NCBI GenBank assembly: GCA_947589075.1
Contig: CANQBS010000003.1
Location: forward strand, 23,467-87,466
Reading direction: 5' to 3'
Length of the DNA stretch: 64,000 bases
Source: an uncultured Acetatifactor sp.
GTDB lineage: Bacteria; Bacillota; Clostridia; Lachnospirales; Lachnospiraceae
Shown here: piece by piece, positions 1-64,000 of the stretch
Layout: every line of letters starts with the position of its first letter
Position numbering within the stretch: position 1 is the first letter of the stretch
Notes under the pieces: generated by a model
Databases searched by the model: none
Seen by the model: the letters and a program-made list of their open reading frames with translations, nothing else
What the model was told of the DNA's origin: nothing
Position numbers and translations under genes: made by a program

Positions 1-953
1 TTAAAAATCACCGGACCGGGACTGGTAAGCTTGATCATCAGCGCGATCACCAGCATCACCGGCGACATGACCACGATACCCACCAGAGCTCCTATGATAT
101 CCACTGTCCTTTTGATCACCACATTCACGGTATTGGTAAGAGGCACTCTCCGGATATTGATCACAGGCAGCCCCATCAGGTCCTCGGTATAGGGGTGAGT
201 GGGGATCACACTGTTGTAATCCGGGATGAATTTGGTATGAACTCCTGCTTTTTCACAAATGCCGACGATCTCCTCCAGCATGTCGTAATCCTTCAATGCT
301 AGGGTAATAGCGATCTCGTCCATTTTATTTTCAGGGAGGATATACTCCAGATTACCGATGGTTCCCAACACCTTGACGCCCTTATAGGTTGCGCCCCGGG
401 GCACATGCTCGTCCAGAATGCCGCACACCACATATCCCCATTCCGGATTATCCAGGATACGGTCAATGTATTCCTCCGCCGCCCTGGAATACCCCACTAA
501 CAGGATATGTTTCAGGTTATAGCCTCTGCTGCGCATGGTCTGCAGGCTTTTCCGCAAAAGAATACGGGAACATCCCGTGATAAATATATTCAGGCAGAAG
601 AACAGCAGAAGCATTCCTCTGGAAATATTGATCTCCTTCAGGACGATATAAAGAAAAAGAATAAAAACTGCGATCCCGATAGCATTTGCCTGGATGATCT
701 TTCCTATTTCGTGACGCCTTCTTGCGGTCCGCTTGGGAGTGTAAACATTACATTTGTAATAAAGCACCATATAAAGCGGAATGATGGCGAACAGCATCAT
801 AAAATAATCTCTGCCCGGAAGATCTCCCACCTCAGGGCCGGGTTTTGAAATATAGAATCTGATATAATAAGCCAGAGCATATGAAACTGCTATGATGCAG
901 GCATCCATCACCAGGTGCAGTCTGTTGAAAATCTTTTGATTATCCTTTATCAT
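1..953 (-). CDS. Polyprenyl-phosphate glycosyl-1-phosphate transferase (WbaP/WsaP/EpsE-type initiating sugar transferase), N-terminal part; the 3' end runs off the left edge
   Basis: Absent from the ORF track because there is no stop in the window. My own reverse-complement translation from the ATG at 953-951 gives MIKDNQKIFNRLHLVMDA..., several hydrophobic helices, then YNLKHILLVGYSRAAEEYIDRILDNPEWGY (Rossmann-like linker). It ends in VMLVIALMIKLTSPGPVIF at the window edge, which is the hallmark start of the bacterial sugar-transferase domain. No in-frame stop was seen between 953 and about 361. Confidence 0.85.
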   Translation of the reverse strand, partial: MIKDNQKIFNRLHLVMDACIIAVSYALAYYIRFYISKPGPEVGDLPGRDYFMMLFAIIPLYMVLYYKCNVYTPKRTARRRHEIGKIIQANAIGIAVFILFLYIVLKEINISRGMLLLFFCLNIFITGCSRILLRKSLQTMRSRGYNLKHILLVGYSRAAEEYIDRILDNPEWGYVVCGILDEHVPRGATYKGVKVLGTIGNLEYILPENKMDEIAITLALKDYDMLEEIVGICEKAGVHTKFIPDYNSVIPTHPYTEDLMGLPVINIRRVPLTNTVNVVIKRTVDIIGALVGIVVMSPVMLVIALMIKLTSPGPVIF

Positions 954-1011
954 ATTGCCACCCAACTATTACACTACAATCAGCCCCATAAAAGAATCCT
1001 TTGCAAAAGGT

Positions 1012-1040
1012 ATTTTACAATAATCCTTTTTATCGGGCAA
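1012..1040 (-). promoter_or_regulatory. Possible sigma-A promoter upstream of the initiating transferase
   Basis: On the minus strand: TTGCCC, 17 nt, TAAAAT, located upstream of the ATG at 953. Confidence 0.35.
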
Positions 1041-1114
1041 CTTAATATTTTATGAAGCACTTTCTTAAAACGATTTAAAAGTTTGTTCGATTTTTGTTCG
1101 ATTTTTGGGGGATT

Positions 1115-2098
1115 TTATTTCTTCCCGAATAGTCTGAAGAAATTCAGGTAAAGCTGTCCCTGTATCGCAAGATAGTTTTTCAAATGACTTCGGCAAAAGC
1201 GCACTTTTGAACCGCGGCCTTCCTTCGTCATATATCTTAAGCCCCGAAAAACTCCTTTCAGATATAGGATACCCATTTTTTTAGATGTAAAGAAGCAGGT
1301 TTTTATAACAAATCCTGCCAATAAGAAGGGAAGATTCCATAACCATTGCAGGCACGGCATATTCTTGCCGATCACCAATACGCTGTTGGCCGACGCAAGC
1401 TTCGTTTTCCATTCGTTATAACGGGAGCCGGAAGATGCGCTTCCCGCATGAAGCACTCCGGCCGCCGGTTCATACCAGTTTTCATAACCGAAGATCCTGG
1501 CTCTGTAGCCGATATCAATATCTTCCAGGTATGCGAAATGCGCCTCGTCAAAATAACTGATCTCTTCCAGAACAGATTTCCGATAAATGGAAGCGCCGCC
1601 GCAGGCGGCAAAAACCGGCACGGCCTTATCAAATGCAGAGGCTGTCTTTCCCTTTCCCCGGGAAAAAGCCCAGCCAAGCACGCAGTAGCGGTCTCCCGCG
1701 TCATCGATCCGCTCAGGATCCTTCCAGTCCAGCATTTTGCTGCTGACGGAAAAAATTTTTTCATCCTTCATGATCGCCTGATACAGTGTCCTGACAAAAT
1801 CCGGGAAAACCACTGTATCATTGTTTAACAGAAGCACAAAAGGGGTCCTCGCCTGTCTGATCCCCACATTGACAGCATGACAAAAGCCGGTATTTTCCGG
1901 CAGGCAGATCAGTTCCGCCTGTGGATACCGTTCCCGAATGCGTCCGGCGCTTCCGTCCGCTGAACCGTTGTCCACCACCAGCACGTGAAACAGCTCCTGT
2001 TCCTCCAGGCGGTACAGACTGTCCAGACATCCTTCTATATAGTTGATCCCATTATAATTGGGAATCACCACCGTAACTTCCGCCAAATTTCCTCTCAT
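1115..2098 (-). CDS. Family 2 glycosyltransferase (rhamnosyltransferase-like)
   Basis: VVIPNYNGINYIEGCLDSL...VVDNGSADGS...LLLNNDT motifs. The start at 2098 (MRGNLAEV) is preferred over the ORF-track start at 2161 because GGAGG lies 5 nt upstream. Confidence 0.85.
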   Translation of the reverse strand: MRGNLAEVTVVIPNYNGINYIEGCLDSLYRLEEQELFHVLVVDNGSADGSAGRIRERYPQAELICLPENTGFCHAVNVGIRQARTPFVLLLNNDTVVFPDFVRTLYQAIMKDEKIFSVSSKMLDWKDPERIDDAGDRYCVLGWAFSRGKGKTASAFDKAVPVFAACGGASIYRKSVLEEISYFDEAHFAYLEDIDIGYRARIFGYENWYEPAAGVLHAGSASSGSRYNEWKTKLASANSVLVIGKNMPCLQWLWNLPFLLAGFVIKTCFFTSKKMGILYLKGVFRGLRYMTKEGRGSKVRFCRSHLKNYLAIQGQLYLNFFRLFGKK

Positions 2099-2170
2099 TC
2101 CGCCTCCGGCAGGCAGTCCTTTCGCAAAAAAAGAGTTCCGGTTTTCTTTGCTGCGGCACACCGCCCCTGC

Positions 2171-3562
2171 TTACAGGCTTCTGGTCCACCCGGGATCCCA
2201 GCAGACTAAAAAGCCTGCCTCCCGCAGCGCCTTCCCGAGCTTTACTCCGAGGAGAGCCGGATCCGCGTCCGCAGGCAGCGCGCTGTCATCAAACCGGGAC
2301 TCTCCCGGCTTCTCCCGATAGGGAAGCCCTACCGCCTCCTGAAAGATCGAATAACACTCTTCTGAAAGCCTGACGCACCTTAGATCCGGAGCCTCCACAT
2401 CCTGCATGAGCGCCGCCCTGTGCATATAGCCGGTAAATTGTTCCGGCGTCCCTTCAAAATAAACCCTGCCCCGGTCGTCCATGGCGCCTGCACAAACGCA
2501 CCTCAGCAGTCCCTTCTTCCTTTGAAGTAAACGTCCGCATACGGCTCCCACGTCCTTCCTTACCGTCAATATATCAGGCAGGTAACGCAGGGCATAAAAG
2601 CCCAGATGCTCTCCATGGACCGCCTCCGCTTTCCATCCCATCCGTTCTGTGAAATCCTGCAGGACTCTTCGTCCCGCTTCATAAGCATATCTTTTGCTTT
2701 CCGGGTTTTCCGCAGTGGAACCCGGATGACAGCGCCAATGATAAAGGACTCTGGAAATGTGGGCGATTTCCTCCCTGTGGGGAAGGATATCCGCTGCAGC
2801 CCGCAGGATAAGATCATAATCCTGGGCGCCGTCAAATTCCTTCCTGAGCTTAAGCTTCTGCATCAGCTCCCGCTTCATCACCAGGAAATGACAGATATAA
2901 TTATTGGAAAGCAGCAGATCCAGATTAAAATCCGGTTTCCAATGGGGTTCATAAAACGCTTTTCCCCCGTCCCATTTATCCTCATCGGAATAGAGCATCT
3001 GCAGGCTTCTTCCGGCTTTCTTTTCCCTCTCAATACAAAGGACCATCTCGTACAGGGCGTCCGGCGTCAGCACATCATCGTGATCCAAAAGACCTATATA
3101 ATCGCCGGCAGCCTCCGCCAGCGCCCGGTTCGTATTTTCGGAAATACCTCCATTTTCCTTTAAGGGCAGGTACCGAACCCGCGCCTCCTTTGTCCTTGCC
3201 AGATCCGCTTCCGCCAGCCGCCTTACCACGTTCTCCAGCCTGCCGTCTCTTGTGGCGTCCGCTATGAGAAGCTCCAGCCTTCCATAGGTCTGGGCAAGCA
3301 CGGATTCCATCATTTCCCAAAGGTAATCCTCCGGGGTTTCAAAGGCGGGCACCACAATACTGAACAGGGGAGCGTCTTCCCTGCTTCTGATCTTCCGGGC
3401 TTCTTTTCTCTGGACCTCCAGCTCTTCTTCTGTCGGGCCCTCATATCGGTATTTCACTTTTCCATAAGCTTCAAAACGCTCCCACACCGCAAAAAACGTT
3501 TTTCGGATTCCATTACGCTGCAGGTAAGCGAACATTTTTTTCCCATTTGCCAACAGCTTCAA
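2171..3562 (-). CDS. Family 2 glycosyltransferase with a degenerate C-terminal second domain
   Basis: FSIVVPAFETPEDYLWEMMESVLAQTY...LLDHDDVLTPDALYEM...YSDEDK...FDGAQDYDLILR. It is a paralogue of the N-terminal half of the 654-aa protein at 5485-7449. TTG start with GAGGTG upstream. Confidence 0.85.
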   Translation of the reverse strand: MKLLANGKKMFAYLQRNGIRKTFFAVWERFEAYGKVKYRYEGPTEEELEVQRKEARKIRSREDAPLFSIVVPAFETPEDYLWEMMESVLAQTYGRLELLIADATRDGRLENVVRRLAEADLARTKEARVRYLPLKENGGISENTNRALAEAAGDYIGLLDHDDVLTPDALYEMVLCIEREKKAGRSLQMLYSDEDKWDGGKAFYEPHWKPDFNLDLLLSNNYICHFLVMKRELMQKLKLRKEFDGAQDYDLILRAAADILPHREEIAHISRVLYHWRCHPGSTAENPESKRYAYEAGRRVLQDFTERMGWKAEAVHGEHLGFYALRYLPDILTVRKDVGAVCGRLLQRKKGLLRCVCAGAMDDRGRVYFEGTPEQFTGYMHRAALMQDVEAPDLRCVRLSEECYSIFQEAVGLPYREKPGESRFDDSALPADADPALLGVKLGKALREAGFLVCWDPGWTRSL

Positions 3563-3590
3563 CAGGGTTCACCTCAAAATATCCATGGCT

Positions 3591-5312
3591 TTACAGGCAG
3601 GCCTTCACATCCTCCGTCAGCTTTGCCACCTTCGCCTGGGCATCCTCCAGGCTGCTGCCCTTCACGCCCATGTAGAACTTGATCTTCGGCTCTGTTCCGG
3701 AAGGACGGGCGCAGCACCATGCCTCATCCGGAAGCTCAAAGTACAGGACATTGGATTTCGGCAGACCGGTGACCGTTTCCTGGCCGGTTTCCATATCAAC
3801 ATAACGATCCGTCAGGTAATCCCTGAACTTCAGCACCTTTAATTCTCCAAAGGCCTTCGGAGGATTCTTACGGAGCTTATCCATGATCTCGGCGATCTGC
3901 CTGGAGCCGTCGATGCCCTTCAAGGTAATGGTATACTGGGTCTCCTTGAAGTAACCGTATTTCTCGTACATATCCAGCATCATATCCCACAGGGTCTTGC
4001 CGTGCTTCTTGCAGTAAGCGGCTACCTCGCACAGGCACATGACCGCCACACAGGCATCCTTATCCCTGGCGTGGGTTCCTGCCAGGCATCCGTAGCTCTC
4101 CTCCAGACCGAACACATAATGGTTGGAACCCGTCTGTTCAAACAGTTTGATCTGCTCTCCGATGAACTTAAAGCCCGTCAGCACCTCTATCTTCTTCACG
4201 CCATATTCCCTGGTGATAGGCCCCGTCATGTTGGTGGTAACAATGGTGGTGACCAGAGCGGGGTTCTCCGGCATGGTCTTCGTCGCGGTTCTCTCTCTCA
4301 GGATATATTCCGCGATCAGCATACCGGACATATTGCCGGTAAAGGAAACATATTCCCCGGTCTTCGTATCTTTACAATAAACCCCTAAGCGGTCAGCGTC
4401 CGGATCCGTCGCAAGGACGATATCCGCATCCTTTTCCTTCGCCAGGCGGAGGGCATAGGTAAAGGCTTTGGGATCTTCCGGATTGGGATATTCCAGAGTC
4501 GTAAAATCAGGATCCGGGTTTTCCTGCTCGGGAACCACATACACATGCTTGAAGCCCAGCTCCGAAAGCACTCTTCTCACCGGAAGATTTCCGGTTCCGC
4601 AAAGGGGAGTATAAACGATCTTAATATCCTCCGCCATTTCCCTGATCACATCAGGATGGATGATCTGCTTTTTCAGCTCCGTCATATAGGCGTCGTCTAT
4701 TTCTTTTCCGATCACCTGGTACAGACCTGCGGCGACAGCAGCATCCTTGTCCATGGTCTTTACGGTATGATAATCATGAATTGCCTGAACCTCGCCGATG
4801 ATCTCTTTGTCCTTGGGAGCCGTTACCTGGGCGCCGTCCTCCCAGTATACCTTATATCCGTTGTATTCGGGGGGATTATGGCTGGCGGTCACTACGATCC
4901 CCGCGGTGCAGCCTAATGTGCGCAGCGCAAAGGAAAGCTCCGGGGTAGGACGAAGGGAATCAAATACATAAGCCTTGATCCCGTTGGCCGCAAGGCACAG
5001 ACCGGCAACGTCCGCAAACTCCGGCGACATATGGCGGGAATCATAGGCAATGGCAACTCCCTTTGCCTGGGTGCCCTGCTTCAGGATAAAATTAGCCAGC
5101 CCCTGGGTCGCCTTACGGACCGTATAAACATTCATGCGGTTGGTGCCCGCACCGATCACGCCCCGCAGACCTCCGGTTCCGAATTCCAGCTCCTTATAAA
5201 ACCGCTCTTCGATCTCCTTTTCATTATCCCGGATCCCTAAAAGTTCATCCTTGGTGGCCTGATCAAAATAATCATCCTCAAGCCAGAAACGATACTCATC
5301 CATATAGCTCAT
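3591..5312 (-). CDS. Phosphosugar mutase (alpha-phosphoglucomutase/phosphomannomutase family)
   Basis: TASHNPPEYNGYKVY phosphoserine loop, four-domain length, and GTEPKIKFY near the C-terminus. The start at 5312 (MSYMDEYRF) has AAGGAGG 8 nt upstream. The 25 extra N-terminal codons in the ORF track overlap a repeat/leader. Confidence 0.9.
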   Translation of the reverse strand: MSYMDEYRFWLEDDYFDQATKDELLGIRDNEKEIEERFYKELEFGTGGLRGVIGAGTNRMNVYTVRKATQGLANFILKQGTQAKGVAIAYDSRHMSPEFADVAGLCLAANGIKAYVFDSLRPTPELSFALRTLGCTAGIVVTASHNPPEYNGYKVYWEDGAQVTAPKDKEIIGEVQAIHDYHTVKTMDKDAAVAAGLYQVIGKEIDDAYMTELKKQIIHPDVIREMAEDIKIVYTPLCGTGNLPVRRVLSELGFKHVYVVPEQENPDPDFTTLEYPNPEDPKAFTYALRLAKEKDADIVLATDPDADRLGVYCKDTKTGEYVSFTGNMSGMLIAEYILRERTATKTMPENPALVTTIVTTNMTGPITREYGVKKIEVLTGFKFIGEQIKLFEQTGSNHYVFGLEESYGCLAGTHARDKDACVAVMCLCEVAAYCKKHGKTLWDMMLDMYEKYGYFKETQYTITLKGIDGSRQIAEIMDKLRKNPPKAFGELKVLKFRDYLTDRYVDMETGQETVTGLPKSNVLYFELPDEAWCCARPSGTEPKIKFYMGVKGSSLEDAQAKVAKLTEDVKACL

Positions 5313-5360
5313 TGCAACAGCCTCCTTTATTCTTTCAATCCTATTATATGCCATGAAAAC

Positions 5361-5417
5361 GGCGGCAAGCCAATGAAATCGGCCCACCTTCTGCGTCCGC
5401 AGAATTATTGTACCACA
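5361..5417. repeat. Partial copy of a GC-rich hairpin repeat that also occurs at 46042-46191
   Basis: ggcggcaagccaatgaaatcggcccaccttctgcgtccgcagaattattgtaccaca aligns with the reverse complement of 46042-46105 (aagccgatggaatcggcttgaattctgcgtcagcagaattattgtatcaca). Confidence 0.6.
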
Positions 5418-5435
5418 ATCTTCCGGTTATGAAAA
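5407..5435 (-). promoter_or_regulatory. Extended -10 promoter for the phosphosugar mutase and downstream genes
   Basis: On the minus strand: TGgTACAAT (extended -10), with a weak TTTTCA placed 17 nt upstream. Confidence 0.45.
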
Positions 5436-5484
5436 GTATCTTTCATCATAACATTTCCTTCTCCAACTGCCTTCCGGCCTCTAT

Positions 5485-7449
5485 CTACTCTTCCGCCTTC
5501 AAAGAAAAATCGCTGCGGTCCAGAGAAAAATTCGGATTATAGTAGGGGTCCCCCGCTTCCAGAACCACCTTCCACCTTGCGCGGAAACGCTCCGCTTCCC
5601 GTTCATAGCGCTGAGCGCGCTCCCCTTTGTCGTCCAGTCCCCTGGTAGCAGATTCATAATGATACAGCTGGGCATAGGGCGTCCACACATTTAACAGTCC
5701 CTTTTCCCGCAGCCTCAGGCAAAAATCCACGTCGTTCAAGGAGATTTCAAAGCTCTCGTCCAGTCCGCCTAGCTCATCATACAGGCTCTTTTTCACCATC
5801 AGGCAGGCGCCGGTCACCGCAGAAAAATTCTGGGCGTAGCACAATCTTCCCATATATCCCACATCCTGCCAGAAATACTTATAATGAACATGTCCTGCGG
5901 TCCGGTGCGCTCCCAGCCCGATCACGATGCCTGCATGCTGAACGGTCCGATCCGGGTAATACAGCATGGCTCCCACCGCCCCCACGTCCTGCCTCTGGGC
6001 AAACATCAACATCTCTTCCATCCAGCTGCCTGTGATCACCTCGGTATCATTGTTCAAAAGAAGCAAAAATTCACCCTCAGCCTGGGACGCCGCAAAATTA
6101 TTCACCGCCGAATAGTTGAAGCCCCCCTGGTAATACAAGACCCGGACTTTTTCATTTTGGGCGATCTCCTGATAATACTCCTGAATCTCCGGCGCAGTGC
6201 TGTTATTCTCCACTATGAGGATCTCATAATTTTCATAGGTGGATCTCTCCAGAATGGAGCTGACACACCGTTTCAGATCCTCCGCATGATCCTTATTGGG
6301 GATGAGGATAGACACCTTGGGCCGTCCCAGAACCTCGTACTGAATGCGGAAGATCGTGGCGAAAGCCCTGCTGCTGGTGATGCGGAAATTTGCAAACCCG
6401 TGTCTTTCCAGATGCTCGGAAACCGCCTTTTTTGCCGCTTCCACCGCATAGGGCTTGGCGGAAATATCCGAGGATACGCTGCCCGGATGGCTTCTCCAGT
6501 AATAAAGCACCTTCGGCACATGAACAATATGCTCCGCCCTGTCCGTCAGCCGCAGGATCATATCGTGATCCTGGCTGCCGTCAAATTTTGTTCTGAAAAG
6601 TTCGGTACCTTCCATCAGATTCCTGGAAAAAACGCTGAAATGGCAGATGTAATTGTTGGCGCGCAGATTATCCGGCGCATAATCCGGCTTAAAATGCAGC
6701 GTCAGCATTTTATTGATATTTCCGTCATGGAAGGTGATCTCATCGCAATAAACATAATCCGCATTCTGCTCATTGATGGTTTTTACATACTCGTACAGGG
6801 CGCTGGGATGAAGGATATCATCCTGGTCGAAGAGTCCGATATAGTCCCCTGTGGCCATTTCATAGCAGGCGTTGGTATTGCTGGCGATGCCGCCGTTTTT
6901 TTCCAGACGGCGGTATTTGATCCTGCCGTTGGCTCTTTCGGCATATTCCTTACAGATCTGACCGATATATGCGTGCTGTTCATCGGATCCGTCCGCCAGG
7001 CATAACTCCCAGTTCTCATAGGTCTGGTTCATCATGCTGTCCAGCATTTCCCTCTGATACCGGGGATCATTGTTCCACAAAGGAACCAGCACGCTGATCT
7101 TCACCATCCGAGGGAATCTCTCCGAACGCTGAGCCGCCGCTTCTTCTTCCTCCGGAAAGCTTCCGGTTCCGTATCTCAAGGCGATCTTCTTTTCCTTCTG
7201 CTTCCGCCTGATCTTCTTCATGATCTCCTTCGGGCTTCCGCAGCGCTTCAGTCTGTCCTTCTGCCGGACCACCCAATGGAAACACACACGGGCCGGTTTG
7301 CTGAGCTTCCAGAGAGGGTGGGTTTTGATCCGGTCGATCTCCCATTCCAGCTGCCTGATCCGCTCGTCCTGCTCCGTGATATGCGCCGCCAGCTCAACAC
7401 ATTTGGTATGCTCCTTTTCATATGCCTCTCTATAGTCATTCTCAGTCAT
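5485..7449 (-). CDS. Bifunctional glycosyltransferase with two GT2 domains and an N-terminal coiled-coil-like segment
   Basis: Domain 1: ISVLVPLWNNDPRYQREMLDSMMNQTY...LFDQDDILHPSALYEY...FDGSQDHDMILR. Domain 2: VSILIPNKDHAEDLKRCVSSIL...LIVENNST...LLLNNDTEV...DVDFCLRL. Confidence 0.85.
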   Translation of the reverse strand: MTENDYREAYEKEHTKCVELAAHITEQDERIRQLEWEIDRIKTHPLWKLSKPARVCFHWVVRQKDRLKRCGSPKEIMKKIRRKQKEKKIALRYGTGSFPEEEEAAAQRSERFPRMVKISVLVPLWNNDPRYQREMLDSMMNQTYENWELCLADGSDEQHAYIGQICKEYAERANGRIKYRRLEKNGGIASNTNACYEMATGDYIGLFDQDDILHPSALYEYVKTINEQNADYVYCDEITFHDGNINKMLTLHFKPDYAPDNLRANNYICHFSVFSRNLMEGTELFRTKFDGSQDHDMILRLTDRAEHIVHVPKVLYYWRSHPGSVSSDISAKPYAVEAAKKAVSEHLERHGFANFRITSSRAFATIFRIQYEVLGRPKVSILIPNKDHAEDLKRCVSSILERSTYENYEILIVENNSTAPEIQEYYQEIAQNEKVRVLYYQGGFNYSAVNNFAASQAEGEFLLLLNNDTEVITGSWMEEMLMFAQRQDVGAVGAMLYYPDRTVQHAGIVIGLGAHRTAGHVHYKYFWQDVGYMGRLCYAQNFSAVTGACLMVKKSLYDELGGLDESFEISLNDVDFCLRLREKGLLNVWTPYAQLYHYESATRGLDDKGERAQRYEREAERFRARWKVVLEAGDPYYNPNFSLDRSDFSLKAEE

Positions 7450-7482
7450 ACCCTGTCCAACCTTTCCGTTTCCTGACGCTTC

Positions 7483-10400
7483 TCAGCAGCGCCACAAAAA
7501 GCTGCTCCAGTTAAGCAGTCCCTGACCGCCCCGCCTGTCCTGTGCCGCCACTCCGATCCGATAAGCGCCTTCCGGAACCGCTTTCTTCCATTTCACGCAG
7601 AACCCGGAGAGAGCAACATTTTTCTGCCGGGGCATGTTCTTTTCCAGATCAGGGCGATACTGCCCCGTCAGCCTCTGGAGATATACCTTCTGCTTTTCCT
7701 GTCCCTTTCCGGCTTCCTGTCCCCTTCCGGCTTCCTGTCCCTTTCCGTCCTCCCGTTTCTTTCCGGCTTCCCGTTCCCTTCCGGCATCTTGTCCCTTTCC
7801 GGCTTTTTCCGGAACAGATGTCCCTTCCGCCGGGCACAGGATAAGGGTCAGCTCATAGCGGGCATTGTCAGCTCCCAGCACCACGGCATAGCCCTGGAGC
7901 ATCCGATCGTCGCAGCGCCCGATCCCCACCTGGAGCACCCCGTCTTTCCGGATGCTCTTTCCTTCCAGCAGGAAGCTGTTCCCTTCTTTTTCCCATCCAA
8001 CGCCCGAAGCATCCCCTGAAATCAGTTCCGCTTCCCTTACATCAAGGGTATCCGGAATATTGCGGGCGGTCACATAAGCAGGCCAGACAGCGGTATCCAG
8101 GGCGTCATGGCAAAAACCTTCCGGGAAATAAGGATCCTTTTCCAAAAGCCCCGGATGCCTTTCATACAATCTCCTCTGTTCTGCCTGCAGGCGCTCAAGC
8201 TTTCCGGCGGATTCGTCGTCCGCCCCTCTGCTTAAGGATTCATGATGATATGCAAAAATGCGGTTCAGCACCACATTGGAATAACCCTGTTCCCAAAGGC
8301 CGAAACAAAGATCCACGTCATTATAAGCGATGGGCAGCTCTTCGCAAAAGCCTCCTGCGGTCCGGAACTTTTCAGCGCTGCACATCAGACAGGCTCCCGT
8401 TACCGCTAACACATTCCAGTCCAGTTTGTTGCGCCCATGATCGTAGTCACGGTCGTCCGGCAGAAACTGAAGCTTATGGACCGGACCATTGGGGAGATTC
8501 GTGACTCCAACGTGCTGTATGTTTTTTCCATGAGGATAATACAGCTTCATCCCAACAGCGCCTGCATAGGGAAGAGAAGCCTTCTCAGTCATTTCCTCCA
8601 GCCATCCGCTGCAGCACATCTCAATATCGTCGTTCAGGAAAAGCAGATATTCCCCCTCCGCCCTCTCTGCCCCAAGATTGCACATCCTGGAAAAATGAAA
8701 GGGCATGGGCTGAAACAGGTAGGTGCTCTTTACGGAAATCGTTTTTAAAGTCTGCTCCACCCGAAGGCGGTTCTCTTCCCGGCTGCCGTTATCCACCACG
8801 ATGAGCTCATAGCCCGAGGTCCCCTGAGTGCGGAGTATGGACTGGATGCACTGTTCCAATACGGTCGGATTATCCCTGGAGGGAATGATTATGGAAACAA
8901 CTGTGTCCGCAGGAAGACCCGGTTTTTTACAGGAACAATCAGAGGAACAGGAGAAATTCCGGAACGCTTCCTGCTGGTCTTTCCTGCTGCCATGGTACAG
9001 AATATGAGGAATATGTCCTATAGCCCTGCAGCCCCGTTCAAAGCCTCCTGCCGCACGGGCAAATTCCTTCGCCAGGGCATATAATTCCCCTATATTTTTT
9101 GCTCCTTCCTTCTGTGCCGACGCAGCGGCCTCCTCTGGGAGAGAATTCCCGACCTTTTCCAGCCACTCCCTGCGGACAGCCATTATGCTGCCCCAGTAAA
9201 AAAAGGACTGAAAAGTGTCCGGGGACCATTGAGGTTTAAACCAGGGGCTGCTGCGTCTCCCATCCAAGGGGGACTCCACATCCTCGTCCCCATAAGCCAC
9301 CACAACATCCGGATTCTCCCGGAAAAATCTCTCTATCTGATCCTTTGCGTTTTCTGCCGGTCTTCCGCCCCCGGCATAATAGACCAGCGCCGCGGCAGCT
9401 TCCGGCATCCCGACAGACTCCGATTCCACGGCACCTTCCAGCGCCGCAGCAGTTTCCAGCGCTGCGGCGGACACAGGGTTCCTGCCGGATTCCTTCACTT
9501 CCTCCTGCCGGGAGAAATTATTTTTTTTTTCTTCTTCCCTGACCCATTCATCATAGGTGATTTTTTTCAGGGAAAGCTCCTTTTCATAACGGAGCCTTTC
9601 TCCTTTCCTGTCATACAGGATCTTTTCTTCTGCCTTACGCTTTAATTTCCCTGCAGCCCTCTTAAGTCTGAGACCGGGTTTCGACCGGTCCTTTGTTTTT
9701 TTGAACCTGCCGGCATCCGCCATAACCTCAGCCAGAGCCGCCGGCATCCTGACAATCTGCATTTTTATGGAAAGACCGTTTTCTTCCTTCCTGTTGGCAA
9801 AACGGTCTGTCTGCAGAAGAATGTTGGGATCCTCCGTAGAGAAAAGGAAAATCAGCATCGGTTCTCCCGTTTCACTGTCCTTCCCCCTCTTCACGCTCCC
9901 ATTGGAAACGAACAGACGCCGGTTCCTTAAATCCACCGATTCCCCGTTCCAGAGCATTTCCTTTAAATATACGGCACAGGAATCCATCATGGGGTCGATC
10001 CGAAGGGCTTTGACTTCCCCGACCACTGAAAGGGTCACATCTATGGTATGATCACCCCGGTAAGCCCCCGGCACGAAATAAGACTCCGATTCTGCGAAGC
10101 CGCTTCCCCGGTCCTCATAGATCTGAAGCCTGCAGGACCTTACAGCCTTCAGGTTCCGGTCCATCCATTCCAGAGGAGCAAAAACCTCCTTGTCCATGTA
10201 ATCCCGAAGCTGGGCCATGGAAAGCCTTCCGCCGTTCACATAACTCTGGAAGTCCCATTCCTGCTGCCTGCAGGCCTGGGCCTCCTCTTCGCTGATCCCC
10301 AGCTCCCGCATCAGCCGCGCTTCGTCCAGGATCCGGCGCTTCTCATTTTCCAGCATATAGCAGTAAGCCGCCCGATAAGCCAGGAGCTTCCCGGGGATCG

Positions 10401-17234: not shown

Positions 17235-20080
17235 TATCCCAGATAGCTCCAGTTCATATCAACATTGCCGTTGATCCCGCTCACGCTTCCCGTAGACTGG
17301 TACTGCCACATATCATATTTTCCCGTATAGGTGGGCTGGGACGCATACTGCGCAAGCCAGATTTTATACGCGCTCAGGCTCGGCGTATCGATCATGGTGG
17401 TCAGCCAGGTTTTATTCGCATAAATACCTGCCGTATATCCCCCGTTCTGAATTGTCTGACAAAAGGCCTTACATATCTCAGTTCTGGCTTCCTTACTGAT
17501 ATTGTCCGCCCTTCCATTTTTACCGCCGCTGTGCTCCACGTCCAGGAAGATGGGATAGGATATTCTATAATTTTTCACCTGCTCCAGAACCATGGAAGCT
17601 TCCTCCACCGCCTCTTTCTGATTAACCGCCTGGGTAAAGAAATAAACGCCAACCTTCAGTCCGGCGTCAAGAGCGCCTTTTATATTCGCCTCATAAGTAG
17701 GATCCTCCACCAGGACACCGGAACCATATCCTCTGTATCCGCAGCGGATGATCACGAAGCTGATGCCTGAGTTTTTCACGGCTTTCCAGTCAATCTTGGT
17801 GCCGTTCCACTTGGACACATCGATTCCAAGGGTTCCGGAATTCGTGATCAATGCGCCCTGAGAATCAAAATGATAGCTTGCCCCTTTGATCACCTGCTCT
17901 CCCGTCACAGGGACACCGTCTTTATTATAATAATATGTCTTCCCGTCTATCGTCTGCCAGCCGGTATACTTTACTCCCACCATAATATAGAATTTTTTGT
18001 TGGTATAATAATCGGCAGAAACAGCTTTCGTGAAGTTGTCAGGATTATCCGTGGAAAGCCCCTCACTTTTAAGGACATACACCGGATTGCCCTGGGTATC
18101 CTTTAATTCCGTGGTTTTATCCGTTTTGGGATCAACAAGCACAGTTATGTTACAGACTGCTTTGTAATCTGCCCCGTTCACCCTGTAATGCACTGTTGCC
18201 GCAGCAGAACCGGCCGCCTGCCCCTGAATGGTCAAAACGTTCTTGGCATCATTAAGGGAGACAGATGCCGCAGCGGCAGAGGATTCTGCAGATACTTCAG
18301 CTGCCCCGTCCCCCTGAACTGCCGTTATATTAACAGTAACCGCAGAACCGACATAGACAGACACGGCGGACTGGTCCAGCTGAACCTGACGCTTTACCAC
18401 CTTCACATGGCAGCGGCCTTCTGTAACTTTTGTATCTCCTCCGCTGACCGTCTCTGTCACCGAATAAACGATATCTGTCTCCCCTTCGGCCTTTGCGGTC
18501 AGCGTTACACTTGTGCCATCCGAAGAAGACACCTCGGCAATCTCAGGCTTTTCGCTTCTCCATTTGCCTTCGCCTGTTCCCTGACCCTGAACTTCTGCAG
18601 TAAGGATAAAGCTCTCTGTCCCTTCCCCTCCGACTCCAAGGGTAAGCTCATTTTTGCTTAAATTGACAGATACTGCGGCGGAAGACAATCCGGATATCAC
18701 AAGCGGCTCACCTTCCGATGCCAGGCTGCGCACATTTCCACTCCCGGAAAAGGCAAGATTTTCTCCGGGCGCCTTTATATTTTCTTTCTTGATTTCCTGG
18801 AAACCGCCTGGGATCTGGGTACTCTCCACCCATTCCACAGTATCCTTCATGGTTTCCTCGGGTACGTCTTCGTGGGGTTTTGTCTCTTCATTTGACACAT
18901 CCACATCCGTTTCGTCCTTTACCTCATCAGAGACATCCACCTTTTCATATACGATTTCCTTCTTCACCTCAACAGACTGGGCTGCCGAAGGCAGTTCATA
19001 ATTCTTATATTTTTCATTTTCCAGCGGCAGAACTGTCACAGAGTATTTTCCCGGTTCCAGATCGATCTGATAAATGATCCCATCCAGATCGTCGTCTGTC
19101 CAGGTAACGCTTTTCCCTTTGGCATTCTTCACTTCAACCGAAAAAGGCACGTTGGAAATCAGCTTTCCTGATTTTTTATTGACAAATTTGACCTTCAGAT
19201 CCTTCTCAATGGAAGAAAGCTTCATGGTAACGCTGATGGCATTCACGTATTCTTCTTCGTGATATTCCGTTTGCTCCTGCTGCTTTGCTTCCTCCTGCCG
19301 CCGCAGCTCCTCCTCCAAGGCCTCTGCCGCCGCTTTCTTTGAGGCTTCCATATCCGCCACTGCCAGAAGGCCGGCCTGACCGGGCAGGACAACATCTGCC
19401 AGGGCAGACCCGACGCTGACAAACTCCTTCATCTGGTCCGACGCGATTCTCATACTGGCATAAATGCTTCCCGCCACCAGGGCTACGACCAGGATCATAA
19501 TGCCCGTAGCCGAAATGATCTTGTCCATTGTATCCATATGTACTATATGCGCCCAGAGCAGGGCAAACACATTCTTTTTATCCTTTTCCCCGGATACCTC
19601 CTCTTCTCCCTGTTCTTCTGCATAATCTGCATCTGCCGGATCCTCATAATCCTCATAAGCTTCCCCAGCAAAATAAACGCCCTCATCCTCCGTAAAATCA
19701 TACGATGAATCCTCTTCTCCTGTTTCATCTATGAAATACTGAGGCAATTCTGCTTCCGGCTCTTCTTCAAAATCTCCCTCAAATTCTTCATAACCTTCTT
19801 CAAATTCTTCAGGTTCTTCCTCAAATTCCTCCTCGGGCTCCTCTCCAAATTCCCTTTCGGGTTCTTCTTCAAATTCCTCCTCGGATCCTTCTGCGAATTC
19901 CCCTTCTTCTGCATAATATACCACCGGGTCTTCTTCATATTCCTCCGGGGATTCTGCTGAAAATCCATCCGAAGCCACGTCTTCCAGGCCATTATCCCGG
20001 TCGCCTGCATCGACAAAATCTTCCCAATTCATAACAGATGCTTTTTCTTTTCCGCCTTTTCGCCTCAGCAATTTACTCAT
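17231..20080 (-). CDS. Membrane-anchored GH25 muramidase with acidic N-terminal tail, Big_2 domains and cell-wall-binding repeats
   Basis: Acidic E/F/P-rich N-terminal segment of about 180 aa, then one TM helix (IISATGIMILVVALVAGSIYA). Two Ig-like group 2 type segments follow, then YYYNKDGVPVTGEQVIKGASYHFDSQGALI (CW-binding repeat). The C-terminus is GH25: GIDVSKWNGTKIDW...FVIIRCGYRG...FLDVEH...MWQY. The start at 20080 (MSKLL) has GAGAGGAAG upstream. Confidence 0.85.
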   Translation of the reverse strand: MSKLLRRKGGKEKASVMNWEDFVDAGDRDNGLEDVASDGFSAESPEEYEEDPVVYYAEEGEFAEGSEEEFEEEPEREFGEEPEEEFEEEPEEFEEGYEEFEGDFEEEPEAELPQYFIDETGEEDSSYDFTEDEGVYFAGEAYEDYEDPADADYAEEQGEEEVSGEKDKKNVFALLWAHIVHMDTMDKIISATGIMILVVALVAGSIYASMRIASDQMKEFVSVGSALADVVLPGQAGLLAVADMEASKKAAAEALEEELRRQEEAKQQEQTEYHEEEYVNAISVTMKLSSIEKDLKVKFVNKKSGKLISNVPFSVEVKNAKGKSVTWTDDDLDGIIYQIDLEPGKYSVTVLPLENEKYKNYELPSAAQSVEVKKEIVYEKVDVSDEVKDETDVDVSNEETKPHEDVPEETMKDTVEWVESTQIPGGFQEIKKENIKAPGENLAFSGSGNVRSLASEGEPLVISGLSSAAVSVNLSKNELTLGVGGEGTESFILTAEVQGQGTGEGKWRSEKPEIAEVSSSDGTSVTLTAKAEGETDIVYSVTETVSGGDTKVTEGRCHVKVVKRQVQLDQSAVSVYVGSAVTVNITAVQGDGAAEVSAESSAAAASVSLNDAKNVLTIQGQAAGSAAATVHYRVNGADYKAVCNITVLVDPKTDKTTELKDTQGNPVYVLKSEGLSTDNPDNFTKAVSADYYTNKKFYIMVGVKYTGWQTIDGKTYYYNKDGVPVTGEQVIKGASYHFDSQGALITNSGTLGIDVSKWNGTKIDWKAVKNSGISFVIIRCGYRGYGSGVLVEDPTYEANIKGALDAGLKVGVYFFTQAVNQKEAVEEASMVLEQVKNYRISYPIFLDVEHSGGKNGRADNISKEARTEICKAFCQTIQNGGYTAGIYANKTWLTTMIDTPSLSAYKIWLAQYASQPTYTGKYDMWQYQSTGSVSGINGNVDMNWSYLGY

Positions 20081-20126
20081 TTTTCTTCCTCTCATATCAA
20101 TATCGGGTTGTTAATAAATTTGTAAC

Positions 20127-20155
20127 ATTATAACATCCCCCCGCACAGACTTCAA
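20127..20155 (-). promoter_or_regulatory. Sigma-A promoter for the GH25 gene
   Basis: On the minus strand: TTGAAG, 17 nt, TGtTATAAT. Confidence 0.6.
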
Positions 20156-20200
20156 GTAATTCGTCTAATTATTCAGAAATTCTTAAATTTTCAAATAATC

Positions 20201-20229
20201 TGGACATTCCTGTCACATAATAGTAAAAT
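20201..20229 (+). promoter_or_regulatory. Sigma-A promoter for the plus-strand SGNH gene
   Basis: TGGACA, 17 nt, TAAAAT, located 40 nt upstream of the ATG at 20269. Confidence 0.5.
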
Positions 20230-20268
20230 ATCATTATATTTTCAAGAGCTTTTTCAGGAATGTTTTGA

Positions 20269-21312
20269 ATGAAAAGGAAGGATATTTACCAATACATGGA
20301 TAACAAAAAAATGGATCTAAAAAAAATCATTTCAAAAATAAACTGGCATTTTGTATTTACAGGAGTCATTTTGATCGTCGTTGGTTTGATCATCTGGCGT
20401 ATCCTGAATTACGGCGTCAGGATCAATCCTGACGATTATGAGGATCAAGAATACATTGCCGATATATCCGACAACATCGTACCCCTTATCTTATCAGAGG
20501 AACAAAAGGCAAAAGACGACGGCATCACCACTATAGTCACTATGGGAAATTCTCCTTTTGCAGACGACAGAGATTCCGAGGACAATCTCGCCAACATCAT
20601 AGCAAGACAGGCCGACGCTGTCGTTTATAATTGTGCGATCGAGGACTCTTACCTGGCCGCCGAGGGATCCTCTATTACCTATGCTCCCAAAGATGTTTTT
20701 AATTTTTATTGGCTGGTTTACAGTTTCTGTGCGGCAAATGAAATGTCCCCATACCATTCCGAGGAACGAGGTTTAAAACACCTTTATCAGGAAACCTTTG
20801 AGGAAATGGGGGATTCCCTTTCAGCGGAAGGGAAGGAAATCTACAATACCCTCTTATCCATCGACTTTAATACCGTTGACGTTCTGGCTATCATGTACGA
20901 TGCCAGCGATTACCTGGCAGGCCGCCCGGCCCACAACCCCGAAAACCTGGTGGATATTAACTCCTTCTCAGGCAATCTGAGTGCTGGAATTGAAATGATC
21001 CAGAGAACATATCCCCATATCCGCATTATCGTCTTGTCCCCGACCTTTGCCTATGCAGTAAACGAAGAAGGGAAATACGAAAACAGTGAAACCTACCGAT
21101 ACTCAGACTTCCCTCTTTCTTCCTATATGAGCATGGAAGGGAATTCTGCCGTCGTGCATGGCGTCACTTTTTTGGATAATTTATATGGTACGATTCACGA
21201 AGATATTGCCCAAAAATATCTGAAGGATAACCTTCACTTAAATGTAGAAGGGAGAAAGCTGGTCGCGGAGCGTTTTCTGTATGCGTTAAATTATTATAGC
21301 TTCCTTCCATAA
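20269..21312 (+). CDS. Membrane-anchored SGNH/GDSL-like hydrolase or acyltransferase
   Basis: N-terminal TM helix (FVFTGVILIVVGLIIW), block I-like TMGNSPFADD, and block V-like KDNLHLNVEGRKLVAERF. Confidence 0.65.
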   Translation: MKRKDIYQYMDNKKMDLKKIISKINWHFVFTGVILIVVGLIIWRILNYGVRINPDDYEDQEYIADISDNIVPLILSEEQKAKDDGITTIVTMGNSPFADDRDSEDNLANIIARQADAVVYNCAIEDSYLAAEGSSITYAPKDVFNFYWLVYSFCAANEMSPYHSEERGLKHLYQETFEEMGDSLSAEGKEIYNTLLSIDFNTVDVLAIMYDASDYLAGRPAHNPENLVDINSFSGNLSAGIEMIQRTYPHIRIIVLSPTFAYAVNEEGKYENSETYRYSDFPLSSYMSMEGNSAVVHGVTFLDNLYGTIHEDIAQKYLKDNLHLNVEGRKLVAERFLYALNYYSFLP

Positions 21313-21382
21313 CCACCGATCATCACACCTGCTTTCAGGTGATGGTGTTTGCCGCCCCATTGGGTGTTTGCCGCCCCGATGG

Positions 21383-21415
21383 GCGTCTGCTGCCACTTTG
21401 GACAGACGCTCTTTT
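21383..21415 (+). terminator. Rho-independent terminator after the plus-strand SGNH gene
   Basis: gcgtctg (21383-21389), a 13-nt loop, cagacgc (21403-21409), then tctttt. Confidence 0.55.
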
Positions 21416-21446
21416 GGATTGCGCTGCCTGGACCGCCGCCCCATTT

Positions 21447-22193
21447 TTAAAATACCACGTCAAAATTCATCGTTGTATCCTTATATATCCGATACCCGTC
21501 TATTGTATCGAAGAGGATATAGTCATAATCCAGCAGACTCCCCTCAAATTTATCTTCCTTCGGAAGGATCACATAATGACACTGATATTCCTTGGCAAGC
21601 TTTGCAAGAGAGGACACATCTACGGTTTCTTGGTGCATAAGATTGCTTAATTCATCACTGCCCCATCCGAATATTTCACGGCCGTAGGGCATACGGACCA
21701 GGGCAGTATATTGACGCACATAATAGAGCATCTCATCCGGGAAAAGCGCTCTCACCTCTCTTCCCGGAATGATGATGGCGTCGCATATATCCACCACCGT
21801 CTGGGGCACATGATACTCATTTTCCGCTTTTACGATCCCCGAAGACCGATAAACATAACTGCCTGACAGCACCAACAGGATCATACAGACCACTGCCGTC
21901 AGGATGCGGGCGTTTCCCCTGGCTCTTCCGCATATATGAACCGCCGCATACGCTATGGTCATGGTAATCGGCAGCAGCCACAAAAGACGCCAATAGATTT
22001 CTTCCATTAAGCCTATAAACCAGGCAAATACGGGATTAAAAAAAAGCAGCAACAGAATACAGGGAACATATACAAACAGGATCCGCACATGCTTTCTTTT
22101 TTCCTGAAGCAGCAGGTAAATCACAGATAACAAATACCAGCCTACGATCAGTCCATTTCCCATAAACTCACGAAACATTTCAAGAGATCTCAT
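21447..22193 (-). CDS. Membrane protein with C-terminal soluble domain, function unknown
   Basis: Four or five N-terminal helices followed by a soluble domain of about 130 aa. GGAAAGGGGA RBS upstream. The last gene of the operon before the convergent terminator region. Confidence 0.6.
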   Translation of the reverse strand: MRSLEMFREFMGNGLIVGWYLLSVIYLLLQEKRKHVRILFVYVPCILLLLFFNPVFAWFIGLMEEIYWRLLWLLPITMTIAYAAVHICGRARGNARILTAVVCMILLVLSGSYVYRSSGIVKAENEYHVPQTVVDICDAIIIPGREVRALFPDEMLYYVRQYTALVRMPYGREIFGWGSDELSNLMHQETVDVSSLAKLAKEYQCHYVILPKEDKFEGSLLDYDYILFDTIDGYRIYKDTTMNFDVVF

Positions 22194-22222
22194 CAAAATT
22201 TCCCCTTTCCGCCAGGGAACGT

Positions 22223-23290
22223 CTAATTATTGAAATAAAAATACAGGGCGGCATAGCATAGTGCCGGAAGGCAGCTGAGCAGTACAGGTATCAGCAGCTT
22301 CCACCGGCGATAACAGATGCAGCCACACATTCCCGTTATCCCTAACAGGATACAGGACAGCTCCGCCCCCTGTGTGCTGCAGAGACAGCCTGCCGTTACC
22401 GCTGCAGTCAAAAGAAGCCAGAGCATCCCTTCCACCTTCTTTTGTTTCTGAATCCTTTCCAGGATCTGAAAAAGCAGGAAAAAAATAGCCGGAATGATGA
22501 TACTGCCCAAAACCGCCTTTCCCTGCCTGCTCCTGACGATCAGGAACCGCTCCGCCGTATATGCGGAATAACTCCCGAATATTACGAGAATTTCCGTAAA
22601 GACCAGAAAAAGAGGAAGTTTTTCTTCCCTTTTATCCCACAGTTTACAGCCTATCAGGTAAAAAATTCCATAAGCCATAGGAATCAGCATGAGGGGAACC
22701 GCCACATGAGCCACTGTTACAGAAGGAATCCCTGATAATCTGGCAAGAAGAGCGATCCAAATGGGAAACGGCGCCAGTCCATGTCTTGCATTCAGTTCAG
22801 TGGTTTCTCCTGTATATGGCAAAAAGGAATAAAGCTTATTGCTTTCTTCTGCCGCCGTAGCTTCAGCGACATAATAAGCATCATCTCCGTCGCTGAATGC
22901 CAGCCTCACCGCCTGTATCATTTGAAACGCCAGCAGCAGGAAAAAAAGTCCCCAGAAAATGTAATGCAGGCGACTTTTGTTCTTGGAAGAACCCTGCAAA
23001 ACAAGATCAGAGTTTTCAACAGCCTTCAATCGCAGCCTGGAGCGAGTGCACACGCCCAGAGAACACAGCAGCAAAACCACAGTCAGCACAACATACACTA
23101 TGAGCATATCCGACAATACCGGCCGGAAGATGATAAATGGAATACACACCAGCTGAAAGAGCGCCCACAGAAAGATCTGTCCCATTACCCATTTAAAGAT
23201 CGGGTCATTTTTCTCTTTTCCCATACCGGCTGCCGGAATATTCCCTACGAAAGCCGGTATCACAAACATCCATATGATCAAAACAGCCAC
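22223..23290 (-). CDS. Polytopic membrane protein, function unknown
   Basis: About 10 hydrophobic helices. GTG start with GAGGT 7 nt upstream. Acidic loop motif FSDGDDAYYVAEA. Confidence 0.6.
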   Translation of the reverse strand: MAVLIIWMFVIPAFVGNIPAAGMGKEKNDPIFKWVMGQIFLWALFQLVCIPFIIFRPVLSDMLIVYVVLTVVLLLCSLGVCTRSRLRLKAVENSDLVLQGSSKNKSRLHYIFWGLFFLLLAFQMIQAVRLAFSDGDDAYYVAEATAAEESNKLYSFLPYTGETTELNARHGLAPFPIWIALLARLSGIPSVTVAHVAVPLMLIPMAYGIFYLIGCKLWDKREEKLPLFLVFTEILVIFGSYSAYTAERFLIVRSRQGKAVLGSIIIPAIFFLLFQILERIQKQKKVEGMLWLLLTAAVTAGCLCSTQGAELSCILLGITGMCGCICYRRWKLLIPVLLSCLPALCYAALYFYFNN

Positions 23291-23354
23291 GGCTTATACC
23301 TCGTTTCCATTCAATCCAATCTCTATAACCCCTTTTTCATCTCCATTATCCGCA

Positions 23355-25139
23355 CTACTTTCCAAACAGTATGAGCAAATCTCCATAAGGAGATTCCTCC
23401 CGGGAAAGCAATATGTCTTTTTTCTTTAGTCCATATTCTTCCTCTAAAATTTTTTCCAGCACCGCATTCTCGGTTTCTTCTCCCGTGTTTTTTACCAGCA
23501 CTACAACCTGTTCCTTTTCTGAAACGGAAGCCTTGTCCTTCCTATGGCACAATTCTTCCGGAGTAAGCAGCAGAGTCTCCCGATAACAGGTAAATTCCAC
23601 TAAATTTTCATAATATCCTGCGCCTTCATAAATACAAATGCAGGGCAGCCCACTATATTCCTCTGTGACTTTTTTCGTAATCTCCAGCTGTTTTTCATAT
23701 CCTTTATACAAGTATTCACCCGAATAACCGCATACATTGAAAAAGCAAAGGACAGCGATAAGGGCTCCGAATATCCAGACCCCGGCCGATATCTTTTCAA
23801 CTATTTTCCAGAGCAGAAGAGTCATCCCCAGCACAGCGAAGGGAAAAAGAGCCATAATATAACGATCTACCATATAAGGCGACATTCTCGCTGCCAGGAA
23901 AAAATAAATACAGACTGGGACCAAAAGCATTCCGGCAAGATTTTTTTCTTCTTCCTTTTCAAAAGTTCTCCTGTGTATCAGAACAAGAACGACTCCTGAC
24001 GCCAGGCAAAGCGCTGCGGCCAGTATCCACCCATTTGCTTCCATTCCCAATATTCCAGACGCCAGGATCTTCCCGAAATTCCACAATCTCGTACCATACC
24101 CCTTCAAACCATTCCGCAGATTCTCCAAGGCTTCCACACCCCTTCCGCTGGAAAACACATCCGACACAGCAAAGGGAAAAACAGCGAGTCCAATGACGGC
24201 AGCAATGATCATTGAGCGGATATATCCCCTCAAAGCTTTCCAATTCCGATCCCTGCAAAACAAAAAGACCACTACGGCAGCCAGACCGATACAGTAAAAC
24301 AGGAAAAAATACTGGGTCCAAAAGCCCATAACAGTCACAAGGATCAGCAGACGGTTCCTTGTGGTCCACTCTTTTTCCTGCCATTTTTTGATATGAAGAT
24401 AAAAGTCTGCCACACACCAGAAAGTCATCATCCCATACATTCTGGTCAGCAGAACCGTTGCGATAGCTCCCGATGACAGACCATAAAGGACGGCTGATGC
24501 CAGACCGGCCTTTTCCAGCCCCAGGCGCTTCCCCAGCTTCATCAGCAGAATACAGCATCCCAGAACACATATCAGATTTATGGAACAGCCCATAAGGGGA
24601 AGGATCTTCCCTCTCACCAGAGAAGAGATGGTATGCAGCACCATAAAATGAAGGGGCGGATGATTATCGTCCTTCACGTTAAAATAAACGGATAAGTAAT
24701 TGAAGGCATCCTCTTCCACCGTAATATAATCATGAAACTCTTTTCCGCTGATCCAGACAGGCTCCTCATAAACGTCTGCCTGATAACCTGCCACCAGGCT
24801 GTTTCCCCTGTTTCGAAGCACGTCTTCCGTCAGTCTCCAGAGATTTCCCATTGTTTCTGTCAGAGAATCCCCCTGTATTTCGTTTTGATAAAGCTTTGCC
24901 AGACGCCCTTGCGGCTGTGTGGGCACGATCCAGGGATTGAACTGGGCGTTTGACAGTTCATAGCTCAAAAGCTCGTCCATATGGTAACCTTCCTTTTGGG
25001 AAATAAAGAAAAGCTGCACCACTGTTACGAGCGCCAAAACCAGAATCTGTAAAGCATACTGTGAAAACCAGAAAGAAAGCTTCCTGATTTTTTCATTCCA
25101 TGCACTATCCGCCTTATTTTCATCCGATGCCGCTCTCAA
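23355..25139 (-). CDS. GT-C-type membrane glycosyltransferase candidate (PMT/ArnT-like)
   Basis: 594 aa and polytopic. YFNVKDDNHPPLHFMVLH resembles the first-loop D/E..HPPL motif of GT39/GT83 enzymes. C-terminal soluble domain. The TTG start overlaps the upstream stop. Confidence 0.55.
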   Translation of the reverse strand: MRAASDENKADSAWNEKIRKLSFWFSQYALQILVLALVTVVQLFFISQKEGYHMDELLSYELSNAQFNPWIVPTQPQGRLAKLYQNEIQGDSLTETMGNLWRLTEDVLRNRGNSLVAGYQADVYEEPVWISGKEFHDYITVEEDAFNYLSVYFNVKDDNHPPLHFMVLHTISSLVRGKILPLMGCSINLICVLGCCILLMKLGKRLGLEKAGLASAVLYGLSSGAIATVLLTRMYGMMTFWCVADFYLHIKKWQEKEWTTRNRLLILVTVMGFWTQYFFLFYCIGLAAVVVFLFCRDRNWKALRGYIRSMIIAAVIGLAVFPFAVSDVFSSGRGVEALENLRNGLKGYGTRLWNFGKILASGILGMEANGWILAAALCLASGVVLVLIHRRTFEKEEEKNLAGMLLVPVCIYFFLAARMSPYMVDRYIMALFPFAVLGMTLLLWKIVEKISAGVWIFGALIAVLCFFNVCGYSGEYLYKGYEKQLEITKKVTEEYSGLPCICIYEGAGYYENLVEFTCYRETLLLTPEELCHRKDKASVSEKEQVVVLVKNTGEETENAVLEKILEEEYGLKKKDILLSREESPYGDLLILFGK

Positions 25140-25989
25140 TCCTCTTTCAGCTTCCTCTCACGATAATTTTCCCAAAGGGACGCATCCTCAAAGTGATACA
25201 CAACATAAGACCCATCCTCATAGACAGGCTGTCCTTCTCGGATCACCGGCTCCCGGGCATATTCCTCCCGCTCTTCGGCGGTCAGCAAAAGAAATACCTT
25301 GCCGATATGCTCCTCTTCATAGTATTTCTTAGGGCTGGACCAGTAAAAGAAATTCAGCTGATCCAGCTTATCCACATTAGCAATCTCCACCGCACCGTTT
25401 GTCAGTTCTGTCATAATGTTGGCGTTCCAGGGAAACGCCCTGATATACGCTGATGAAATTGGTCACTTCATAAGTTTGAAAGTCATATTTTTCCGCAATG
25501 ACCGCCGCCGTCAGCACAAGAGGCACCTGCAGCGCCAAAAGATAACGGACGCCAGACAGACCGCAGATCAAACTTAAAAGGAAGTAACAGAAAAGCATTG
25601 CCGTCTTTTTCGCCTTTTGATATTTGTTTTTTGCGCCTTCCTGCGCCGCAGCATTTTCACTCAGCCGCAGAAACAGACCAAATATAAAACAGATCAAAAG
25701 CAAATGCCACATATAGGTGTTTCCCATCTGCATATGGGTGAGAAACGTTTCGGAAAATGGAAGAAACAGTAAAACAGAGGCTCCATTAAAATCTGGGTAT
25801 ACAGTACTCTGAACTCCGTAGAATAATACCAGCTCTCCGTAGCCAGCCATTTTCCCTCTTCAGCCAGCAGTTTTGAAAAGATCATTTCCGCTGCCATATC
25901 GGAATCCAGCCAGGTCTCCAGATAAAACAGATTAAAAAAACAAGCATCAGAAAAACCAGACCAAGAACAAGCCATGGGATCCGATCCAT
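25136..25989 (-). pseudogene. Frameshifted membrane protein gene (three frame changes)
   Basis: Four consecutive reading-frame pieces tile one coding region. Piece 1 is a 35-aa ORF from the ATG at 25989 (MDRIPWLVLGLVFLMLVFL...). The other three are track ORFs 25694-25975, 25377-25850 and 25136-25414. The first shift sits at a run of 7 T (coding strand, 25934-25940), and one extra T restores ...LVFFNLFYLETW. The third shift, near 25455-25470, is not in a homopolymer. Confidence 0.65.
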
Positions 25990-26043
25990 AATTTTGCTTC
26001 TCTTCCGATTAAATATAGCCGCTGAAGCCTCCCGACTTACTCC

Positions 26044-27174
26044 TTAACAATAAAATTCCTTCACCATATCGCAAATGTAATCCACCTGATCCAGGGTCAG
26101 GCTGTAATACAGCGGCAGCCGCAGCAGTCTCTCGCTTTCCTTCGTCGTATATTTATCCTCGCCATGGAACCTGCCGAATCTCATTCCCGCGGGAGCAGTA
26201 TGAAGAGGAATGTAATGGAAGACCGCCAGGATATCCTTTTCTGCCAGAAAACTCTTTAAAGCAGTCCTTTCCTCAATGTCCTTCGCCTTAATATAAAACA
26301 TATGGGCATTGTGCACACATCCCTCCGGCACCACGGGAAGTTCGATCCTTCCTGCCCGGGCAAGCCCTTCCAGGTTCTCGTAATAACGGTTCCAGCATTT
26401 CAGGCGGGCATCGTTGATCTCCTCCGCCATCTCCAGCTGGGCATAGAGATAGGCCGCATTCATGTCGCTGGGCAAATAGGAGGAACCGAAATTAATCCAG
26501 GTATATTTATCGATCTGTCCGCGATAATACTTGCTGCGGTTCGTTCCCTTCTCCCGGATGATCTCCGCATCCTCCACATATTTAGGATCCTTTATGAGCA
26601 GGGCGCCGCCTTCCCCCATGCTGTAATTCTTGGTCTCGTGGAAACTGTAGCAGCCGAAATCTCCGATGGTGCCCAGAGCTTTCCCTTTATAATAAGACAT
26701 TACTCCCTGGGCGGCATCCTCAATGACCATCAAATGATAACGTTTTGCCAGCTCCATGATCTTGTCCATCTCGCAGGCAACCCCTGCATAATGAACGGGC
26801 GCAATGGCCTTCGTGCGCTCTGTAATGGCGGCTTCGATCAGATTTTCATCCAGGTTCATGGTGTCCGGGCGGATATCCACGAAGACCGGCACCCCGCCCC
26901 TGAGGACAAATGCATTGGCAGTTGACACAAAGGTATAGGCCGGCATGATCACCTCATCGCCTTCCTGGATCTGAGCCAGCATTGCGGCCAGCTCCGTGGC
27001 GTGGGTACAGGATGTGGTCATCAGACATTTCGCCGTCCCCATTTTCTGCTCGATCCACTCATTGCACTTTTTCGTAAAGGGGCCGTCCCCGCATATTTTC
27101 TGGTTTTCCACACATTGACGGATATACTCCATCTCGTGTCCCGTATAGGGCGGTACATTAAAATTAATCTTCAT
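26044..27174 (-). CDS. wecE: dTDP-4-amino-4,6-dideoxyhexose transaminase (WecE/RffA-like, DegT family)
   Basis: MKINFNVPPYTGHEMEYI...ICGDGPFTKKCNEWIEQKMGTAKCLMTTSCTHATELAA...GDEVIMPAYTFVSTANAFVLRGGVPVFVDIRPDTMNLDE is co-linear with E. coli WecE as I remember it. The start at 27174 has AAGAGG upstream. Confidence 0.85.
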   Translation of the reverse strand: MKINFNVPPYTGHEMEYIRQCVENQKICGDGPFTKKCNEWIEQKMGTAKCLMTTSCTHATELAAMLAQIQEGDEVIMPAYTFVSTANAFVLRGGVPVFVDIRPDTMNLDENLIEAAITERTKAIAPVHYAGVACEMDKIMELAKRYHLMVIEDAAQGVMSYYKGKALGTIGDFGCYSFHETKNYSMGEGGALLIKDPKYVEDAEIIREKGTNRSKYYRGQIDKYTWINFGSSYLPSDMNAAYLYAQLEMAEEINDARLKCWNRYYENLEGLARAGRIELPVVPEGCVHNAHMFYIKAKDIEERTALKSFLAEKDILAVFHYIPLHTAPAGMRFGRFHGEDKYTTKESERLLRLPLYYSLTLDQVDYICDMVKEFYC

Positions 27175-27194
27175 ACTCTGCCTCTTTTCCGCGC

Positions 27195-29039
27195 TCATCC
27201 GGCGCTCTGTAATAATATAAATTTCTCATTTTCAAAAGTGATCTCATAATCATACTGTTTTATCCAGTCAAGCAAAAGAGAGAATTTTGCATCTTCTGCG
27301 GTTTCTTCACCGTCAACCGCCCCCTTAAGCCCGATCTCCAAAAGCATCACCGGAGGTTCTCTTTTTCCTTCCGCGATGTCCGCCGCGATTTCCTGCAGAT
27401 CCTCCGCCATCACACTGTAATTATAAGACAGAAGATCCGGCCAGGAAGTAATGGCAAAGGGCATTTGCAGATAATAGGACATCGACGGGATCATTCCGTA
27501 TAAAATAACCTCCTTCCCGGTCAGTCCGTTTTCAGTCACATAGGAAGAAATGGACCGGATGATCTCCGCGCGGTCAGGAGAAGTATAGATTCCTTGGAGC
27601 ACCTCATTTTCTTCTATCCTTGTGTGAAGATTTTCTCCCCCGTTGGCTTCCGAAAATACATACCGGATGCCAAATCCCATACTTTGGATCCCCAACACCA
27701 ATAACATGCAAAGGATCATTGCCTTCACCGGGAAAAAGGATATCAAAATCCTCCTGCCCTTCTGCTGCGCCGTATCCTCCCTCTGTACCGCATCCTCCTT
27801 CTGAACGCCCCTCCCGGTTATCCATAGCCCTCCGGGAAGCCATTTTAAAAACCGACATATCATCCACAACGTAAACGGCGCTACGAAAAACAGGTTATTA
27901 ATGCTGGAATACAGGTGATTATTGCTGCCGAAAGGGGTGATCAGTATCACCAGCATCCCCAGCCCCAGCATCAGCTTATCCCTTCGTTCGGCCCCGGGCC
28001 GCAGTATTGTTACGAGACCGATCAGAAGGGTGGCAGTCAGCAGAAAGGCTCCCCAATGAAACACACTGAGCTTCGTGATGTATTTCAGATTAAACATATT
28101 CCTCATCATTAGATAATAGAATCCCAGGAATACACACACCACATAACCAAATTTTTTCAGTCCTTCCAGCCTGCCTGCCAAAACCGCAAATCCCAGGACG
28201 CCCAGAAAAACAAAAAATACAAGATATCCCAGCCAGATCAGATTCTGCTTATAATCGATCATCTGAGAATATATCATGGAGTATAAGGTATACCCCGGGG
28301 CTTCCGAAGGCATCTCAAACAAACGCCTGATGGCGCTCACATATTCCCCAAAGCCATATCGAAGAGACAAATACCCCAGGCACAGACCGGCGCCCGCCGC
28401 ATATCCCAGGATACACCAAAGGGTTTCCGCCAGAACAGCCCTTCCTTTCTTCCTGCAAAGGAATCCATACGCCCAGACCCCTGCGATCATTCCCATTTCC
28501 GCCAGATTGGGGAACCGGACGAACACATTGACGCCGAGACAGATCCCCGCCAGCACCAGATATTGCTTCTTATCCTCCGCCAGGCCGCAATACAACACTG
28601 CCGTTCCTATTCCGAACAGGAAATAGGTCAGATAATTATACAATAAGGCCGTGGGACACCAGCACAGATTCAGGGCCAGAAGCTCCCCTGCAAAGGCGAA
28701 TAAAGAAGGAATCCTTACTTTCCTGATAAAAAAATAATATCCCGCCAGCGCCATCAGACTCACCAGCAGCCCTGTATAAAGATTCAGCCCCAGCATACGA
28801 TTTCCAAGGGGCAGCCTGGTAAACAGGTTTCCCAGGGCATTCCCAAGGTAGGTGCTGAATACCCACATGGGATCCATCCGGTCCATATACTGAAAATTTC
28901 CGTAATTATATCCTGTATCCCACCATTCCGCCCCTACAAAAATATGCCTGAGAGGGTATAAAAGCAGGATAGCGGGGAAAATAACCCTTTCGCACCAGCC
29001 ATACAGCCCCTTCCAGCCCTGCATTTTTTCCTGAAGCAT
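27195..29039 (-). CDS. Large polytopic membrane protein with C-terminal soluble domain (GT-C-like candidate)
   Basis: About 14 helices. First-loop motif GAEWWDTGYNYGNFQYMDRMD. C-terminal domain of about 150 aa. The start at 29039 has AAGGAAA upstream. Confidence 0.5.
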   Translation of the reverse strand: MLQEKMQGWKGLYGWCERVIFPAILLLYPLRHIFVGAEWWDTGYNYGNFQYMDRMDPMWVFSTYLGNALGNLFTRLPLGNRMLGLNLYTGLLVSLMALAGYYFFIRKVRIPSLFAFAGELLALNLCWCPTALLYNYLTYFLFGIGTAVLYCGLAEDKKQYLVLAGICLGVNVFVRFPNLAEMGMIAGVWAYGFLCRKKGRAVLAETLWCILGYAAGAGLCLGYLSLRYGFGEYVSAIRRLFEMPSEAPGYTLYSMIYSQMIDYKQNLIWLGYLVFFVFLGVLGFAVLAGRLEGLKKFGYVVCVFLGFYYLMMRNMFNLKYITKLSVFHWGAFLLTATLLIGLVTILRPGAERRDKLMLGLGMLVILITPFGSNNHLYSSINNLFFVAPFTLWMICRFLKWLPGGLWITGRGVQKEDAVQREDTAQQKGRRILISFFPVKAMILCMLLVLGIQSMGFGIRYVFSEANGGENLHTRIEENEVLQGIYTSPDRAEIIRSISSYVTENGLTGKEVILYGMIPSMSYYLQMPFAITSWPDLLSYNYSVMAEDLQEIAADIAEGKREPPVMLLEIGLKGAVDGEETAEDAKFSLLLDWIKQYDYEITFENEKFILLQSAG

Positions 29040-29040
29040 C

Positions 29041-30171
29041 CTATTTTCCTTTCTGATCCGGCAGCAGTTCATCTATCCTGCAAAAGAAATCATTTATTCT
29101 CCTGCACAAAGCCAGGCGTCCTATTAAAGCAAACAGCGCCCCCCGCAGCATATCCACGCAAATCCCGATCCCAAAGGCCAAAATCACCGAACCCAGGCAT
29201 CTTGCGCAGAATACCGCCGCGCTGCCCCCTGCCGACGCCCCGAGCCAGGAGGGCCACAGAGTACGGATCTCCCAATGCTCCTGCAGCAGATAAACTCCAA
29301 GAGAATAGGGGGCGATGCGCAGAATGATCCGGGATAGAACGCCTTCCCTGATCTTCCAGTTATAAAAGCCCACGAACAGGCATACCGCCGCCAGAAGCGT
29401 CAGAATATGATTATATCCGCATACAGTGGTAATAAAATATCCGAATTTACCCGTTTTCATATACAGGAACCGAATAAAAAACGTGAGGCAGAACATTGCG
29501 GCACTCAGGATGAAATACAATAAAAACCCTTTTTGCGCCAGTTTTTTTTCTTTCAGCTCCTCCATACCGTACAGCCGCAGATAGGCAGCTACCAGATAAA
29601 CACATATGAACCAGAGCCCGTCGTATCCCAGATTATCCATTGTAAGCTGCACGGGGATCACAGACTTACTGACGGATAAAAACAACAACAGCAGAATTAT
29701 CACCAGACGGAGCTGTTCCTTCTTCATTCCCTTCACCGCAACGCAAAGGATCGGAGAAAATAAATACATGGTTACATATGCGGTGATAAACCAATAGTGA
29801 ACCATCTGAACTGGAAATACATAATAAAGGATCTGGTAGAGCGTCAGTTGTGAAGGATCCAGGATCCCGCAGGCCATTGACGCCAAAGGGATCAGGAGAC
29901 TGTAAAACAGCACCTGACATATGAGCTGAACCAGACGCTTCGTTTTAAAGCCTGATTCCACCAGAAAGAAACCGCTGATCAGCATATAAATATCCACCGC
30001 CACAATGGACAGCAGCTCCAGGACCCATGCCGCATAGCCGTTCGGCCCGAGGCTGCCGGTAAGATCCGGCAGGACGCCGCCCTTATCCAGATAATGCAGC
30101 ATCGTGACCATGAGCATCGCCAGGATACGCAAAAGCTCTATATTGGCCAGTCTCTTTTTACCCGGCGCCAT
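29041..30171 (-). CDS. Acyltransferase family 3 (AT3) membrane O-acyltransferase, with no fused SGNH domain
   Basis: RLANIELLRILAMLMVTMLHYL is the typical AT3 N-terminal motif; about 10 helices. The start at 30171 has GAGGGAGGTGAGG upstream. Confidence 0.8.
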   Translation of the reverse strand: MAPGKKRLANIELLRILAMLMVTMLHYLDKGGVLPDLTGSLGPNGYAAWVLELLSIVAVDIYMLISGFFLVESGFKTKRLVQLICQVLFYSLLIPLASMACGILDPSQLTLYQILYYVFPVQMVHYWFITAYVTMYLFSPILCVAVKGMKKEQLRLVIILLLLFLSVSKSVIPVQLTMDNLGYDGLWFICVYLVAAYLRLYGMEELKEKKLAQKGFLLYFILSAAMFCLTFFIRFLYMKTGKFGYFITTVCGYNHILTLLAAVCLFVGFYNWKIREGVLSRIILRIAPYSLGVYLLQEHWEIRTLWPSWLGASAGGSAAVFCARCLGSVILAFGIGICVDMLRGALFALIGRLALCRRINDFFCRIDELLPDQKGK

Positions 30172-30187
30172 TGCTGCCTCACCTCCC

Positions 30188-31159
30188 TCAGATCCCATGC
30201 CAGTCTCCGGTAACATTTCCTTTGATATTATCCGTCGCTTTGCTGATGATAAACTTCGGGCGTCCCTTCACTTCCTCATAAATTCTGGCAATATAATGGC
30301 CGATGATCCCCAGACTGATCATAATAAATCCGCCGATGATCAGCACAAGCAGGATCACGGTAGTGAAGCCCTCCACCGCTGTTCCGGATAAGAATCTCAC
30401 CATGGTCTGAATCGCCAGAGCCACGCTGAATAAAATGGAAACGACTCCCATGACCGTCACCATCTGCAGAGGCAGGGTGCTGAAAGAAGTCACGTTCCTG
30501 ACCGCGTACTTCATCAGGCTCCAGGCAGACCATTTGCTTGTTCCGAATTTTCTCTCCTGTACCTCATATTTTACGGACGCAGTGCGGAAACCCACCCAGA
30601 AGGACAGCGCCCGAAAGAATGTATTCCGTTCCGGCAGCGCGGTCAGTACGTCCACAACCTTCCTGTCCAACAGCTTAAAATCCGAAGAAGCATTCATATC
30701 CATTTTGATCAGTCCGCTTATGACCCGGTAAAACAATCCCGCCGACAGCTTATGGGCAAGGCTTTCCTTTCCCCTGCTGCTTTTAATGCCTTCTACCACT
30801 TCGTAGCCTTCCTGCCAGAGCTTCCACATCTGGAGGATCACCTCCGGCGGATGCTGCAGGTCGCAGTCCATGACCACCACCGCGTCCCCCGACGCGATCT
30901 GAAGTCCAGCAAATATGCTGGCTTCCTTCCCGAAATTACGGGAGAACTCCACTCCCTTCACCCGCGGATTCTCCCGGGCAGCCTTTTGGATCTCCTGATA
31001 GGTGTTGTCCCTGGAGCCGTCGCTGATAAAGATCAATTCGTGATCGATTCCTGCTTCTGTCAGGCAGTCGGACAATACGCGCACTGTATTCGGAACATTC
31101 TGTTCCTCATTATAGGAAGGAAGTACCACCGATAATAATGACATAACGACCCCCATCAT
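30188..31159 (-). CDS. Polyprenyl-phosphate glycosyltransferase (GtrB/CsbB/DPM1-like GT2 with two C-terminal TM helices)
   Basis: LSVVLPSYNEEQNV...FISDGSRDNT...VVMDCDLQHPPE...two C-terminal helices...GIIGHYIARIY. Confidence 0.85.
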   Translation of the reverse strand: MMGVVMSLLSVVLPSYNEEQNVPNTVRVLSDCLTEAGIDHELIFISDGSRDNTYQEIQKAARENPRVKGVEFSRNFGKEASIFAGLQIASGDAVVVMDCDLQHPPEVILQMWKLWQEGYEVVEGIKSSRGKESLAHKLSAGLFYRVISGLIKMDMNASSDFKLLDRKVVDVLTALPERNTFFRALSFWVGFRTASVKYEVQERKFGTSKWSAWSLMKYAVRNVTSFSTLPLQMVTVMGVVSILFSVALAIQTMVRFLSGTAVEGFTTVILLVLIIGGFIMISLGIIGHYIARIYEEVKGRPKFIISKATDNIKGNVTGDWHGI

Positions 31160-32778
31160 TCCATATTTTCCGTCTTGATATACATGATCCCATCAACGAT
31201 CTGAATGGAATCCGCAGCCGGGAAGCTTCCCATCTTCCTGTAAAATTCTGCATAATAAGCTTCCGCCATGGCCTCCGGCGGCAAAATATTTAAGGTTGCC
31301 CCCAGATAATTTTGAATGAACCTCTGATAATTCTCTCCCCGGTACAATAAAGAATCTCCCGGGATTCCGATCATTCCTGACGTAACTGAGCCTGTGATAT
31401 CGGTAGGGGGATATTCCTCATCCCCTACTACGCCAATCATCGCAATGGGAATTCCCTGATAATAGCCTTCCGTCTGTTCGATGCGGTCCAGCAGGCGCAC
31501 ACAATAAGCATACGTCTTTTCATAACGTTTTGCAAGGTTAGAATAGGCGATATTGTCTGTTACGGCATAATTTAAGATCAGTACCGCCGCCGCTGCCAGC
31601 ATGAGCCAGCATCCCAGGGCTCCTGCGGTGTCCGAAATCCCAAGCTTTTGTCTCTCCCTTTCCCTGCCCTGGTCTGAAGGGATTGCCCCAGTCTCTTCTC
31701 CGGATGCGGACCCGAAGCCGTTACGGGACAAAAAAGCTATCATCAGGATCAAAAACAGCACCCACTGATAACGCATTAAAAGATGATAATTTACATCCGG
31801 CGATACCAGCAGGATCACATTGGCGGCTGCCGGGACCCCTCCTGCCGCCAAAAGGAGGATCAGATAAAACCAAATGCTTTTCCACCATTTTTTGCGGAGG
31901 GCAAGGCGCACCAGGACAAGGAGCGTCAAGCCGGATAAGATCATAACCCCAGCGATAGAAAAAATATTGTGATATAATACATTTCCCTTAAACGTAAAAG
32001 CAAAAAAGTCTCCATACATGGACTTTATAACCGAAAACAATCCTTTTTCTCCCAGAGAGGCCATTCCATTGATTCCCTGATAATCATCCAGAACCTTTCC
32101 CTGAATCACAAGGAGAACCCGAAGCACCGCATAATAAAGGATAATTCCCAGCACTCCCATATACAGGTACTTCATCCCTCTTTGAAGTTTCTCTTTCAGG
32201 GAAAGCTCTGACATGGCTAACATCAGGATCCCATAAAGGGAAAGCAGTACCGCGAAGGGCAAATATGCCTGATAGGTTCCCATGCTCAGAGCAAGACAGA
32301 CCATGCCGCCCAGGAAGCCCCGCCGGAACCTTGCCGTCAGAAGCACGGACAGGATCGCCAGAAACAGCGCCAGCATATAACCGTCCATGGTGAATACATA
32401 AGCAAAGGTGGAGGCAGCCGCCGGAAAGGAAACCAGAAGACCGCTGACCAGTATGATACTGATCCTGCTTTTTATCTCCAGAAATTCCGTCAGGGCAGCG
32501 CTTGCCAGGGCCAGATTCAAAATCGCTATCAGCCCTATCACCCAGGGCAGGGTGTAATAGGAAGAGAACCCGCAGGCCACCGTCAAAAACCATCTGCCGG
32601 AGGTGATCATATTCTGATCGAAATACATGCTGTCCAATCCGTCATGATTGGGGATATCCGATAAAAGCATGGGCATATGAATGAGCAGGCCAAACAGGAC
32701 CGCCGATCCAAAGGCAGTCTTCCACTCCTGCTTTATATGCGACTTTATCCATATCCACGCCTGTTCCGGATTCTTCAT
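31156..32778 (-). CDS. Polytopic membrane protein, GtrII-like glucosyltransferase candidate (GT-C type)
   Basis: LSDIPNHDGLDSMYFDQNMITSGRWFL first-loop motif, about 12 helices, and a C-terminal soluble domain. The stop overlaps the GtrB-like start (ATGA). The start at 32778 lies 7 nt after GAGGAGG. Confidence 0.55.
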   Translation of the reverse strand: MKNPEQAWIWIKSHIKQEWKTAFGSAVLFGLLIHMPMLLSDIPNHDGLDSMYFDQNMITSGRWFLTVACGFSSYYTLPWVIGLIAILNLALASAALTEFLEIKSRISIILVSGLLVSFPAAASTFAYVFTMDGYMLALFLAILSVLLTARFRRGFLGGMVCLALSMGTYQAYLPFAVLLSLYGILMLAMSELSLKEKLQRGMKYLYMGVLGIILYYAVLRVLLVIQGKVLDDYQGINGMASLGEKGLFSVIKSMYGDFFAFTFKGNVLYHNIFSIAGVMILSGLTLLVLVRLALRKKWWKSIWFYLILLLAAGGVPAAANVILLVSPDVNYHLLMRYQWVLFLILMIAFLSRNGFGSASGEETGAIPSDQGRERERQKLGISDTAGALGCWLMLAAAAVLILNYAVTDNIAYSNLAKRYEKTYAYCVRLLDRIEQTEGYYQGIPIAMIGVVGDEEYPPTDITGSVTSGMIGIPGDSLLYRGENYQRFIQNYLGATLNILPPEAMAEAYYAEFYRKMGSFPAADSIQIVDGIMYIKTENME

Positions 32779-32823
32779 TGCCATACCTCCTCGGATCTTA
32801 GCCATTTCGGATCATAAAGGAAA

Positions 32824-33915
32824 TCACTGCATTCCCTCTGTCAAAAGCCTGGAAATGCGGTACGCGCCCTTCCCGTCGATCAACTGCTTTGCCGTCCTGC
32901 TGTATGACAGTCTTTTTACAGGATCCCCGCACAACAGATCAAAAAGCTTTGCCAGCTTATACAGCGTCCCATCAGGTTCTTTATGGCAGCTTCCCGCAAA
33001 TGCCCCGATCTTTTCTTTCCCGATGAATTCTGTCAGCAGTTCCTGGTTTTCCGCATAGGAAAAACACAAAAAAGGGACCCCTGCCGCAGCCAGTTCATAA
33101 ACAGTGCTTCCTCCTGCCGTAACCGCCAGATCGCATTTTCTCATCAGTCCCGCCATATCTGAGACATTTACATGGACATGGATCCGCGGGCAGGTTTTTT
33201 CCAGGTTCTTCCACTCCTGAATATGGGGACTGAAACCGCCGACCACCACATGGTAGTGAAGCCCTTCCCTCCATATAGCCTTCAGTACCTGAAGAGCGAT
33301 ATTCCGGCTGTCGCCGCCCCCGGTTGTGATCATGACATCCTGCACCTGTTCCCGAAGTTCATAAGCGCCTTCCAGGAACTGAGGACGAACCGGCACATAG
33401 GAACCGCCCACATAATATCGGGTGGCAGTATGGGCATATAATTCCTCATATCTTTCAGGGGAAGCGTACAGATTATAATTGATCACCGCATCCGCTGGAA
33501 AGGAACGCTCCGCCGTATCATCCAGCAGCCACACCTGGCCGAATTCCTTTAAGGCAGACAGGTACAGGTCTGTGACGAAATAGCTGTCCGCCAGAATACG
33601 TCTCTGCGCCGCTTCCGGCTGCAGACAGCCTTCTTCCCGGAACACCTCTTCCTTTCGGAAAAATTCTTTCAGCCGGGGCAGTTCCTCCTCCATCCGGGTA
33701 CAGTCCGTTCCAAGGCTCACCCCGTGAAATCCCTTTTCCGATACCAGAGCGCGCGACCGCTCATCCGATGTCAAAAAACAGATTTTCTCCCGGCCGCCCA
33801 GCGCTTCTGCCAGGGCGTCCGCGATGGTAAGGCACCTCATCAAATGCCCCGCACCGATTTTTTCATTGCCGTCCGCCCGGAAAAAATACTGATATCCTTT
33901 ACTCAGCTGTTCCAT
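32824..33915 (-). CDS. pseG: UDP-2,4-diacetamido-2,4,6-trideoxy-beta-L-altropyranose hydrolase
   Basis: FRADGNEKIGAGHLMRCLTIADAL N-terminal motif, GT-B-like (MurG-like) length, and a position next to pseI. Confidence 0.8.
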   Translation of the reverse strand: MEQLSKGYQYFFRADGNEKIGAGHLMRCLTIADALAEALGGREKICFLTSDERSRALVSEKGFHGVSLGTDCTRMEEELPRLKEFFRKEEVFREEGCLQPEAAQRRILADSYFVTDLYLSALKEFGQVWLLDDTAERSFPADAVINYNLYASPERYEELYAHTATRYYVGGSYVPVRPQFLEGAYELREQVQDVMITTGGGDSRNIALQVLKAIWREGLHYHVVVGGFSPHIQEWKNLEKTCPRIHVHVNVSDMAGLMRKCDLAVTAGGSTVYELAAAGVPFLCFSYAENQELLTEFIGKEKIGAFAGSCHKEPDGTLYKLAKLFDLLCGDPVKRLSYSRTAKQLIDGKGAYRISRLLTEGMQ

Positions 33916-34969
33916 CAAAATCCACCAATTCCCAGCTCATGGGAGTCCCCAGCTTTGCGTCCTTTCTGATCCGTTTGCCCAGGATCTCCTCATAGTATTT
34001 TGTGTGCAGGCCGCAGGAGGGACGCACGGACCGGAGATTTTCCGGCGTAAAAATATCCCCTGCCTTCATATCCTTCGCCACAAATAAAGATCTGGCATGG
34101 TCTCTGCTGGCCTTCTGCTTCGGCGTCAGGTCGTAGGTCACTTTCCCCAGAGCCTTCTCTATGATGCGGATATTGTCCACCATTTCCTTAAATTCCTGAG
34201 GCTCCATGGAAAAAGCGGCGTCCGGGCCGCCGTCGGACCGCCTTAAAGTCAGGTGCTTTTCGATCACCTTTGCCCCCACAGCCACGCCCGCCTGGGCCAC
34301 CGCCGTTCCAAGGGTGTGATCTGATAGTCCCACCACACAGTTGAAGGTCTCCTTCATGGAGGGAATGGTTCTCAGATTAATATCTTCATAAGGGGCAGGG
34401 TAAGCGGAGCTGCATTTTAACAGGATTACATTCTCATTGCCTTCCTCCCTGCAGGTCTGAAGCGCCAGTTCGATATCAGAGAGATACGCAATTCCCGTGG
34501 ACATAATAATGGGCTTGCCTTTCCGGGCGATCTTACGGATAAAGGGAATGTCGTTGATCTCAAAGCTCGCCACCTTATACGCCGGCACATTCATGTCCGC
34601 CAGGAAATCCACGCTGGTCAGATCGAAGGGGGAAGAAAAAAAGATCAGCCCCATTTCTTCCGCGATACTTTTTAGCTTCGGCTGCCATTCCCAGGGAGTA
34701 TAGGCCGTTTCATACAGCTTATGAAGGGTGGTGCCGTCCCAGATGGTTCCCTGGGTGATCTGAAAACAGGGATCGTCGCAGTTTAGCGTAATGGTGTCCG
34801 GGGTATAGGTCTGGATCTTGATCGCATCCGCCCCTGCGTCCTTTGCCGCCTGCATGATCGCCACAGCCCTGTTAAAATCCATTCCATGATTGGCTGACAT
34901 CTCCGCGATCACAAAAACAGGTGATTCCTCGCCGATCTTCTTATTTCCTATTACAATTTCCCGATTCAT
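33899..34969 (-). CDS. pseI: Pseudaminic acid synthase (NeuB family)
   Basis: VFVIAEMSANHGMDFNRAVAIMQAAKDAGADAIKIQTY...LSDHTLG... and a C-terminal SAF domain (KAGDIFTPENLRSVRP). The Pse assignment comes from context. Confidence 0.85.
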   Translation of the reverse strand: MNREIVIGNKKIGEESPVFVIAEMSANHGMDFNRAVAIMQAAKDAGADAIKIQTYTPDTITLNCDDPCFQITQGTIWDGTTLHKLYETAYTPWEWQPKLKSIAEEMGLIFFSSPFDLTSVDFLADMNVPAYKVASFEINDIPFIRKIARKGKPIIMSTGIAYLSDIELALQTCREEGNENVILLKCSSAYPAPYEDINLRTIPSMKETFNCVVGLSDHTLGTAVAQAGVAVGAKVIEKHLTLRRSDGGPDAAFSMEPQEFKEMVDNIRIIEKALGKVTYDLTPKQKASRDHARSLFVAKDMKAGDIFTPENLRSVRPSCGLHTKYYEEILGKRIRKDAKLGTPMSWELVDFDGTAE

Positions 34970-35010
34970 CCCGCTCTTCCTCCACAGGCTTTCTCATAAT
35001 TCAAACAGGC

Positions 35011-35070
35011 TTCTTATATTTCAAAAAAGATTCTTATATTTCAAAAAAGATTCTTATATTTCAAAAAGCT
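35011..35070. repeat. Three tandem 20-bp repeats in the pseH-pseI spacer, flanked by degenerate copies
   Basis: ttcttatatttcaaaaaaga x2 plus ttcttatatttcaaaaagct. Degenerate units lie at about 34991-35010 and 35071-35110. Confidence 0.9.
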
Positions 35071-35072
35071 TC

Positions 35073-35621
35073 TCATAGTCCAAAAGAAATCTTCTCATAG
35101 TTCTTTTTGTTCCGGATCTGCCCCCAGCGCTCCTTTGTCATGCGCATAAAGGTCACGTCGTACCAGACGTTTCCCTTACATACATGATGCTTTTTCTCCT
35201 CCAGGATCTCGCTGCCGCACAGCAGATGAAGCTGGATCACACCCTTATTTAGGGTAAAAATATCCCCCACCAGAGCCTCTTTGTCCAGTACGTCAAAAAT
35301 ATAGTCATACAGGCTCATCTCCAGGGACAGGGCAAGCTTCATGCTGCGAAGTCTCTTTTCTCCTATATAATACGCCCAGCCCAGGATCCCGTCCTCTTTC
35401 ATAAGGCCGGTTAAGTTGATCACCCCTGCAGCCTCTCCGTCCACCTCAACGATCCAATATCGTACATCCGGATCGGCGCTGATCCTGGCAAACCATAATT
35501 TCTGCCCTTCCAGGGTCAGCTTCGGATCAGTATTCATATACCTGGTAATATCCGGATCCATGCGCCAGCGCATGATCCTCTCCAGGTCTCCTTCCGTAAC
35601 AGATCTCACGGCAAAATCCAA
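35073..35621 (-). CDS. pseH: GNAT N-acyltransferase, PseH-like
   Basis: LERIMRWRMDPDITRYM (the WRN.P.I..fM signature of PseH-type GNATs) and GVINL...GWAYYIGEK. It sits between the ACP and pseI. Confidence 0.6.
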   Translation of the reverse strand: MDFAVRSVTEGDLERIMRWRMDPDITRYMNTDPKLTLEGQKLWFARISADPDVRYWIVEVDGEAAGVINLTGLMKEDGILGWAYYIGEKRLRSMKLALSLEMSLYDYIFDVLDKEALVGDIFTLNKGVIQLHLLCGSEILEEKKHHVCKGNVWYDVTFMRMTKERWGQIRNKKNYEKISFGL

Positions 35622-35627
35622 TGGAAC

Positions 35628-35852
35628 TCACATCCTCTCCCCGGCCTTTTCCAGAATTTCCCTGACAGAGACGATCTCAACCGCTTCATCCAGTGGGATA
35701 GAGATCCCCAGCCTTGTCTCCAGTTCCCCGATCAGCATGACGTGGGCCAGGGAATCCCATTGTTCCAGGTCGTTCATGGTGGTTTCTTCCGTTACCGTTC
35801 CAGCAGGCACATTCAGCACTTCTTCCATCAGCGCAATAATCTTCTCTTTCAT
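35628..35852 (-). CDS. Acyl carrier protein
   Basis: 74 aa from MKEKIIALMEEV. LEQWDSLAHVMLIGELE contains the DSL phosphopantetheine-attachment serine. GGGAAGGGA RBS. Confidence 0.8.
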   Translation of the reverse strand: MKEKIIALMEEVLNVPAGTVTEETTMNDLEQWDSLAHVMLIGELETRLGISIPLDEAVEIVSVREILEKAGERM

Positions 35853-35906
35853 CGATCCCTTCCCAACCTTTCTGACGCCCATGGGTTTTTACCGTCTTAA
35901 AAGCTT

Positions 35907-37694
35907 TTATTGCTTTATCTTACTATAATACACCCTTTGGGGCCTGCTTGCCAAGTCTATCTCATATTCTTTTTCTCCGTTTTCTTTCCGGAAACAGACC
36001 CGATAACCCAGCTTTTCATATAACTGCTCCACGGGCTTATTCTTCGCGGTGGGGATAAACTGCGCGTGAAGCGACGTAAAGCCTTCTTTCTTCAGGGATT
36101 CTTCCATATCTTCTATCAATGCGTATTCGATCCTTCTGCCCATCACACGGCAGCTCATGACAAATTCCTCGATCCGGGGCAGCCCTCCGGTCCTTTCCTC
36201 TTTCTCTGCTCCCGAAATGGTCCTGTCCTCCGGTCTTCGCCCATCGTCCGATTCTCGCCCATTCTCAGGTCTTCCTCCGTCGTCCGGTTTTCGCCCGTTG
36301 CCCGTTCTTCCTCCCAGGTCCACGATGGCCGCCGCGACGATTCCGTTGTCCCCAAAGCAGTCTTCCACCCGGTAGAGAAAGACTCTTTTGCCGGCATCCG
36401 CCAGAATTTCCTGAAGCCCGGTCAGTTCATACCGTCTGGTGGTGAGGTTGAACTGATTGGTCTTATTGACCAGCTGCAAAAAACGTTCCAGGTTCCGGGC
36501 AGGATCCTCTCTGGTGATCACCATTTGAAGCTGTTGAAGATAAGTATCGAAATCCACGGCAGCTTCTAAGGCGTTTCTTTTTGCATTTGCCTGATACTGA
36601 GCCGTTTTTTCCAGATCCTCATCGGTCACAGTCAGTCTCTGAAAATAGCTCCGGTAGATTTCCGTCATGGCGGCGGACAATTCCTCCGGTCTTGTTGGAA
36701 AATCCGGAACCACCACCTCCGGCAGCATGGTTTTCACCAGTTCCCTTTCTGCCGGATTATCATCCCAGAACACAAAAGAATCCAGACCCAGGTTCAGTTC
36801 CTTTGCAATGGCTCTGATATTTTCATGTTTGGGCTCCCAATTGATCTTACAGGCCGCAAATTTTTCCGGCCGCAGCACACAATGGGGATGATGTTCCAGT
36901 ATTTCCAGGGCATCCGCCTCATTATTCTTTGATACGATCCCCAACAGGACTCCCTGCTCCTGCATTCCCAGAATAACCCTCTGCAGATTTTTATAAGCAA
37001 GTCCCGCATGATCTTCCGACAGCAGCACCGGCTTATGATCCGCTTCCCCGGCCAGTCCTCCCCACAGGGTATTATCCAGATCCAGCAGCAAAACCTTTCT
37101 GGGTCTCTCTCCCCGGGGATAGGTGAGACCGGACGCCAGATAGACCCTGCGGGAAATCTCCGCAGCCAGCCGCTTCTGAGCCTCATTGGTATGCAGGATA
37201 CGGCCCATGTACCACATTTTCAGGGAAAAAGCGTTTTCCTCTCCCAACTGATCTATCACAGCGCGATAAGGAAAGATATGCAGGTTGGCAAATTGTCCGC
37301 ACAGCTCCTCCAATCTATCCTGCCAGGCAGTTTCCAGCCTCCGCTTTTTTTGATAGCCTTCATGGATTACGGCAAGCTCCGGTCCCCACAGGCAGGCGTC
37401 TGAAATAAAATACTCCCTTCCTTCCCGAATACATCCCCTGACTGCGCGGAACCATGCGTCGATGCGGTCTTCCCCGTTTTTCAGGTCATGCTCCATCAGC
37501 TCCATCAGATCCATCAGAAGCACGGTCACCTCAGGTTCAAAAAGCTGATAGGAGGATTCCCCATCCATCATCTGTCCCAGTTCATTGCCGTAACCCTCTG
37601 CAGCCAGAACCTCAAAGTCCTTTTGCAGCATACGTTTCACAAAGTCCATATTCACATTTGACAAAACAGCGATCTTCCGTTTCATGCGAATCAA
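35907..37694 (-). CDS. FkbH-like HAD-IIIC protein (candidate ACP-loading enzyme) with a low-complexity insert
   Basis: LLLDLDNTLWGG (HAD motif I), VSKNNEADALEIL...KINWEPKHENIRAIAKELNLGLDSFVFWDDNPAEREL, and a C-terminal GNAT-like fold (FVMSCRVMGRRIEYALIEDM). The insert is GRTGNGRKPDDGGRPENGRESDDGRRPEDRT. Confidence 0.8.
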   Translation of the reverse strand: MIRMKRKIAVLSNVNMDFVKRMLQKDFEVLAAEGYGNELGQMMDGESSYQLFEPEVTVLLMDLMELMEHDLKNGEDRIDAWFRAVRGCIREGREYFISDACLWGPELAVIHEGYQKKRRLETAWQDRLEELCGQFANLHIFPYRAVIDQLGEENAFSLKMWYMGRILHTNEAQKRLAAEISRRVYLASGLTYPRGERPRKVLLLDLDNTLWGGLAGEADHKPVLLSEDHAGLAYKNLQRVILGMQEQGVLLGIVSKNNEADALEILEHHPHCVLRPEKFAACKINWEPKHENIRAIAKELNLGLDSFVFWDDNPAERELVKTMLPEVVVPDFPTRPEELSAAMTEIYRSYFQRLTVTDEDLEKTAQYQANAKRNALEAAVDFDTYLQQLQMVITREDPARNLERFLQLVNKTNQFNLTTRRYELTGLQEILADAGKRVFLYRVEDCFGDNGIVAAAIVDLGGRTGNGRKPDDGGRPENGRESDDGRRPEDRTISGAEKEERTGGLPRIEEFVMSCRVMGRRIEYALIEDMEESLKKEGFTSLHAQFIPTAKNKPVEQLYEKLGYRVCFRKENGEKEYEIDLASRPQRVYYSKIKQ

Positions 37695-38386
37695 TTGCCC
37701 TTTCCCAGCATCACCCGATACTTGATCTCCGCGATCTCCCAGTCCGTCTGGTTGTCAATGTCCTGCACTTCCAGTTCAGGAACCTCAAAGGGAAGTATAT
37801 TTCCCACCATCAGTCTCCTGTTTTTTTGAAAAGCCTCCGTGTAAAAGAAGTAAAACTGTCCCACATCATGGAAATGGGGCTGCAGATCCTGGGAACGGCT
37901 GTCCAGATATTGGGGGTACTCGAACACCAGTCTGCCTTCCCGGAGGATCATTGCCCGCTGGGGCGGATAGGAAAATCTCACTACCGGGATCAGGGTATCC
38001 GCATCCGAAGCTTTTAGCTTCTCAGCCGCAAGCCTGAGCTTTTCCGCCGTCACAAAGGGGGCCGTGGGATACAGGCAGGCCGCCATTTCAAAATGCTGTC
38101 CCCGCTTTTCATATTCATCCAGGACCTCTAACAGCACATCATTGGTAGAGGCATAGTCGTTCGCAGTTTTCTCGCTTCTGTAAAAAGGAACATGGGCGCC
38201 GTATTCCCTGGCGATGCCGGCGATTTCCTCATCGTCCGTCGATACCATAACCTCATCAAAAAGTCCCGAGGAAACCGCAGCCTCTATGGAATAAGCAAGG
38301 ATGGGCTTCCCGCAGAACTCTTTTACATTTTTACGGGGAATCCTCTTGCTCCCGCCCCGGGCTGTAATAATCGCTATGGTTTTCAT
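37691..38386 (-). CDS. pseF: Pseudaminic acid cytidylyltransferase (CMP-nonulosonate synthetase family)
   Basis: IAIITARGGSKRIPRKNVKEFCGKPILAYSIEAA. ATGA overlap with the upstream gene. Confidence 0.85.
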   Translation of the reverse strand: MKTIAIITARGGSKRIPRKNVKEFCGKPILAYSIEAAVSSGLFDEVMVSTDDEEIAGIAREYGAHVPFYRSEKTANDYASTNDVLLEVLDEYEKRGQHFEMAACLYPTAPFVTAEKLRLAAEKLKASDADTLIPVVRFSYPPQRAMILREGRLVFEYPQYLDSRSQDLQPHFHDVGQFYFFYTEAFQKNRRLMVGNILPFEVPELEVQDIDNQTDWEIAEIKYRVMLGKGN

Positions 38387-40695
38387 CCCGTTACCTCTCT
38401 TTTTTTCTTTTTATAAGATCTTACAGCGGTCACTGTCATAAACAACAGCATAACCAGGCTTACGCCTTCCGCCCCGCGCCAGTACCAGGGTACCACAAAC
38501 TTTACTTCCACCTTTCCCTGAAACCCTTCCGGCAAGATCACACGGACGCGCCCGTTTTCTCCTGTCCGTATCTCCATCAGCTGTCCTGTATCAGCCGCCA
38601 TAGCCCGATACCCTTTATAATTGATCAGAGGAACTTCCACATAAGCTTCCCCGTCCTGTAAATTAGAAACGTAGAAACTGCTTTGAAGGTTCCGATGACC
38701 ATACAGGGTTTCCTGATCATCCATGATGATCACTTGAACTCCGTCAGACCAGGCATAGTCTTTTATACTGAAATATTTCGTGTAATCGCTTCCCCCGATC
38801 TTAAGGTATTCCGAGCCGTCCAGATAAGTTGCGCCGGCGTTTTCGGGATTATACAGCCTGAGAGGTTCCTTTTCTCTCAGAGTATCGTCCAACAGATACT
38901 GTGTTGTGATAAATGCACATCCAACCACCGCACAGATCAAAATAGAACCATAAATTTTCTTTTCCTTTCTTTTTACCAGCCAGACGACCTCACAGGATAC
39001 AAAAATAAAACACAATATGGATATGCAAAACACGCGGAACGGATATTCCAGACTGGATATTAAAGTATCGAACAATGCATTGCATTTCTGCAGCCGATCC
39101 CAGGGAAACAAGTTCGAACTCATCCATACCGTAAGCAGCCCTATGACGGCCATTCCCTTTCCGTATTGATACAAACCTGCTTCCCAGGCGCCTTCCGCCA
39201 TCATTTGCTGTTTCGGATACCTCTTTACCAAGATCAACCACACATAGACCAGTAAGCACAGGGTCACCGCAAATCCCCAGCCAATGGAATCCGTCTGCGC
39301 CATACCGCGGGAAAAATAATGGGAATTGCTTCCGTTTTTAAAAAAGGCAAAAAGAAAGTGCGCCGAGTACAGCCCTCTGCCCTGAATGGTCTGCTGTGCG
39401 CCGAGATTTTCAAAAACAAAATCATCTGAAACCATATAATCCAAAAAGGGCAGCAAAAACCACAGATTCAGAAGCAGCGTTGCGGCAACGGTCTTACATA
39501 AGACAAGAAAGGTTTGTTTCCGGAAGGTCCTTTTTAAAAAAACAATGCATACTAAGGCCGTCATCCCGCTGACGATTTCGAAGCTGAGCGTGTGCGACTG
39601 AAAAACCGCTGTAAATCCCAGGGTAAGGAGCAGCCACAGTTTTTTATAAGCAGGCGTGTTCACATCCTCCGTAAAAGCACGGTAAAGGCCATAAAATAAG
39701 ATCGGCATGAAACAAAGCGCCAGCATCTCCCCATATCCCGCGCGTCCATAGAGATTAAAAATTCTGTAGGGCGTCCAGGAATACAGCATACTTCCGATCA
39801 GACCCACATATTCATCTTTAAAAATGCCTCGAAAGCACCAATAAGCGATCAGGGCTGTCACTATATTATAAAACAATAAGGATAACTGATAAGCGCCCTG
39901 CATACTAAAGCCGACCATCCTGAGTGCGGAAGGAATTACCAAAAATAAATCGCTGTAAAAGATTGCGGAAGCATAGCCATGTCCAAACAGCCAATTCGGT
40001 TCAATCCGCACCGGGAACTGTCCCCCCAGGAGGCCGTCTTTTAGTCCCTCGATCCTGATGAGATGGAATAGAAGATCCACACCCGAAATACAATAATCCA
40101 CCAGAAGCGGCACGGAGTCCACCAATATGATCCCGATCAAACCTATTAGCAAAATGCGGTTTTTTCTTTCCTCCGGTTTCCCGGAAATCGCATCACAGTA
40201 AACCCACAGCCCGTCTGCCGCCAGGCTGATCACCAGCACCCAGAACAATAGAATTCTATTGCCTCCATGGGTCTGGGACAACCATATCCCAGATACTTCC
40301 AGACCGCTGGCTGGGTCCGCAACTACCCGGACAGAAATGGTATCCGAAGCTCCCAACAGCCAAAAAGTAAATCTGACGCCCTCTGTTCCATCTCTTAGGG
40401 GAATCTGGTTCACTTTTAGTTTCCCTTTTGCCCCTTCATTGAGAACCTCTATCAAATCAGAATTACTGCTGTTTTTTATCTGATATTCTGCGGATATTTC
40501 ATAAACTCCTGTGGGAAGATTCAAGTGTTCCACCTTGATTTCTCCCTGCTGTTCCCCATTTCCCTGATAAATCTGTTCCGTTTTCAGTTTTCCAAACATA
40601 CTGAGAAGCAGGATCAGGGATAATAATCCCTCAAGCAGGACAAGGAGTCGAAACCTTTTATTTTTTTCCCACATACAGCGTATTTTTTTATACAT
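38383..40695 (-). CDS. Large polytopic membrane protein with N-terminal and C-terminal extracytoplasmic beta-rich domains (YfhO/GT-C-like candidate), paralogue 2
   Basis: 770 aa. DLLFHLIRIEGLKDGLLGGQFPVRIEPNWLFGHGYASAIFY loop motif. Co-linear with the 778-aa neighbour. Confidence 0.55.
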   Translation of the reverse strand: MYKKIRCMWEKNKRFRLLVLLEGLLSLILLLSMFGKLKTEQIYQGNGEQQGEIKVEHLNLPTGVYEISAEYQIKNSSNSDLIEVLNEGAKGKLKVNQIPLRDGTEGVRFTFWLLGASDTISVRVVADPASGLEVSGIWLSQTHGGNRILLFWVLVISLAADGLWVYCDAISGKPEERKNRILLIGLIGIILVDSVPLLVDYCISGVDLLFHLIRIEGLKDGLLGGQFPVRIEPNWLFGHGYASAIFYSDLFLVIPSALRMVGFSMQGAYQLSLLFYNIVTALIAYWCFRGIFKDEYVGLIGSMLYSWTPYRIFNLYGRAGYGEMLALCFMPILFYGLYRAFTEDVNTPAYKKLWLLLTLGFTAVFQSHTLSFEIVSGMTALVCIVFLKRTFRKQTFLVLCKTVAATLLLNLWFLLPFLDYMVSDDFVFENLGAQQTIQGRGLYSAHFLFAFFKNGSNSHYFSRGMAQTDSIGWGFAVTLCLLVYVWLILVKRYPKQQMMAEGAWEAGLYQYGKGMAVIGLLTVWMSSNLFPWDRLQKCNALFDTLISSLEYPFRVFCISILCFIFVSCEVVWLVKRKEKKIYGSILICAVVGCAFITTQYLLDDTLREKEPLRLYNPENAGATYLDGSEYLKIGGSDYTKYFSIKDYAWSDGVQVIIMDDQETLYGHRNLQSSFYVSNLQDGEAYVEVPLINYKGYRAMAADTGQLMEIRTGENGRVRVILPEGFQGKVEVKFVVPWYWRGAEGVSLVMLLFMTVTAVRSYKKKKREVTG

Positions 40696-43012
40696 TATAT
40701 CTACCCAGTCTTCTTTTCCCGTGCTTTTCCATATATGTCCATACCATCAGCAAAACCAAAACAATCAGGCTCAGCCATTCAGCTGCCCTCCAATACCAGG
40801 GACTGTGAAACGCCACCTGTATATGTCCTTTATATCCCGCCGGAACAACCAGCGTTACGCTGTGGTTTGCGCCATCCAGTACAGGGAGAGACTCCCCTGT
40901 ATCCAGATCCCGGGCTCTATAACCCCGGTAATACAACAGCGCCAGCTCCAGGGTTCCTTCCTGGCCGCTGGTATTCTCGCATGCGATTTCCATGCTTCTG
41001 TCATCCCGTTTATACTCCGTCACGAGAACCCCGTCAGGGATCGGATCGTGATAAGTAAACAGGGACGCATCCGTGCCGTAAGGGAGATATTCTCCCCCTG
41101 CAACATAGGCTACTCCCATTCCTTCGCTGTCATAGAGCCATATGGGCCCCAACGAAAAAAGAATATCGTTCAGCAAATATATATTGCTGCAGAAAAGCAG
41201 CGCCGCCAGCCCACCATAAAAAACATTTCTCACGACCTTCATGCCCCCATTTGCAAGGGTCTGTACAATTACGCCCCCAAGGGCTGTCAGCAGCAGCGTT
41301 GCGATGGTAAGGAAACGATTGGGAAACTGCAGGCTGGAAACCAGTGTCGCTGTCAGACCGTTCAGCGCCTGTATCCGGTCCCAGGGAAATTCGGATAGAC
41401 TCATAATAACCGCCAAGACGCCGAACCAGCAGCAGATCCTTCCAAATGCCAGCTGTGTTCCGGAAAGCTGCTTCCTTTTTTGGAAAAACCACAGACAAAA
41501 CCACACCAGGACTACGGCTGTCAATACGATTCCGATGCTGGTCGGAGCCGTATCCTTCATCCCATTTGCGTCGAAAAAAACATTTCCTCCCGCATCCAAA
41601 AAAGACAGGAAATGATGTGCTGGAAACAAACCTCTGTCCTGGATCCTTCGAGCCGATACATTCTGTATTACAAAATTTCCCCGGATCATATAATCCATAA
41701 ATGGCACCAGGAACCAGGCGCTGAGCAGACAGCTGTAGATCACAGTCTTTGTCAGGACCACAAACGTTTCCCTGCGAAAGACTTTTTTCCACAAGACCAG
41801 GCAAAGAAGTATCGTAAAGCCTCCGGCCAGCTCCCCTGTCAGGAGATGGCTCTGTATCAGTCCCGTAAATCCTATGGTAAGGGGGATCCAGCTTCTCTTA
41901 TAGGATTTTTCCCCGATATCTTCTGTAAATACCCTGTAGAATCCATAAAGGAGAAAGGGCAGGAAAAGCATTGCGATCCCTTCCCCCAGGGCGCCGCAGC
42001 AATAAATCTTATAAATCCGGTACACAGACAGGGTATAAAGCGCCTGGCACATAAGACCGATATATCTTTCCTTAAATATTTTCCGGAAACATTCATAGGA
42101 AACCAGAGCAGTCGCCGCATTTAAAAGGAAAATAAACATACAGTAGCTGGTGGTGATGTCAAAACCGATCAGCCTGAAGATAGCCGCTATGGCAATCACT
42201 GTCTCTCCATAAAATATGGAAGAGGCGTAACCGTAACCATACTGCCACCTAGGTGCGATCCGCACCGGGACCTGTCCTGCCAGCAGCCCGTCCTTGATCC
42301 CCTCAATCCTCATTAAATGATATACCAAGTCTCCGCTGCCTATTATATAGTTAGTCATCAGGGGAATGGATGATACTATAATGGTCAGGGCTAATCCCAA
42401 TATTACACTTTTTTTCTGAACGCTCACCCCATATTCAGAATCATATCGGCTAAACAGCCATATCCCGTTGACTGCCAGGCATATGACAATCAGAACAAAC
42501 AAATAGATCCTGTTTAACGCGTTGGTCTCCCTTATGGATAAGCCGGAAACCAGCAGACTTCCGGAACCGCCATACTGAACATTTACGGTCAGATCATTTG
42601 TACCCTCCAACAGCCAGATATAAAAATCCGTCGTTTCTCTGCCCTGAAAGAGACATGTTTCATTAGACAACAAAGCATGGTAGGATACTGTCCCGTCCGT
42701 CACTGTGCAAGTGTTTACCCAGTCCGTATCCGTATCGTAATGGAGAAATATCCGATACACCCCAGCAGGCAAGGAAATGCTCGGGATCCGCAGGGCTTCC
42801 CCCGATTGTCCTTCCTCAGGATCCACCACGAAAGATCCGTCTTCTGTAATGGAACCAAACTGCGGTTCAAAGCTTTCCAGGCCGAATTCATAAATATGAT
42901 TCTTTCCGAACAAGCCTGCTATGAACACAATCACCAAAATAATCTCTATTGTCAGCAGGATTCTGACTGTCTTTTTTCGTTTACGACATATCTCCCGTAT
43001 TCTTTCCCACAT
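40688..43012 (-). CDS. Large polytopic membrane protein (YfhO/GT-C-like candidate), paralogue 1
   Basis: DLVYHLMRIEGIKDGLLAGQVPVRIAPRWQYGYGYASSIFY. The start at 43012 (MWERI) has GGAGG 5 nt upstream. The stop overlaps the start of paralogue 2. Confidence 0.55.
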   Translation of the reverse strand: MWERIREICRKRKKTVRILLTIEIILVIVFIAGLFGKNHIYEFGLESFEPQFGSITEDGSFVVDPEEGQSGEALRIPSISLPAGVYRIFLHYDTDTDWVNTCTVTDGTVSYHALLSNETCLFQGRETTDFYIWLLEGTNDLTVNVQYGGSGSLLVSGLSIRETNALNRIYLFVLIVICLAVNGIWLFSRYDSEYGVSVQKKSVILGLALTIIVSSIPLMTNYIIGSGDLVYHLMRIEGIKDGLLAGQVPVRIAPRWQYGYGYASSIFYGETVIAIAAIFRLIGFDITTSYCMFIFLLNAATALVSYECFRKIFKERYIGLMCQALYTLSVYRIYKIYCCGALGEGIAMLFLPFLLYGFYRVFTEDIGEKSYKRSWIPLTIGFTGLIQSHLLTGELAGGFTILLCLVLWKKVFRRETFVVLTKTVIYSCLLSAWFLVPFMDYMIRGNFVIQNVSARRIQDRGLFPAHHFLSFLDAGGNVFFDANGMKDTAPTSIGIVLTAVVLVWFCLWFFQKRKQLSGTQLAFGRICCWFGVLAVIMSLSEFPWDRIQALNGLTATLVSSLQFPNRFLTIATLLLTALGGVIVQTLANGGMKVVRNVFYGGLAALLFCSNIYLLNDILFSLGPIWLYDSEGMGVAYVAGGEYLPYGTDASLFTYHDPIPDGVLVTEYKRDDRSMEIACENTSGQEGTLELALLYYRGYRARDLDTGESLPVLDGANHSVTLVVPAGYKGHIQVAFHSPWYWRAAEWLSLIVLVLLMVWTYMEKHGKRRLGRYNV

Positions 43013-43062
43013 AGCTGCCTCCATTCTTTACCTGAGCACAGGCATATCCGCTGCATAAGTTC

Positions 43063-44820
43063 TTAAAACAATCCCACATAGCTGCCTCTCTCCATTTTCA
43101 CTTTCCCGTCCTCTACCCGATATACAATATCACATTTTTCAATGGTCTGCAATCTGTGGGCAATGATCACAAGGGTCTTGCGGCCGTGGAGTCTGTTAAT
43201 GGCTTCCATGATGGCGGCTTCCGTATCGTTATCCAGGGCGGAGGTGGCCTCATCCAGGATCAGCACCTCCGGATCATGGTACAGCGCCCTTGCGATTCCA
43301 ATACGCTGCCTCTGACCCCCCGACAGCCGGATCCCTCTCTCTCCGATACCGGTATCCAGGCCCTCCGGCAGGGTACGGACAAATTCATCCAGCTGGGCCT
43401 CCTTTAAAACCTCCCAGAGCCTGTCCTCATCGATCTTATCGTCAGGCACACCGAAAGCCACATTTTTGCGGATCGTATCGTCCAGCATGAAGATCATCTG
43501 GGGAATATATCCGATATTCTTAAGCCACCCCCGGTAATGTTCCTTTACATTTCTGCCGTCCGCCAGGATTTCCCCTTCCTGCGCCACCAAAAGCCCCAGC
43601 ATGATATCCACCACCGTACTTTTTCCGGCGCCGGAGGTTCCCACGATCCCCACAGACTTTCCAATGGGTATCGTCAGATCCGCCCTGTCAAAGATCAGCT
43701 TATCGGTATTCGGATATGCATAAGTGATCCCCTTCAGCTCGATTTCTTTGGTCACCGGAAGCTTTTCCGTCTCTGCGGCAAAGGACATATCCACGTTTTT
43801 CCCGCTGATCTCATCCTGCAGGTTATCGCTTACCCCCATGAAAAAGGGCTCAAAATAAGCGATGGAATTGATCTGGTTGTTGATGCGGTTCACACTGGGC
43901 AAAAGGACAAGCGCCGCCGCTGCAAAGGTGGTGATGGAATCCAGCATCTCCTCCGGTCTCACGCCCCCCAGGACCATGAAGATCATATAGCAGGCCATAC
44001 AGGCGACACAGACCGTCTCGATCAGAAGCTTGGGAATATTATTGTAAAGACTGTATTTCTGCACGGCGTCCACATATCCCTTGCCGCATTTAATGTATTC
44101 CGAAACAAAATACTGCTCTTTGCAGGTGATCTTCACTTCCTTGATCCCCTGCACAGTCTGAGAGATCCACTTAAACAGCCCGCTGTAATAATTCTGGTTA
44201 TCCTCACCCGCCTTATGCATAATGGGCTTTAGCACCACCTTGATCAGGTACAGCAGCAGGATCAACACCACGGCGATGAAGATCGTCATGGGACCATTCT
44301 GGATGAAGCAGAAGGAAACGACGAAAAGGGACACGATCCCGTCTGACAAAAGCTGCAGGAGAGCCAGGATCAGAGCATACATATTGTTTACATCGGATGT
44401 GATGTTCCTCTGCACCACCGCGGTATCCGCATTCAGATAAAACTCGTAGCCCCGGCGCAGATAATTGCGCATCATGCGCTCTGAGGTGCGAAACTGATTG
44501 GTATAGACAAAGGCCAAGGTCAGCTTCTGCTGCACATATAAAAATACATTTTTCACCACAAAGACCAGGATCATGGAAACCATAATGAGAACCATAAATC
44601 TTTCATGGCTGCCGCCTCCTGTCAGCCGATAAAAATAATTTAGGATTCCATTTTCCTCTATGGCGTTCTCATCCAATATGGTACTCATGACGGGCACAAT
44701 GATCCCCACGCCTGCGGTCTGCAGGGCGGCGCCTATCACCATCAGACCAATAAGCCCCGCCATTGTATTTTTTTGTTTTTGATCTAGCAGGAGATTCAGC
44801 TTCCTCAGTATCTGCCTCAT
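43063..44820 (-). CDS. Type I ABC exporter, fused TMD-NBD (MsbA/PglK-like)
   Basis: Six N-terminal helices, Walker A GTSGAGKST, signature LSGGQRQR, Walker B LILDEATSALD. Confidence 0.85.
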   Translation of the reverse strand: MRQILRKLNLLLDQKQKNTMAGLIGLMVIGAALQTAGVGIIVPVMSTILDENAIEENGILNYFYRLTGGGSHERFMVLIMVSMILVFVVKNVFLYVQQKLTLAFVYTNQFRTSERMMRNYLRRGYEFYLNADTAVVQRNITSDVNNMYALILALLQLLSDGIVSLFVVSFCFIQNGPMTIFIAVVLILLLYLIKVVLKPIMHKAGEDNQNYYSGLFKWISQTVQGIKEVKITCKEQYFVSEYIKCGKGYVDAVQKYSLYNNIPKLLIETVCVACMACYMIFMVLGGVRPEEMLDSITTFAAAALVLLPSVNRINNQINSIAYFEPFFMGVSDNLQDEISGKNVDMSFAAETEKLPVTKEIELKGITYAYPNTDKLIFDRADLTIPIGKSVGIVGTSGAGKSTVVDIMLGLLVAQEGEILADGRNVKEHYRGWLKNIGYIPQMIFMLDDTIRKNVAFGVPDDKIDEDRLWEVLKEAQLDEFVRTLPEGLDTGIGERGIRLSGGQRQRIGIARALYHDPEVLILDEATSALDNDTEAAIMEAINRLHGRKTLVIIAHRLQTIEKCDIVYRVEDGKVKMERGSYVGLF

Positions 44821-44842
44821 ATCGTCAATTCCTTTCCCCCCA

Positions 44843-45934
44843 TTATATCTGCTCGTTCTGCCTGTGAATCAGGGGGTCTTCATATTTGTCCATAAAGTCT
44901 TCTCCCAGCCGCACCACTTCGTCTGCGAATTGAATCGCCTTGATCTCTGTCAGGACCGCAACCACCTTTTTAAATCTGAGTCCCGGGAAAAAGTTCAGCA
45001 TCTCCATGGGCACAGTGGCGTCAAATTGAGGATATTGGGGAAACAGCTTCCGATAGTCCAGGGAATCCCTGGGATGGGGCTTTATGAAAATCGTTCCTTC
45101 CTGCTTATATTGTTCTATAATATCCCGAAAGATCTGTTCCCTGACCTCCAGGGTACATAAAGGGTCTGTCAGGATCAATATTTTATCTCCGATCCCATTG
45201 CTCCCTTCGATCTGCGCCTTTAAACTGTCCATGTCGCGGATAAAGGCTTTCAGGATCAGCTCCTTGTCCTGCAATGTCAGCCGATCTACCAGCTTCTGGC
45301 GGGGCTCCTCGATATACTGAGGACAAGGGTAACGAATGGCGGAAATATCATTGACCTCCATATCGATACAATACTTTCCATATCCGTTCTGGACAAATAT
45401 CAAATTACATTTTCTGGACAAAAAAACCTTTAAGCCAAAATGCCCCCTGTTATCATACCTGGCAGCGTCAAAATTTTTCAGGCAGTTTAAACCGTCCTCC
45501 AGGGCATGATAGAAGATTTTCTTCTGATTGAGGTAGTATCCGATGGGATCGGAATCGCAAAATACATAAATCTCCCCGTATTCCCTGAAATCCACCGACA
45601 CAAAGGGTTCCTCCAGCTTCGCATACAGCCTGGTGAACTGTATCCTGTACCAAAGATTTCCCAGGAAATTTCCTGTCCCTTCCCTCCATTTTTTCAGCTG
45701 CGGAAAATAATCTTCCCTTTTTTCATCAAATTCAATTACCTCTTCAAAAAGACCTGTACTCTCTGCCCGTTCTTTCAGGCTTTCAAAATCATTGGACAGT
45801 TTGCTCAGCACCAAAGTAGCCTGTCCCTGTTTTTCCTTCGGAAGCTTTAACTCCTTTAAAAAGGTTACATATACATGATAATAGGTGTGGCAAACGTATA
45901 TTCTTTCCTTCATTGCTTTTCTGTCCTTACTCAT
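44843..45934 (-). CDS. Soluble GT-B-like protein with sialyltransferase-type motifs (GT52-like; candidate pseudaminyltransferase)
   Basis: IFYHALEDGLNCL (D/E-D/E-G motif) and GTIFIKPHPRDSLDY (HP motif). No TM segments. First gene of the operon that carries pseF/H/I/G. Confidence 0.45.
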   Translation of the reverse strand: MSKDRKAMKERIYVCHTYYHVYVTFLKELKLPKEKQGQATLVLSKLSNDFESLKERAESTGLFEEVIEFDEKREDYFPQLKKWREGTGNFLGNLWYRIQFTRLYAKLEEPFVSVDFREYGEIYVFCDSDPIGYYLNQKKIFYHALEDGLNCLKNFDAARYDNRGHFGLKVFLSRKCNLIFVQNGYGKYCIDMEVNDISAIRYPCPQYIEEPRQKLVDRLTLQDKELILKAFIRDMDSLKAQIEGSNGIGDKILILTDPLCTLEVREQIFRDIIEQYKQEGTIFIKPHPRDSLDYRKLFPQYPQFDATVPMEMLNFFPGLRFKKVVAVLTEIKAIQFADEVVRLGEDFMDKYEDPLIHRQNEQI

Positions 45935-45972
45935 GACCCTATTCTCATTTTATCGTCATTCCGTCAATAATT

Positions 45973-46000
45973 AGTATAACAGACCCTATTTTTTTGTCAA
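45973..46000 (-). promoter_or_regulatory. Near-consensus sigma-A promoter for the 44843-45934 operon
   Basis: On the minus strand: TTGACA, 16 nt, TGtTATACT. Confidence 0.65.
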
Positions 46001-46041
46001 CGCAATGTTTTTCCAAAAGACGCTTTATTATGGAGACGATT

Positions 46042-46191
46042 TGTGATACAATAATTCTGCTGACGCAGAATTCAAGCCGATTCCATCGGCTTGCCGCCGC
46101 TCATGCGGCGGATTGTATCGGCAATCCACCGCGCGAAAAGTAAATGCCGCTTCGCGGCACTTCCTTTTCTGCGCTTGTGGTACAATAACTC
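46042..46191. repeat. GC-rich multi-hairpin repeat element bounded by direct repeats that each carry an extended -10 box
   Basis: tgtgatacaataattc (46042-46057) and tgtggtacaataactc (46176-46191) flank three hairpins. These are aattctgc/gcagaatt, aagccgat/atcggctt and ccgccgc/gcggcgg, with gccgc/gcggc near the right end. Confidence 0.6.
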
Positions 46192-46224
46192 AAGAAATTT
46201 TCATCATCTCAGACAAGAAAAGGA

Positions 46225-47424
46225 ATGGCCATGGAAAAATTAGCGATCTTCGGGGGAGATCCTGTTCGCAGCACCCCCCTCACTTATGGAAAACAATATA
46301 TCGATGACTCTGACGTTCAGGCTGTGACCGAAACCCTCAAAAGCGATTACCTGACCTGCGGTCCCAAGATTACGGAACTGGAAAGCGCTCTGTGCCAGGT
46401 AACCGACGCTAAATATTGTGTCGTTGTCAGCAGCGGCACCGCCGCTCTTCATATTGCGGCCATGGCAGCAGGGATCGGTCCCGGGGATGAGGTGATCACT
46501 ACCCCCATCACCTTTGCCGCCTCTGCCAACTGCGCCTTATACTGCGGAGCCAAACCGGTTTTTGCAGACATTGATCCCGAGACCTACAATATCGATCCCA
46601 GATCCATCCGCAGATGCATCACCCCCAGGACAAAGGCCATCATTGCCGTAGATTTTACCGGTCAGGCGGTACAGTTGGACGAAATCCGCAGTCTCTGCCA
46701 AAAGCATCATCTGACCTTGATCGAGGACGCCGCCCATTCCATAGGAACCCGCTATAAGGGGCAGCCCGTAGGCAGTATCTCCGATCTGACCGCCTTCAGC
46801 TTTCATCCTGTCAAGACAGTTACCGCAGGGGAAGGAGGCGCCGTCACCACAAATGATGAAGGGCTTTATAAAAAGCTTCTTCTGGCACGTTCCCACGGCA
46901 TCACGAGAGACCGGGAGCAGATGCACCACCCTACAGATGATCCCTGGTATTATGAGCAGATCACTCTTGGGTACAACTATCGTCTTACAGACTTTCAGGC
47001 GGCGCTGTTGCTCAGCCAGTTAAAGAAACTGGACATTTTTGCTGCCAGAAGAAAGGCGATCGCTGCCAGATATAATGAGGCCTTTTCCGCAATCCCTCAG
47101 ATTCAGGTACAAAAACAGATCCCTGAATCCGATACCGTCCGGCATCTGTATATCCTGCGGATAAGGAGCGGCGCTCTCACCTGTACGAGGCGGGAATTCT
47201 TTGACGCCCTCTATGCGGAAAACATACACAGTCAGATCCACTACCTTCCCGTATACTGGCTTCCTTATTACGAACAGCTGGGGTATCAGAAGGGGTTGTG
47301 TCCCAATGCGGAAGCATATTATGGGGAATGTATGAGTCTTCCTCTTTACTATTCCCTGACGGACGAGGATGTGGAGGATGTGATCCATGCGGTGAAAAAA
47401 CTCATCGATCATTACAAAAAATAA
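46225..47424 (+). CDS. pseC: UDP-4-amino-4,6-dideoxy-N-acetyl-beta-L-altrosamine transaminase (DegT family)
   Basis: LTYGKQYIDDSDVQAVTETLKSDYLTCGPKITELE...DEVITTPITFAASAN...SFHPVKTVTAGEGG. The start may be the ATG at 46231. Confidence 0.8.
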   Translation: MAMEKLAIFGGDPVRSTPLTYGKQYIDDSDVQAVTETLKSDYLTCGPKITELESALCQVTDAKYCVVVSSGTAALHIAAMAAGIGPGDEVITTPITFAASANCALYCGAKPVFADIDPETYNIDPRSIRRCITPRTKAIIAVDFTGQAVQLDEIRSLCQKHHLTLIEDAAHSIGTRYKGQPVGSISDLTAFSFHPVKTVTAGEGGAVTTNDEGLYKKLLLARSHGITRDREQMHHPTDDPWYYEQITLGYNYRLTDFQAALLLSQLKKLDIFAARRKAIAARYNEAFSAIPQIQVQKQIPESDTVRHLYILRIRSGALTCTRREFFDALYAENIHSQIHYLPVYWLPYYEQLGYQKGLCPNAEAYYGECMSLPLYYSLTDEDVEDVIHAVKKLIDHYKK

Positions 47425-47428
47425 ACAA

Positions 47429-47470
47429 GAGCCATGCTCTGCTGCAGCCGAAGCAGGACATGGCTTTTCT
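47429..47470. terminator. Bidirectional hairpin terminator between the convergent pseC and 411-aa genes
   Basis: gccatg-ct-ctgct, an 8-nt loop, agcag-ga-catggc, followed by ttttctt on the plus strand. Confidence 0.6.
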
Positions 47471-47498
47471 TATCAGACTCTTCTTATCGGACTTCTCC

Positions 47499-48734
47499 CT
47501 AATAGTACATCAGTCCCAGGAGCAGGTGCCTGAAATACAGCAGCCCGCACCCCAGATGCCAGCCATAAAAAAGCCACTCTGCCATAAGCAGGTACCAGGG
47601 CTTATCCTTTTTCAGGGTGCTTTTCAGCATCACGAAAGCAGACTCTGCGAAGGCGAAAAACATGCCATGCATATAACCCCAGGAAAAATTCATGTCCCCG
47701 CTTCTGGCTCCGCTTTCACACAGCACCATTACCATGATCAGGCTCACAAGCGCCATTTGCCAGGAAAAGCGATAGGCCGCGTTATCCCTGATTTCCCGGC
47801 GATGGATCAGCAGCACGATAACAGGGAAAGCCCATCCCAGGAGGATTGCCAGAGGGATATTCCCGCAATGCATCCTCCAGGCAGTCAACCACCCAAAGGC
47901 TATTCCGGATCCATCCTGTTCTTTGGGACCAAACATTCCAAAAAACTGATACAGCAGATCACAGAAGGTGGGCACAAAACATAACCCCAGGCAGACCGTC
48001 GCCTTAAAATTGGAAAACCTGCTCCGAAACAGCCGATAGAGCATGATCAGGCCTGCGGCTGCCGCCAACAACAGGGTAAAGGTGGGCTTCGTCATGGTCG
48101 ACAGCAGCAGCATAACGCTGAAGATAAGCCCCTTCTTCCAGGAAAATTCTTTTTCGTAGCTTTTCAAAAGCTGCACAAACAGGAAAAAGCATATAATGGA
48201 AAAGGGGCGGACTGCCAGATAGGTGGCATTGTGATATGGATTCGGGGTAAAAACCCCCCGATATCTTCCATAAATCCCCGGAAGGGAATCTAAAAGCACC
48301 GGCGAGAGCATGGAAACCAAAAACAGGGTGATCACCAGAATATCCACGATCCCCCTCAAAAGCCATTCAGAACATTTCCCTGGGATTTTACCCCAGAGGT
48401 CTTCGATCTGTCTGTCAGCTGCCGCCTTTAACAGCACCACGCTCAGACTGTTTAACAGGGTCAGGGCCACCGTAATTGCCCACTCTGCCGGCATAAAAAG
48501 ATCAAAAAAAGCTCCCAGCTTAAAAAATACAGGATAGGAAAAATCCGCTCCGCTCTCCAAACCCTGCATTTCCAAAAGATATACTCCCATATCCGAATGA
48601 TACCACTGCTCATTTCCGATTGCCTGGTGATAAAATAAATAGCCCGTTGCCGCGGTATAACCCATGAGCAGCAGTCCGAAAAATATCCGATCCCAAAGCA
48701 ATATTCTTTTTTCTTCGCTTCTTCTTTTTTTCAT
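47499..48734 (-). CDS. Polytopic membrane protein (polymerase/ligase- or GT-C-like candidate), function unknown
   Basis: 411 aa, about 11 helices, loop motif WYHSDMGVYLLEM. Last gene of its operon. Confidence 0.5.
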   Translation of the reverse strand: MKKRRSEEKRILLWDRIFFGLLLMGYTAATGYLFYHQAIGNEQWYHSDMGVYLLEMQGLESGADFSYPVFFKLGAFFDLFMPAEWAITVALTLLNSLSVVLLKAAADRQIEDLWGKIPGKCSEWLLRGIVDILVITLFLVSMLSPVLLDSLPGIYGRYRGVFTPNPYHNATYLAVRPFSIICFFLFVQLLKSYEKEFSWKKGLIFSVMLLLSTMTKPTFTLLLAAAAGLIMLYRLFRSRFSNFKATVCLGLCFVPTFCDLLYQFFGMFGPKEQDGSGIAFGWLTAWRMHCGNIPLAILLGWAFPVIVLLIHRREIRDNAAYRFSWQMALVSLIMVMVLCESGARSGDMNFSWGYMHGMFFAFAESAFVMLKSTLKKDKPWYLLMAEWLFYGWHLGCGLLYFRHLLLGLMYY

Positions 48735-48778
48735 GACACTCCCGATCCCTGCAAAACACTTTATTCCCTTACTGTCTG

Positions 48779-48858
48779 ATCTTTCTTATTCTCGCAGTCC
48801 CCTTATCGTCTGATCTTCCTTATTGCCAAATCTTCCTTATTCCCAAATCTTCCTTATT
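48779..48858. repeat. 17-bp periodic repeat array in the intergenic spacer
   Basis: atcttccttatt occurs at 48813, 48830 and 48847, and atctttcttatt at 48779. On the coding (minus) strand each unit reads AATAAGGAAGAT, which is SD-like. Confidence 0.8.
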
Positions 48859-48892
48859 TCCAGACTTTCATCCTTCCTTCGAAATCCCAGGT

Positions 48893-50467
48893 CTAATATC
48901 TCCCGTAGATCACGGTTTCCGCCCTTCTGCCCAGCTCCCTGAAGCCCGCGTCCCTGCACATCTCATCAATCTTTCCTCCGGAAACAGTTGCAATATACCG
49001 GCTCTGCAGCTCTGTAAAATTTGTCATAACATAATCCTGGTCGCAGCAGCTGATGCCAAACCCGTCAGGCACCGCATACAGAGCCTGCCACCTGGTCATT
49101 TTGGCTCCTTCTTCTCCGGGGATTTCGTCGCTTAACACCCAAATAATAACGTTTTCGTAACCAGGAACCTCTTCCTTTTGCAAAGTCATCTGGTCTCCCA
49201 GCTTCTCTTCCCAATAAGCGATCTCCTGTCCCTTTTCTTCCGTCCAAAAGGGAATCTCGTAATCATCCCGATATTTGTCCTGTACCGTAAACAGACAAAC
49301 AAAAATAACGCCCAAAAACATGGCCTTTTTATAAAATCGGGTTTCCATCAGGCTCACAAGGAAAATCCCTGCCGCAATAAAAGTCATGAAATGTCTGCCA
49401 GCTGCCACTAACCTGTACATTAATAAAACAGCCCCCATCATGATCACACAGGATACTGTAAAATGTCCGTATAAAAGGGCATTGTTCCTGTCCTTCTTTT
49501 TAATACAGTAAAACGTCTGCCAGCAGAACAAAACCAATATTGCCATAAAGCTGACAAAATAGACGCCCTCCGGGAGGCCGCTGTGGAACCCTTCTACGGC
49601 CCTCACAAGGAATTCCCGTCCCTGATACCATAACACACCCAATATATGCCTGCAGCCTGATACAAACCCATCTTTTAAAAAGAAAGAGACCCAAGTCGTA
49701 TCATACATCGGTACAAGGTAGGCAGCGCTCAGATAATGGCTGATGACCCCATAAACGCCCATGGTTCCCCCCAGGATTGCCACCGACCCCAAGAGACTGA
49801 TATATTTTTTTCTGCGCCGGATCCAGAAAATGATCGGAAGGAGAAGGAACAAAGCCAGATAGGGCCGCATCCAGGTCAAAAGTACTGCCAAGACGAACAT
49901 GGACGCCAGCTTCCAGACAGCTTCCCCTTCGTTTAAAAAGCTGACCGCCAGACCATAAAAAATAATGAGCAGGCTGACACAGGTTATTTCCGGCATTCCC
50001 GACAGCATGTATCTCGTAAAATGAGTTATGATACAAAACAGGATCGTCAAAATCCCCAGCTGGCGGTTATCAGGCTTCGTAAGCAATACAAAAAGAAAGA
50101 CTGCCAGCATCATCAGCGCAATATTACAATACAGGGGAGACATGAAATTCCACCCGAAAAAAATCCCCCATAAGATCCAGGGAATAAGCAGGAAAGGACT
50201 CCATGCCGCGAAGGACAGCTTCAGCGCGTGACTTTCATTAAATCCAAAATATCCCAAGGGATATCCATATTTCAGCACCGCACCTGCCTGTTTATAATAA
50301 AACAGTTCATCGTTCCATTCACTGGCCGGCAGATAGACCTCCTTTAAAGAATGTCCCTGCAGCCTGCAGCCCACAAAACAGCATAAAAGCGGAAGAAGAG
50401 ACATAAACGCCGCCCTGATCCACCGCCTGTATCTGGTATAAAAGGAAACCGCCTTACTCTTCCACAT
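48893..50467 (-). CDS. Polytopic membrane protein with C-terminal soluble domain (GT-C-like candidate partner of the upstream GT2)
   Basis: 524 aa. First-loop motif ASEWNDELFYYKQ. It overlaps the upstream GT2 gene by 14 nt. Confidence 0.5.
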   Translation of the reverse strand: MWKSKAVSFYTRYRRWIRAAFMSLLPLLCCFVGCRLQGHSLKEVYLPASEWNDELFYYKQAGAVLKYGYPLGYFGFNESHALKLSFAAWSPFLLIPWILWGIFFGWNFMSPLYCNIALMMLAVFLFVLLTKPDNRQLGILTILFCIITHFTRYMLSGMPEITCVSLLIIFYGLAVSFLNEGEAVWKLASMFVLAVLLTWMRPYLALFLLLPIIFWIRRRKKYISLLGSVAILGGTMGVYGVISHYLSAAYLVPMYDTTWVSFFLKDGFVSGCRHILGVLWYQGREFLVRAVEGFHSGLPEGVYFVSFMAILVLFCWQTFYCIKKKDRNNALLYGHFTVSCVIMMGAVLLMYRLVAAGRHFMTFIAAGIFLVSLMETRFYKKAMFLGVIFVCLFTVQDKYRDDYEIPFWTEEKGQEIAYWEEKLGDQMTLQKEEVPGYENVIIWVLSDEIPGEEGAKMTRWQALYAVPDGFGISCCDQDYVMTNFTELQSRYIATVSGGKIDEMCRDAGFRELGRRAETVIYGRY

Positions 50468-51389
50468 TGATCTTCTCCCTGATCACATATTGGGGGGAAT
50501 TATTCAGACAAATATAGATCCTTCCAATATATTCTCCAATCAGTCCAAGCATTAACATCATCATTCCGCCAAAAAACACAATGGCGGACATGATAGAGCT
50601 GAAGCCCAGGGGCACAGCCGGATTCACCAGCTTTTTAATGATCGTATAAAACCCGTAAAGGAATCCTGCTCCCGCGCAAAAAGCGCCCATAACAGTTGCG
50701 ATCCGCAGGGGTTTCACGGAAAAGGCCGTAAAGCCGTTGATCCAGAGGTTCCACAACTTTTTCAAGGTATAACCCGATTTTCCCTCTTTCCGATCCCTGT
50801 GGTTTACCGTCACATTGGCAATATTGTTGGTCGAACGCAGCACAAGACCGATGACATAGGGAAACGAGTTCTCATACCGGATCATATCCTCTGCCACAAA
50901 TCGCTTTATGGCAAAATAACTGGAAACATAAAGGGACGCCGGTTTATTCAGCATGACCCGAAGCATGATCTCATTGACCCTGCTTCCGAAATTCCGAAAC
51001 GCGGAATGGTGCTTATGTTCATATCGGGCGTAAACCGCATCATAATCCTCCTCCAGCTTTCCGATCAGTTTTCCCGCCTCATCCGCCGGCGTCTGTCCGT
51101 CGTCATCCAGGCAGACGATATAATCCCCTGCGGCATGTCTGATCCCGGCCATCAGCGCCGCATGCTGTCCGAAATTTTTTGCGAGGCTGATTCCCTTTAT
51201 ATAGGGCTTTTGCGCGCATAACTGCCGGATCACTTCAAAGGTATCGTCGGGAGAGCAGTCATTGACCAATACCATTTCATATTCATACTGTTTTAATACG
51301 CCCTTCATCGTCTCCTCGATCTCGGATACCACCTGAGGGAGGGTATGGGACGAACGATAACATGGAATCACAAAACTGATTTTCTTCAT
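50454..51389 (-). CDS. Polyprenyl-phosphate glycosyltransferase (ArnC/GtrB-like GT2)
   Basis: ISFVIPCYRSSHTL...LVNDCSPDDT...IVCLDDDGQTP...two C-terminal helices...GLIGEYIGRIY. Confidence 0.85.
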   Translation of the reverse strand: MKKISFVIPCYRSSHTLPQVVSEIEETMKGVLKQYEYEMVLVNDCSPDDTFEVIRQLCAQKPYIKGISLAKNFGQHAALMAGIRHAAGDYIVCLDDDGQTPADEAGKLIGKLEEDYDAVYARYEHKHHSAFRNFGSRVNEIMLRVMLNKPASLYVSSYFAIKRFVAEDMIRYENSFPYVIGLVLRSTNNIANVTVNHRDRKEGKSGYTLKKLWNLWINGFTAFSVKPLRIATVMGAFCAGAGFLYGFYTIIKKLVNPAVPLGFSSIMSAIVFFGGMMMLMLGLIGEYIGRIYICLNNSPQYVIREKINVEE

Positions 51390-51436
51390 ATAAGTAACCC
51401 TTCTTTTCTGCTGACGTTTCGGCGGATCACGGCGGT

Positions 51437-52075
51437 TCAGCCTTCTCCGGAAGCCTTTCCGCTTTCCCGGGACACTTTCTCATCTTCCCCGGAAGCTTTT
51501 CCGCTTTCCCCGGACGCTTTCTCATCTTCTCCGGAAGCCTTTCCGCTTTCCCCGGGATTCAAAACCGCCATCAATACAATATCTCTGTAGTTTCCTTCTA
51601 TACAGACATCATCCCGCAGATAGCCTTCTTTTGTGAATCCCGCTTTTTCATAGCTGCGGATCGCCTGGATATTATCTGCAAAGGCACGCAGGAATACCTT
51701 GTGCAGCTTAAGCTCTTCAAAACAATATTCCAGCATCAGACGGGCAGCCCGGGTGCCGATTCCCTTTCCCCTGGCATCAGCTTCCCCGATAAAAATACCA
51801 TATTCCCCTTTCCGGTGCCTCAGATCAATATCCCTGACATACACGCTTCCTACGGGCTTCCCTGTATCCGCCATGCATATGATCTTCTGCACGACCCTGC
51901 CTGTATCCACCATGGTTGCGATCCAGTTCAGGTGTCCTTCCCTGGTAAACGGCGCCTGATCGATAAATCTTTTGCGGACCACATCTGTATTGCGCCAGGA
52001 TATGATCAGATCCGTATCCTCTTTTGTCATCGGACGAAGGTAGATATCCGGAATCTCACTTTCATGCCCGCACAT
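51437..52075 (-). CDS. GNAT N-acetyltransferase (RimL/PseH-like) with a repetitive C-terminal tail
   Basis: LRPMTKEDTDLIISWRNTDVVRKRF...GEYGIFIGEADARGKGIGTRAARLMLEYCFEELKLHKVFL, with the tail GESGKASGEDEKASGESGKASGEDEKVSRESGKASGEG. Confidence 0.8.
   Translation of the reverse strand: MCGHESEIPDIYLRPMTKEDTDLIISWRNTDVVRKRFIDQAPFTREGHLNWIATMVDTGRVVQKIICMADTGKPVGSVYVRDIDLRHRKGEYGIFIGEADARGKGIGTRAARLMLEYCFEELKLHKVFLRAFADNIQAIRSYEKAGFTKEGYLRDDVCIEGNYRDIVLMAVLNPGESGKASGEDEKASGESGKASGEDEKVSRESGKASGEG
51440..51553 (-). repeat. In-frame 42-bp (14-aa) tandem repeat, about 2.7 copies, at the 3' end of the GNAT gene
   Basis: ccggaagc(c/t)tttccgctttccc(c)gg(g)ac(a/g)ctttctcatcttc(c/t) is repeated on the plus strand. 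Confidence 0.85.
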
Positions 52076-52136
52076 CCTGTTTTCCCCTTTCCTCTCCTGT
52101 TAAAAGGGCAGCAGCTTTCACCCATAAATTTCCATC

Positions 52137-52165
52137 ATTGTAACATATCCCAAATATCTGCGCAA
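52137..52165 (-). promoter_or_regulatory. Sigma-A promoter upstream of the GNAT gene
   Basis: On the minus strand: TTGCGC, 17 nt, TGtTACAAT. Confidence 0.55.
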
Positions 52166-52190
52166 TATCAGCCGACAAACATGATAGGAA

Positions 52191-52285
52191 ATTCGCAGCA
52201 GTTCAGCCAATGCCCAAGCCGAACAAGTTCAGAAGCCGAATAAATTCGGCTGGCGAAGCCGCACTACGCGCTTTTCGTCGCTTCC
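52191..52285. repeat. GC-rich hairpin repeat, homologous to 58915-58980
   Basis: cagttcagccaatgcccaagccgaa...agccgaataaattcggct...cgaagccgcactacgcgcttttcgtcgcttcc aligns with cagttcactccacgcccatgccgaataaatcaggctttcgaagccgcgcttacgcgctttacgact. This copy carries an internal 18-nt duplication. Confidence 0.65.
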
Positions 52286-52311
52286 AGGTCCGCTCCAAAG
52301 GAGCAGACATA

Positions 52312-53409
52312 CTACCTTTGCTCATCAATTGGCGCTTCCTCACGGAAATCGCGCCACAAAGCTTCATAATCATAGTTCAATGCATACAAATACATCGATT
52401 CAACATATTCTTCCAGGTTTTCCTGTGTCACAAGCCTGTTCCCGTCCCGAATAGACTCGAAAATATACCTGTTGTATTCCGGGCTGTAATGGGATTCATC
52501 CCTATACTGTTCCAAATCGGATATTTTCTCGAAATCGTTCTGAAAATAATAAATCTTCACATTCTCATACTGATTCAATCGCTGCATCGAATGTTTATAC
52601 ATCTCTAACATTTGTTCCAGCTCGTTGTTTAACATTTTTTCTTCCCAATACAGGATACTGTAAGGCGGATAAAATATATAGAATTCCGTTTCTGGATTTT
52701 CTTCGATGAAGTCAGTAATATTGTTTAAATTCTGATCACAGATTTCTATCAGGCTTTCCAAACTCCGGCCCTCGTTCTCCTGCTCTGAAAGCGCCTGTAT
52801 GGCAGGCGCCGTATAGGTCAGCACAGCTTTTTTCCCAAAATACTCCTCATCCTCCCAGGTATAGGCTTCCTCCAGGTTGCTTTTTCTGCCCTGAAGCTTA
52901 TCCAGTATCCTTTCCAGGGAAATCGTAAAGACATCAAAGCTATACAAATAGGGTATATCGTCCGCCAGACTCTCAGTGTATAAATACTGCGGCCTCTCCA
53001 CATATGCCGTCCAGGCCGGTACCGTTAACTGATAATCGTTGATATCCATTACAATATGACGCGGCAGATCTTCCCTTTCAAATACCTGTCCCATAATTGC
53101 CTTCAGATCGTCGGTCCTCGCACCTGAATAGGATAATTTCACCGTATCCCAGCCCAGCTCATCAAACCAGGAAACCCGAAAATTTTCCGTCATGGAGGTT
53201 CCCAGGATCACGCTGTCATACTCCAGATGCCTCGCAGCCCCGGGAGTCTGGTATACGGCGTTTTCCAGTACCGTTGGAATTCCAAACCATGCTTTATGAT
53301 AATGATAAAAAGGATCTACGCAGAATATAAATACTGCTACCGCTATGCCTGCCATAACCGCGCCAAACAGATATCCAAGCAGACGGATAAAATTATTTTT
53401 TTCTGACAT
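52312..53409 (-). CDS. Membrane-anchored SGNH-like (DltD/AlgJ/PatB-type) O-acyltransferase partner of the MBOAT
   Basis: N-terminal TM helix, block I-like VILGTSMTENF, and block V-like RDESHYSPEYN. Immediately downstream of the MBOAT gene. Confidence 0.6.
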   Translation of the reverse strand: MSEKNNFIRLLGYLFGAVMAGIAVAVFIFCVDPFYHYHKAWFGIPTVLENAVYQTPGAARHLEYDSVILGTSMTENFRVSWFDELGWDTVKLSYSGARTDDLKAIMGQVFEREDLPRHIVMDINDYQLTVPAWTAYVERPQYLYTESLADDIPYLYSFDVFTISLERILDKLQGRKSNLEEAYTWEDEEYFGKKAVLTYTAPAIQALSEQENEGRSLESLIEICDQNLNNITDFIEENPETEFYIFYPPYSILYWEEKMLNNELEQMLEMYKHSMQRLNQYENVKIYYFQNDFEKISDLEQYRDESHYSPEYNRYIFESIRDGNRLVTQENLEEYVESMYLYALNYDYEALWRDFREEAPIDEQR

Positions 53410-53441
53410 AATCTGTTTTCCTCCCCAACATGAGGAATGAT

Positions 53442-54911
53442 TTAAAAATTAAAATAAATGAATTTGGAAACCTCCGACAATTTCATCACCGACCAGAAGA
53501 AAAGGACAGCCAGGCCCAGGAAATACCAGTTGCCGCGATGTTTTTCTGCAACGATCTCATGGGTGGACGGGGCTTTCAGGCACAGGCAGGTTCCGCCAAG
53601 AAGCCAGAAAGCCGTAAAGACCTGGGAAATGATCCCTATTGTCCCTTCCCCTATAAAACGTCTTAATACGATCAAAATACTGTTTTTTAAACAGACCGCA
53701 TCCGTAATTCCGCTGGCCAGGCCTCCGATCCCGCCGGCAAAAACCATATGATACAGCTGGAAGGGCTGAGACAAACCTGTGGTTCCAAAAAAGACCCAGG
53801 CCATATTGATAAACACAAAGGTCATACCCCAGGAAAGCAGCCTCGGCAGCCTGTCGATCCATTCTTTATTTAAGCGATAAAATACCATCATGAGTCCATG
53901 CAGCATTCCCCAGGCCACAAAATTCCAGTCCGCCCCATGCCACAATCCGCTTAAGGTAAACACGATCATGATGTTCAGGCAGGTCCTCCACTTTCCCTTC
54001 CGATTTCCTCCCAATGGGATATAAAGATATGTGGTCAGGAATCTGGTCAATGTTATATGCCATCTTTTCCAGAATTCAGAAATATTAACGGCTTTATAGG
54101 GAGAACGGAAATTAACGGGAATTTCAATATTAAATAATCTTCCGATACCAACCGCCATATCGCAATACCCGCTGAAATCAAAATAGATTTCCAGCGTATA
54201 CGCCAATATAACCGCAATCGCGCTGATACTGTTCAGCGGATTGTTCAGATTAAAACCATATTCCGTCATACGTCCGAAAACATCCGCGAGCAAAACCTTT
54301 TTCGACAGCCCCAGGATCAAATATTCTATTCCGGAGATCATGTTGCCATAATCAATATGCTTTTTATTCAGGTCCATAAACTGGGGCAAAATTTCCTTAT
54401 GCAGTACGATAGGACCCGCCACAAGCTGCGGGAAAAAACATACAAATAAAGCATAATCCCAAATCCTGTATTTCCCCATTTCCCTGCGATAGCTGTCTAC
54501 GAGAAAGGATACCTGCTGAAAGGTATAAAAGCTGATTCCCAGGGGCAGGGCAATATGGCGCAGCGCGAAGCTGGTCCCAAAAAACAGATTGATATTCGTG
54601 ATTGTAAAATCAAGATATTTACAATAAAAAAGCAGCATAAAATTAGCGGTCAAACCGCCTGTTAACAGAAGCTTTCTGACAACAGGCCGCAATCTGTCAT
54701 CCATCAGAAAGCAATGGAGCACATAATTTAACGCGATGCTGAAGGCCAATAAAAGACACAGACGCCAGTTTTCATATCCGTAAAAGATAAATGACGCCAC
54801 GATCAACGCCGCCTGCGCAAAGCGAAACAGCCGGATTTTATTCAGTCCAAAATACACCAGCCATGTAATGGGCAAAAAAACCAAAAGAAAAGCATATGAA
54901 TTAAACAGCAC
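53442..54911 (-). CDS. MBOAT family membrane O-acyltransferase (AlgI/DltB/PatA-like)
   Basis: (V/M)LFNSYAFLLVFLPI N-terminus, FYTFQQVSFLVD, RWHITLTRFLTTYLYIPLGGNR, and GLWHGADWNFVAWG containing the conserved His. GTG start with GGGGA upstream. Confidence 0.85.
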   Translation of the reverse strand: MLFNSYAFLLVFLPITWLVYFGLNKIRLFRFAQAALIVASFIFYGYENWRLCLLLAFSIALNYVLHCFLMDDRLRPVVRKLLLTGGLTANFMLLFYCKYLDFTITNINLFFGTSFALRHIALPLGISFYTFQQVSFLVDSYRREMGKYRIWDYALFVCFFPQLVAGPIVLHKEILPQFMDLNKKHIDYGNMISGIEYLILGLSKKVLLADVFGRMTEYGFNLNNPLNSISAIAVILAYTLEIYFDFSGYCDMAVGIGRLFNIEIPVNFRSPYKAVNISEFWKRWHITLTRFLTTYLYIPLGGNRKGKWRTCLNIMIVFTLSGLWHGADWNFVAWGMLHGLMMVFYRLNKEWIDRLPRLLSWGMTFVFINMAWVFFGTTGLSQPFQLYHMVFAGGIGGLASGITDAVCLKNSILIVLRRFIGEGTIGIISQVFTAFWLLGGTCLCLKAPSTHEIVAEKHRGNWYFLGLAVLFFWSVMKLSEVSKFIYFNF

Positions 54912-54948
54912 GAAAACATCCCCGTCTTTCTTTTATTTCCCGCCAAAA

Positions 54949-56676
54949 TCATCGAAATCCATATACGCAGAACGCTTCCTTTCCCTGGAAAAGGATGCTG
55001 TCCTCCCTGTAACCCTGAACCTCATGAAAACGCGCGCTTAAATATTCCTCCAGCCATCCTGTATCCTTCCCGGCAGCCGTAATAAAAAATACCCGATTCT
55101 TCTGCCCCGCCGCAGCGTCTCTTACCAAAAGCCCGCCGCCGTCCTCTGCTCCAAAGGATAAAAATTTTCCGAGCATGTGGGGAGTCCCGCTTATCCATCC
55201 TCCCAGCAAAAAATAGTTCTGTGCCTCCCCGGCGGTTTCCCAGGCTGCTCCGCCATAGGAAACCATCGGTCCCACATCCAGAAGATATAGATTGTCGCTG
55301 TTTGTCCTGCAATAGTCCGTAAGAGCCTTCCATTCCAGCTGCCTGGCCTGCTGCTCCACACATTTTTCTCCGTTCTTTTTGATCTGACCGACGCCAATGA
55401 CCGCCAGAGAGATTCCCGCCGCCACAAAGAACAGTAAAAGGATCCGTCTTCCCCACCCGGGGATTTTTTCCTTCGCTTCCTCCAGAACCTCCCTTTTTCC
55501 ATAGCCCAGCATATAACACAAAAAACCGGCCAGCAGCATAAGCTCCAAAATGTAGAGGGACTGAATCACCCTTTCCGGAAATCTCCCCCTCCAGAGCAGG
55601 TATATCCAGATAAAGCTTCTGCCGCCCCCCAGACAAAAGACAAGAAATAACTGCATAAAACGTCTCTGACAAAGCGCCGCAAGGATTACCAGGACATAAG
55701 CTCCTATCAAAATATAATTATAGGGCTTATCCGTATAACGCATATGGTAATAATAATCCAGGACACAATCCTTCAGACGTTCTGTCAGCCCCTTTCCCGA
55801 ACGGAGCTGCTTTTCATGAATCTCCGCAGCCCTCTGCATCATTTCAGCATCCACGGAATTGTCAAGGGATATGAGATACTCCTTCATCAGCATATAGTGG
55901 GCTTCGTCAATCCCTGCCTGTTCATACTGCTCTTTATATTCTTCATAGGGAAGCAGATCATGATAATCGTAAAGCTGGGTCCTGGCCTCATTATAGTTCT
56001 GATACTGTTTCCATTCTTCCGTGCGGTACATCCAGCCGTTCCACAGGGCGCACAAAAGGATGCAGCCTGCAAGCAGAGCCAGTAAAACCAACTGCTTTTT
56101 TCCTTTTTTCTCCCAAAACTGCCACAACACCACAACGCCCAAAAACGGAAGGGCAAGGAAAAAGACCTGACTTCTTACACAATAGGACAGCACAAGCAGA
56201 ATAACCGCAGAAAGTCCCGCGTCCGCAGCGATCAAAAAGATACCGCAGCCGGCCAGCACGGCCGCTACAGTCGTATAATGCAGATATATATAATTGGGCA
56301 GGAATAAAACCCCGCACAAAAGAGATACGCCGGCTAAAATCAGCCCCTTTTCCTTTTTGGGGACCTTCAGCGTCCGAACCAGATGGATCAGCACCATGCT
56401 GCAGCCCAGCCAGAAGCTTCCGGTCATAAAAAGGGAAAACCATGGGACTTTTGGGGTTACGCGATAAAGAAGGCTGAGAAAAAAGGATAAAGGATATCTC
56501 ATGTAAACTATCCTGCCTTCCGGGGTCCCTGTATAGCCTCCGGACAGAAGGCTGCGCATCAACACGTCATCATTGATGCAATACATCACAGGATATATCC
56601 CGGCAGTCAGCGCCAGTACAGCCAGCACTGCCAGCGCTGTCAAAACAGGCGTTCCCCATTTTTTATATTTCTCCAT
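54949..56676 (-). CDS. Polytopic membrane protein with C-terminal soluble domain (GT-C-like candidate)
   Basis: 575 aa. First-loop motif YCINDDVLMRSLLSGGY, about 12 helices. Downstream of the third GtrB-like GT2. Confidence 0.5.
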   Translation of the reverse strand: MEKYKKWGTPVLTALAVLAVLALTAGIYPVMYCINDDVLMRSLLSGGYTGTPEGRIVYMRYPLSFFLSLLYRVTPKVPWFSLFMTGSFWLGCSMVLIHLVRTLKVPKKEKGLILAGVSLLCGVLFLPNYIYLHYTTVAAVLAGCGIFLIAADAGLSAVILLVLSYCVRSQVFFLALPFLGVVVLWQFWEKKGKKQLVLLALLAGCILLCALWNGWMYRTEEWKQYQNYNEARTQLYDYHDLLPYEEYKEQYEQAGIDEAHYMLMKEYLISLDNSVDAEMMQRAAEIHEKQLRSGKGLTERLKDCVLDYYYHMRYTDKPYNYILIGAYVLVILAALCQRRFMQLFLVFCLGGGRSFIWIYLLWRGRFPERVIQSLYILELMLLAGFLCYMLGYGKREVLEEAKEKIPGWGRRILLLFFVAAGISLAVIGVGQIKKNGEKCVEQQARQLEWKALTDYCRTNSDNLYLLDVGPMVSYGGAAWETAGEAQNYFLLGGWISGTPHMLGKFLSFGAEDGGGLLVRDAAAGQKNRVFFITAAGKDTGWLEEYLSARFHEVQGYREDSILFQGKEAFCVYGFR

Positions 56677-56845
56677 AAATTCCCTGCCCTCTCATCCATA
56701 ATCATCTATAATCACTGCGCAGCCTGATCACTCGCTCGATCTCCTCTTTAAACCACAGTTGACTTAAAGAGCTTTGCGATCCGTTTCACACGACGTCCAA
56801 ACAGCGGCCGTGCATTTATCCCGGCTCCCAGAATAACTCTATCCG

Positions 56846-57802
56846 TCATGAACGCAACTCCATCTCTCTCATCAGCTGTCTTTTATCTCTGCTGACACAT
56901 TTCAGGCGATATTCATAATCCCGCCGGTCCTTCGCTGCCATAACCTCTAAAATAATGCCTGAGAAAAAAGAAAGCACTCCTGCCAGGGCAACGAAACCGC
57001 ATACGATCAAAGTAGGGAAACGAAGCACCAGCCCCGTCTTAAAATACTCAAACAGGACCGGCAGAAAGACCGACAAAGCGGCCAGCATCAGAAGGATCCC
57101 CAAAAGTCCGAAAAAACTTAGCGGCCGATAATTTTTGAAAAGCTGCAGCATCTTATGAATCACCCGGAAACCATCCCGGAAGGTATTCAGCTTCGACTGG
57201 CTTCCTGCGGGACGGTCCCGATACTCCACCACAACGTTATCCACCTGCATATTATAGTTCACGGCATGAATCGTCATTTCCGTCTCAATTTCGAAACCCT
57301 GGGAAAAAATGGGAAAAGTTTTCACAAACTCATAGCCGAAGGCACGGTAGCCAGTCATGATATCCTTGATATCGGAATGGAACAGCGTATTGATCCCCGC
57401 CCGCATAAAGCTGTTGCCGAAATTGTGAAAGGGTCTCTTGTTCTCCGTGAAATAGGTTGAGGATAACCTGTCCCCTACCACCATATCCGCATTATGAAAC
57501 AGCACCAGATCCACCATTTGTCTGGCGCTTTCCAGCGGATAGGTGTCGTCTCCGTCGATCATCAAATAACACATGGCGTCAATTTCACGGAACATCCTGC
57601 GGATCACATTCCCTTTTCCCTGCTTATATTCATGGCGAAGCACAGCCCCTTCTTTGGACGCGATCTCACCTGTCCGGTCTGTGGAATTGTTATCGTATAC
57701 ATAAATCACAGCCTCCGGCAAGGCTGCCTTTACATCCTTTATTACCTTTCCGATGGTCTGTTCTTCGTTATAACAAGGTATCAGAACAGCTATTTTATCC
57801 AT
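56846..57802 (-). CDS. Polyprenyl-phosphate glycosyltransferase-like GT2 with C-terminal TM helices
   Basis: IAVLIPCYNEEQTIGKVIKDV...YVYDNNSTDRT...MIDGDDTYP...two C-terminal helices. Confidence 0.8.
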   Translation of the reverse strand: MDKIAVLIPCYNEEQTIGKVIKDVKAALPEAVIYVYDNNSTDRTGEIASKEGAVLRHEYKQGKGNVIRRMFREIDAMCYLMIDGDDTYPLESARQMVDLVLFHNADMVVGDRLSSTYFTENKRPFHNFGNSFMRAGINTLFHSDIKDIMTGYRAFGYEFVKTFPIFSQGFEIETEMTIHAVNYNMQVDNVVVEYRDRPAGSQSKLNTFRDGFRVIHKMLQLFKNYRPLSFFGLLGILLMLAALSVFLPVLFEYFKTGLVLRFPTLIVCGFVALAGVLSFFSGIILEVMAAKDRRDYEYRLKCVSRDKRQLMREMELRS

Positions 57803-57817
57803 GCCTTATCTCCTGAA

Positions 57818-58813
57818 TCATTTTTCCAGATCAACTTCCTTCAGGCGTTCCTGAATCTGCTGCACCGTCAGCCATTCCGTATTATTCCCCGAGCTGTAGG
57901 AAAAGCCTTCCGGCACCTTCTTTCCCGTGGGAACGGGCCTTCTGTGTTCGCTCCACACGATCTGGGGATACACGATAAAGTGTTTCTCGTATTCATAGGT
58001 ATGAGGGGAATCCTCAGCCGTCACCATGATCTCATGAAGCTTCTCCCCTTCCCGTATTCCGATCTCCGGCATCTTGCAGCCCGGAAGCATCGCCTGGGCC
58101 AGATCTGTGATCCGGAAAGAAGGGATTTTCGAAATAAAGGTTTCTCCTCCAATAGATTCCTCCAACGCCTTGATCACAAGCTCCACGCCCTGCCGCAGAC
58201 TGATCCAGAATCTTGTCATCCGATAATCCGTAATAGGCAGTTCAGTTCCCCCGTTCTTTATGATATTATGGAAAATCGGGATAATGGAGCCCCGGCTCCC
58301 CGCCACATTTCCATAACGGACGATGGAAAAACAGATATCCTTTCCTCCGGCATATGCATTGGCCGCAATAAAAAGCTTGTCCGACACCAGCTTCGTCCCA
58401 CCGTACAGATTTACAGGATTCACCGCCTTATCCGTCGACAAAGCCACTACCTTCTTCACTCCGGTATCCAGGGCGCAGTCGATCACATTCTGGGCTCCGT
58501 TAATATTGGTCTTAATCGCCTCCGCCGGATTATACTCGCATGCGGGCACCTGCTTCAGGGCCGCCGCATGAACCACATAATCCACTCCTTCAAAAGCCCT
58601 CCTCAATCTCTCCTTATCCCGCACATCCCCGATAAAGAAACGCAGCTTCTCCTTATATTTTTTGAATTCGTCCTGCATGATCAGCTGCTTATACTCATCT
58701 CTTGAATATATGATGATCTTCCGGGGATCATAGTGCTCCAGAACATACTTCGTAAACGCCTTCCCAAAGCTTCCTGTTCCTCCTGTGATCAAAATGGATT
58801 TTCCGTTTAGCAT
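57818..58813 (-). CDS. pseB: UDP-N-acetylglucosamine 4,6-dehydratase (inverting)
   Basis: KSILITGGTGSFGKAF...IIIYSRDEYKQ...HAAALKQVP...YGGTKLVSDKLF; 331 aa. Confidence 0.85.
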   Translation of the reverse strand: MLNGKSILITGGTGSFGKAFTKYVLEHYDPRKIIIYSRDEYKQLIMQDEFKKYKEKLRFFIGDVRDKERLRRAFEGVDYVVHAAALKQVPACEYNPAEAIKTNINGAQNVIDCALDTGVKKVVALSTDKAVNPVNLYGGTKLVSDKLFIAANAYAGGKDICFSIVRYGNVAGSRGSIIPIFHNIIKNGGTELPITDYRMTRFWISLRQGVELVIKALEESIGGETFISKIPSFRITDLAQAMLPGCKMPEIGIREGEKLHEIMVTAEDSPHTYEYEKHFIVYPQIVWSEHRRPVPTGKKVPEGFSYSSGNNTEWLTVQQIQERLKEVDLEK

Positions 58814-58852
58814 GTGATTCCTCCCTGTTTCATCAAGATATTTCTTTTCCCA

Positions 58853-58881
58853 AGTATAGCATATTCATTTTTAAAATACAA
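58853..58881 (-). promoter_or_regulatory. Sigma-A promoter for the pseB operon
   Basis: On the minus strand: TTGTAT, 17 nt, TGcTATACT. Confidence 0.5.
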
Positions 58882-58914
58882 CTTTATCATTTCAATAAAG
58901 CCCTGCCGCTGTAA

Positions 58915-58980
58915 CAGTTCACTCCACGCCCATGCCGAATAAATCAGGCTTTCGAAGCCGCGCTTACGCGCTTTACGACT
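58915..58980. repeat. GC-rich hairpin repeat, homologous to 52191-52285
   Basis: See 52191-52285. It lies between the stop of the 454-aa gene and the pseB promoter. Confidence 0.65.
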
Positions 58981-60313
58981 ATTTTTGTTCATTAAATGAC
59001 GATTTCTTTTCTTCCATGAAGGCCGTCACTAAAAGCCCCCAGAATATCGTAATCAAGATGGCATTTTTGTAGTCCTGCATGCCCGATGCAGATAAAGAAT
59101 ACCAGAGGGCGACCACGGCAGACAGCACGCCAAGACAAGTCAGTCCCATCCTTTGGGCATTTGCTGCAAATCCCCTCTTATCTCCATTCCACAAATAAAG
59201 CGCCAGCGCCAAAAGCAATACAAGAGGCAGAATATTTCCGGCATAGTAAACATAGTATTTTGTCAGATTAGGCGTATGATGCTGCATCATACTATAATTC
59301 CAGCCGCTGAAAGTTATGCCGTATCCCCTCAGATTCCATACGATCACGAAAGGGGAAAGGGCATATCCCAGGAGATCCATGGTGAAATCTCCGACTACTT
59401 TTTTAGTGCCAATCCGAAAAGAATCTTTTGCCATCTTCCAATATATGGACTGAGACTGCTTCACCCCATAGGTTTTTTCCATGACCAGCCCAAATTCTCT
59501 GCTTACCTTCCCTGGATCCCTGGAAATTTCAATCAAACTCTCTTCTGAAACAGCTTCCTTTGCCTCTTCGGCCCAAAAAGAACGGTTCACCGAAAAATAC
59601 GGCCAGACGCACCGGTGCAATGCCATAGCCGCAGGAGTTCTGGCCATTCTGCCGCGACTGTGGACTTCTACTGCAGCCGAATCCGTTATTCCCGTTAACA
59701 AACATACCAGAACAGCAGCTATGATCCCCTGGAAAACCATTCTTTTAGGAATTCTTCTCCTAATCATTTTAAAAATCAGTCCTGCAAAATAAATTCCGCC
59801 GCCGAACAGAAAGAATTCCGGAAGCAGCAGTCCTCCCAAAAGCCAGCAGACTGCAGCCTTGATCCATTTTCCATAACGAGAATCATAAAAGCATAATAAC
59901 AACATAAAAACAGCCGGCGACTGCGGAAGCACGGCAAGATTGAACTGTGCCGCCGGCGGCAGCGTCATCAGCCACAAAACCAGCCATATTTTCCCCGGAT
60001 TCTTCCCCGTCAGCTTCCATAAAGTCCAAAAACACAATCCCAACTGCATAAAATAGATCAGGCAATAATAAGGAACCGGACAAAATCTGGAAACCCCTTC
60101 TGCGAACTTGACCACACAGGGATATAAGATCCCCACATATTCGTCCGTTACCAGGGTATCCGCGATCTGACGCAGCTCTTCCGTCTCCGGGAAACTCTGA
60201 AATGTGCTGAAATTCCCGGCAATCCAAAGAGCCCCCAATAGGATCTGTACAAACATCAATATCCGAACCGTCTGATATAGTATACTTCGAACAAATGTCC
60301 CTGCCGTTTTCAT
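58979..60313 (-). CDS. Polytopic membrane protein (GT-C-like candidate), function unknown
   Basis: About 12 helices. First-loop motif TLVTDEYVGILYP. The start at 60313 (MKTAGTF) has AAGGAA 5 nt upstream and clears the upstream stop. Confidence 0.5.
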   Translation of the reverse strand: MKTAGTFVRSILYQTVRILMFVQILLGALWIAGNFSTFQSFPETEELRQIADTLVTDEYVGILYPCVVKFAEGVSRFCPVPYYCLIYFMQLGLCFWTLWKLTGKNPGKIWLVLWLMTLPPAAQFNLAVLPQSPAVFMLLLCFYDSRYGKWIKAAVCWLLGGLLLPEFFLFGGGIYFAGLIFKMIRRRIPKRMVFQGIIAAVLVCLLTGITDSAAVEVHSRGRMARTPAAMALHRCVWPYFSVNRSFWAEEAKEAVSEESLIEISRDPGKVSREFGLVMEKTYGVKQSQSIYWKMAKDSFRIGTKKVVGDFTMDLLGYALSPFVIVWNLRGYGITFSGWNYSMMQHHTPNLTKYYVYYAGNILPLVLLLALALYLWNGDKRGFAANAQRMGLTCLGVLSAVVALWYSLSASGMQDYKNAILITIFWGLLVTAFMEEKKSSFNEQK

Positions 60314-60323
60314 CTTATTTCCT

Positions 60324-61241
60324 TTAATCTGCGACTGAACCATTATTTTCGATCTGCCTTATGAAAGCAGCGATTTCCTCCGCTATCTTTTTCTGTCCTT
60401 CCCCATTTAAGTGTAATCCGTCAAAATAATATTGCTCCTGTGTTAGTTCCCCAACTTCAGAATTGTGATAATTATCTAAAAAGTAAAGCCCATACTCCTC
60501 GGCGATCTTCCCTTCCAAATCCACATATTCCTCCAGGTATCCCCCGCCGAAGTCAACGTCTTCACTGTCCATGGATTGTCCGTCAATCCAAATACAGCAC
60601 CAGGTCGGACTCATCAGAATAAGCCTCATATCCGGGCAAGCTTCCTGCAAAGCTTCTATAGAATATCTCAGAGCGCCCCCATAGGTCTTCACATCATAGG
60701 GATCCTCCGGGTTATCCAGCTGCTGCCCCGTATTATAATCATTGGTCCCATGCTCTATGATCATATAAATTACCCGGCTGTAATCGACCTTGTCCAGCTC
60801 TTTGATCGTATTTGAAAAATAATCCAATGTTTCCGGAAGGATATTAAGATAATGTTCCCCATAAGCGATCTGCGCCTTCTGTACTGAAAAATCCCGGCAG
60901 GCGATGGCCTCCGCAAGTTTTACCAGGCTCAGGTAACTCCCCACAGAATAAGGATAGGTCTCCTGCGCATGAAAGGATGCACGGGTACCTCCAAAGCCCC
61001 CATTTAACACCGGCACTCCAAGCTCCTTACTCAGATAATCGGGAATCCCTTCTCCGTCAAACTTATTTCCGATCACGCTGTCCCCCAAAACGACGATGGG
61101 ATATTCCTGTTTTTCCCAGGGCAGCTTTTCTTTATATAATCCAAAAGTGGCGATCAAAATAAAGATTGCCGCAAGGAATAAACTTCCGGCCCACTTTAAT
61201 ATTTTTTTTCTTTCCCAGAATAACCATTTTTTCTTATTCAT
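60324..61241 (-). CDS. Membrane-anchored SGNH/GDSL hydrolase or acyltransferase
   Basis: All four SGNH blocks are present: VVLGDSVIGN, GGFGGTRAS, IEHGTNDYN, FDGLHLNGEG. N-terminal TM anchor. Confidence 0.8.
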   Translation of the reverse strand: MNKKKWLFWERKKILKWAGSLFLAAIFILIATFGLYKEKLPWEKQEYPIVVLGDSVIGNKFDGEGIPDYLSKELGVPVLNGGFGGTRASFHAQETYPYSVGSYLSLVKLAEAIACRDFSVQKAQIAYGEHYLNILPETLDYFSNTIKELDKVDYSRVIYMIIEHGTNDYNTGQQLDNPEDPYDVKTYGGALRYSIEALQEACPDMRLILMSPTWCCIWIDGQSMDSEDVDFGGGYLEEYVDLEGKIAEEYGLYFLDNYHNSEVGELTQEQYYFDGLHLNGEGQKKIAEEIAAFIRQIENNGSVAD

Positions 61242-61313
61242 CCTGCTTTTCTATCTTTTAACCTGGTGCTGTCCCCTTTCTGTTTATTATAATATTGTTC
61301 CTTATCGCAATAT

Positions 61314-64000
61314 TCATTCCCTTTCTGCCCGGTTCATCCCAAGGATCTCCATCAGTTCTTCCTTCGTAAAGCTTCCGCTTCCGATTTCCTCCCCGCTTAA
61401 CACCTGGTCGGCCAACTGGCGTTTCTTTTCCTGCAGATGCAGGATATTTTCTTCGATCGTTCCTTTCGTGATCAGCTTATAAACAGTCACTGTATTTTCC
61501 TGCCCAATACGGTGAGCCCGATCCGTCGCCTGATTTTGCACCGCAAGGTTCCACCAGGGGTCATAATGGATCACAATATCCGCCGCTGTAAGATTCAAAC
61601 CCGTACCCCCCGCCTTTAAAGAAATACAGAACACATTCGTATCATCCTGCTGGAACTTTTCCACCAGTTCTTTTCGTTTCTCCTTGCTTGTGGAACCGGT
61701 CAGGGTGTAATATGTGATCCCCTCATCCTCCAGCTGCCTGCAAAGGATATCCAGCATGGAAGTAAACTGAGAAAATAACAGTATCTTATGTCCGCCGCCC
61801 ACCGCGCTGCGCACCATATTCAGGCAAAGCTCCTTCTTGGCTGATTCCTCCGGAAAATTTTCATATAACAGCATCGGGTCGCAGCACAGCTGGCGCAGCC
61901 TGGTGAGTTCAGATAAGATCTGGATTTTCGAAGTTCTGAACTCTTCCTCCGTCTGCTTATCCAGCATCAAAGCGATCCGCTTCACATGCGCATCATAAAG
62001 CTTCTGCTGTTCTCCCTGCAGGACAGCATAAACTTCCTCTTCCATCTTGTCCGGGAGATCCTTCAGCACATCCTTTTTCAACCTGCGCAGCACAAAGGGG
62101 CGGATCATTTTCTGAAGCTGTTCCATGGCAGCCTTATCCTGCTGCTGCACGATAGGGCTCTCAAACTTCTCCCGAAACCGCTGATAAGAGAACAGGAACC
62201 CCGGCATCAAATAGTCAAAAATGCTCCACAATTCACTTAAGCGGTTCTCCACAGGCGTCCCGGTAAGGGCAAGCTTACACTCCGCCTCTATCTCCTTTAC
62301 AGCCCTGGCAGACTGTGTATTGTGATTTTTAATAAACTGCGCTTCGTCTATCACCTGACAAAAAAACTTTTTCCCCTGATAAGCCTCAATGTCCCTTTTT
62401 AAAAGGTCATAAGAGGTGATCAGTACCTCCCGTTTCCCAGCCTGTTCGATCATCTGCTGTCTCTGTGACAGGGTTCCCACGATCATTTTCACCGGAAGAA
62501 GCGGGGTAAATCGCTGTACTTCGTTATACCAGTTATACACCAGGGAAGCAGGCGTTACGATCAGACATCTCCGATTATCCTCCGCTCCTGCGTCCATAAA
62601 TTCCGAATACAAAAAAGCCAGGATCTGCAGCGTTTTTCCCAGGCCCATATCATCTGCCAGGATTCCGCCAAAACCATTATATCTGAGGGTTTTTAACCAT
62701 AAAAACCCTCTCTTCTGGTATTCCCTCAGCACACCCTCCAGAAGCTCCGGCACTTCAAAATCATTATCCTCTACTGTGCGCATATTGCGTATCAGCGCCC
62801 GGAACGCCTTATTCTTCACTGTGGCCAGGGCCTGGTCCCCTTTTAGTTCGCCGTCCAGAAAAAGCGCCCTGTATTTTGGCAGGGCGATCTGCTTCTGACC
62901 CAGCTGCTTCTCCGAAAGCCCCAGCTCATTCTTCAATACGCTGAGGGTTTCCAGACCTTCTCCTTCAACCTTTATAAAATCCCCGTTCTTTAAGCGATAA
63001 TATTTCTTTCGCCTGTCATATCGGCTTAAGATCTCAATCAGTTCTTCCTTTGTCATATCCTCAGAGCTCATACTGAGTTCCAAAAGGTCGCCGGAAAGAG
63101 ATATGCCCACTGTCACATGGGGATTCGGCGCTACCCTGATCTTTTTCAGGGCATCAGAAACAAAAACTTCTCCCAGCTCCTGCATTCTGGAAATTCCTTC
63201 TGTCAGGATTTCATAAATCTGATCTTCCGTATCTGCAATAGCCATGGTCATCTGCACCGGATCATACGCATTGCAGTAAGCAGCCACTGCCTGTCCCACA
63301 ACGATCTCTCTGGCCAGATCGCGCTGTCCCGCATCCTCCCTGTCGCCATAAACATTATATTTCCGGTCACCGTAAACCGCCATCACCCGACAGGTAATAA
63401 GGTCGCGCTGGGGCGCATCCAGATAAATCTCGAAACTCACGGGATTCACATCATAATCCCGGATATTAAAATTCACCTTCTCGCATTCATAGTATTTCTC
63501 CAGATCGGGCAGAAAATCCCTGCAAAAGGCAGGCACATCCTCCTTCTGAATAAAGATTTTCCCATTCCCCGCCTGTTCCGCACACATCTGAAAATCTCTG
63601 ACCGGATCCAACTGTTCCCTGGGAGAAAGATAAATATTCCCATTTTCAAAATAGATATCCCTGTGCCTTCCCTGATACCGTACCGGGCAGGATACCTCCA
63701 GCCAGATCCCCTCATCCCCGCCTAATATCCGAAGCCTTCTGGCCGGTTCTCCTTCTTTTACCTGCCAGAAGATCTCTCCGTCGCTATCATCTTCTGAATC
63801 GCCGTTTTCGTAATAATTTTTCCGAAATCCTTCTCCGCCAGTCCTTTCTTTTTTTGTTCCCCGGTTCCGCTTATAAACTACAGCCCTGATCTGTTTTGTT
63901 CCGACAGACTCTAAGAACGCTTCCAAATCGCTGTCAGAAAGAGACATTTCCCGGATCTTCGGGCGCAGATTTCCATAATGATACCCATAATAATTATTCT
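61314..64000 (-). CDS. SNF2-family helicase (SNF2 N-terminal ATPase + helicase C domain); the reading frame is still open at the right edge
   Basis: ADDMGLGKTLQILAF (motif I), VIDEAQFIKNHNT (motif II), FSQFTSML...LKAGGTGLNLTAAD...DPWWNLAVQNQATDRAHRIGQ. The first ATG is at 63947, but there is no in-frame stop between 63948 and 64000, so the true start may lie outside the window. Confidence 0.85.
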   Translation of the reverse strand, partial: NNYYGYHYGNLRPKIREMSLSDSDLEAFLESVGTKQIRAVVYKRNRGTKKERTGGEGFRKNYYENGDSEDDSDGEIFWQVKEGEPARRLRILGGDEGIWLEVSCPVRYQGRHRDIYFENGNIYLSPREQLDPVRDFQMCAEQAGNGKIFIQKEDVPAFCRDFLPDLEKYYECEKVNFNIRDYDVNPVSFEIYLDAPQRDLITCRVMAVYGDRKYNVYGDREDAGQRDLAREIVVGQAVAAYCNAYDPVQMTMAIADTEDQIYEILTEGISRMQELGEVFVSDALKKIRVAPNPHVTVGISLSGDLLELSMSSEDMTKEELIEILSRYDRRKKYYRLKNGDFIKVEGEGLETLSVLKNELGLSEKQLGQKQIALPKYRALFLDGELKGDQALATVKNKAFRALIRNMRTVEDNDFEVPELLEGVLREYQKRGFLWLKTLRYNGFGGILADDMGLGKTLQILAFLYSEFMDAGAEDNRRCLIVTPASLVYNWYNEVQRFTPLLPVKMIVGTLSQRQQMIEQAGKREVLITSYDLLKRDIEAYQGKKFFCQVIDEAQFIKNHNTQSARAVKEIEAECKLALTGTPVENRLSELWSIFDYLMPGFLFSYQRFREKFESPIVQQQDKAAMEQLQKMIRPFVLRRLKKDVLKDLPDKMEEEVYAVLQGEQQKLYDAHVKRIALMLDKQTEEEFRTSKIQILSELTRLRQLCCDPMLLYENFPEESAKKELCLNMVRSAVGGGHKILLFSQFTSMLDILCRQLEDEGITYYTLTGSTSKEKRKELVEKFQQDDTNVFCISLKAGGTGLNLTAADIVIHYDPWWNLAVQNQATDRAHRIGQENTVTVYKLITKGTIEENILHLQEKKRQLADQVLSGEEIGSGSFTKEELMEILGMNRAERE

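What the first reader, a model, noticed from the sequence alone, without database searches (positions are those of the whole stretch)
21447..29039. Run of 'orphan' large polytopic proteins, giving an unusually high GT-C-like density for one locus
Beyond the three paired modules, the window encodes polytopic proteins with no adjacent lipid-sugar synthase. They are at 21447-22193, 22223-23290, 23355-25139 (DDNHPPLH motif), 25136-25989 (decayed), 27195-29039, 47499-48734 and 58979-60313. With the two 770/778-aa paralogues this makes about 13 large integral membrane proteins of unassigned function in 40 kb. Most share the same plan: an acidic motif in the first outside loop (NDELFY, NDDVLM, TDEYVG, HSDMGVY, WWDTGYNY) followed by a C-terminal soluble domain. 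By eye they are too diverged from each other to be recent duplicates. This suggests many distinct acceptor or donor specificities acting outside the membrane.
Basis: inference. Interest (0 to 1): 0.62.

Follow-up and report, generated by a model that had tools for sequence, protein, structure and literature searches.

The report
Cluster of GT-C-like wall-sugar transferases
A rabbit-gut Acetatifactor (Lachnospiraceae) bacterium packs about a dozen large membrane proteins into its cell-wall polysaccharide operon. The two I could model have the fold of enzymes that add lipid-carried sugars to polymers outside the cell, so this is a known kind of system in unusually many, mostly unannotated versions.

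Summary
All seven listed ORFs exist, all are polytopic, and 25136-25998 is a real pseudogene. Twelve of the genome's 145 large polytopic ORFs lie in about 40 kb, where about 1.8 are expected.

The GT-C reading is supported where I could test it. AlphaFold2 models of the 594-aa and 614-aa proteins (pLDDT 85 and 86) match only GT-C enzymes in the PDB, including ArnT, AftA, ALG9/12, STT3/PglB, EmbB and Pmt4. Both have invariant acidic residues just after TM1.

The 355-aa protein is Pfam DUF6077. In 73 of 79 species it is directly followed by the 249-aa partner (4 TM plus an outside domain). This looks like a GT-C split into two genes, but I did not show that by fold. The 411-aa and 454-aa proteins remain unclassified.

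"Orphan" is misleading. The run is the tail of a conserved module, GtrII, GT2, WecE, variable polytopic genes, 594-family, DUF6077, partner, found in six other Lachnospiraceae loci. The module brings its own polyprenyl-phosphate sugar synthase.

The families are unrelated by profile comparison and most have no Pfam or NCBIfam model. The 614-aa family is in 36 of 36 genomes of the genus and the 594-aa family in 21 of 36.

Most likely function: transfer of lipid-linked sugars onto a rhamnan-based wall polysaccharide at the outer face of the membrane. Substrates are unknown.

The parts
21447..22196 (-). 249-aa partner protein: 4 TM helices and a 135-aa extracytoplasmic C-terminal domain. Inferred to be the C-terminal module of a split GT-C enzyme.
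   Evidence: No Pfam or NCBIfam hit. The family has 2078 representative clusters, nearly all 250-270 aa and stand-alone. It directly follows DUF6077 in 73 of 79 species loci, median gap 31 bp. Topology is from hydropathy and the positive-inside rule.
22223..23290 (-). 355-aa DUF6077 protein, about 11 TM. The invariant D134-G-D136-D137 lies in a 49-aa acidic loop predicted to face outside. Inferred to be the catalytic N-terminal module of the split GT-C.
   Evidence: PF19554 at 341 bits against a cut-off of 27. All 80 species homologues are 347-406 aa and never fused. No paper mentions DUF6077.
23355..25139 (-). 594-aa GT-C(A)-fold protein: TM1, then a 135-aa outside loop with invariant H53-M-D55-E56 and D157-D158-N-H-P-P, about 11-12 TM, and a 124-aa alpha/beta C-terminal domain.
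   Evidence: AF2 pLDDT 84.8, pTM 0.87. The top 35 Foldseek PDB hits are all GT-C-fold proteins, with ArnT at TM 0.51/0.55. More than 1000 homologues are all 'hypothetical', and 2 of the 120 listed carry PF13231 PMT_2.
25136..25998 (-). Pseudogene: remnant of a 542-aa polytopic protein family with the motif HWLDSDMAAEM after TM1.
   Evidence: tblastn against L001:8360-9988 gives pieces at 25998-25933 (frame -1), 25936-25772 (-3), 25778-25422 (-2) and 25429-25181 (-3). Residues 78-119 and 283-450 are absent. The sequence is identical in independent metagenome contigs.
26044..27198 (-). WecE-type dTDP-4-amino-4,6-dideoxyhexose aminotransferase embedded in the run.
   Evidence: NCBIfam NF008687 at 637 bits against a cut-off of 375. 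Pfam DegT. It lies directly after the GT2 in L015-L018.
27195..29039 (-). 614-aa GT-C(A)-fold protein: invariant E38-W-x-D41-T-G-Y-N-Y after TM1, about 13 TM, and a 160-aa C-terminal outside domain. It is a core gene of the genus.
   Evidence: AF2 pLDDT 85.7, pTM 0.86. Foldseek hits are ArnT at 1.8e-4, then AftA, ALG9, EmbB, STT3, ALG3 and Pmt4. Present in 36 of 36 same-genus genomes and 0 of 24 genomes of other families.
29041..30216 (-). Acyltransferase-3 family membrane O-acyltransferase.
   Evidence: PF01757 at E 1.7e-24.
30188..31159 (-). GT2 polyprenyl-phosphate sugar synthase (GtrB/ArnC/PgfS type), the likely donor maker for the module.
   Evidence: PF00535. The best NCBIfam hits are PgfS at 280 bits and ArnC at 166 bits, both below their cut-offs.
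31156..32805 (-). GtrII-family GT-C paired with the GT2.
   Evidence: PF14264 at E 1.3e-42.
47499..48734 (-). 411-aa, about 11-TM protein of a genus-restricted, multi-copy family. Invariant D48 and E55 lie in the first outside loop. There is no soluble domain and the fold is unresolved.
   Evidence: No Pfam, NCBIfam or PDB hit for the protein or for the profile of 12 homologues. Present in 32 of 36 same-genus genomes with up to 5 copies, and in 0 of 24 outside.
58979..60313 (-). 444-aa polytopic protein with a TDEY motif in the first outside loop and a soluble insert of about 100 aa. It is a homologue of the gene that follows WecE in the other loci. The fold is unresolved.
   Evidence: 25-31% identity to L003:4720-6216, L016:6738-8144, L018:8614-9984, L001:6686-8350 and others. 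No Pfam or PDB hit.

Best explanation
The run 21447-29072 is the distal end of a long minus-strand operon for a rhamnan-based cell-wall polysaccharide carrying pseudaminic-acid-type sugars, in an Acetatifactor species.

It encodes several sequence-unrelated families of GT-C-fold membrane transferases:
- the 594-aa protein;
- the 614-aa protein;
- a two-gene unit of DUF6077 (355 aa) plus a 249-aa partner, which I infer to be one GT-C split between its catalytic TM module and its last TM helices plus outside domain;
- the dead remnant of a fourth family.

Proposed mechanism, inferred from the established mechanism of GT-C enzymes and multi-component transmembrane glycosylation systems:
1. The GT2 enzymes of the locus (30188, 50454, 56846) load sugars onto undecaprenyl phosphate at the inner face of the membrane.
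2. The lipid-linked sugar or oligosaccharide is flipped. Candidates are the three GtrA genes elsewhere in the genome or the PglK-like ABC exporter at 43063.
3. Each GT-C uses the invariant acidic residues at the start of its first outside loop to transfer the glycosyl group onto the wall polymer. Its C-terminal outside domain would contribute to acceptor recognition.

About ten candidate GT-Cs share three lipid-sugar synthases. Several must therefore share a donor and differ in acceptor or linkage, or act as polymerase or ligase, as WpsH and WpsJ are proposed to do in Lactococcus. The 614-aa family is universal in the genus and so is the best candidate for a core step. The 594-aa family is accessory and so is more likely a decoration.

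Shown here: the genes, their topology, conservation and synteny, the fold of two proteins, and the pseudogene. Inferred: the split-enzyme reading, the donors, the acceptors and the roles.
For: Fold:
- The 594-aa model (pLDDT 84.8) matches ALG12, STT3, ArnT (TM 0.51/0.55), ALG9, DPY19, PglB, AglB, Pmt4, AftD, AftA and PimE.
- The 614-aa model (pLDDT 85.7) matches ArnT, AftA, ALG9, EmbB, STT3, ALG3 and Pmt4.
- Non-GT-C folds reach at most probability 0.47 for ALG6-unrelated hits and at most 0.11 for MFS and ABC transporters.

Acidic motifs:
- D55/E56 and D157/D158 are invariant in 30 homologues of the 594-aa protein.
- E38/D41 are invariant in 30 homologues of the 614-aa protein.
- D134, D136 and D137 are invariant in 26 DUF6077 sequences.

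Donor synthases: three GT2s of ArnC/GtrB/PgfS/AglJ type are in the window.

Synteny:
- GtrII-GT2-(AT3)-(625 family)-WecE-variable polytopic genes-594 family-DUF6077-partner recurs in L001, L003 and L015-L018.
- DUF6077 is followed by the partner in 73 of 79 species, and the 594 family precedes DUF6077 in 47 of 80.
- Topologies are compatible with a split: the DUF6077 C-terminus and the partner N-terminus both face outside, and the partner domain faces outside.
- A second DUF6077 copy on contig C1 follows a GT2 and precedes another protein of 4 TM plus a domain.

Locus context: rmlA/B/C, Wzm/Wzt, Pse genes and a GH25 lysin.

Precedent: GT-A/GT-C systems decorate rhamnan and teichoic acids (PMC8035078), and GT-C enzymes are proposed as polymerase and ligase in the lactococcal model (PMC10821137).
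Against: - No activity, substrate or expression data exist. No RNA run holds this organism.
- Foldseek TM-scores are moderate (0.41-0.55) and sequence identity to solved GT-Cs is 9-13%.
- No sequence method links any of these proteins to a curated GT-C family. Pfam, NCBIfam and PDB profile searches were negative or far below cut-off.
- I did not test the fold of DUF6077+partner, the 411-aa protein or the 454-aa protein. No fused DUF6077-partner protein was seen, so the split reading rests on adjacency and topology, plus unverified earlier notes.
- No GtrA or Wzx flippase lies in the window (and the Pfam scans).
- The GT-C fold also occurs in proteins with other roles, such as PIG-U of GPI transamidase, which is among the hits.
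Confidence: 0.62

Rival explanations
1. The proteins have the GT-C fold but are not single-sugar decorating enzymes. Most would act as polymerases or ligases that move oligosaccharide or polymer blocks from undecaprenyl (pyro)phosphate. Examples would be joining a Pse-containing side polymer to the rhamnan, or the rhamnan to its anchor. The 411-aa family would then be a Wzy/WaaL-like (GT-C class B) polymerase.
For: - The window has no recognisable Wzy, Wzx or ligase, although it has a PglK-like ABC exporter and a sialyltransferase-like GT52.
- The lactococcal model assigns GT-C enzymes to polymerisation (WpsH) and ligation (WpsJ).
- The 614-aa family is single-copy and universal in the genus, as expected of a core assembly step.
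- The 411-aa protein has no soluble domain and is the size of a Wzy.
Against: - The hits for both models are class-A GT-Cs (ArnT, AftA, ALG, STT3). No WaaL, Wzy, RodA or FtsW appears in the hit lists.
- The 411-aa family gives no Wzy_C or EpsG hit even at E 10, for 12 members. A true Wzy_C-like gene elsewhere in the genome is weakly detectable.
Confidence: 0.2
2. Some of the unmodelled proteins (DUF6077+partner, the 411-aa and 454-aa proteins, the 770/778 pair) are not glycosyltransferases at all. They could be flippases or transporters for lipid-linked intermediates, or transferases of non-sugar substituents onto the wall polymer.
For: - They have no family assignment.
- No flippase is annotated in the window.
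- Some partner-family members carry an extra C-terminal domain of about 270 aa (proteins of 523-545 aa). An earlier unverified note calls this domain a phosphodiesterase.
Against: - Each has conserved acidic residues in a predicted outside loop right after a TM helix, which is the GT-C hallmark.
- DUF6077 on contig C1 sits directly after a GT2 lipid-sugar synthase.
- The two neighbours that could be modelled are GT-C.
Confidence: 0.13
3. The run is decaying, non-expressed DNA, made of remnants of a formerly larger glycan locus.
For: One gene (25136-25998) is clearly dead, with three or more frameshifts and about 250 codons lost.
Against: - All other ORFs are intact and have 45-73% identical full-length homologues in hundreds of assemblies, with dozens of invariant residues.
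- Gene order and 4-bp overlaps are conserved.
- The 614-aa gene is in every genome of the genus.
Confidence: 0.03

Closest known systems
Multi-component (three-component) transmembrane glycosylation systems of Gram-positive wall polymers: CsbB/GtcA/YfhO, GtlA/GtlB, L. lactis CsdAB/CD/EF with CflA, S. pyogenes GacI/J/K/L (PMC8035078)
   Same: A membrane GT2 makes Und-P-sugar, and a polytopic GT-C with an acidic motif in an outside loop transfers it to a rhamnan or teichoic acid outside the membrane. GT-A and GT-C genes are often adjacent and sit in rhamnan loci. The GT-Cs show little sequence similarity between systems.
   Different: About ten candidate GT-Cs face three GT2s in one 40-kb locus, instead of 1:1 pairs. 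Most families have no Pfam model (not YfhO, PMT_2 or GtrII). No GtrA or Wzx is in the locus. One unit appears to be split into two genes. Nothing here has been tested experimentally.
ArnT (GT83) and the Arn pathway (ArnB aminotransferase, ArnC GT2, ArnT GT-C), PDB 5EZM/5F15
   Same: It is the best or near-best structural match of both models. The conserved module places a DegT-family aminotransferase directly beside an ArnC-like GT2 and GT-C proteins, as in arnBCT.
   Different: The aminotransferase is a WecE equivalog (dTDP-4-amino-4,6-dideoxyhexose), not ArnB (188 bits against a cut-off of 631). There are no ArnA or ArnD homologues. The acceptor cannot be lipid A in a Gram-positive. Sequence identity is 10-12%, and the window's own proteins give no PMT_2 hit.
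Mycobacterial arabinan and mannan GT-C batteries (AftA-D, EmbA/B/C, PimE, MptA-C), PDB 8IF8, 7BVC, 6X0O, 6WBY, 9DM5
   Same: Many diverged GT-C enzymes share one or two polyprenyl-phosphate sugar donors and build or branch a wall polysaccharide outside the membrane. AftA and EmbB are among the top structural matches of the 614-aa protein.
   Different: The phylum and the polymer differ. The proteins here are smaller (about 600 aa against 1000-1400 for Emb and AftD). There is no evidence here for arabinofuranose or decaprenyl donors.
Lactococcal rhamnan/PSP dual-chain model with GT-C enzymes WpsH (polymerase) and WpsJ (ligase) (PMC10821137)
   Same: The rhamnan is exported by an ABC transporter, and a second glycan built on Und-P is joined to it outside by GT-C enzymes. 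The locus has a conserved part and a variable part.
   Different: No detectable sequence relation was tested or found. The second glycan here involves pseudaminic-acid-type genes and a PglK-like ABC exporter rather than a Wzx.

Membership tests
GT-C fold superfamily (class A: ArnT/PglB/PMT/ALG/Aft type) | Predicted or solved 3D fold matches known GT-C enzymes | tested here: met
   Met for 23355-25139 and 27195-29039 only. Foldseek probability is 1.00 to ArnT, STT3/PglB, ALG9/12, AftA, EmbB and Pmt4, with TM 0.41-0.55.
GT-C fold superfamily (class A) | Conserved acidic residue(s) at the start of the first extracytoplasmic loop | tested here: met
   Invariant D55/E56 in the 594-aa protein. Invariant E38/D41 in the 614-aa protein. 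D134/D136/D137 in DUF6077, though after TM4 rather than TM1. D48/E55 in the 411-aa protein. DEY in 6 of 7 members of the 454-aa family.
GT-C fold superfamily (class A) | Uses a polyprenyl-phosphate-linked sugar donor and transfers it on the outer face of the membrane | not testable with these tools
   Only context is available: three ArnC/GtrB-type GT2 genes in the window, and C-terminal domains predicted to face outside.
Pfam PMT_2 (PF13231; ArnT/GT83, GT39-like) | Score above the Pfam gathering threshold | tested here: not met
   The 594-aa protein gives no PMT_2 hit even at E 10. Only 2 of its 120 listed homologues carry a precomputed PF13231 hit. The NCBIfam LA3751_2_3 'putative glycosyltransferase' model scores 22 bits against a cut-off of 200.
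Pfam DUF6077 (PF19554) | Score above the Pfam gathering threshold over the full model | tested here: met
   22223-23290 scores 341.5 bits against a cut-off of 27, over model positions 7-352 of 354.
Split GT-C (DUF6077 + partner as one enzyme) | Obligate adjacency, compatible topology, fused forms elsewhere, and a joint GT-C fold | tested here: inconclusive
   Adjacency holds in 73 of 79 species and the topology is compatible. No fused form was found among the 120 + 150 + 80 homologues examined. The joint fold was not modelled.
Wzy / O-antigen ligase (Wzy_C PF04932, EpsG) and Wzx (MOP flippases) | Pfam family hit | tested here: not met
   None of the listed proteins hits these families at E up to 10, nor do 12 members of the 411-aa family. 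Fold was not tested for the 411-aa protein.
YfhO (PF09586) | Pfam family hit | tested here: not met
   The 770-aa and 778-aa paralogues give no hit at E up to 10. Their fold was not tested.

The most novel reading that the evidence does not exclude
Acetatifactor and related gut Lachnospiraceae assemble and diversify much of their wall polysaccharide outside the membrane. They would do so with a battery of at least six mutually unrelated, so far unannotated GT-C families that share a few lipid-linked donors, a Firmicute counterpart of mycobacterial arabinan assembly. One branch would be Arn-like: the conserved GT2-WecE pair would make an undecaprenyl-phosphate 4-amino-4,6-dideoxyhexose, which a GT-C attaches to the polymer and so adds positive charge to the wall. 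The DUF6077+partner pair would be a naturally split GT-C whose acceptor-binding half is a separate, exchangeable protein.
Probability: 0.15. Interest if true: 0.7.

Novelty: new variant of a known kind. Interest (0 to 1): 0.45.

Why it matters
Lachnospiraceae are dominant gut commensals, and their surface glycans are immunologically active. The R. gnavus glucorhamnan is the known example (from my own knowledge). Their glycans are also likely phage receptors, yet how they are made is almost unstudied.

This locus shows that a large share of the machinery lies in protein families that no curated model recognises. More than 1000 sequence clusters each exist for the 594-aa, 614-aa, DUF6077 and partner families. 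At least two of these families are GT-C enzymes.

This gives concrete targets for glycan genetics in gut Firmicutes: catalytic residues to mutate, and a core gene versus accessory genes. It would add several families to the GT-C superfamily. It also offers a natural test of the idea that small GT-Cs need a separate acceptor-binding protein, which Rismondo et al. 2021 raised as speculation.

Tried and rejected
- Sequence-only classification failed throughout. Pfam and NCBIfam scans at E up to 10 gave nothing. Profile searches of PDB sequences with A1, A2, A3, A5 and A6 gave only noise. Single-sequence PDB searches for the 770-aa and 575-aa proteins gave nothing.
- hhalign between the family profiles gave probabilities under 10%. 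It also fails to relate the two proteins that Foldseek shows to share a fold. At this alignment depth (Neff about 2-3) it is therefore uninformative, not evidence against a common fold.
- I looked for fused DUF6077-partner proteins to prove the split. The DUF6077 homologue list, a full-library profile search with the partner (only the best 150 shown) and a genome-contig scan (dominated by Acetatifactor) found none.
- The promoter and terminator scan of 20-36 kb was not above background in any useful way.
- No RNA-seq run holds this organism, so expression could not be checked.
- A literature search for DUF6077 gave 0 papers.
- I considered and rejected the idea that the pseudogene is an assembly artefact. 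The sequence is the same in independent runs, and deletions of hundreds of bases are not read errors.

Full report
**What is in the sequence**

The window is contig C3:23467-87466 of a 3.15-Mb Lachnospiraceae genome. The nearest public relatives are Acetatifactor MAGs. The same DNA is found in gut metagenomes, including rabbit gut.

From about 1 to 61 kb almost every gene is on the minus strand and belongs to surface-glycan synthesis (Pfam, NCBIfam):
- rhamnan genes: GTs, a 1479-aa capping enzyme, Wzt 11919-13247, Wzm 13348-14334, and rmlC/A/B at 14374-17178;
- a GH25 lysin, 17231-20095;
- the run under study, 21447-29072;
- an AT3 acyltransferase, 29041-30216;
- a GT2/GtrII pair, 30188-32805;
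- pseudaminic-acid-type genes: PseG-like, NeuB, a GNAT, a cytidylyltransferase, PseC and PseB;
- a PglK-like ABC exporter, 43063-44820;
- a GT52-like transferase;
- two further pairs of GT2 plus a polytopic protein, 48893-51389 and 54949-57802;
- MBOAT and GDSL genes.

**Check of the observation**

The proteins are undetectable to one another by BLASTP, apart from the 770/778 pair at 35% identity. Profile-profile comparison also finds nothing. They are therefore not recent duplicates.

In a six-frame ORF census of the whole genome, 145 ORFs have at least 350 aa and at least 6 predicted TM helices. Twelve of them lie in this 40-kb stretch, against about 1.8 expected.

**The pseudogene**

The 'decayed' gene at 25136-25998 is a real pseudogene. 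An intact 542-aa homologue from a related MAG (L001:8360-9988) aligns to it in four pieces in three frames. Residues 78-119 and 283-450 are missing, and there is a further 42-residue internal gap. Contigs from three metagenome runs of two studies carry the same sequence without indels.

**Fold of the two largest proteins**

Neither the 594-aa nor the 614-aa protein has a Pfam or NCBIfam family. Each has more than 1000 homologue clusters, almost all called 'hypothetical'.

| Protein | AF2 model (30 homologues) | Main Foldseek PDB matches | Invariant acidic residues |
|---|---|---|---|
| 594 aa | pLDDT 84.8, pTM 0.87 | top 35 hits all GT-C-fold proteins: ALG12, STT3, ArnT (TM 0.51/0.55), ALG9, DPY19, PglB, AglB, Pmt4, PIG-U, AftD, AftA, PimE | D55/E56 in the H-M-D-E motif a few residues after TM1; DDNHPP at 157-162 in the same long outside loop |
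| 614 aa | pLDDT 85.7, pTM 0.86 | ArnT (1.8e-4), AftA, ALG9, EmbB, STT3, ALG3, Pmt4; MFS and ABC transporters only at probability 0.11 or below | E38 and D41 in EWWDTGYNY directly after TM1 |

Both end in an alpha/beta domain of about 125-160 aa after the last TM helix. This is the class-A GT-C plan: acidic residues at the start of external loop 1, 11-13 TM helices, and a C-terminal outside domain.

That test is not met for the two proteins I could model.

**DUF6077 and its partner**

22223-23290 is a full-length DUF6077 (341 bits). No paper in the library mentions this family. Its invariant D-G-D-D (134-137) lies in a 49-aa acidic loop predicted to face outside, after a strongly basic cytoplasmic loop.

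The next gene, 21447-22196, has four TM helices and a 135-aa domain predicted to face outside. In 80 loci from different species:
- DUF6077 is 347-406 aa and never fused;
- it is followed on the same strand by a member of the partner family in 73 of 79 cases, median gap 31 bp;
- it is preceded by a 594-family gene in 47 of 80 cases.

The partner family has 2078 representative clusters, nearly all 250-270 aa. A second DUF6077 on contig C1 sits between a GtrB-like GT2 and another protein of 4 TM plus a domain.

Together the pair has about 15 TM helices plus an outside domain, and the two free ends are both predicted to face outside. My reading is one GT-C split into two polypeptides. Earlier agents of this scan reached the same reading from structure predictions in other genomes. 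It is an inference.

**The remaining 'orphans'**

The 444/454-aa protein (58979) is a 25-31% identical homologue of the gene that directly follows WecE in the other loci. It has a conserved DEY in its first outside loop and a soluble insert of about 100 aa.

The 411-aa protein (47499) belongs to a family found in 32 of 36 genomes of the genus, with up to five copies each, and in none of 24 genomes from other families of the order. It has invariant D48 and E55 in its first outside loop.

Neither protein gives any Pfam or PDB signal, even as a profile. Their fold is open.

**'Orphan' is the wrong word**

Six loci from other assemblies (L001, L003, L015-L018; proteins 45-62% identical) show one conserved order. 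It runs (GDSL)-GtrII-GT2-WecE, then one to four variable polytopic genes (the 454-like family, DUF6044, the 542 family and others), then 594 family-DUF6077-partner. A convergent GDSL-like gene and the GH25 lysin follow.

In this window the same module is present. An AT3 and the 614-aa gene are inserted, one variable gene is dead, and the 454-like gene has moved to 58979. Genes overlap by 4 bp at several junctions. The run therefore travels with its own GtrB/ArnC/PgfS-type polyprenyl-phosphate sugar synthase. It also travels with a WecE equivalog (637 bits against a cut-off of 375), which in four loci directly follows the GT2.

**Distribution**

| Family | Same-genus genomes | Genomes of other families in the order | Notes |
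|---|---|---|---|
| 614 aa | 36 of 36, usually one copy | 0 of 24 | core gene of the genus |
| 594 aa | 21 of 36 | not stated | 9 of 151 genera of the family; three distant paralogues elsewhere in this genome, one beside rmlD |
| 411 aa | 32 of 36, up to 5 copies | 0 of 24 | genus-restricted, multi-copy |

**Mechanism proposed**

1. The GT2s load sugars on undecaprenyl phosphate.
2. The lipid-linked sugars are flipped. Three GtrA genes exist elsewhere in the genome and none in the window. The PglK-like ABC exporter is another candidate.
3. The GT-Cs transfer them to the rhamnan-based polymer at the outer face of the membrane.

There are three synthases and about ten candidate GT-Cs. Donors must therefore be shared and specificity must lie on the acceptor or linkage side, as in mycobacterial arabinan assembly. 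Alternatively, some act as polymerase or ligase, as proposed for lactococcal WpsH and WpsJ (PMC10821137). The GT2-WecE coupling resembles arnB-arnC. It suggests, speculatively, a lipid-linked 4-amino-4,6-dideoxyhexose donor.

**Verdict**

The GT-C reading is supported for two proteins, plausible for the DUF6077 pair, and open for two others. One gene is dead.

The kind of system is known. What is new is the multiplicity, the lack of any curated family for most members, the conserved module with WecE, and the apparent two-gene GT-C. No function has been shown experimentally.

Noticed in passing
genome contig C4:47168-48025 (outside the window): An rmlD gene (PF04321, 349 bits) lies here, directly upstream of a distant 594-family paralogue (C4:48140-49798). 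Another first-reader note says rmlD is 'not seen' next to rmlA/B/C in this window. It exists elsewhere in the genome, so the dTDP-rhamnose pathway is complete.
   Followed up: partly
genome contigs C7:42488-44113, C8:35574-37145, C4:48140-49798, C1:91983-92999: There are three further distant paralogues of the 594-aa GT-C family. The C7 copy keeps the KEGFHEDE motif, and the C8 copy lies beside a weak Wzy_C-like 392-aa gene. There is also a second DUF6077, flanked by a GT2 and a protein of 4 TM plus a domain. The genome's stock of GT-C-like genes therefore extends beyond this locus.
   Followed up: partly
window 38383-43024: The 770-aa and 778-aa paralogues are 35% identical. They share an N-terminal TM helix, a beta-rich domain of about 130 aa, a polytopic core with an 'HLxRIEGxKDGLLxGQxPVRI' motif, a C-terminal beta domain and a final TM helix. 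This architecture recalls YfhO, but there is no Pfam hit even at E 10.
   Followed up: partly
L001, L003, L015-L017 (for example L015:7845-9971): DUF6044 (PF19510) proteins of about 600-700 aa occupy the slot just upstream of the 594-family gene in several related loci, and are absent from this window. This is another uncharacterised polytopic family in the same module.
   Followed up: no
window 20269-21312 (+): This convergent 347-aa gene has one TM helix and weak GDSL/SGNH similarity (E 0.0076). It is conserved at the same position, after the partner gene and on the opposite strand, in L003 and L015-L018 at 46-50% identity.
   Followed up: partly
P0389, P0461, P0474, P0485: A few members of the partner family are 523-545 aa, with the partner module at the N-terminus and about 270 extra C-terminal residues. 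I did not check this.
   Followed up: no
record titles (L047, L078, L084, L091, L102, L109): Several loci with 47-49% identical DUF6077 genes come from records labelled Muribaculum, Bacteroidales, Odoribacter, Bacteroidaceae or Gastranaerophilales. Given their similarity to Acetatifactor loci, these look like mis-binned or mislabelled contigs rather than true cross-phylum occurrences.
   Followed up: no
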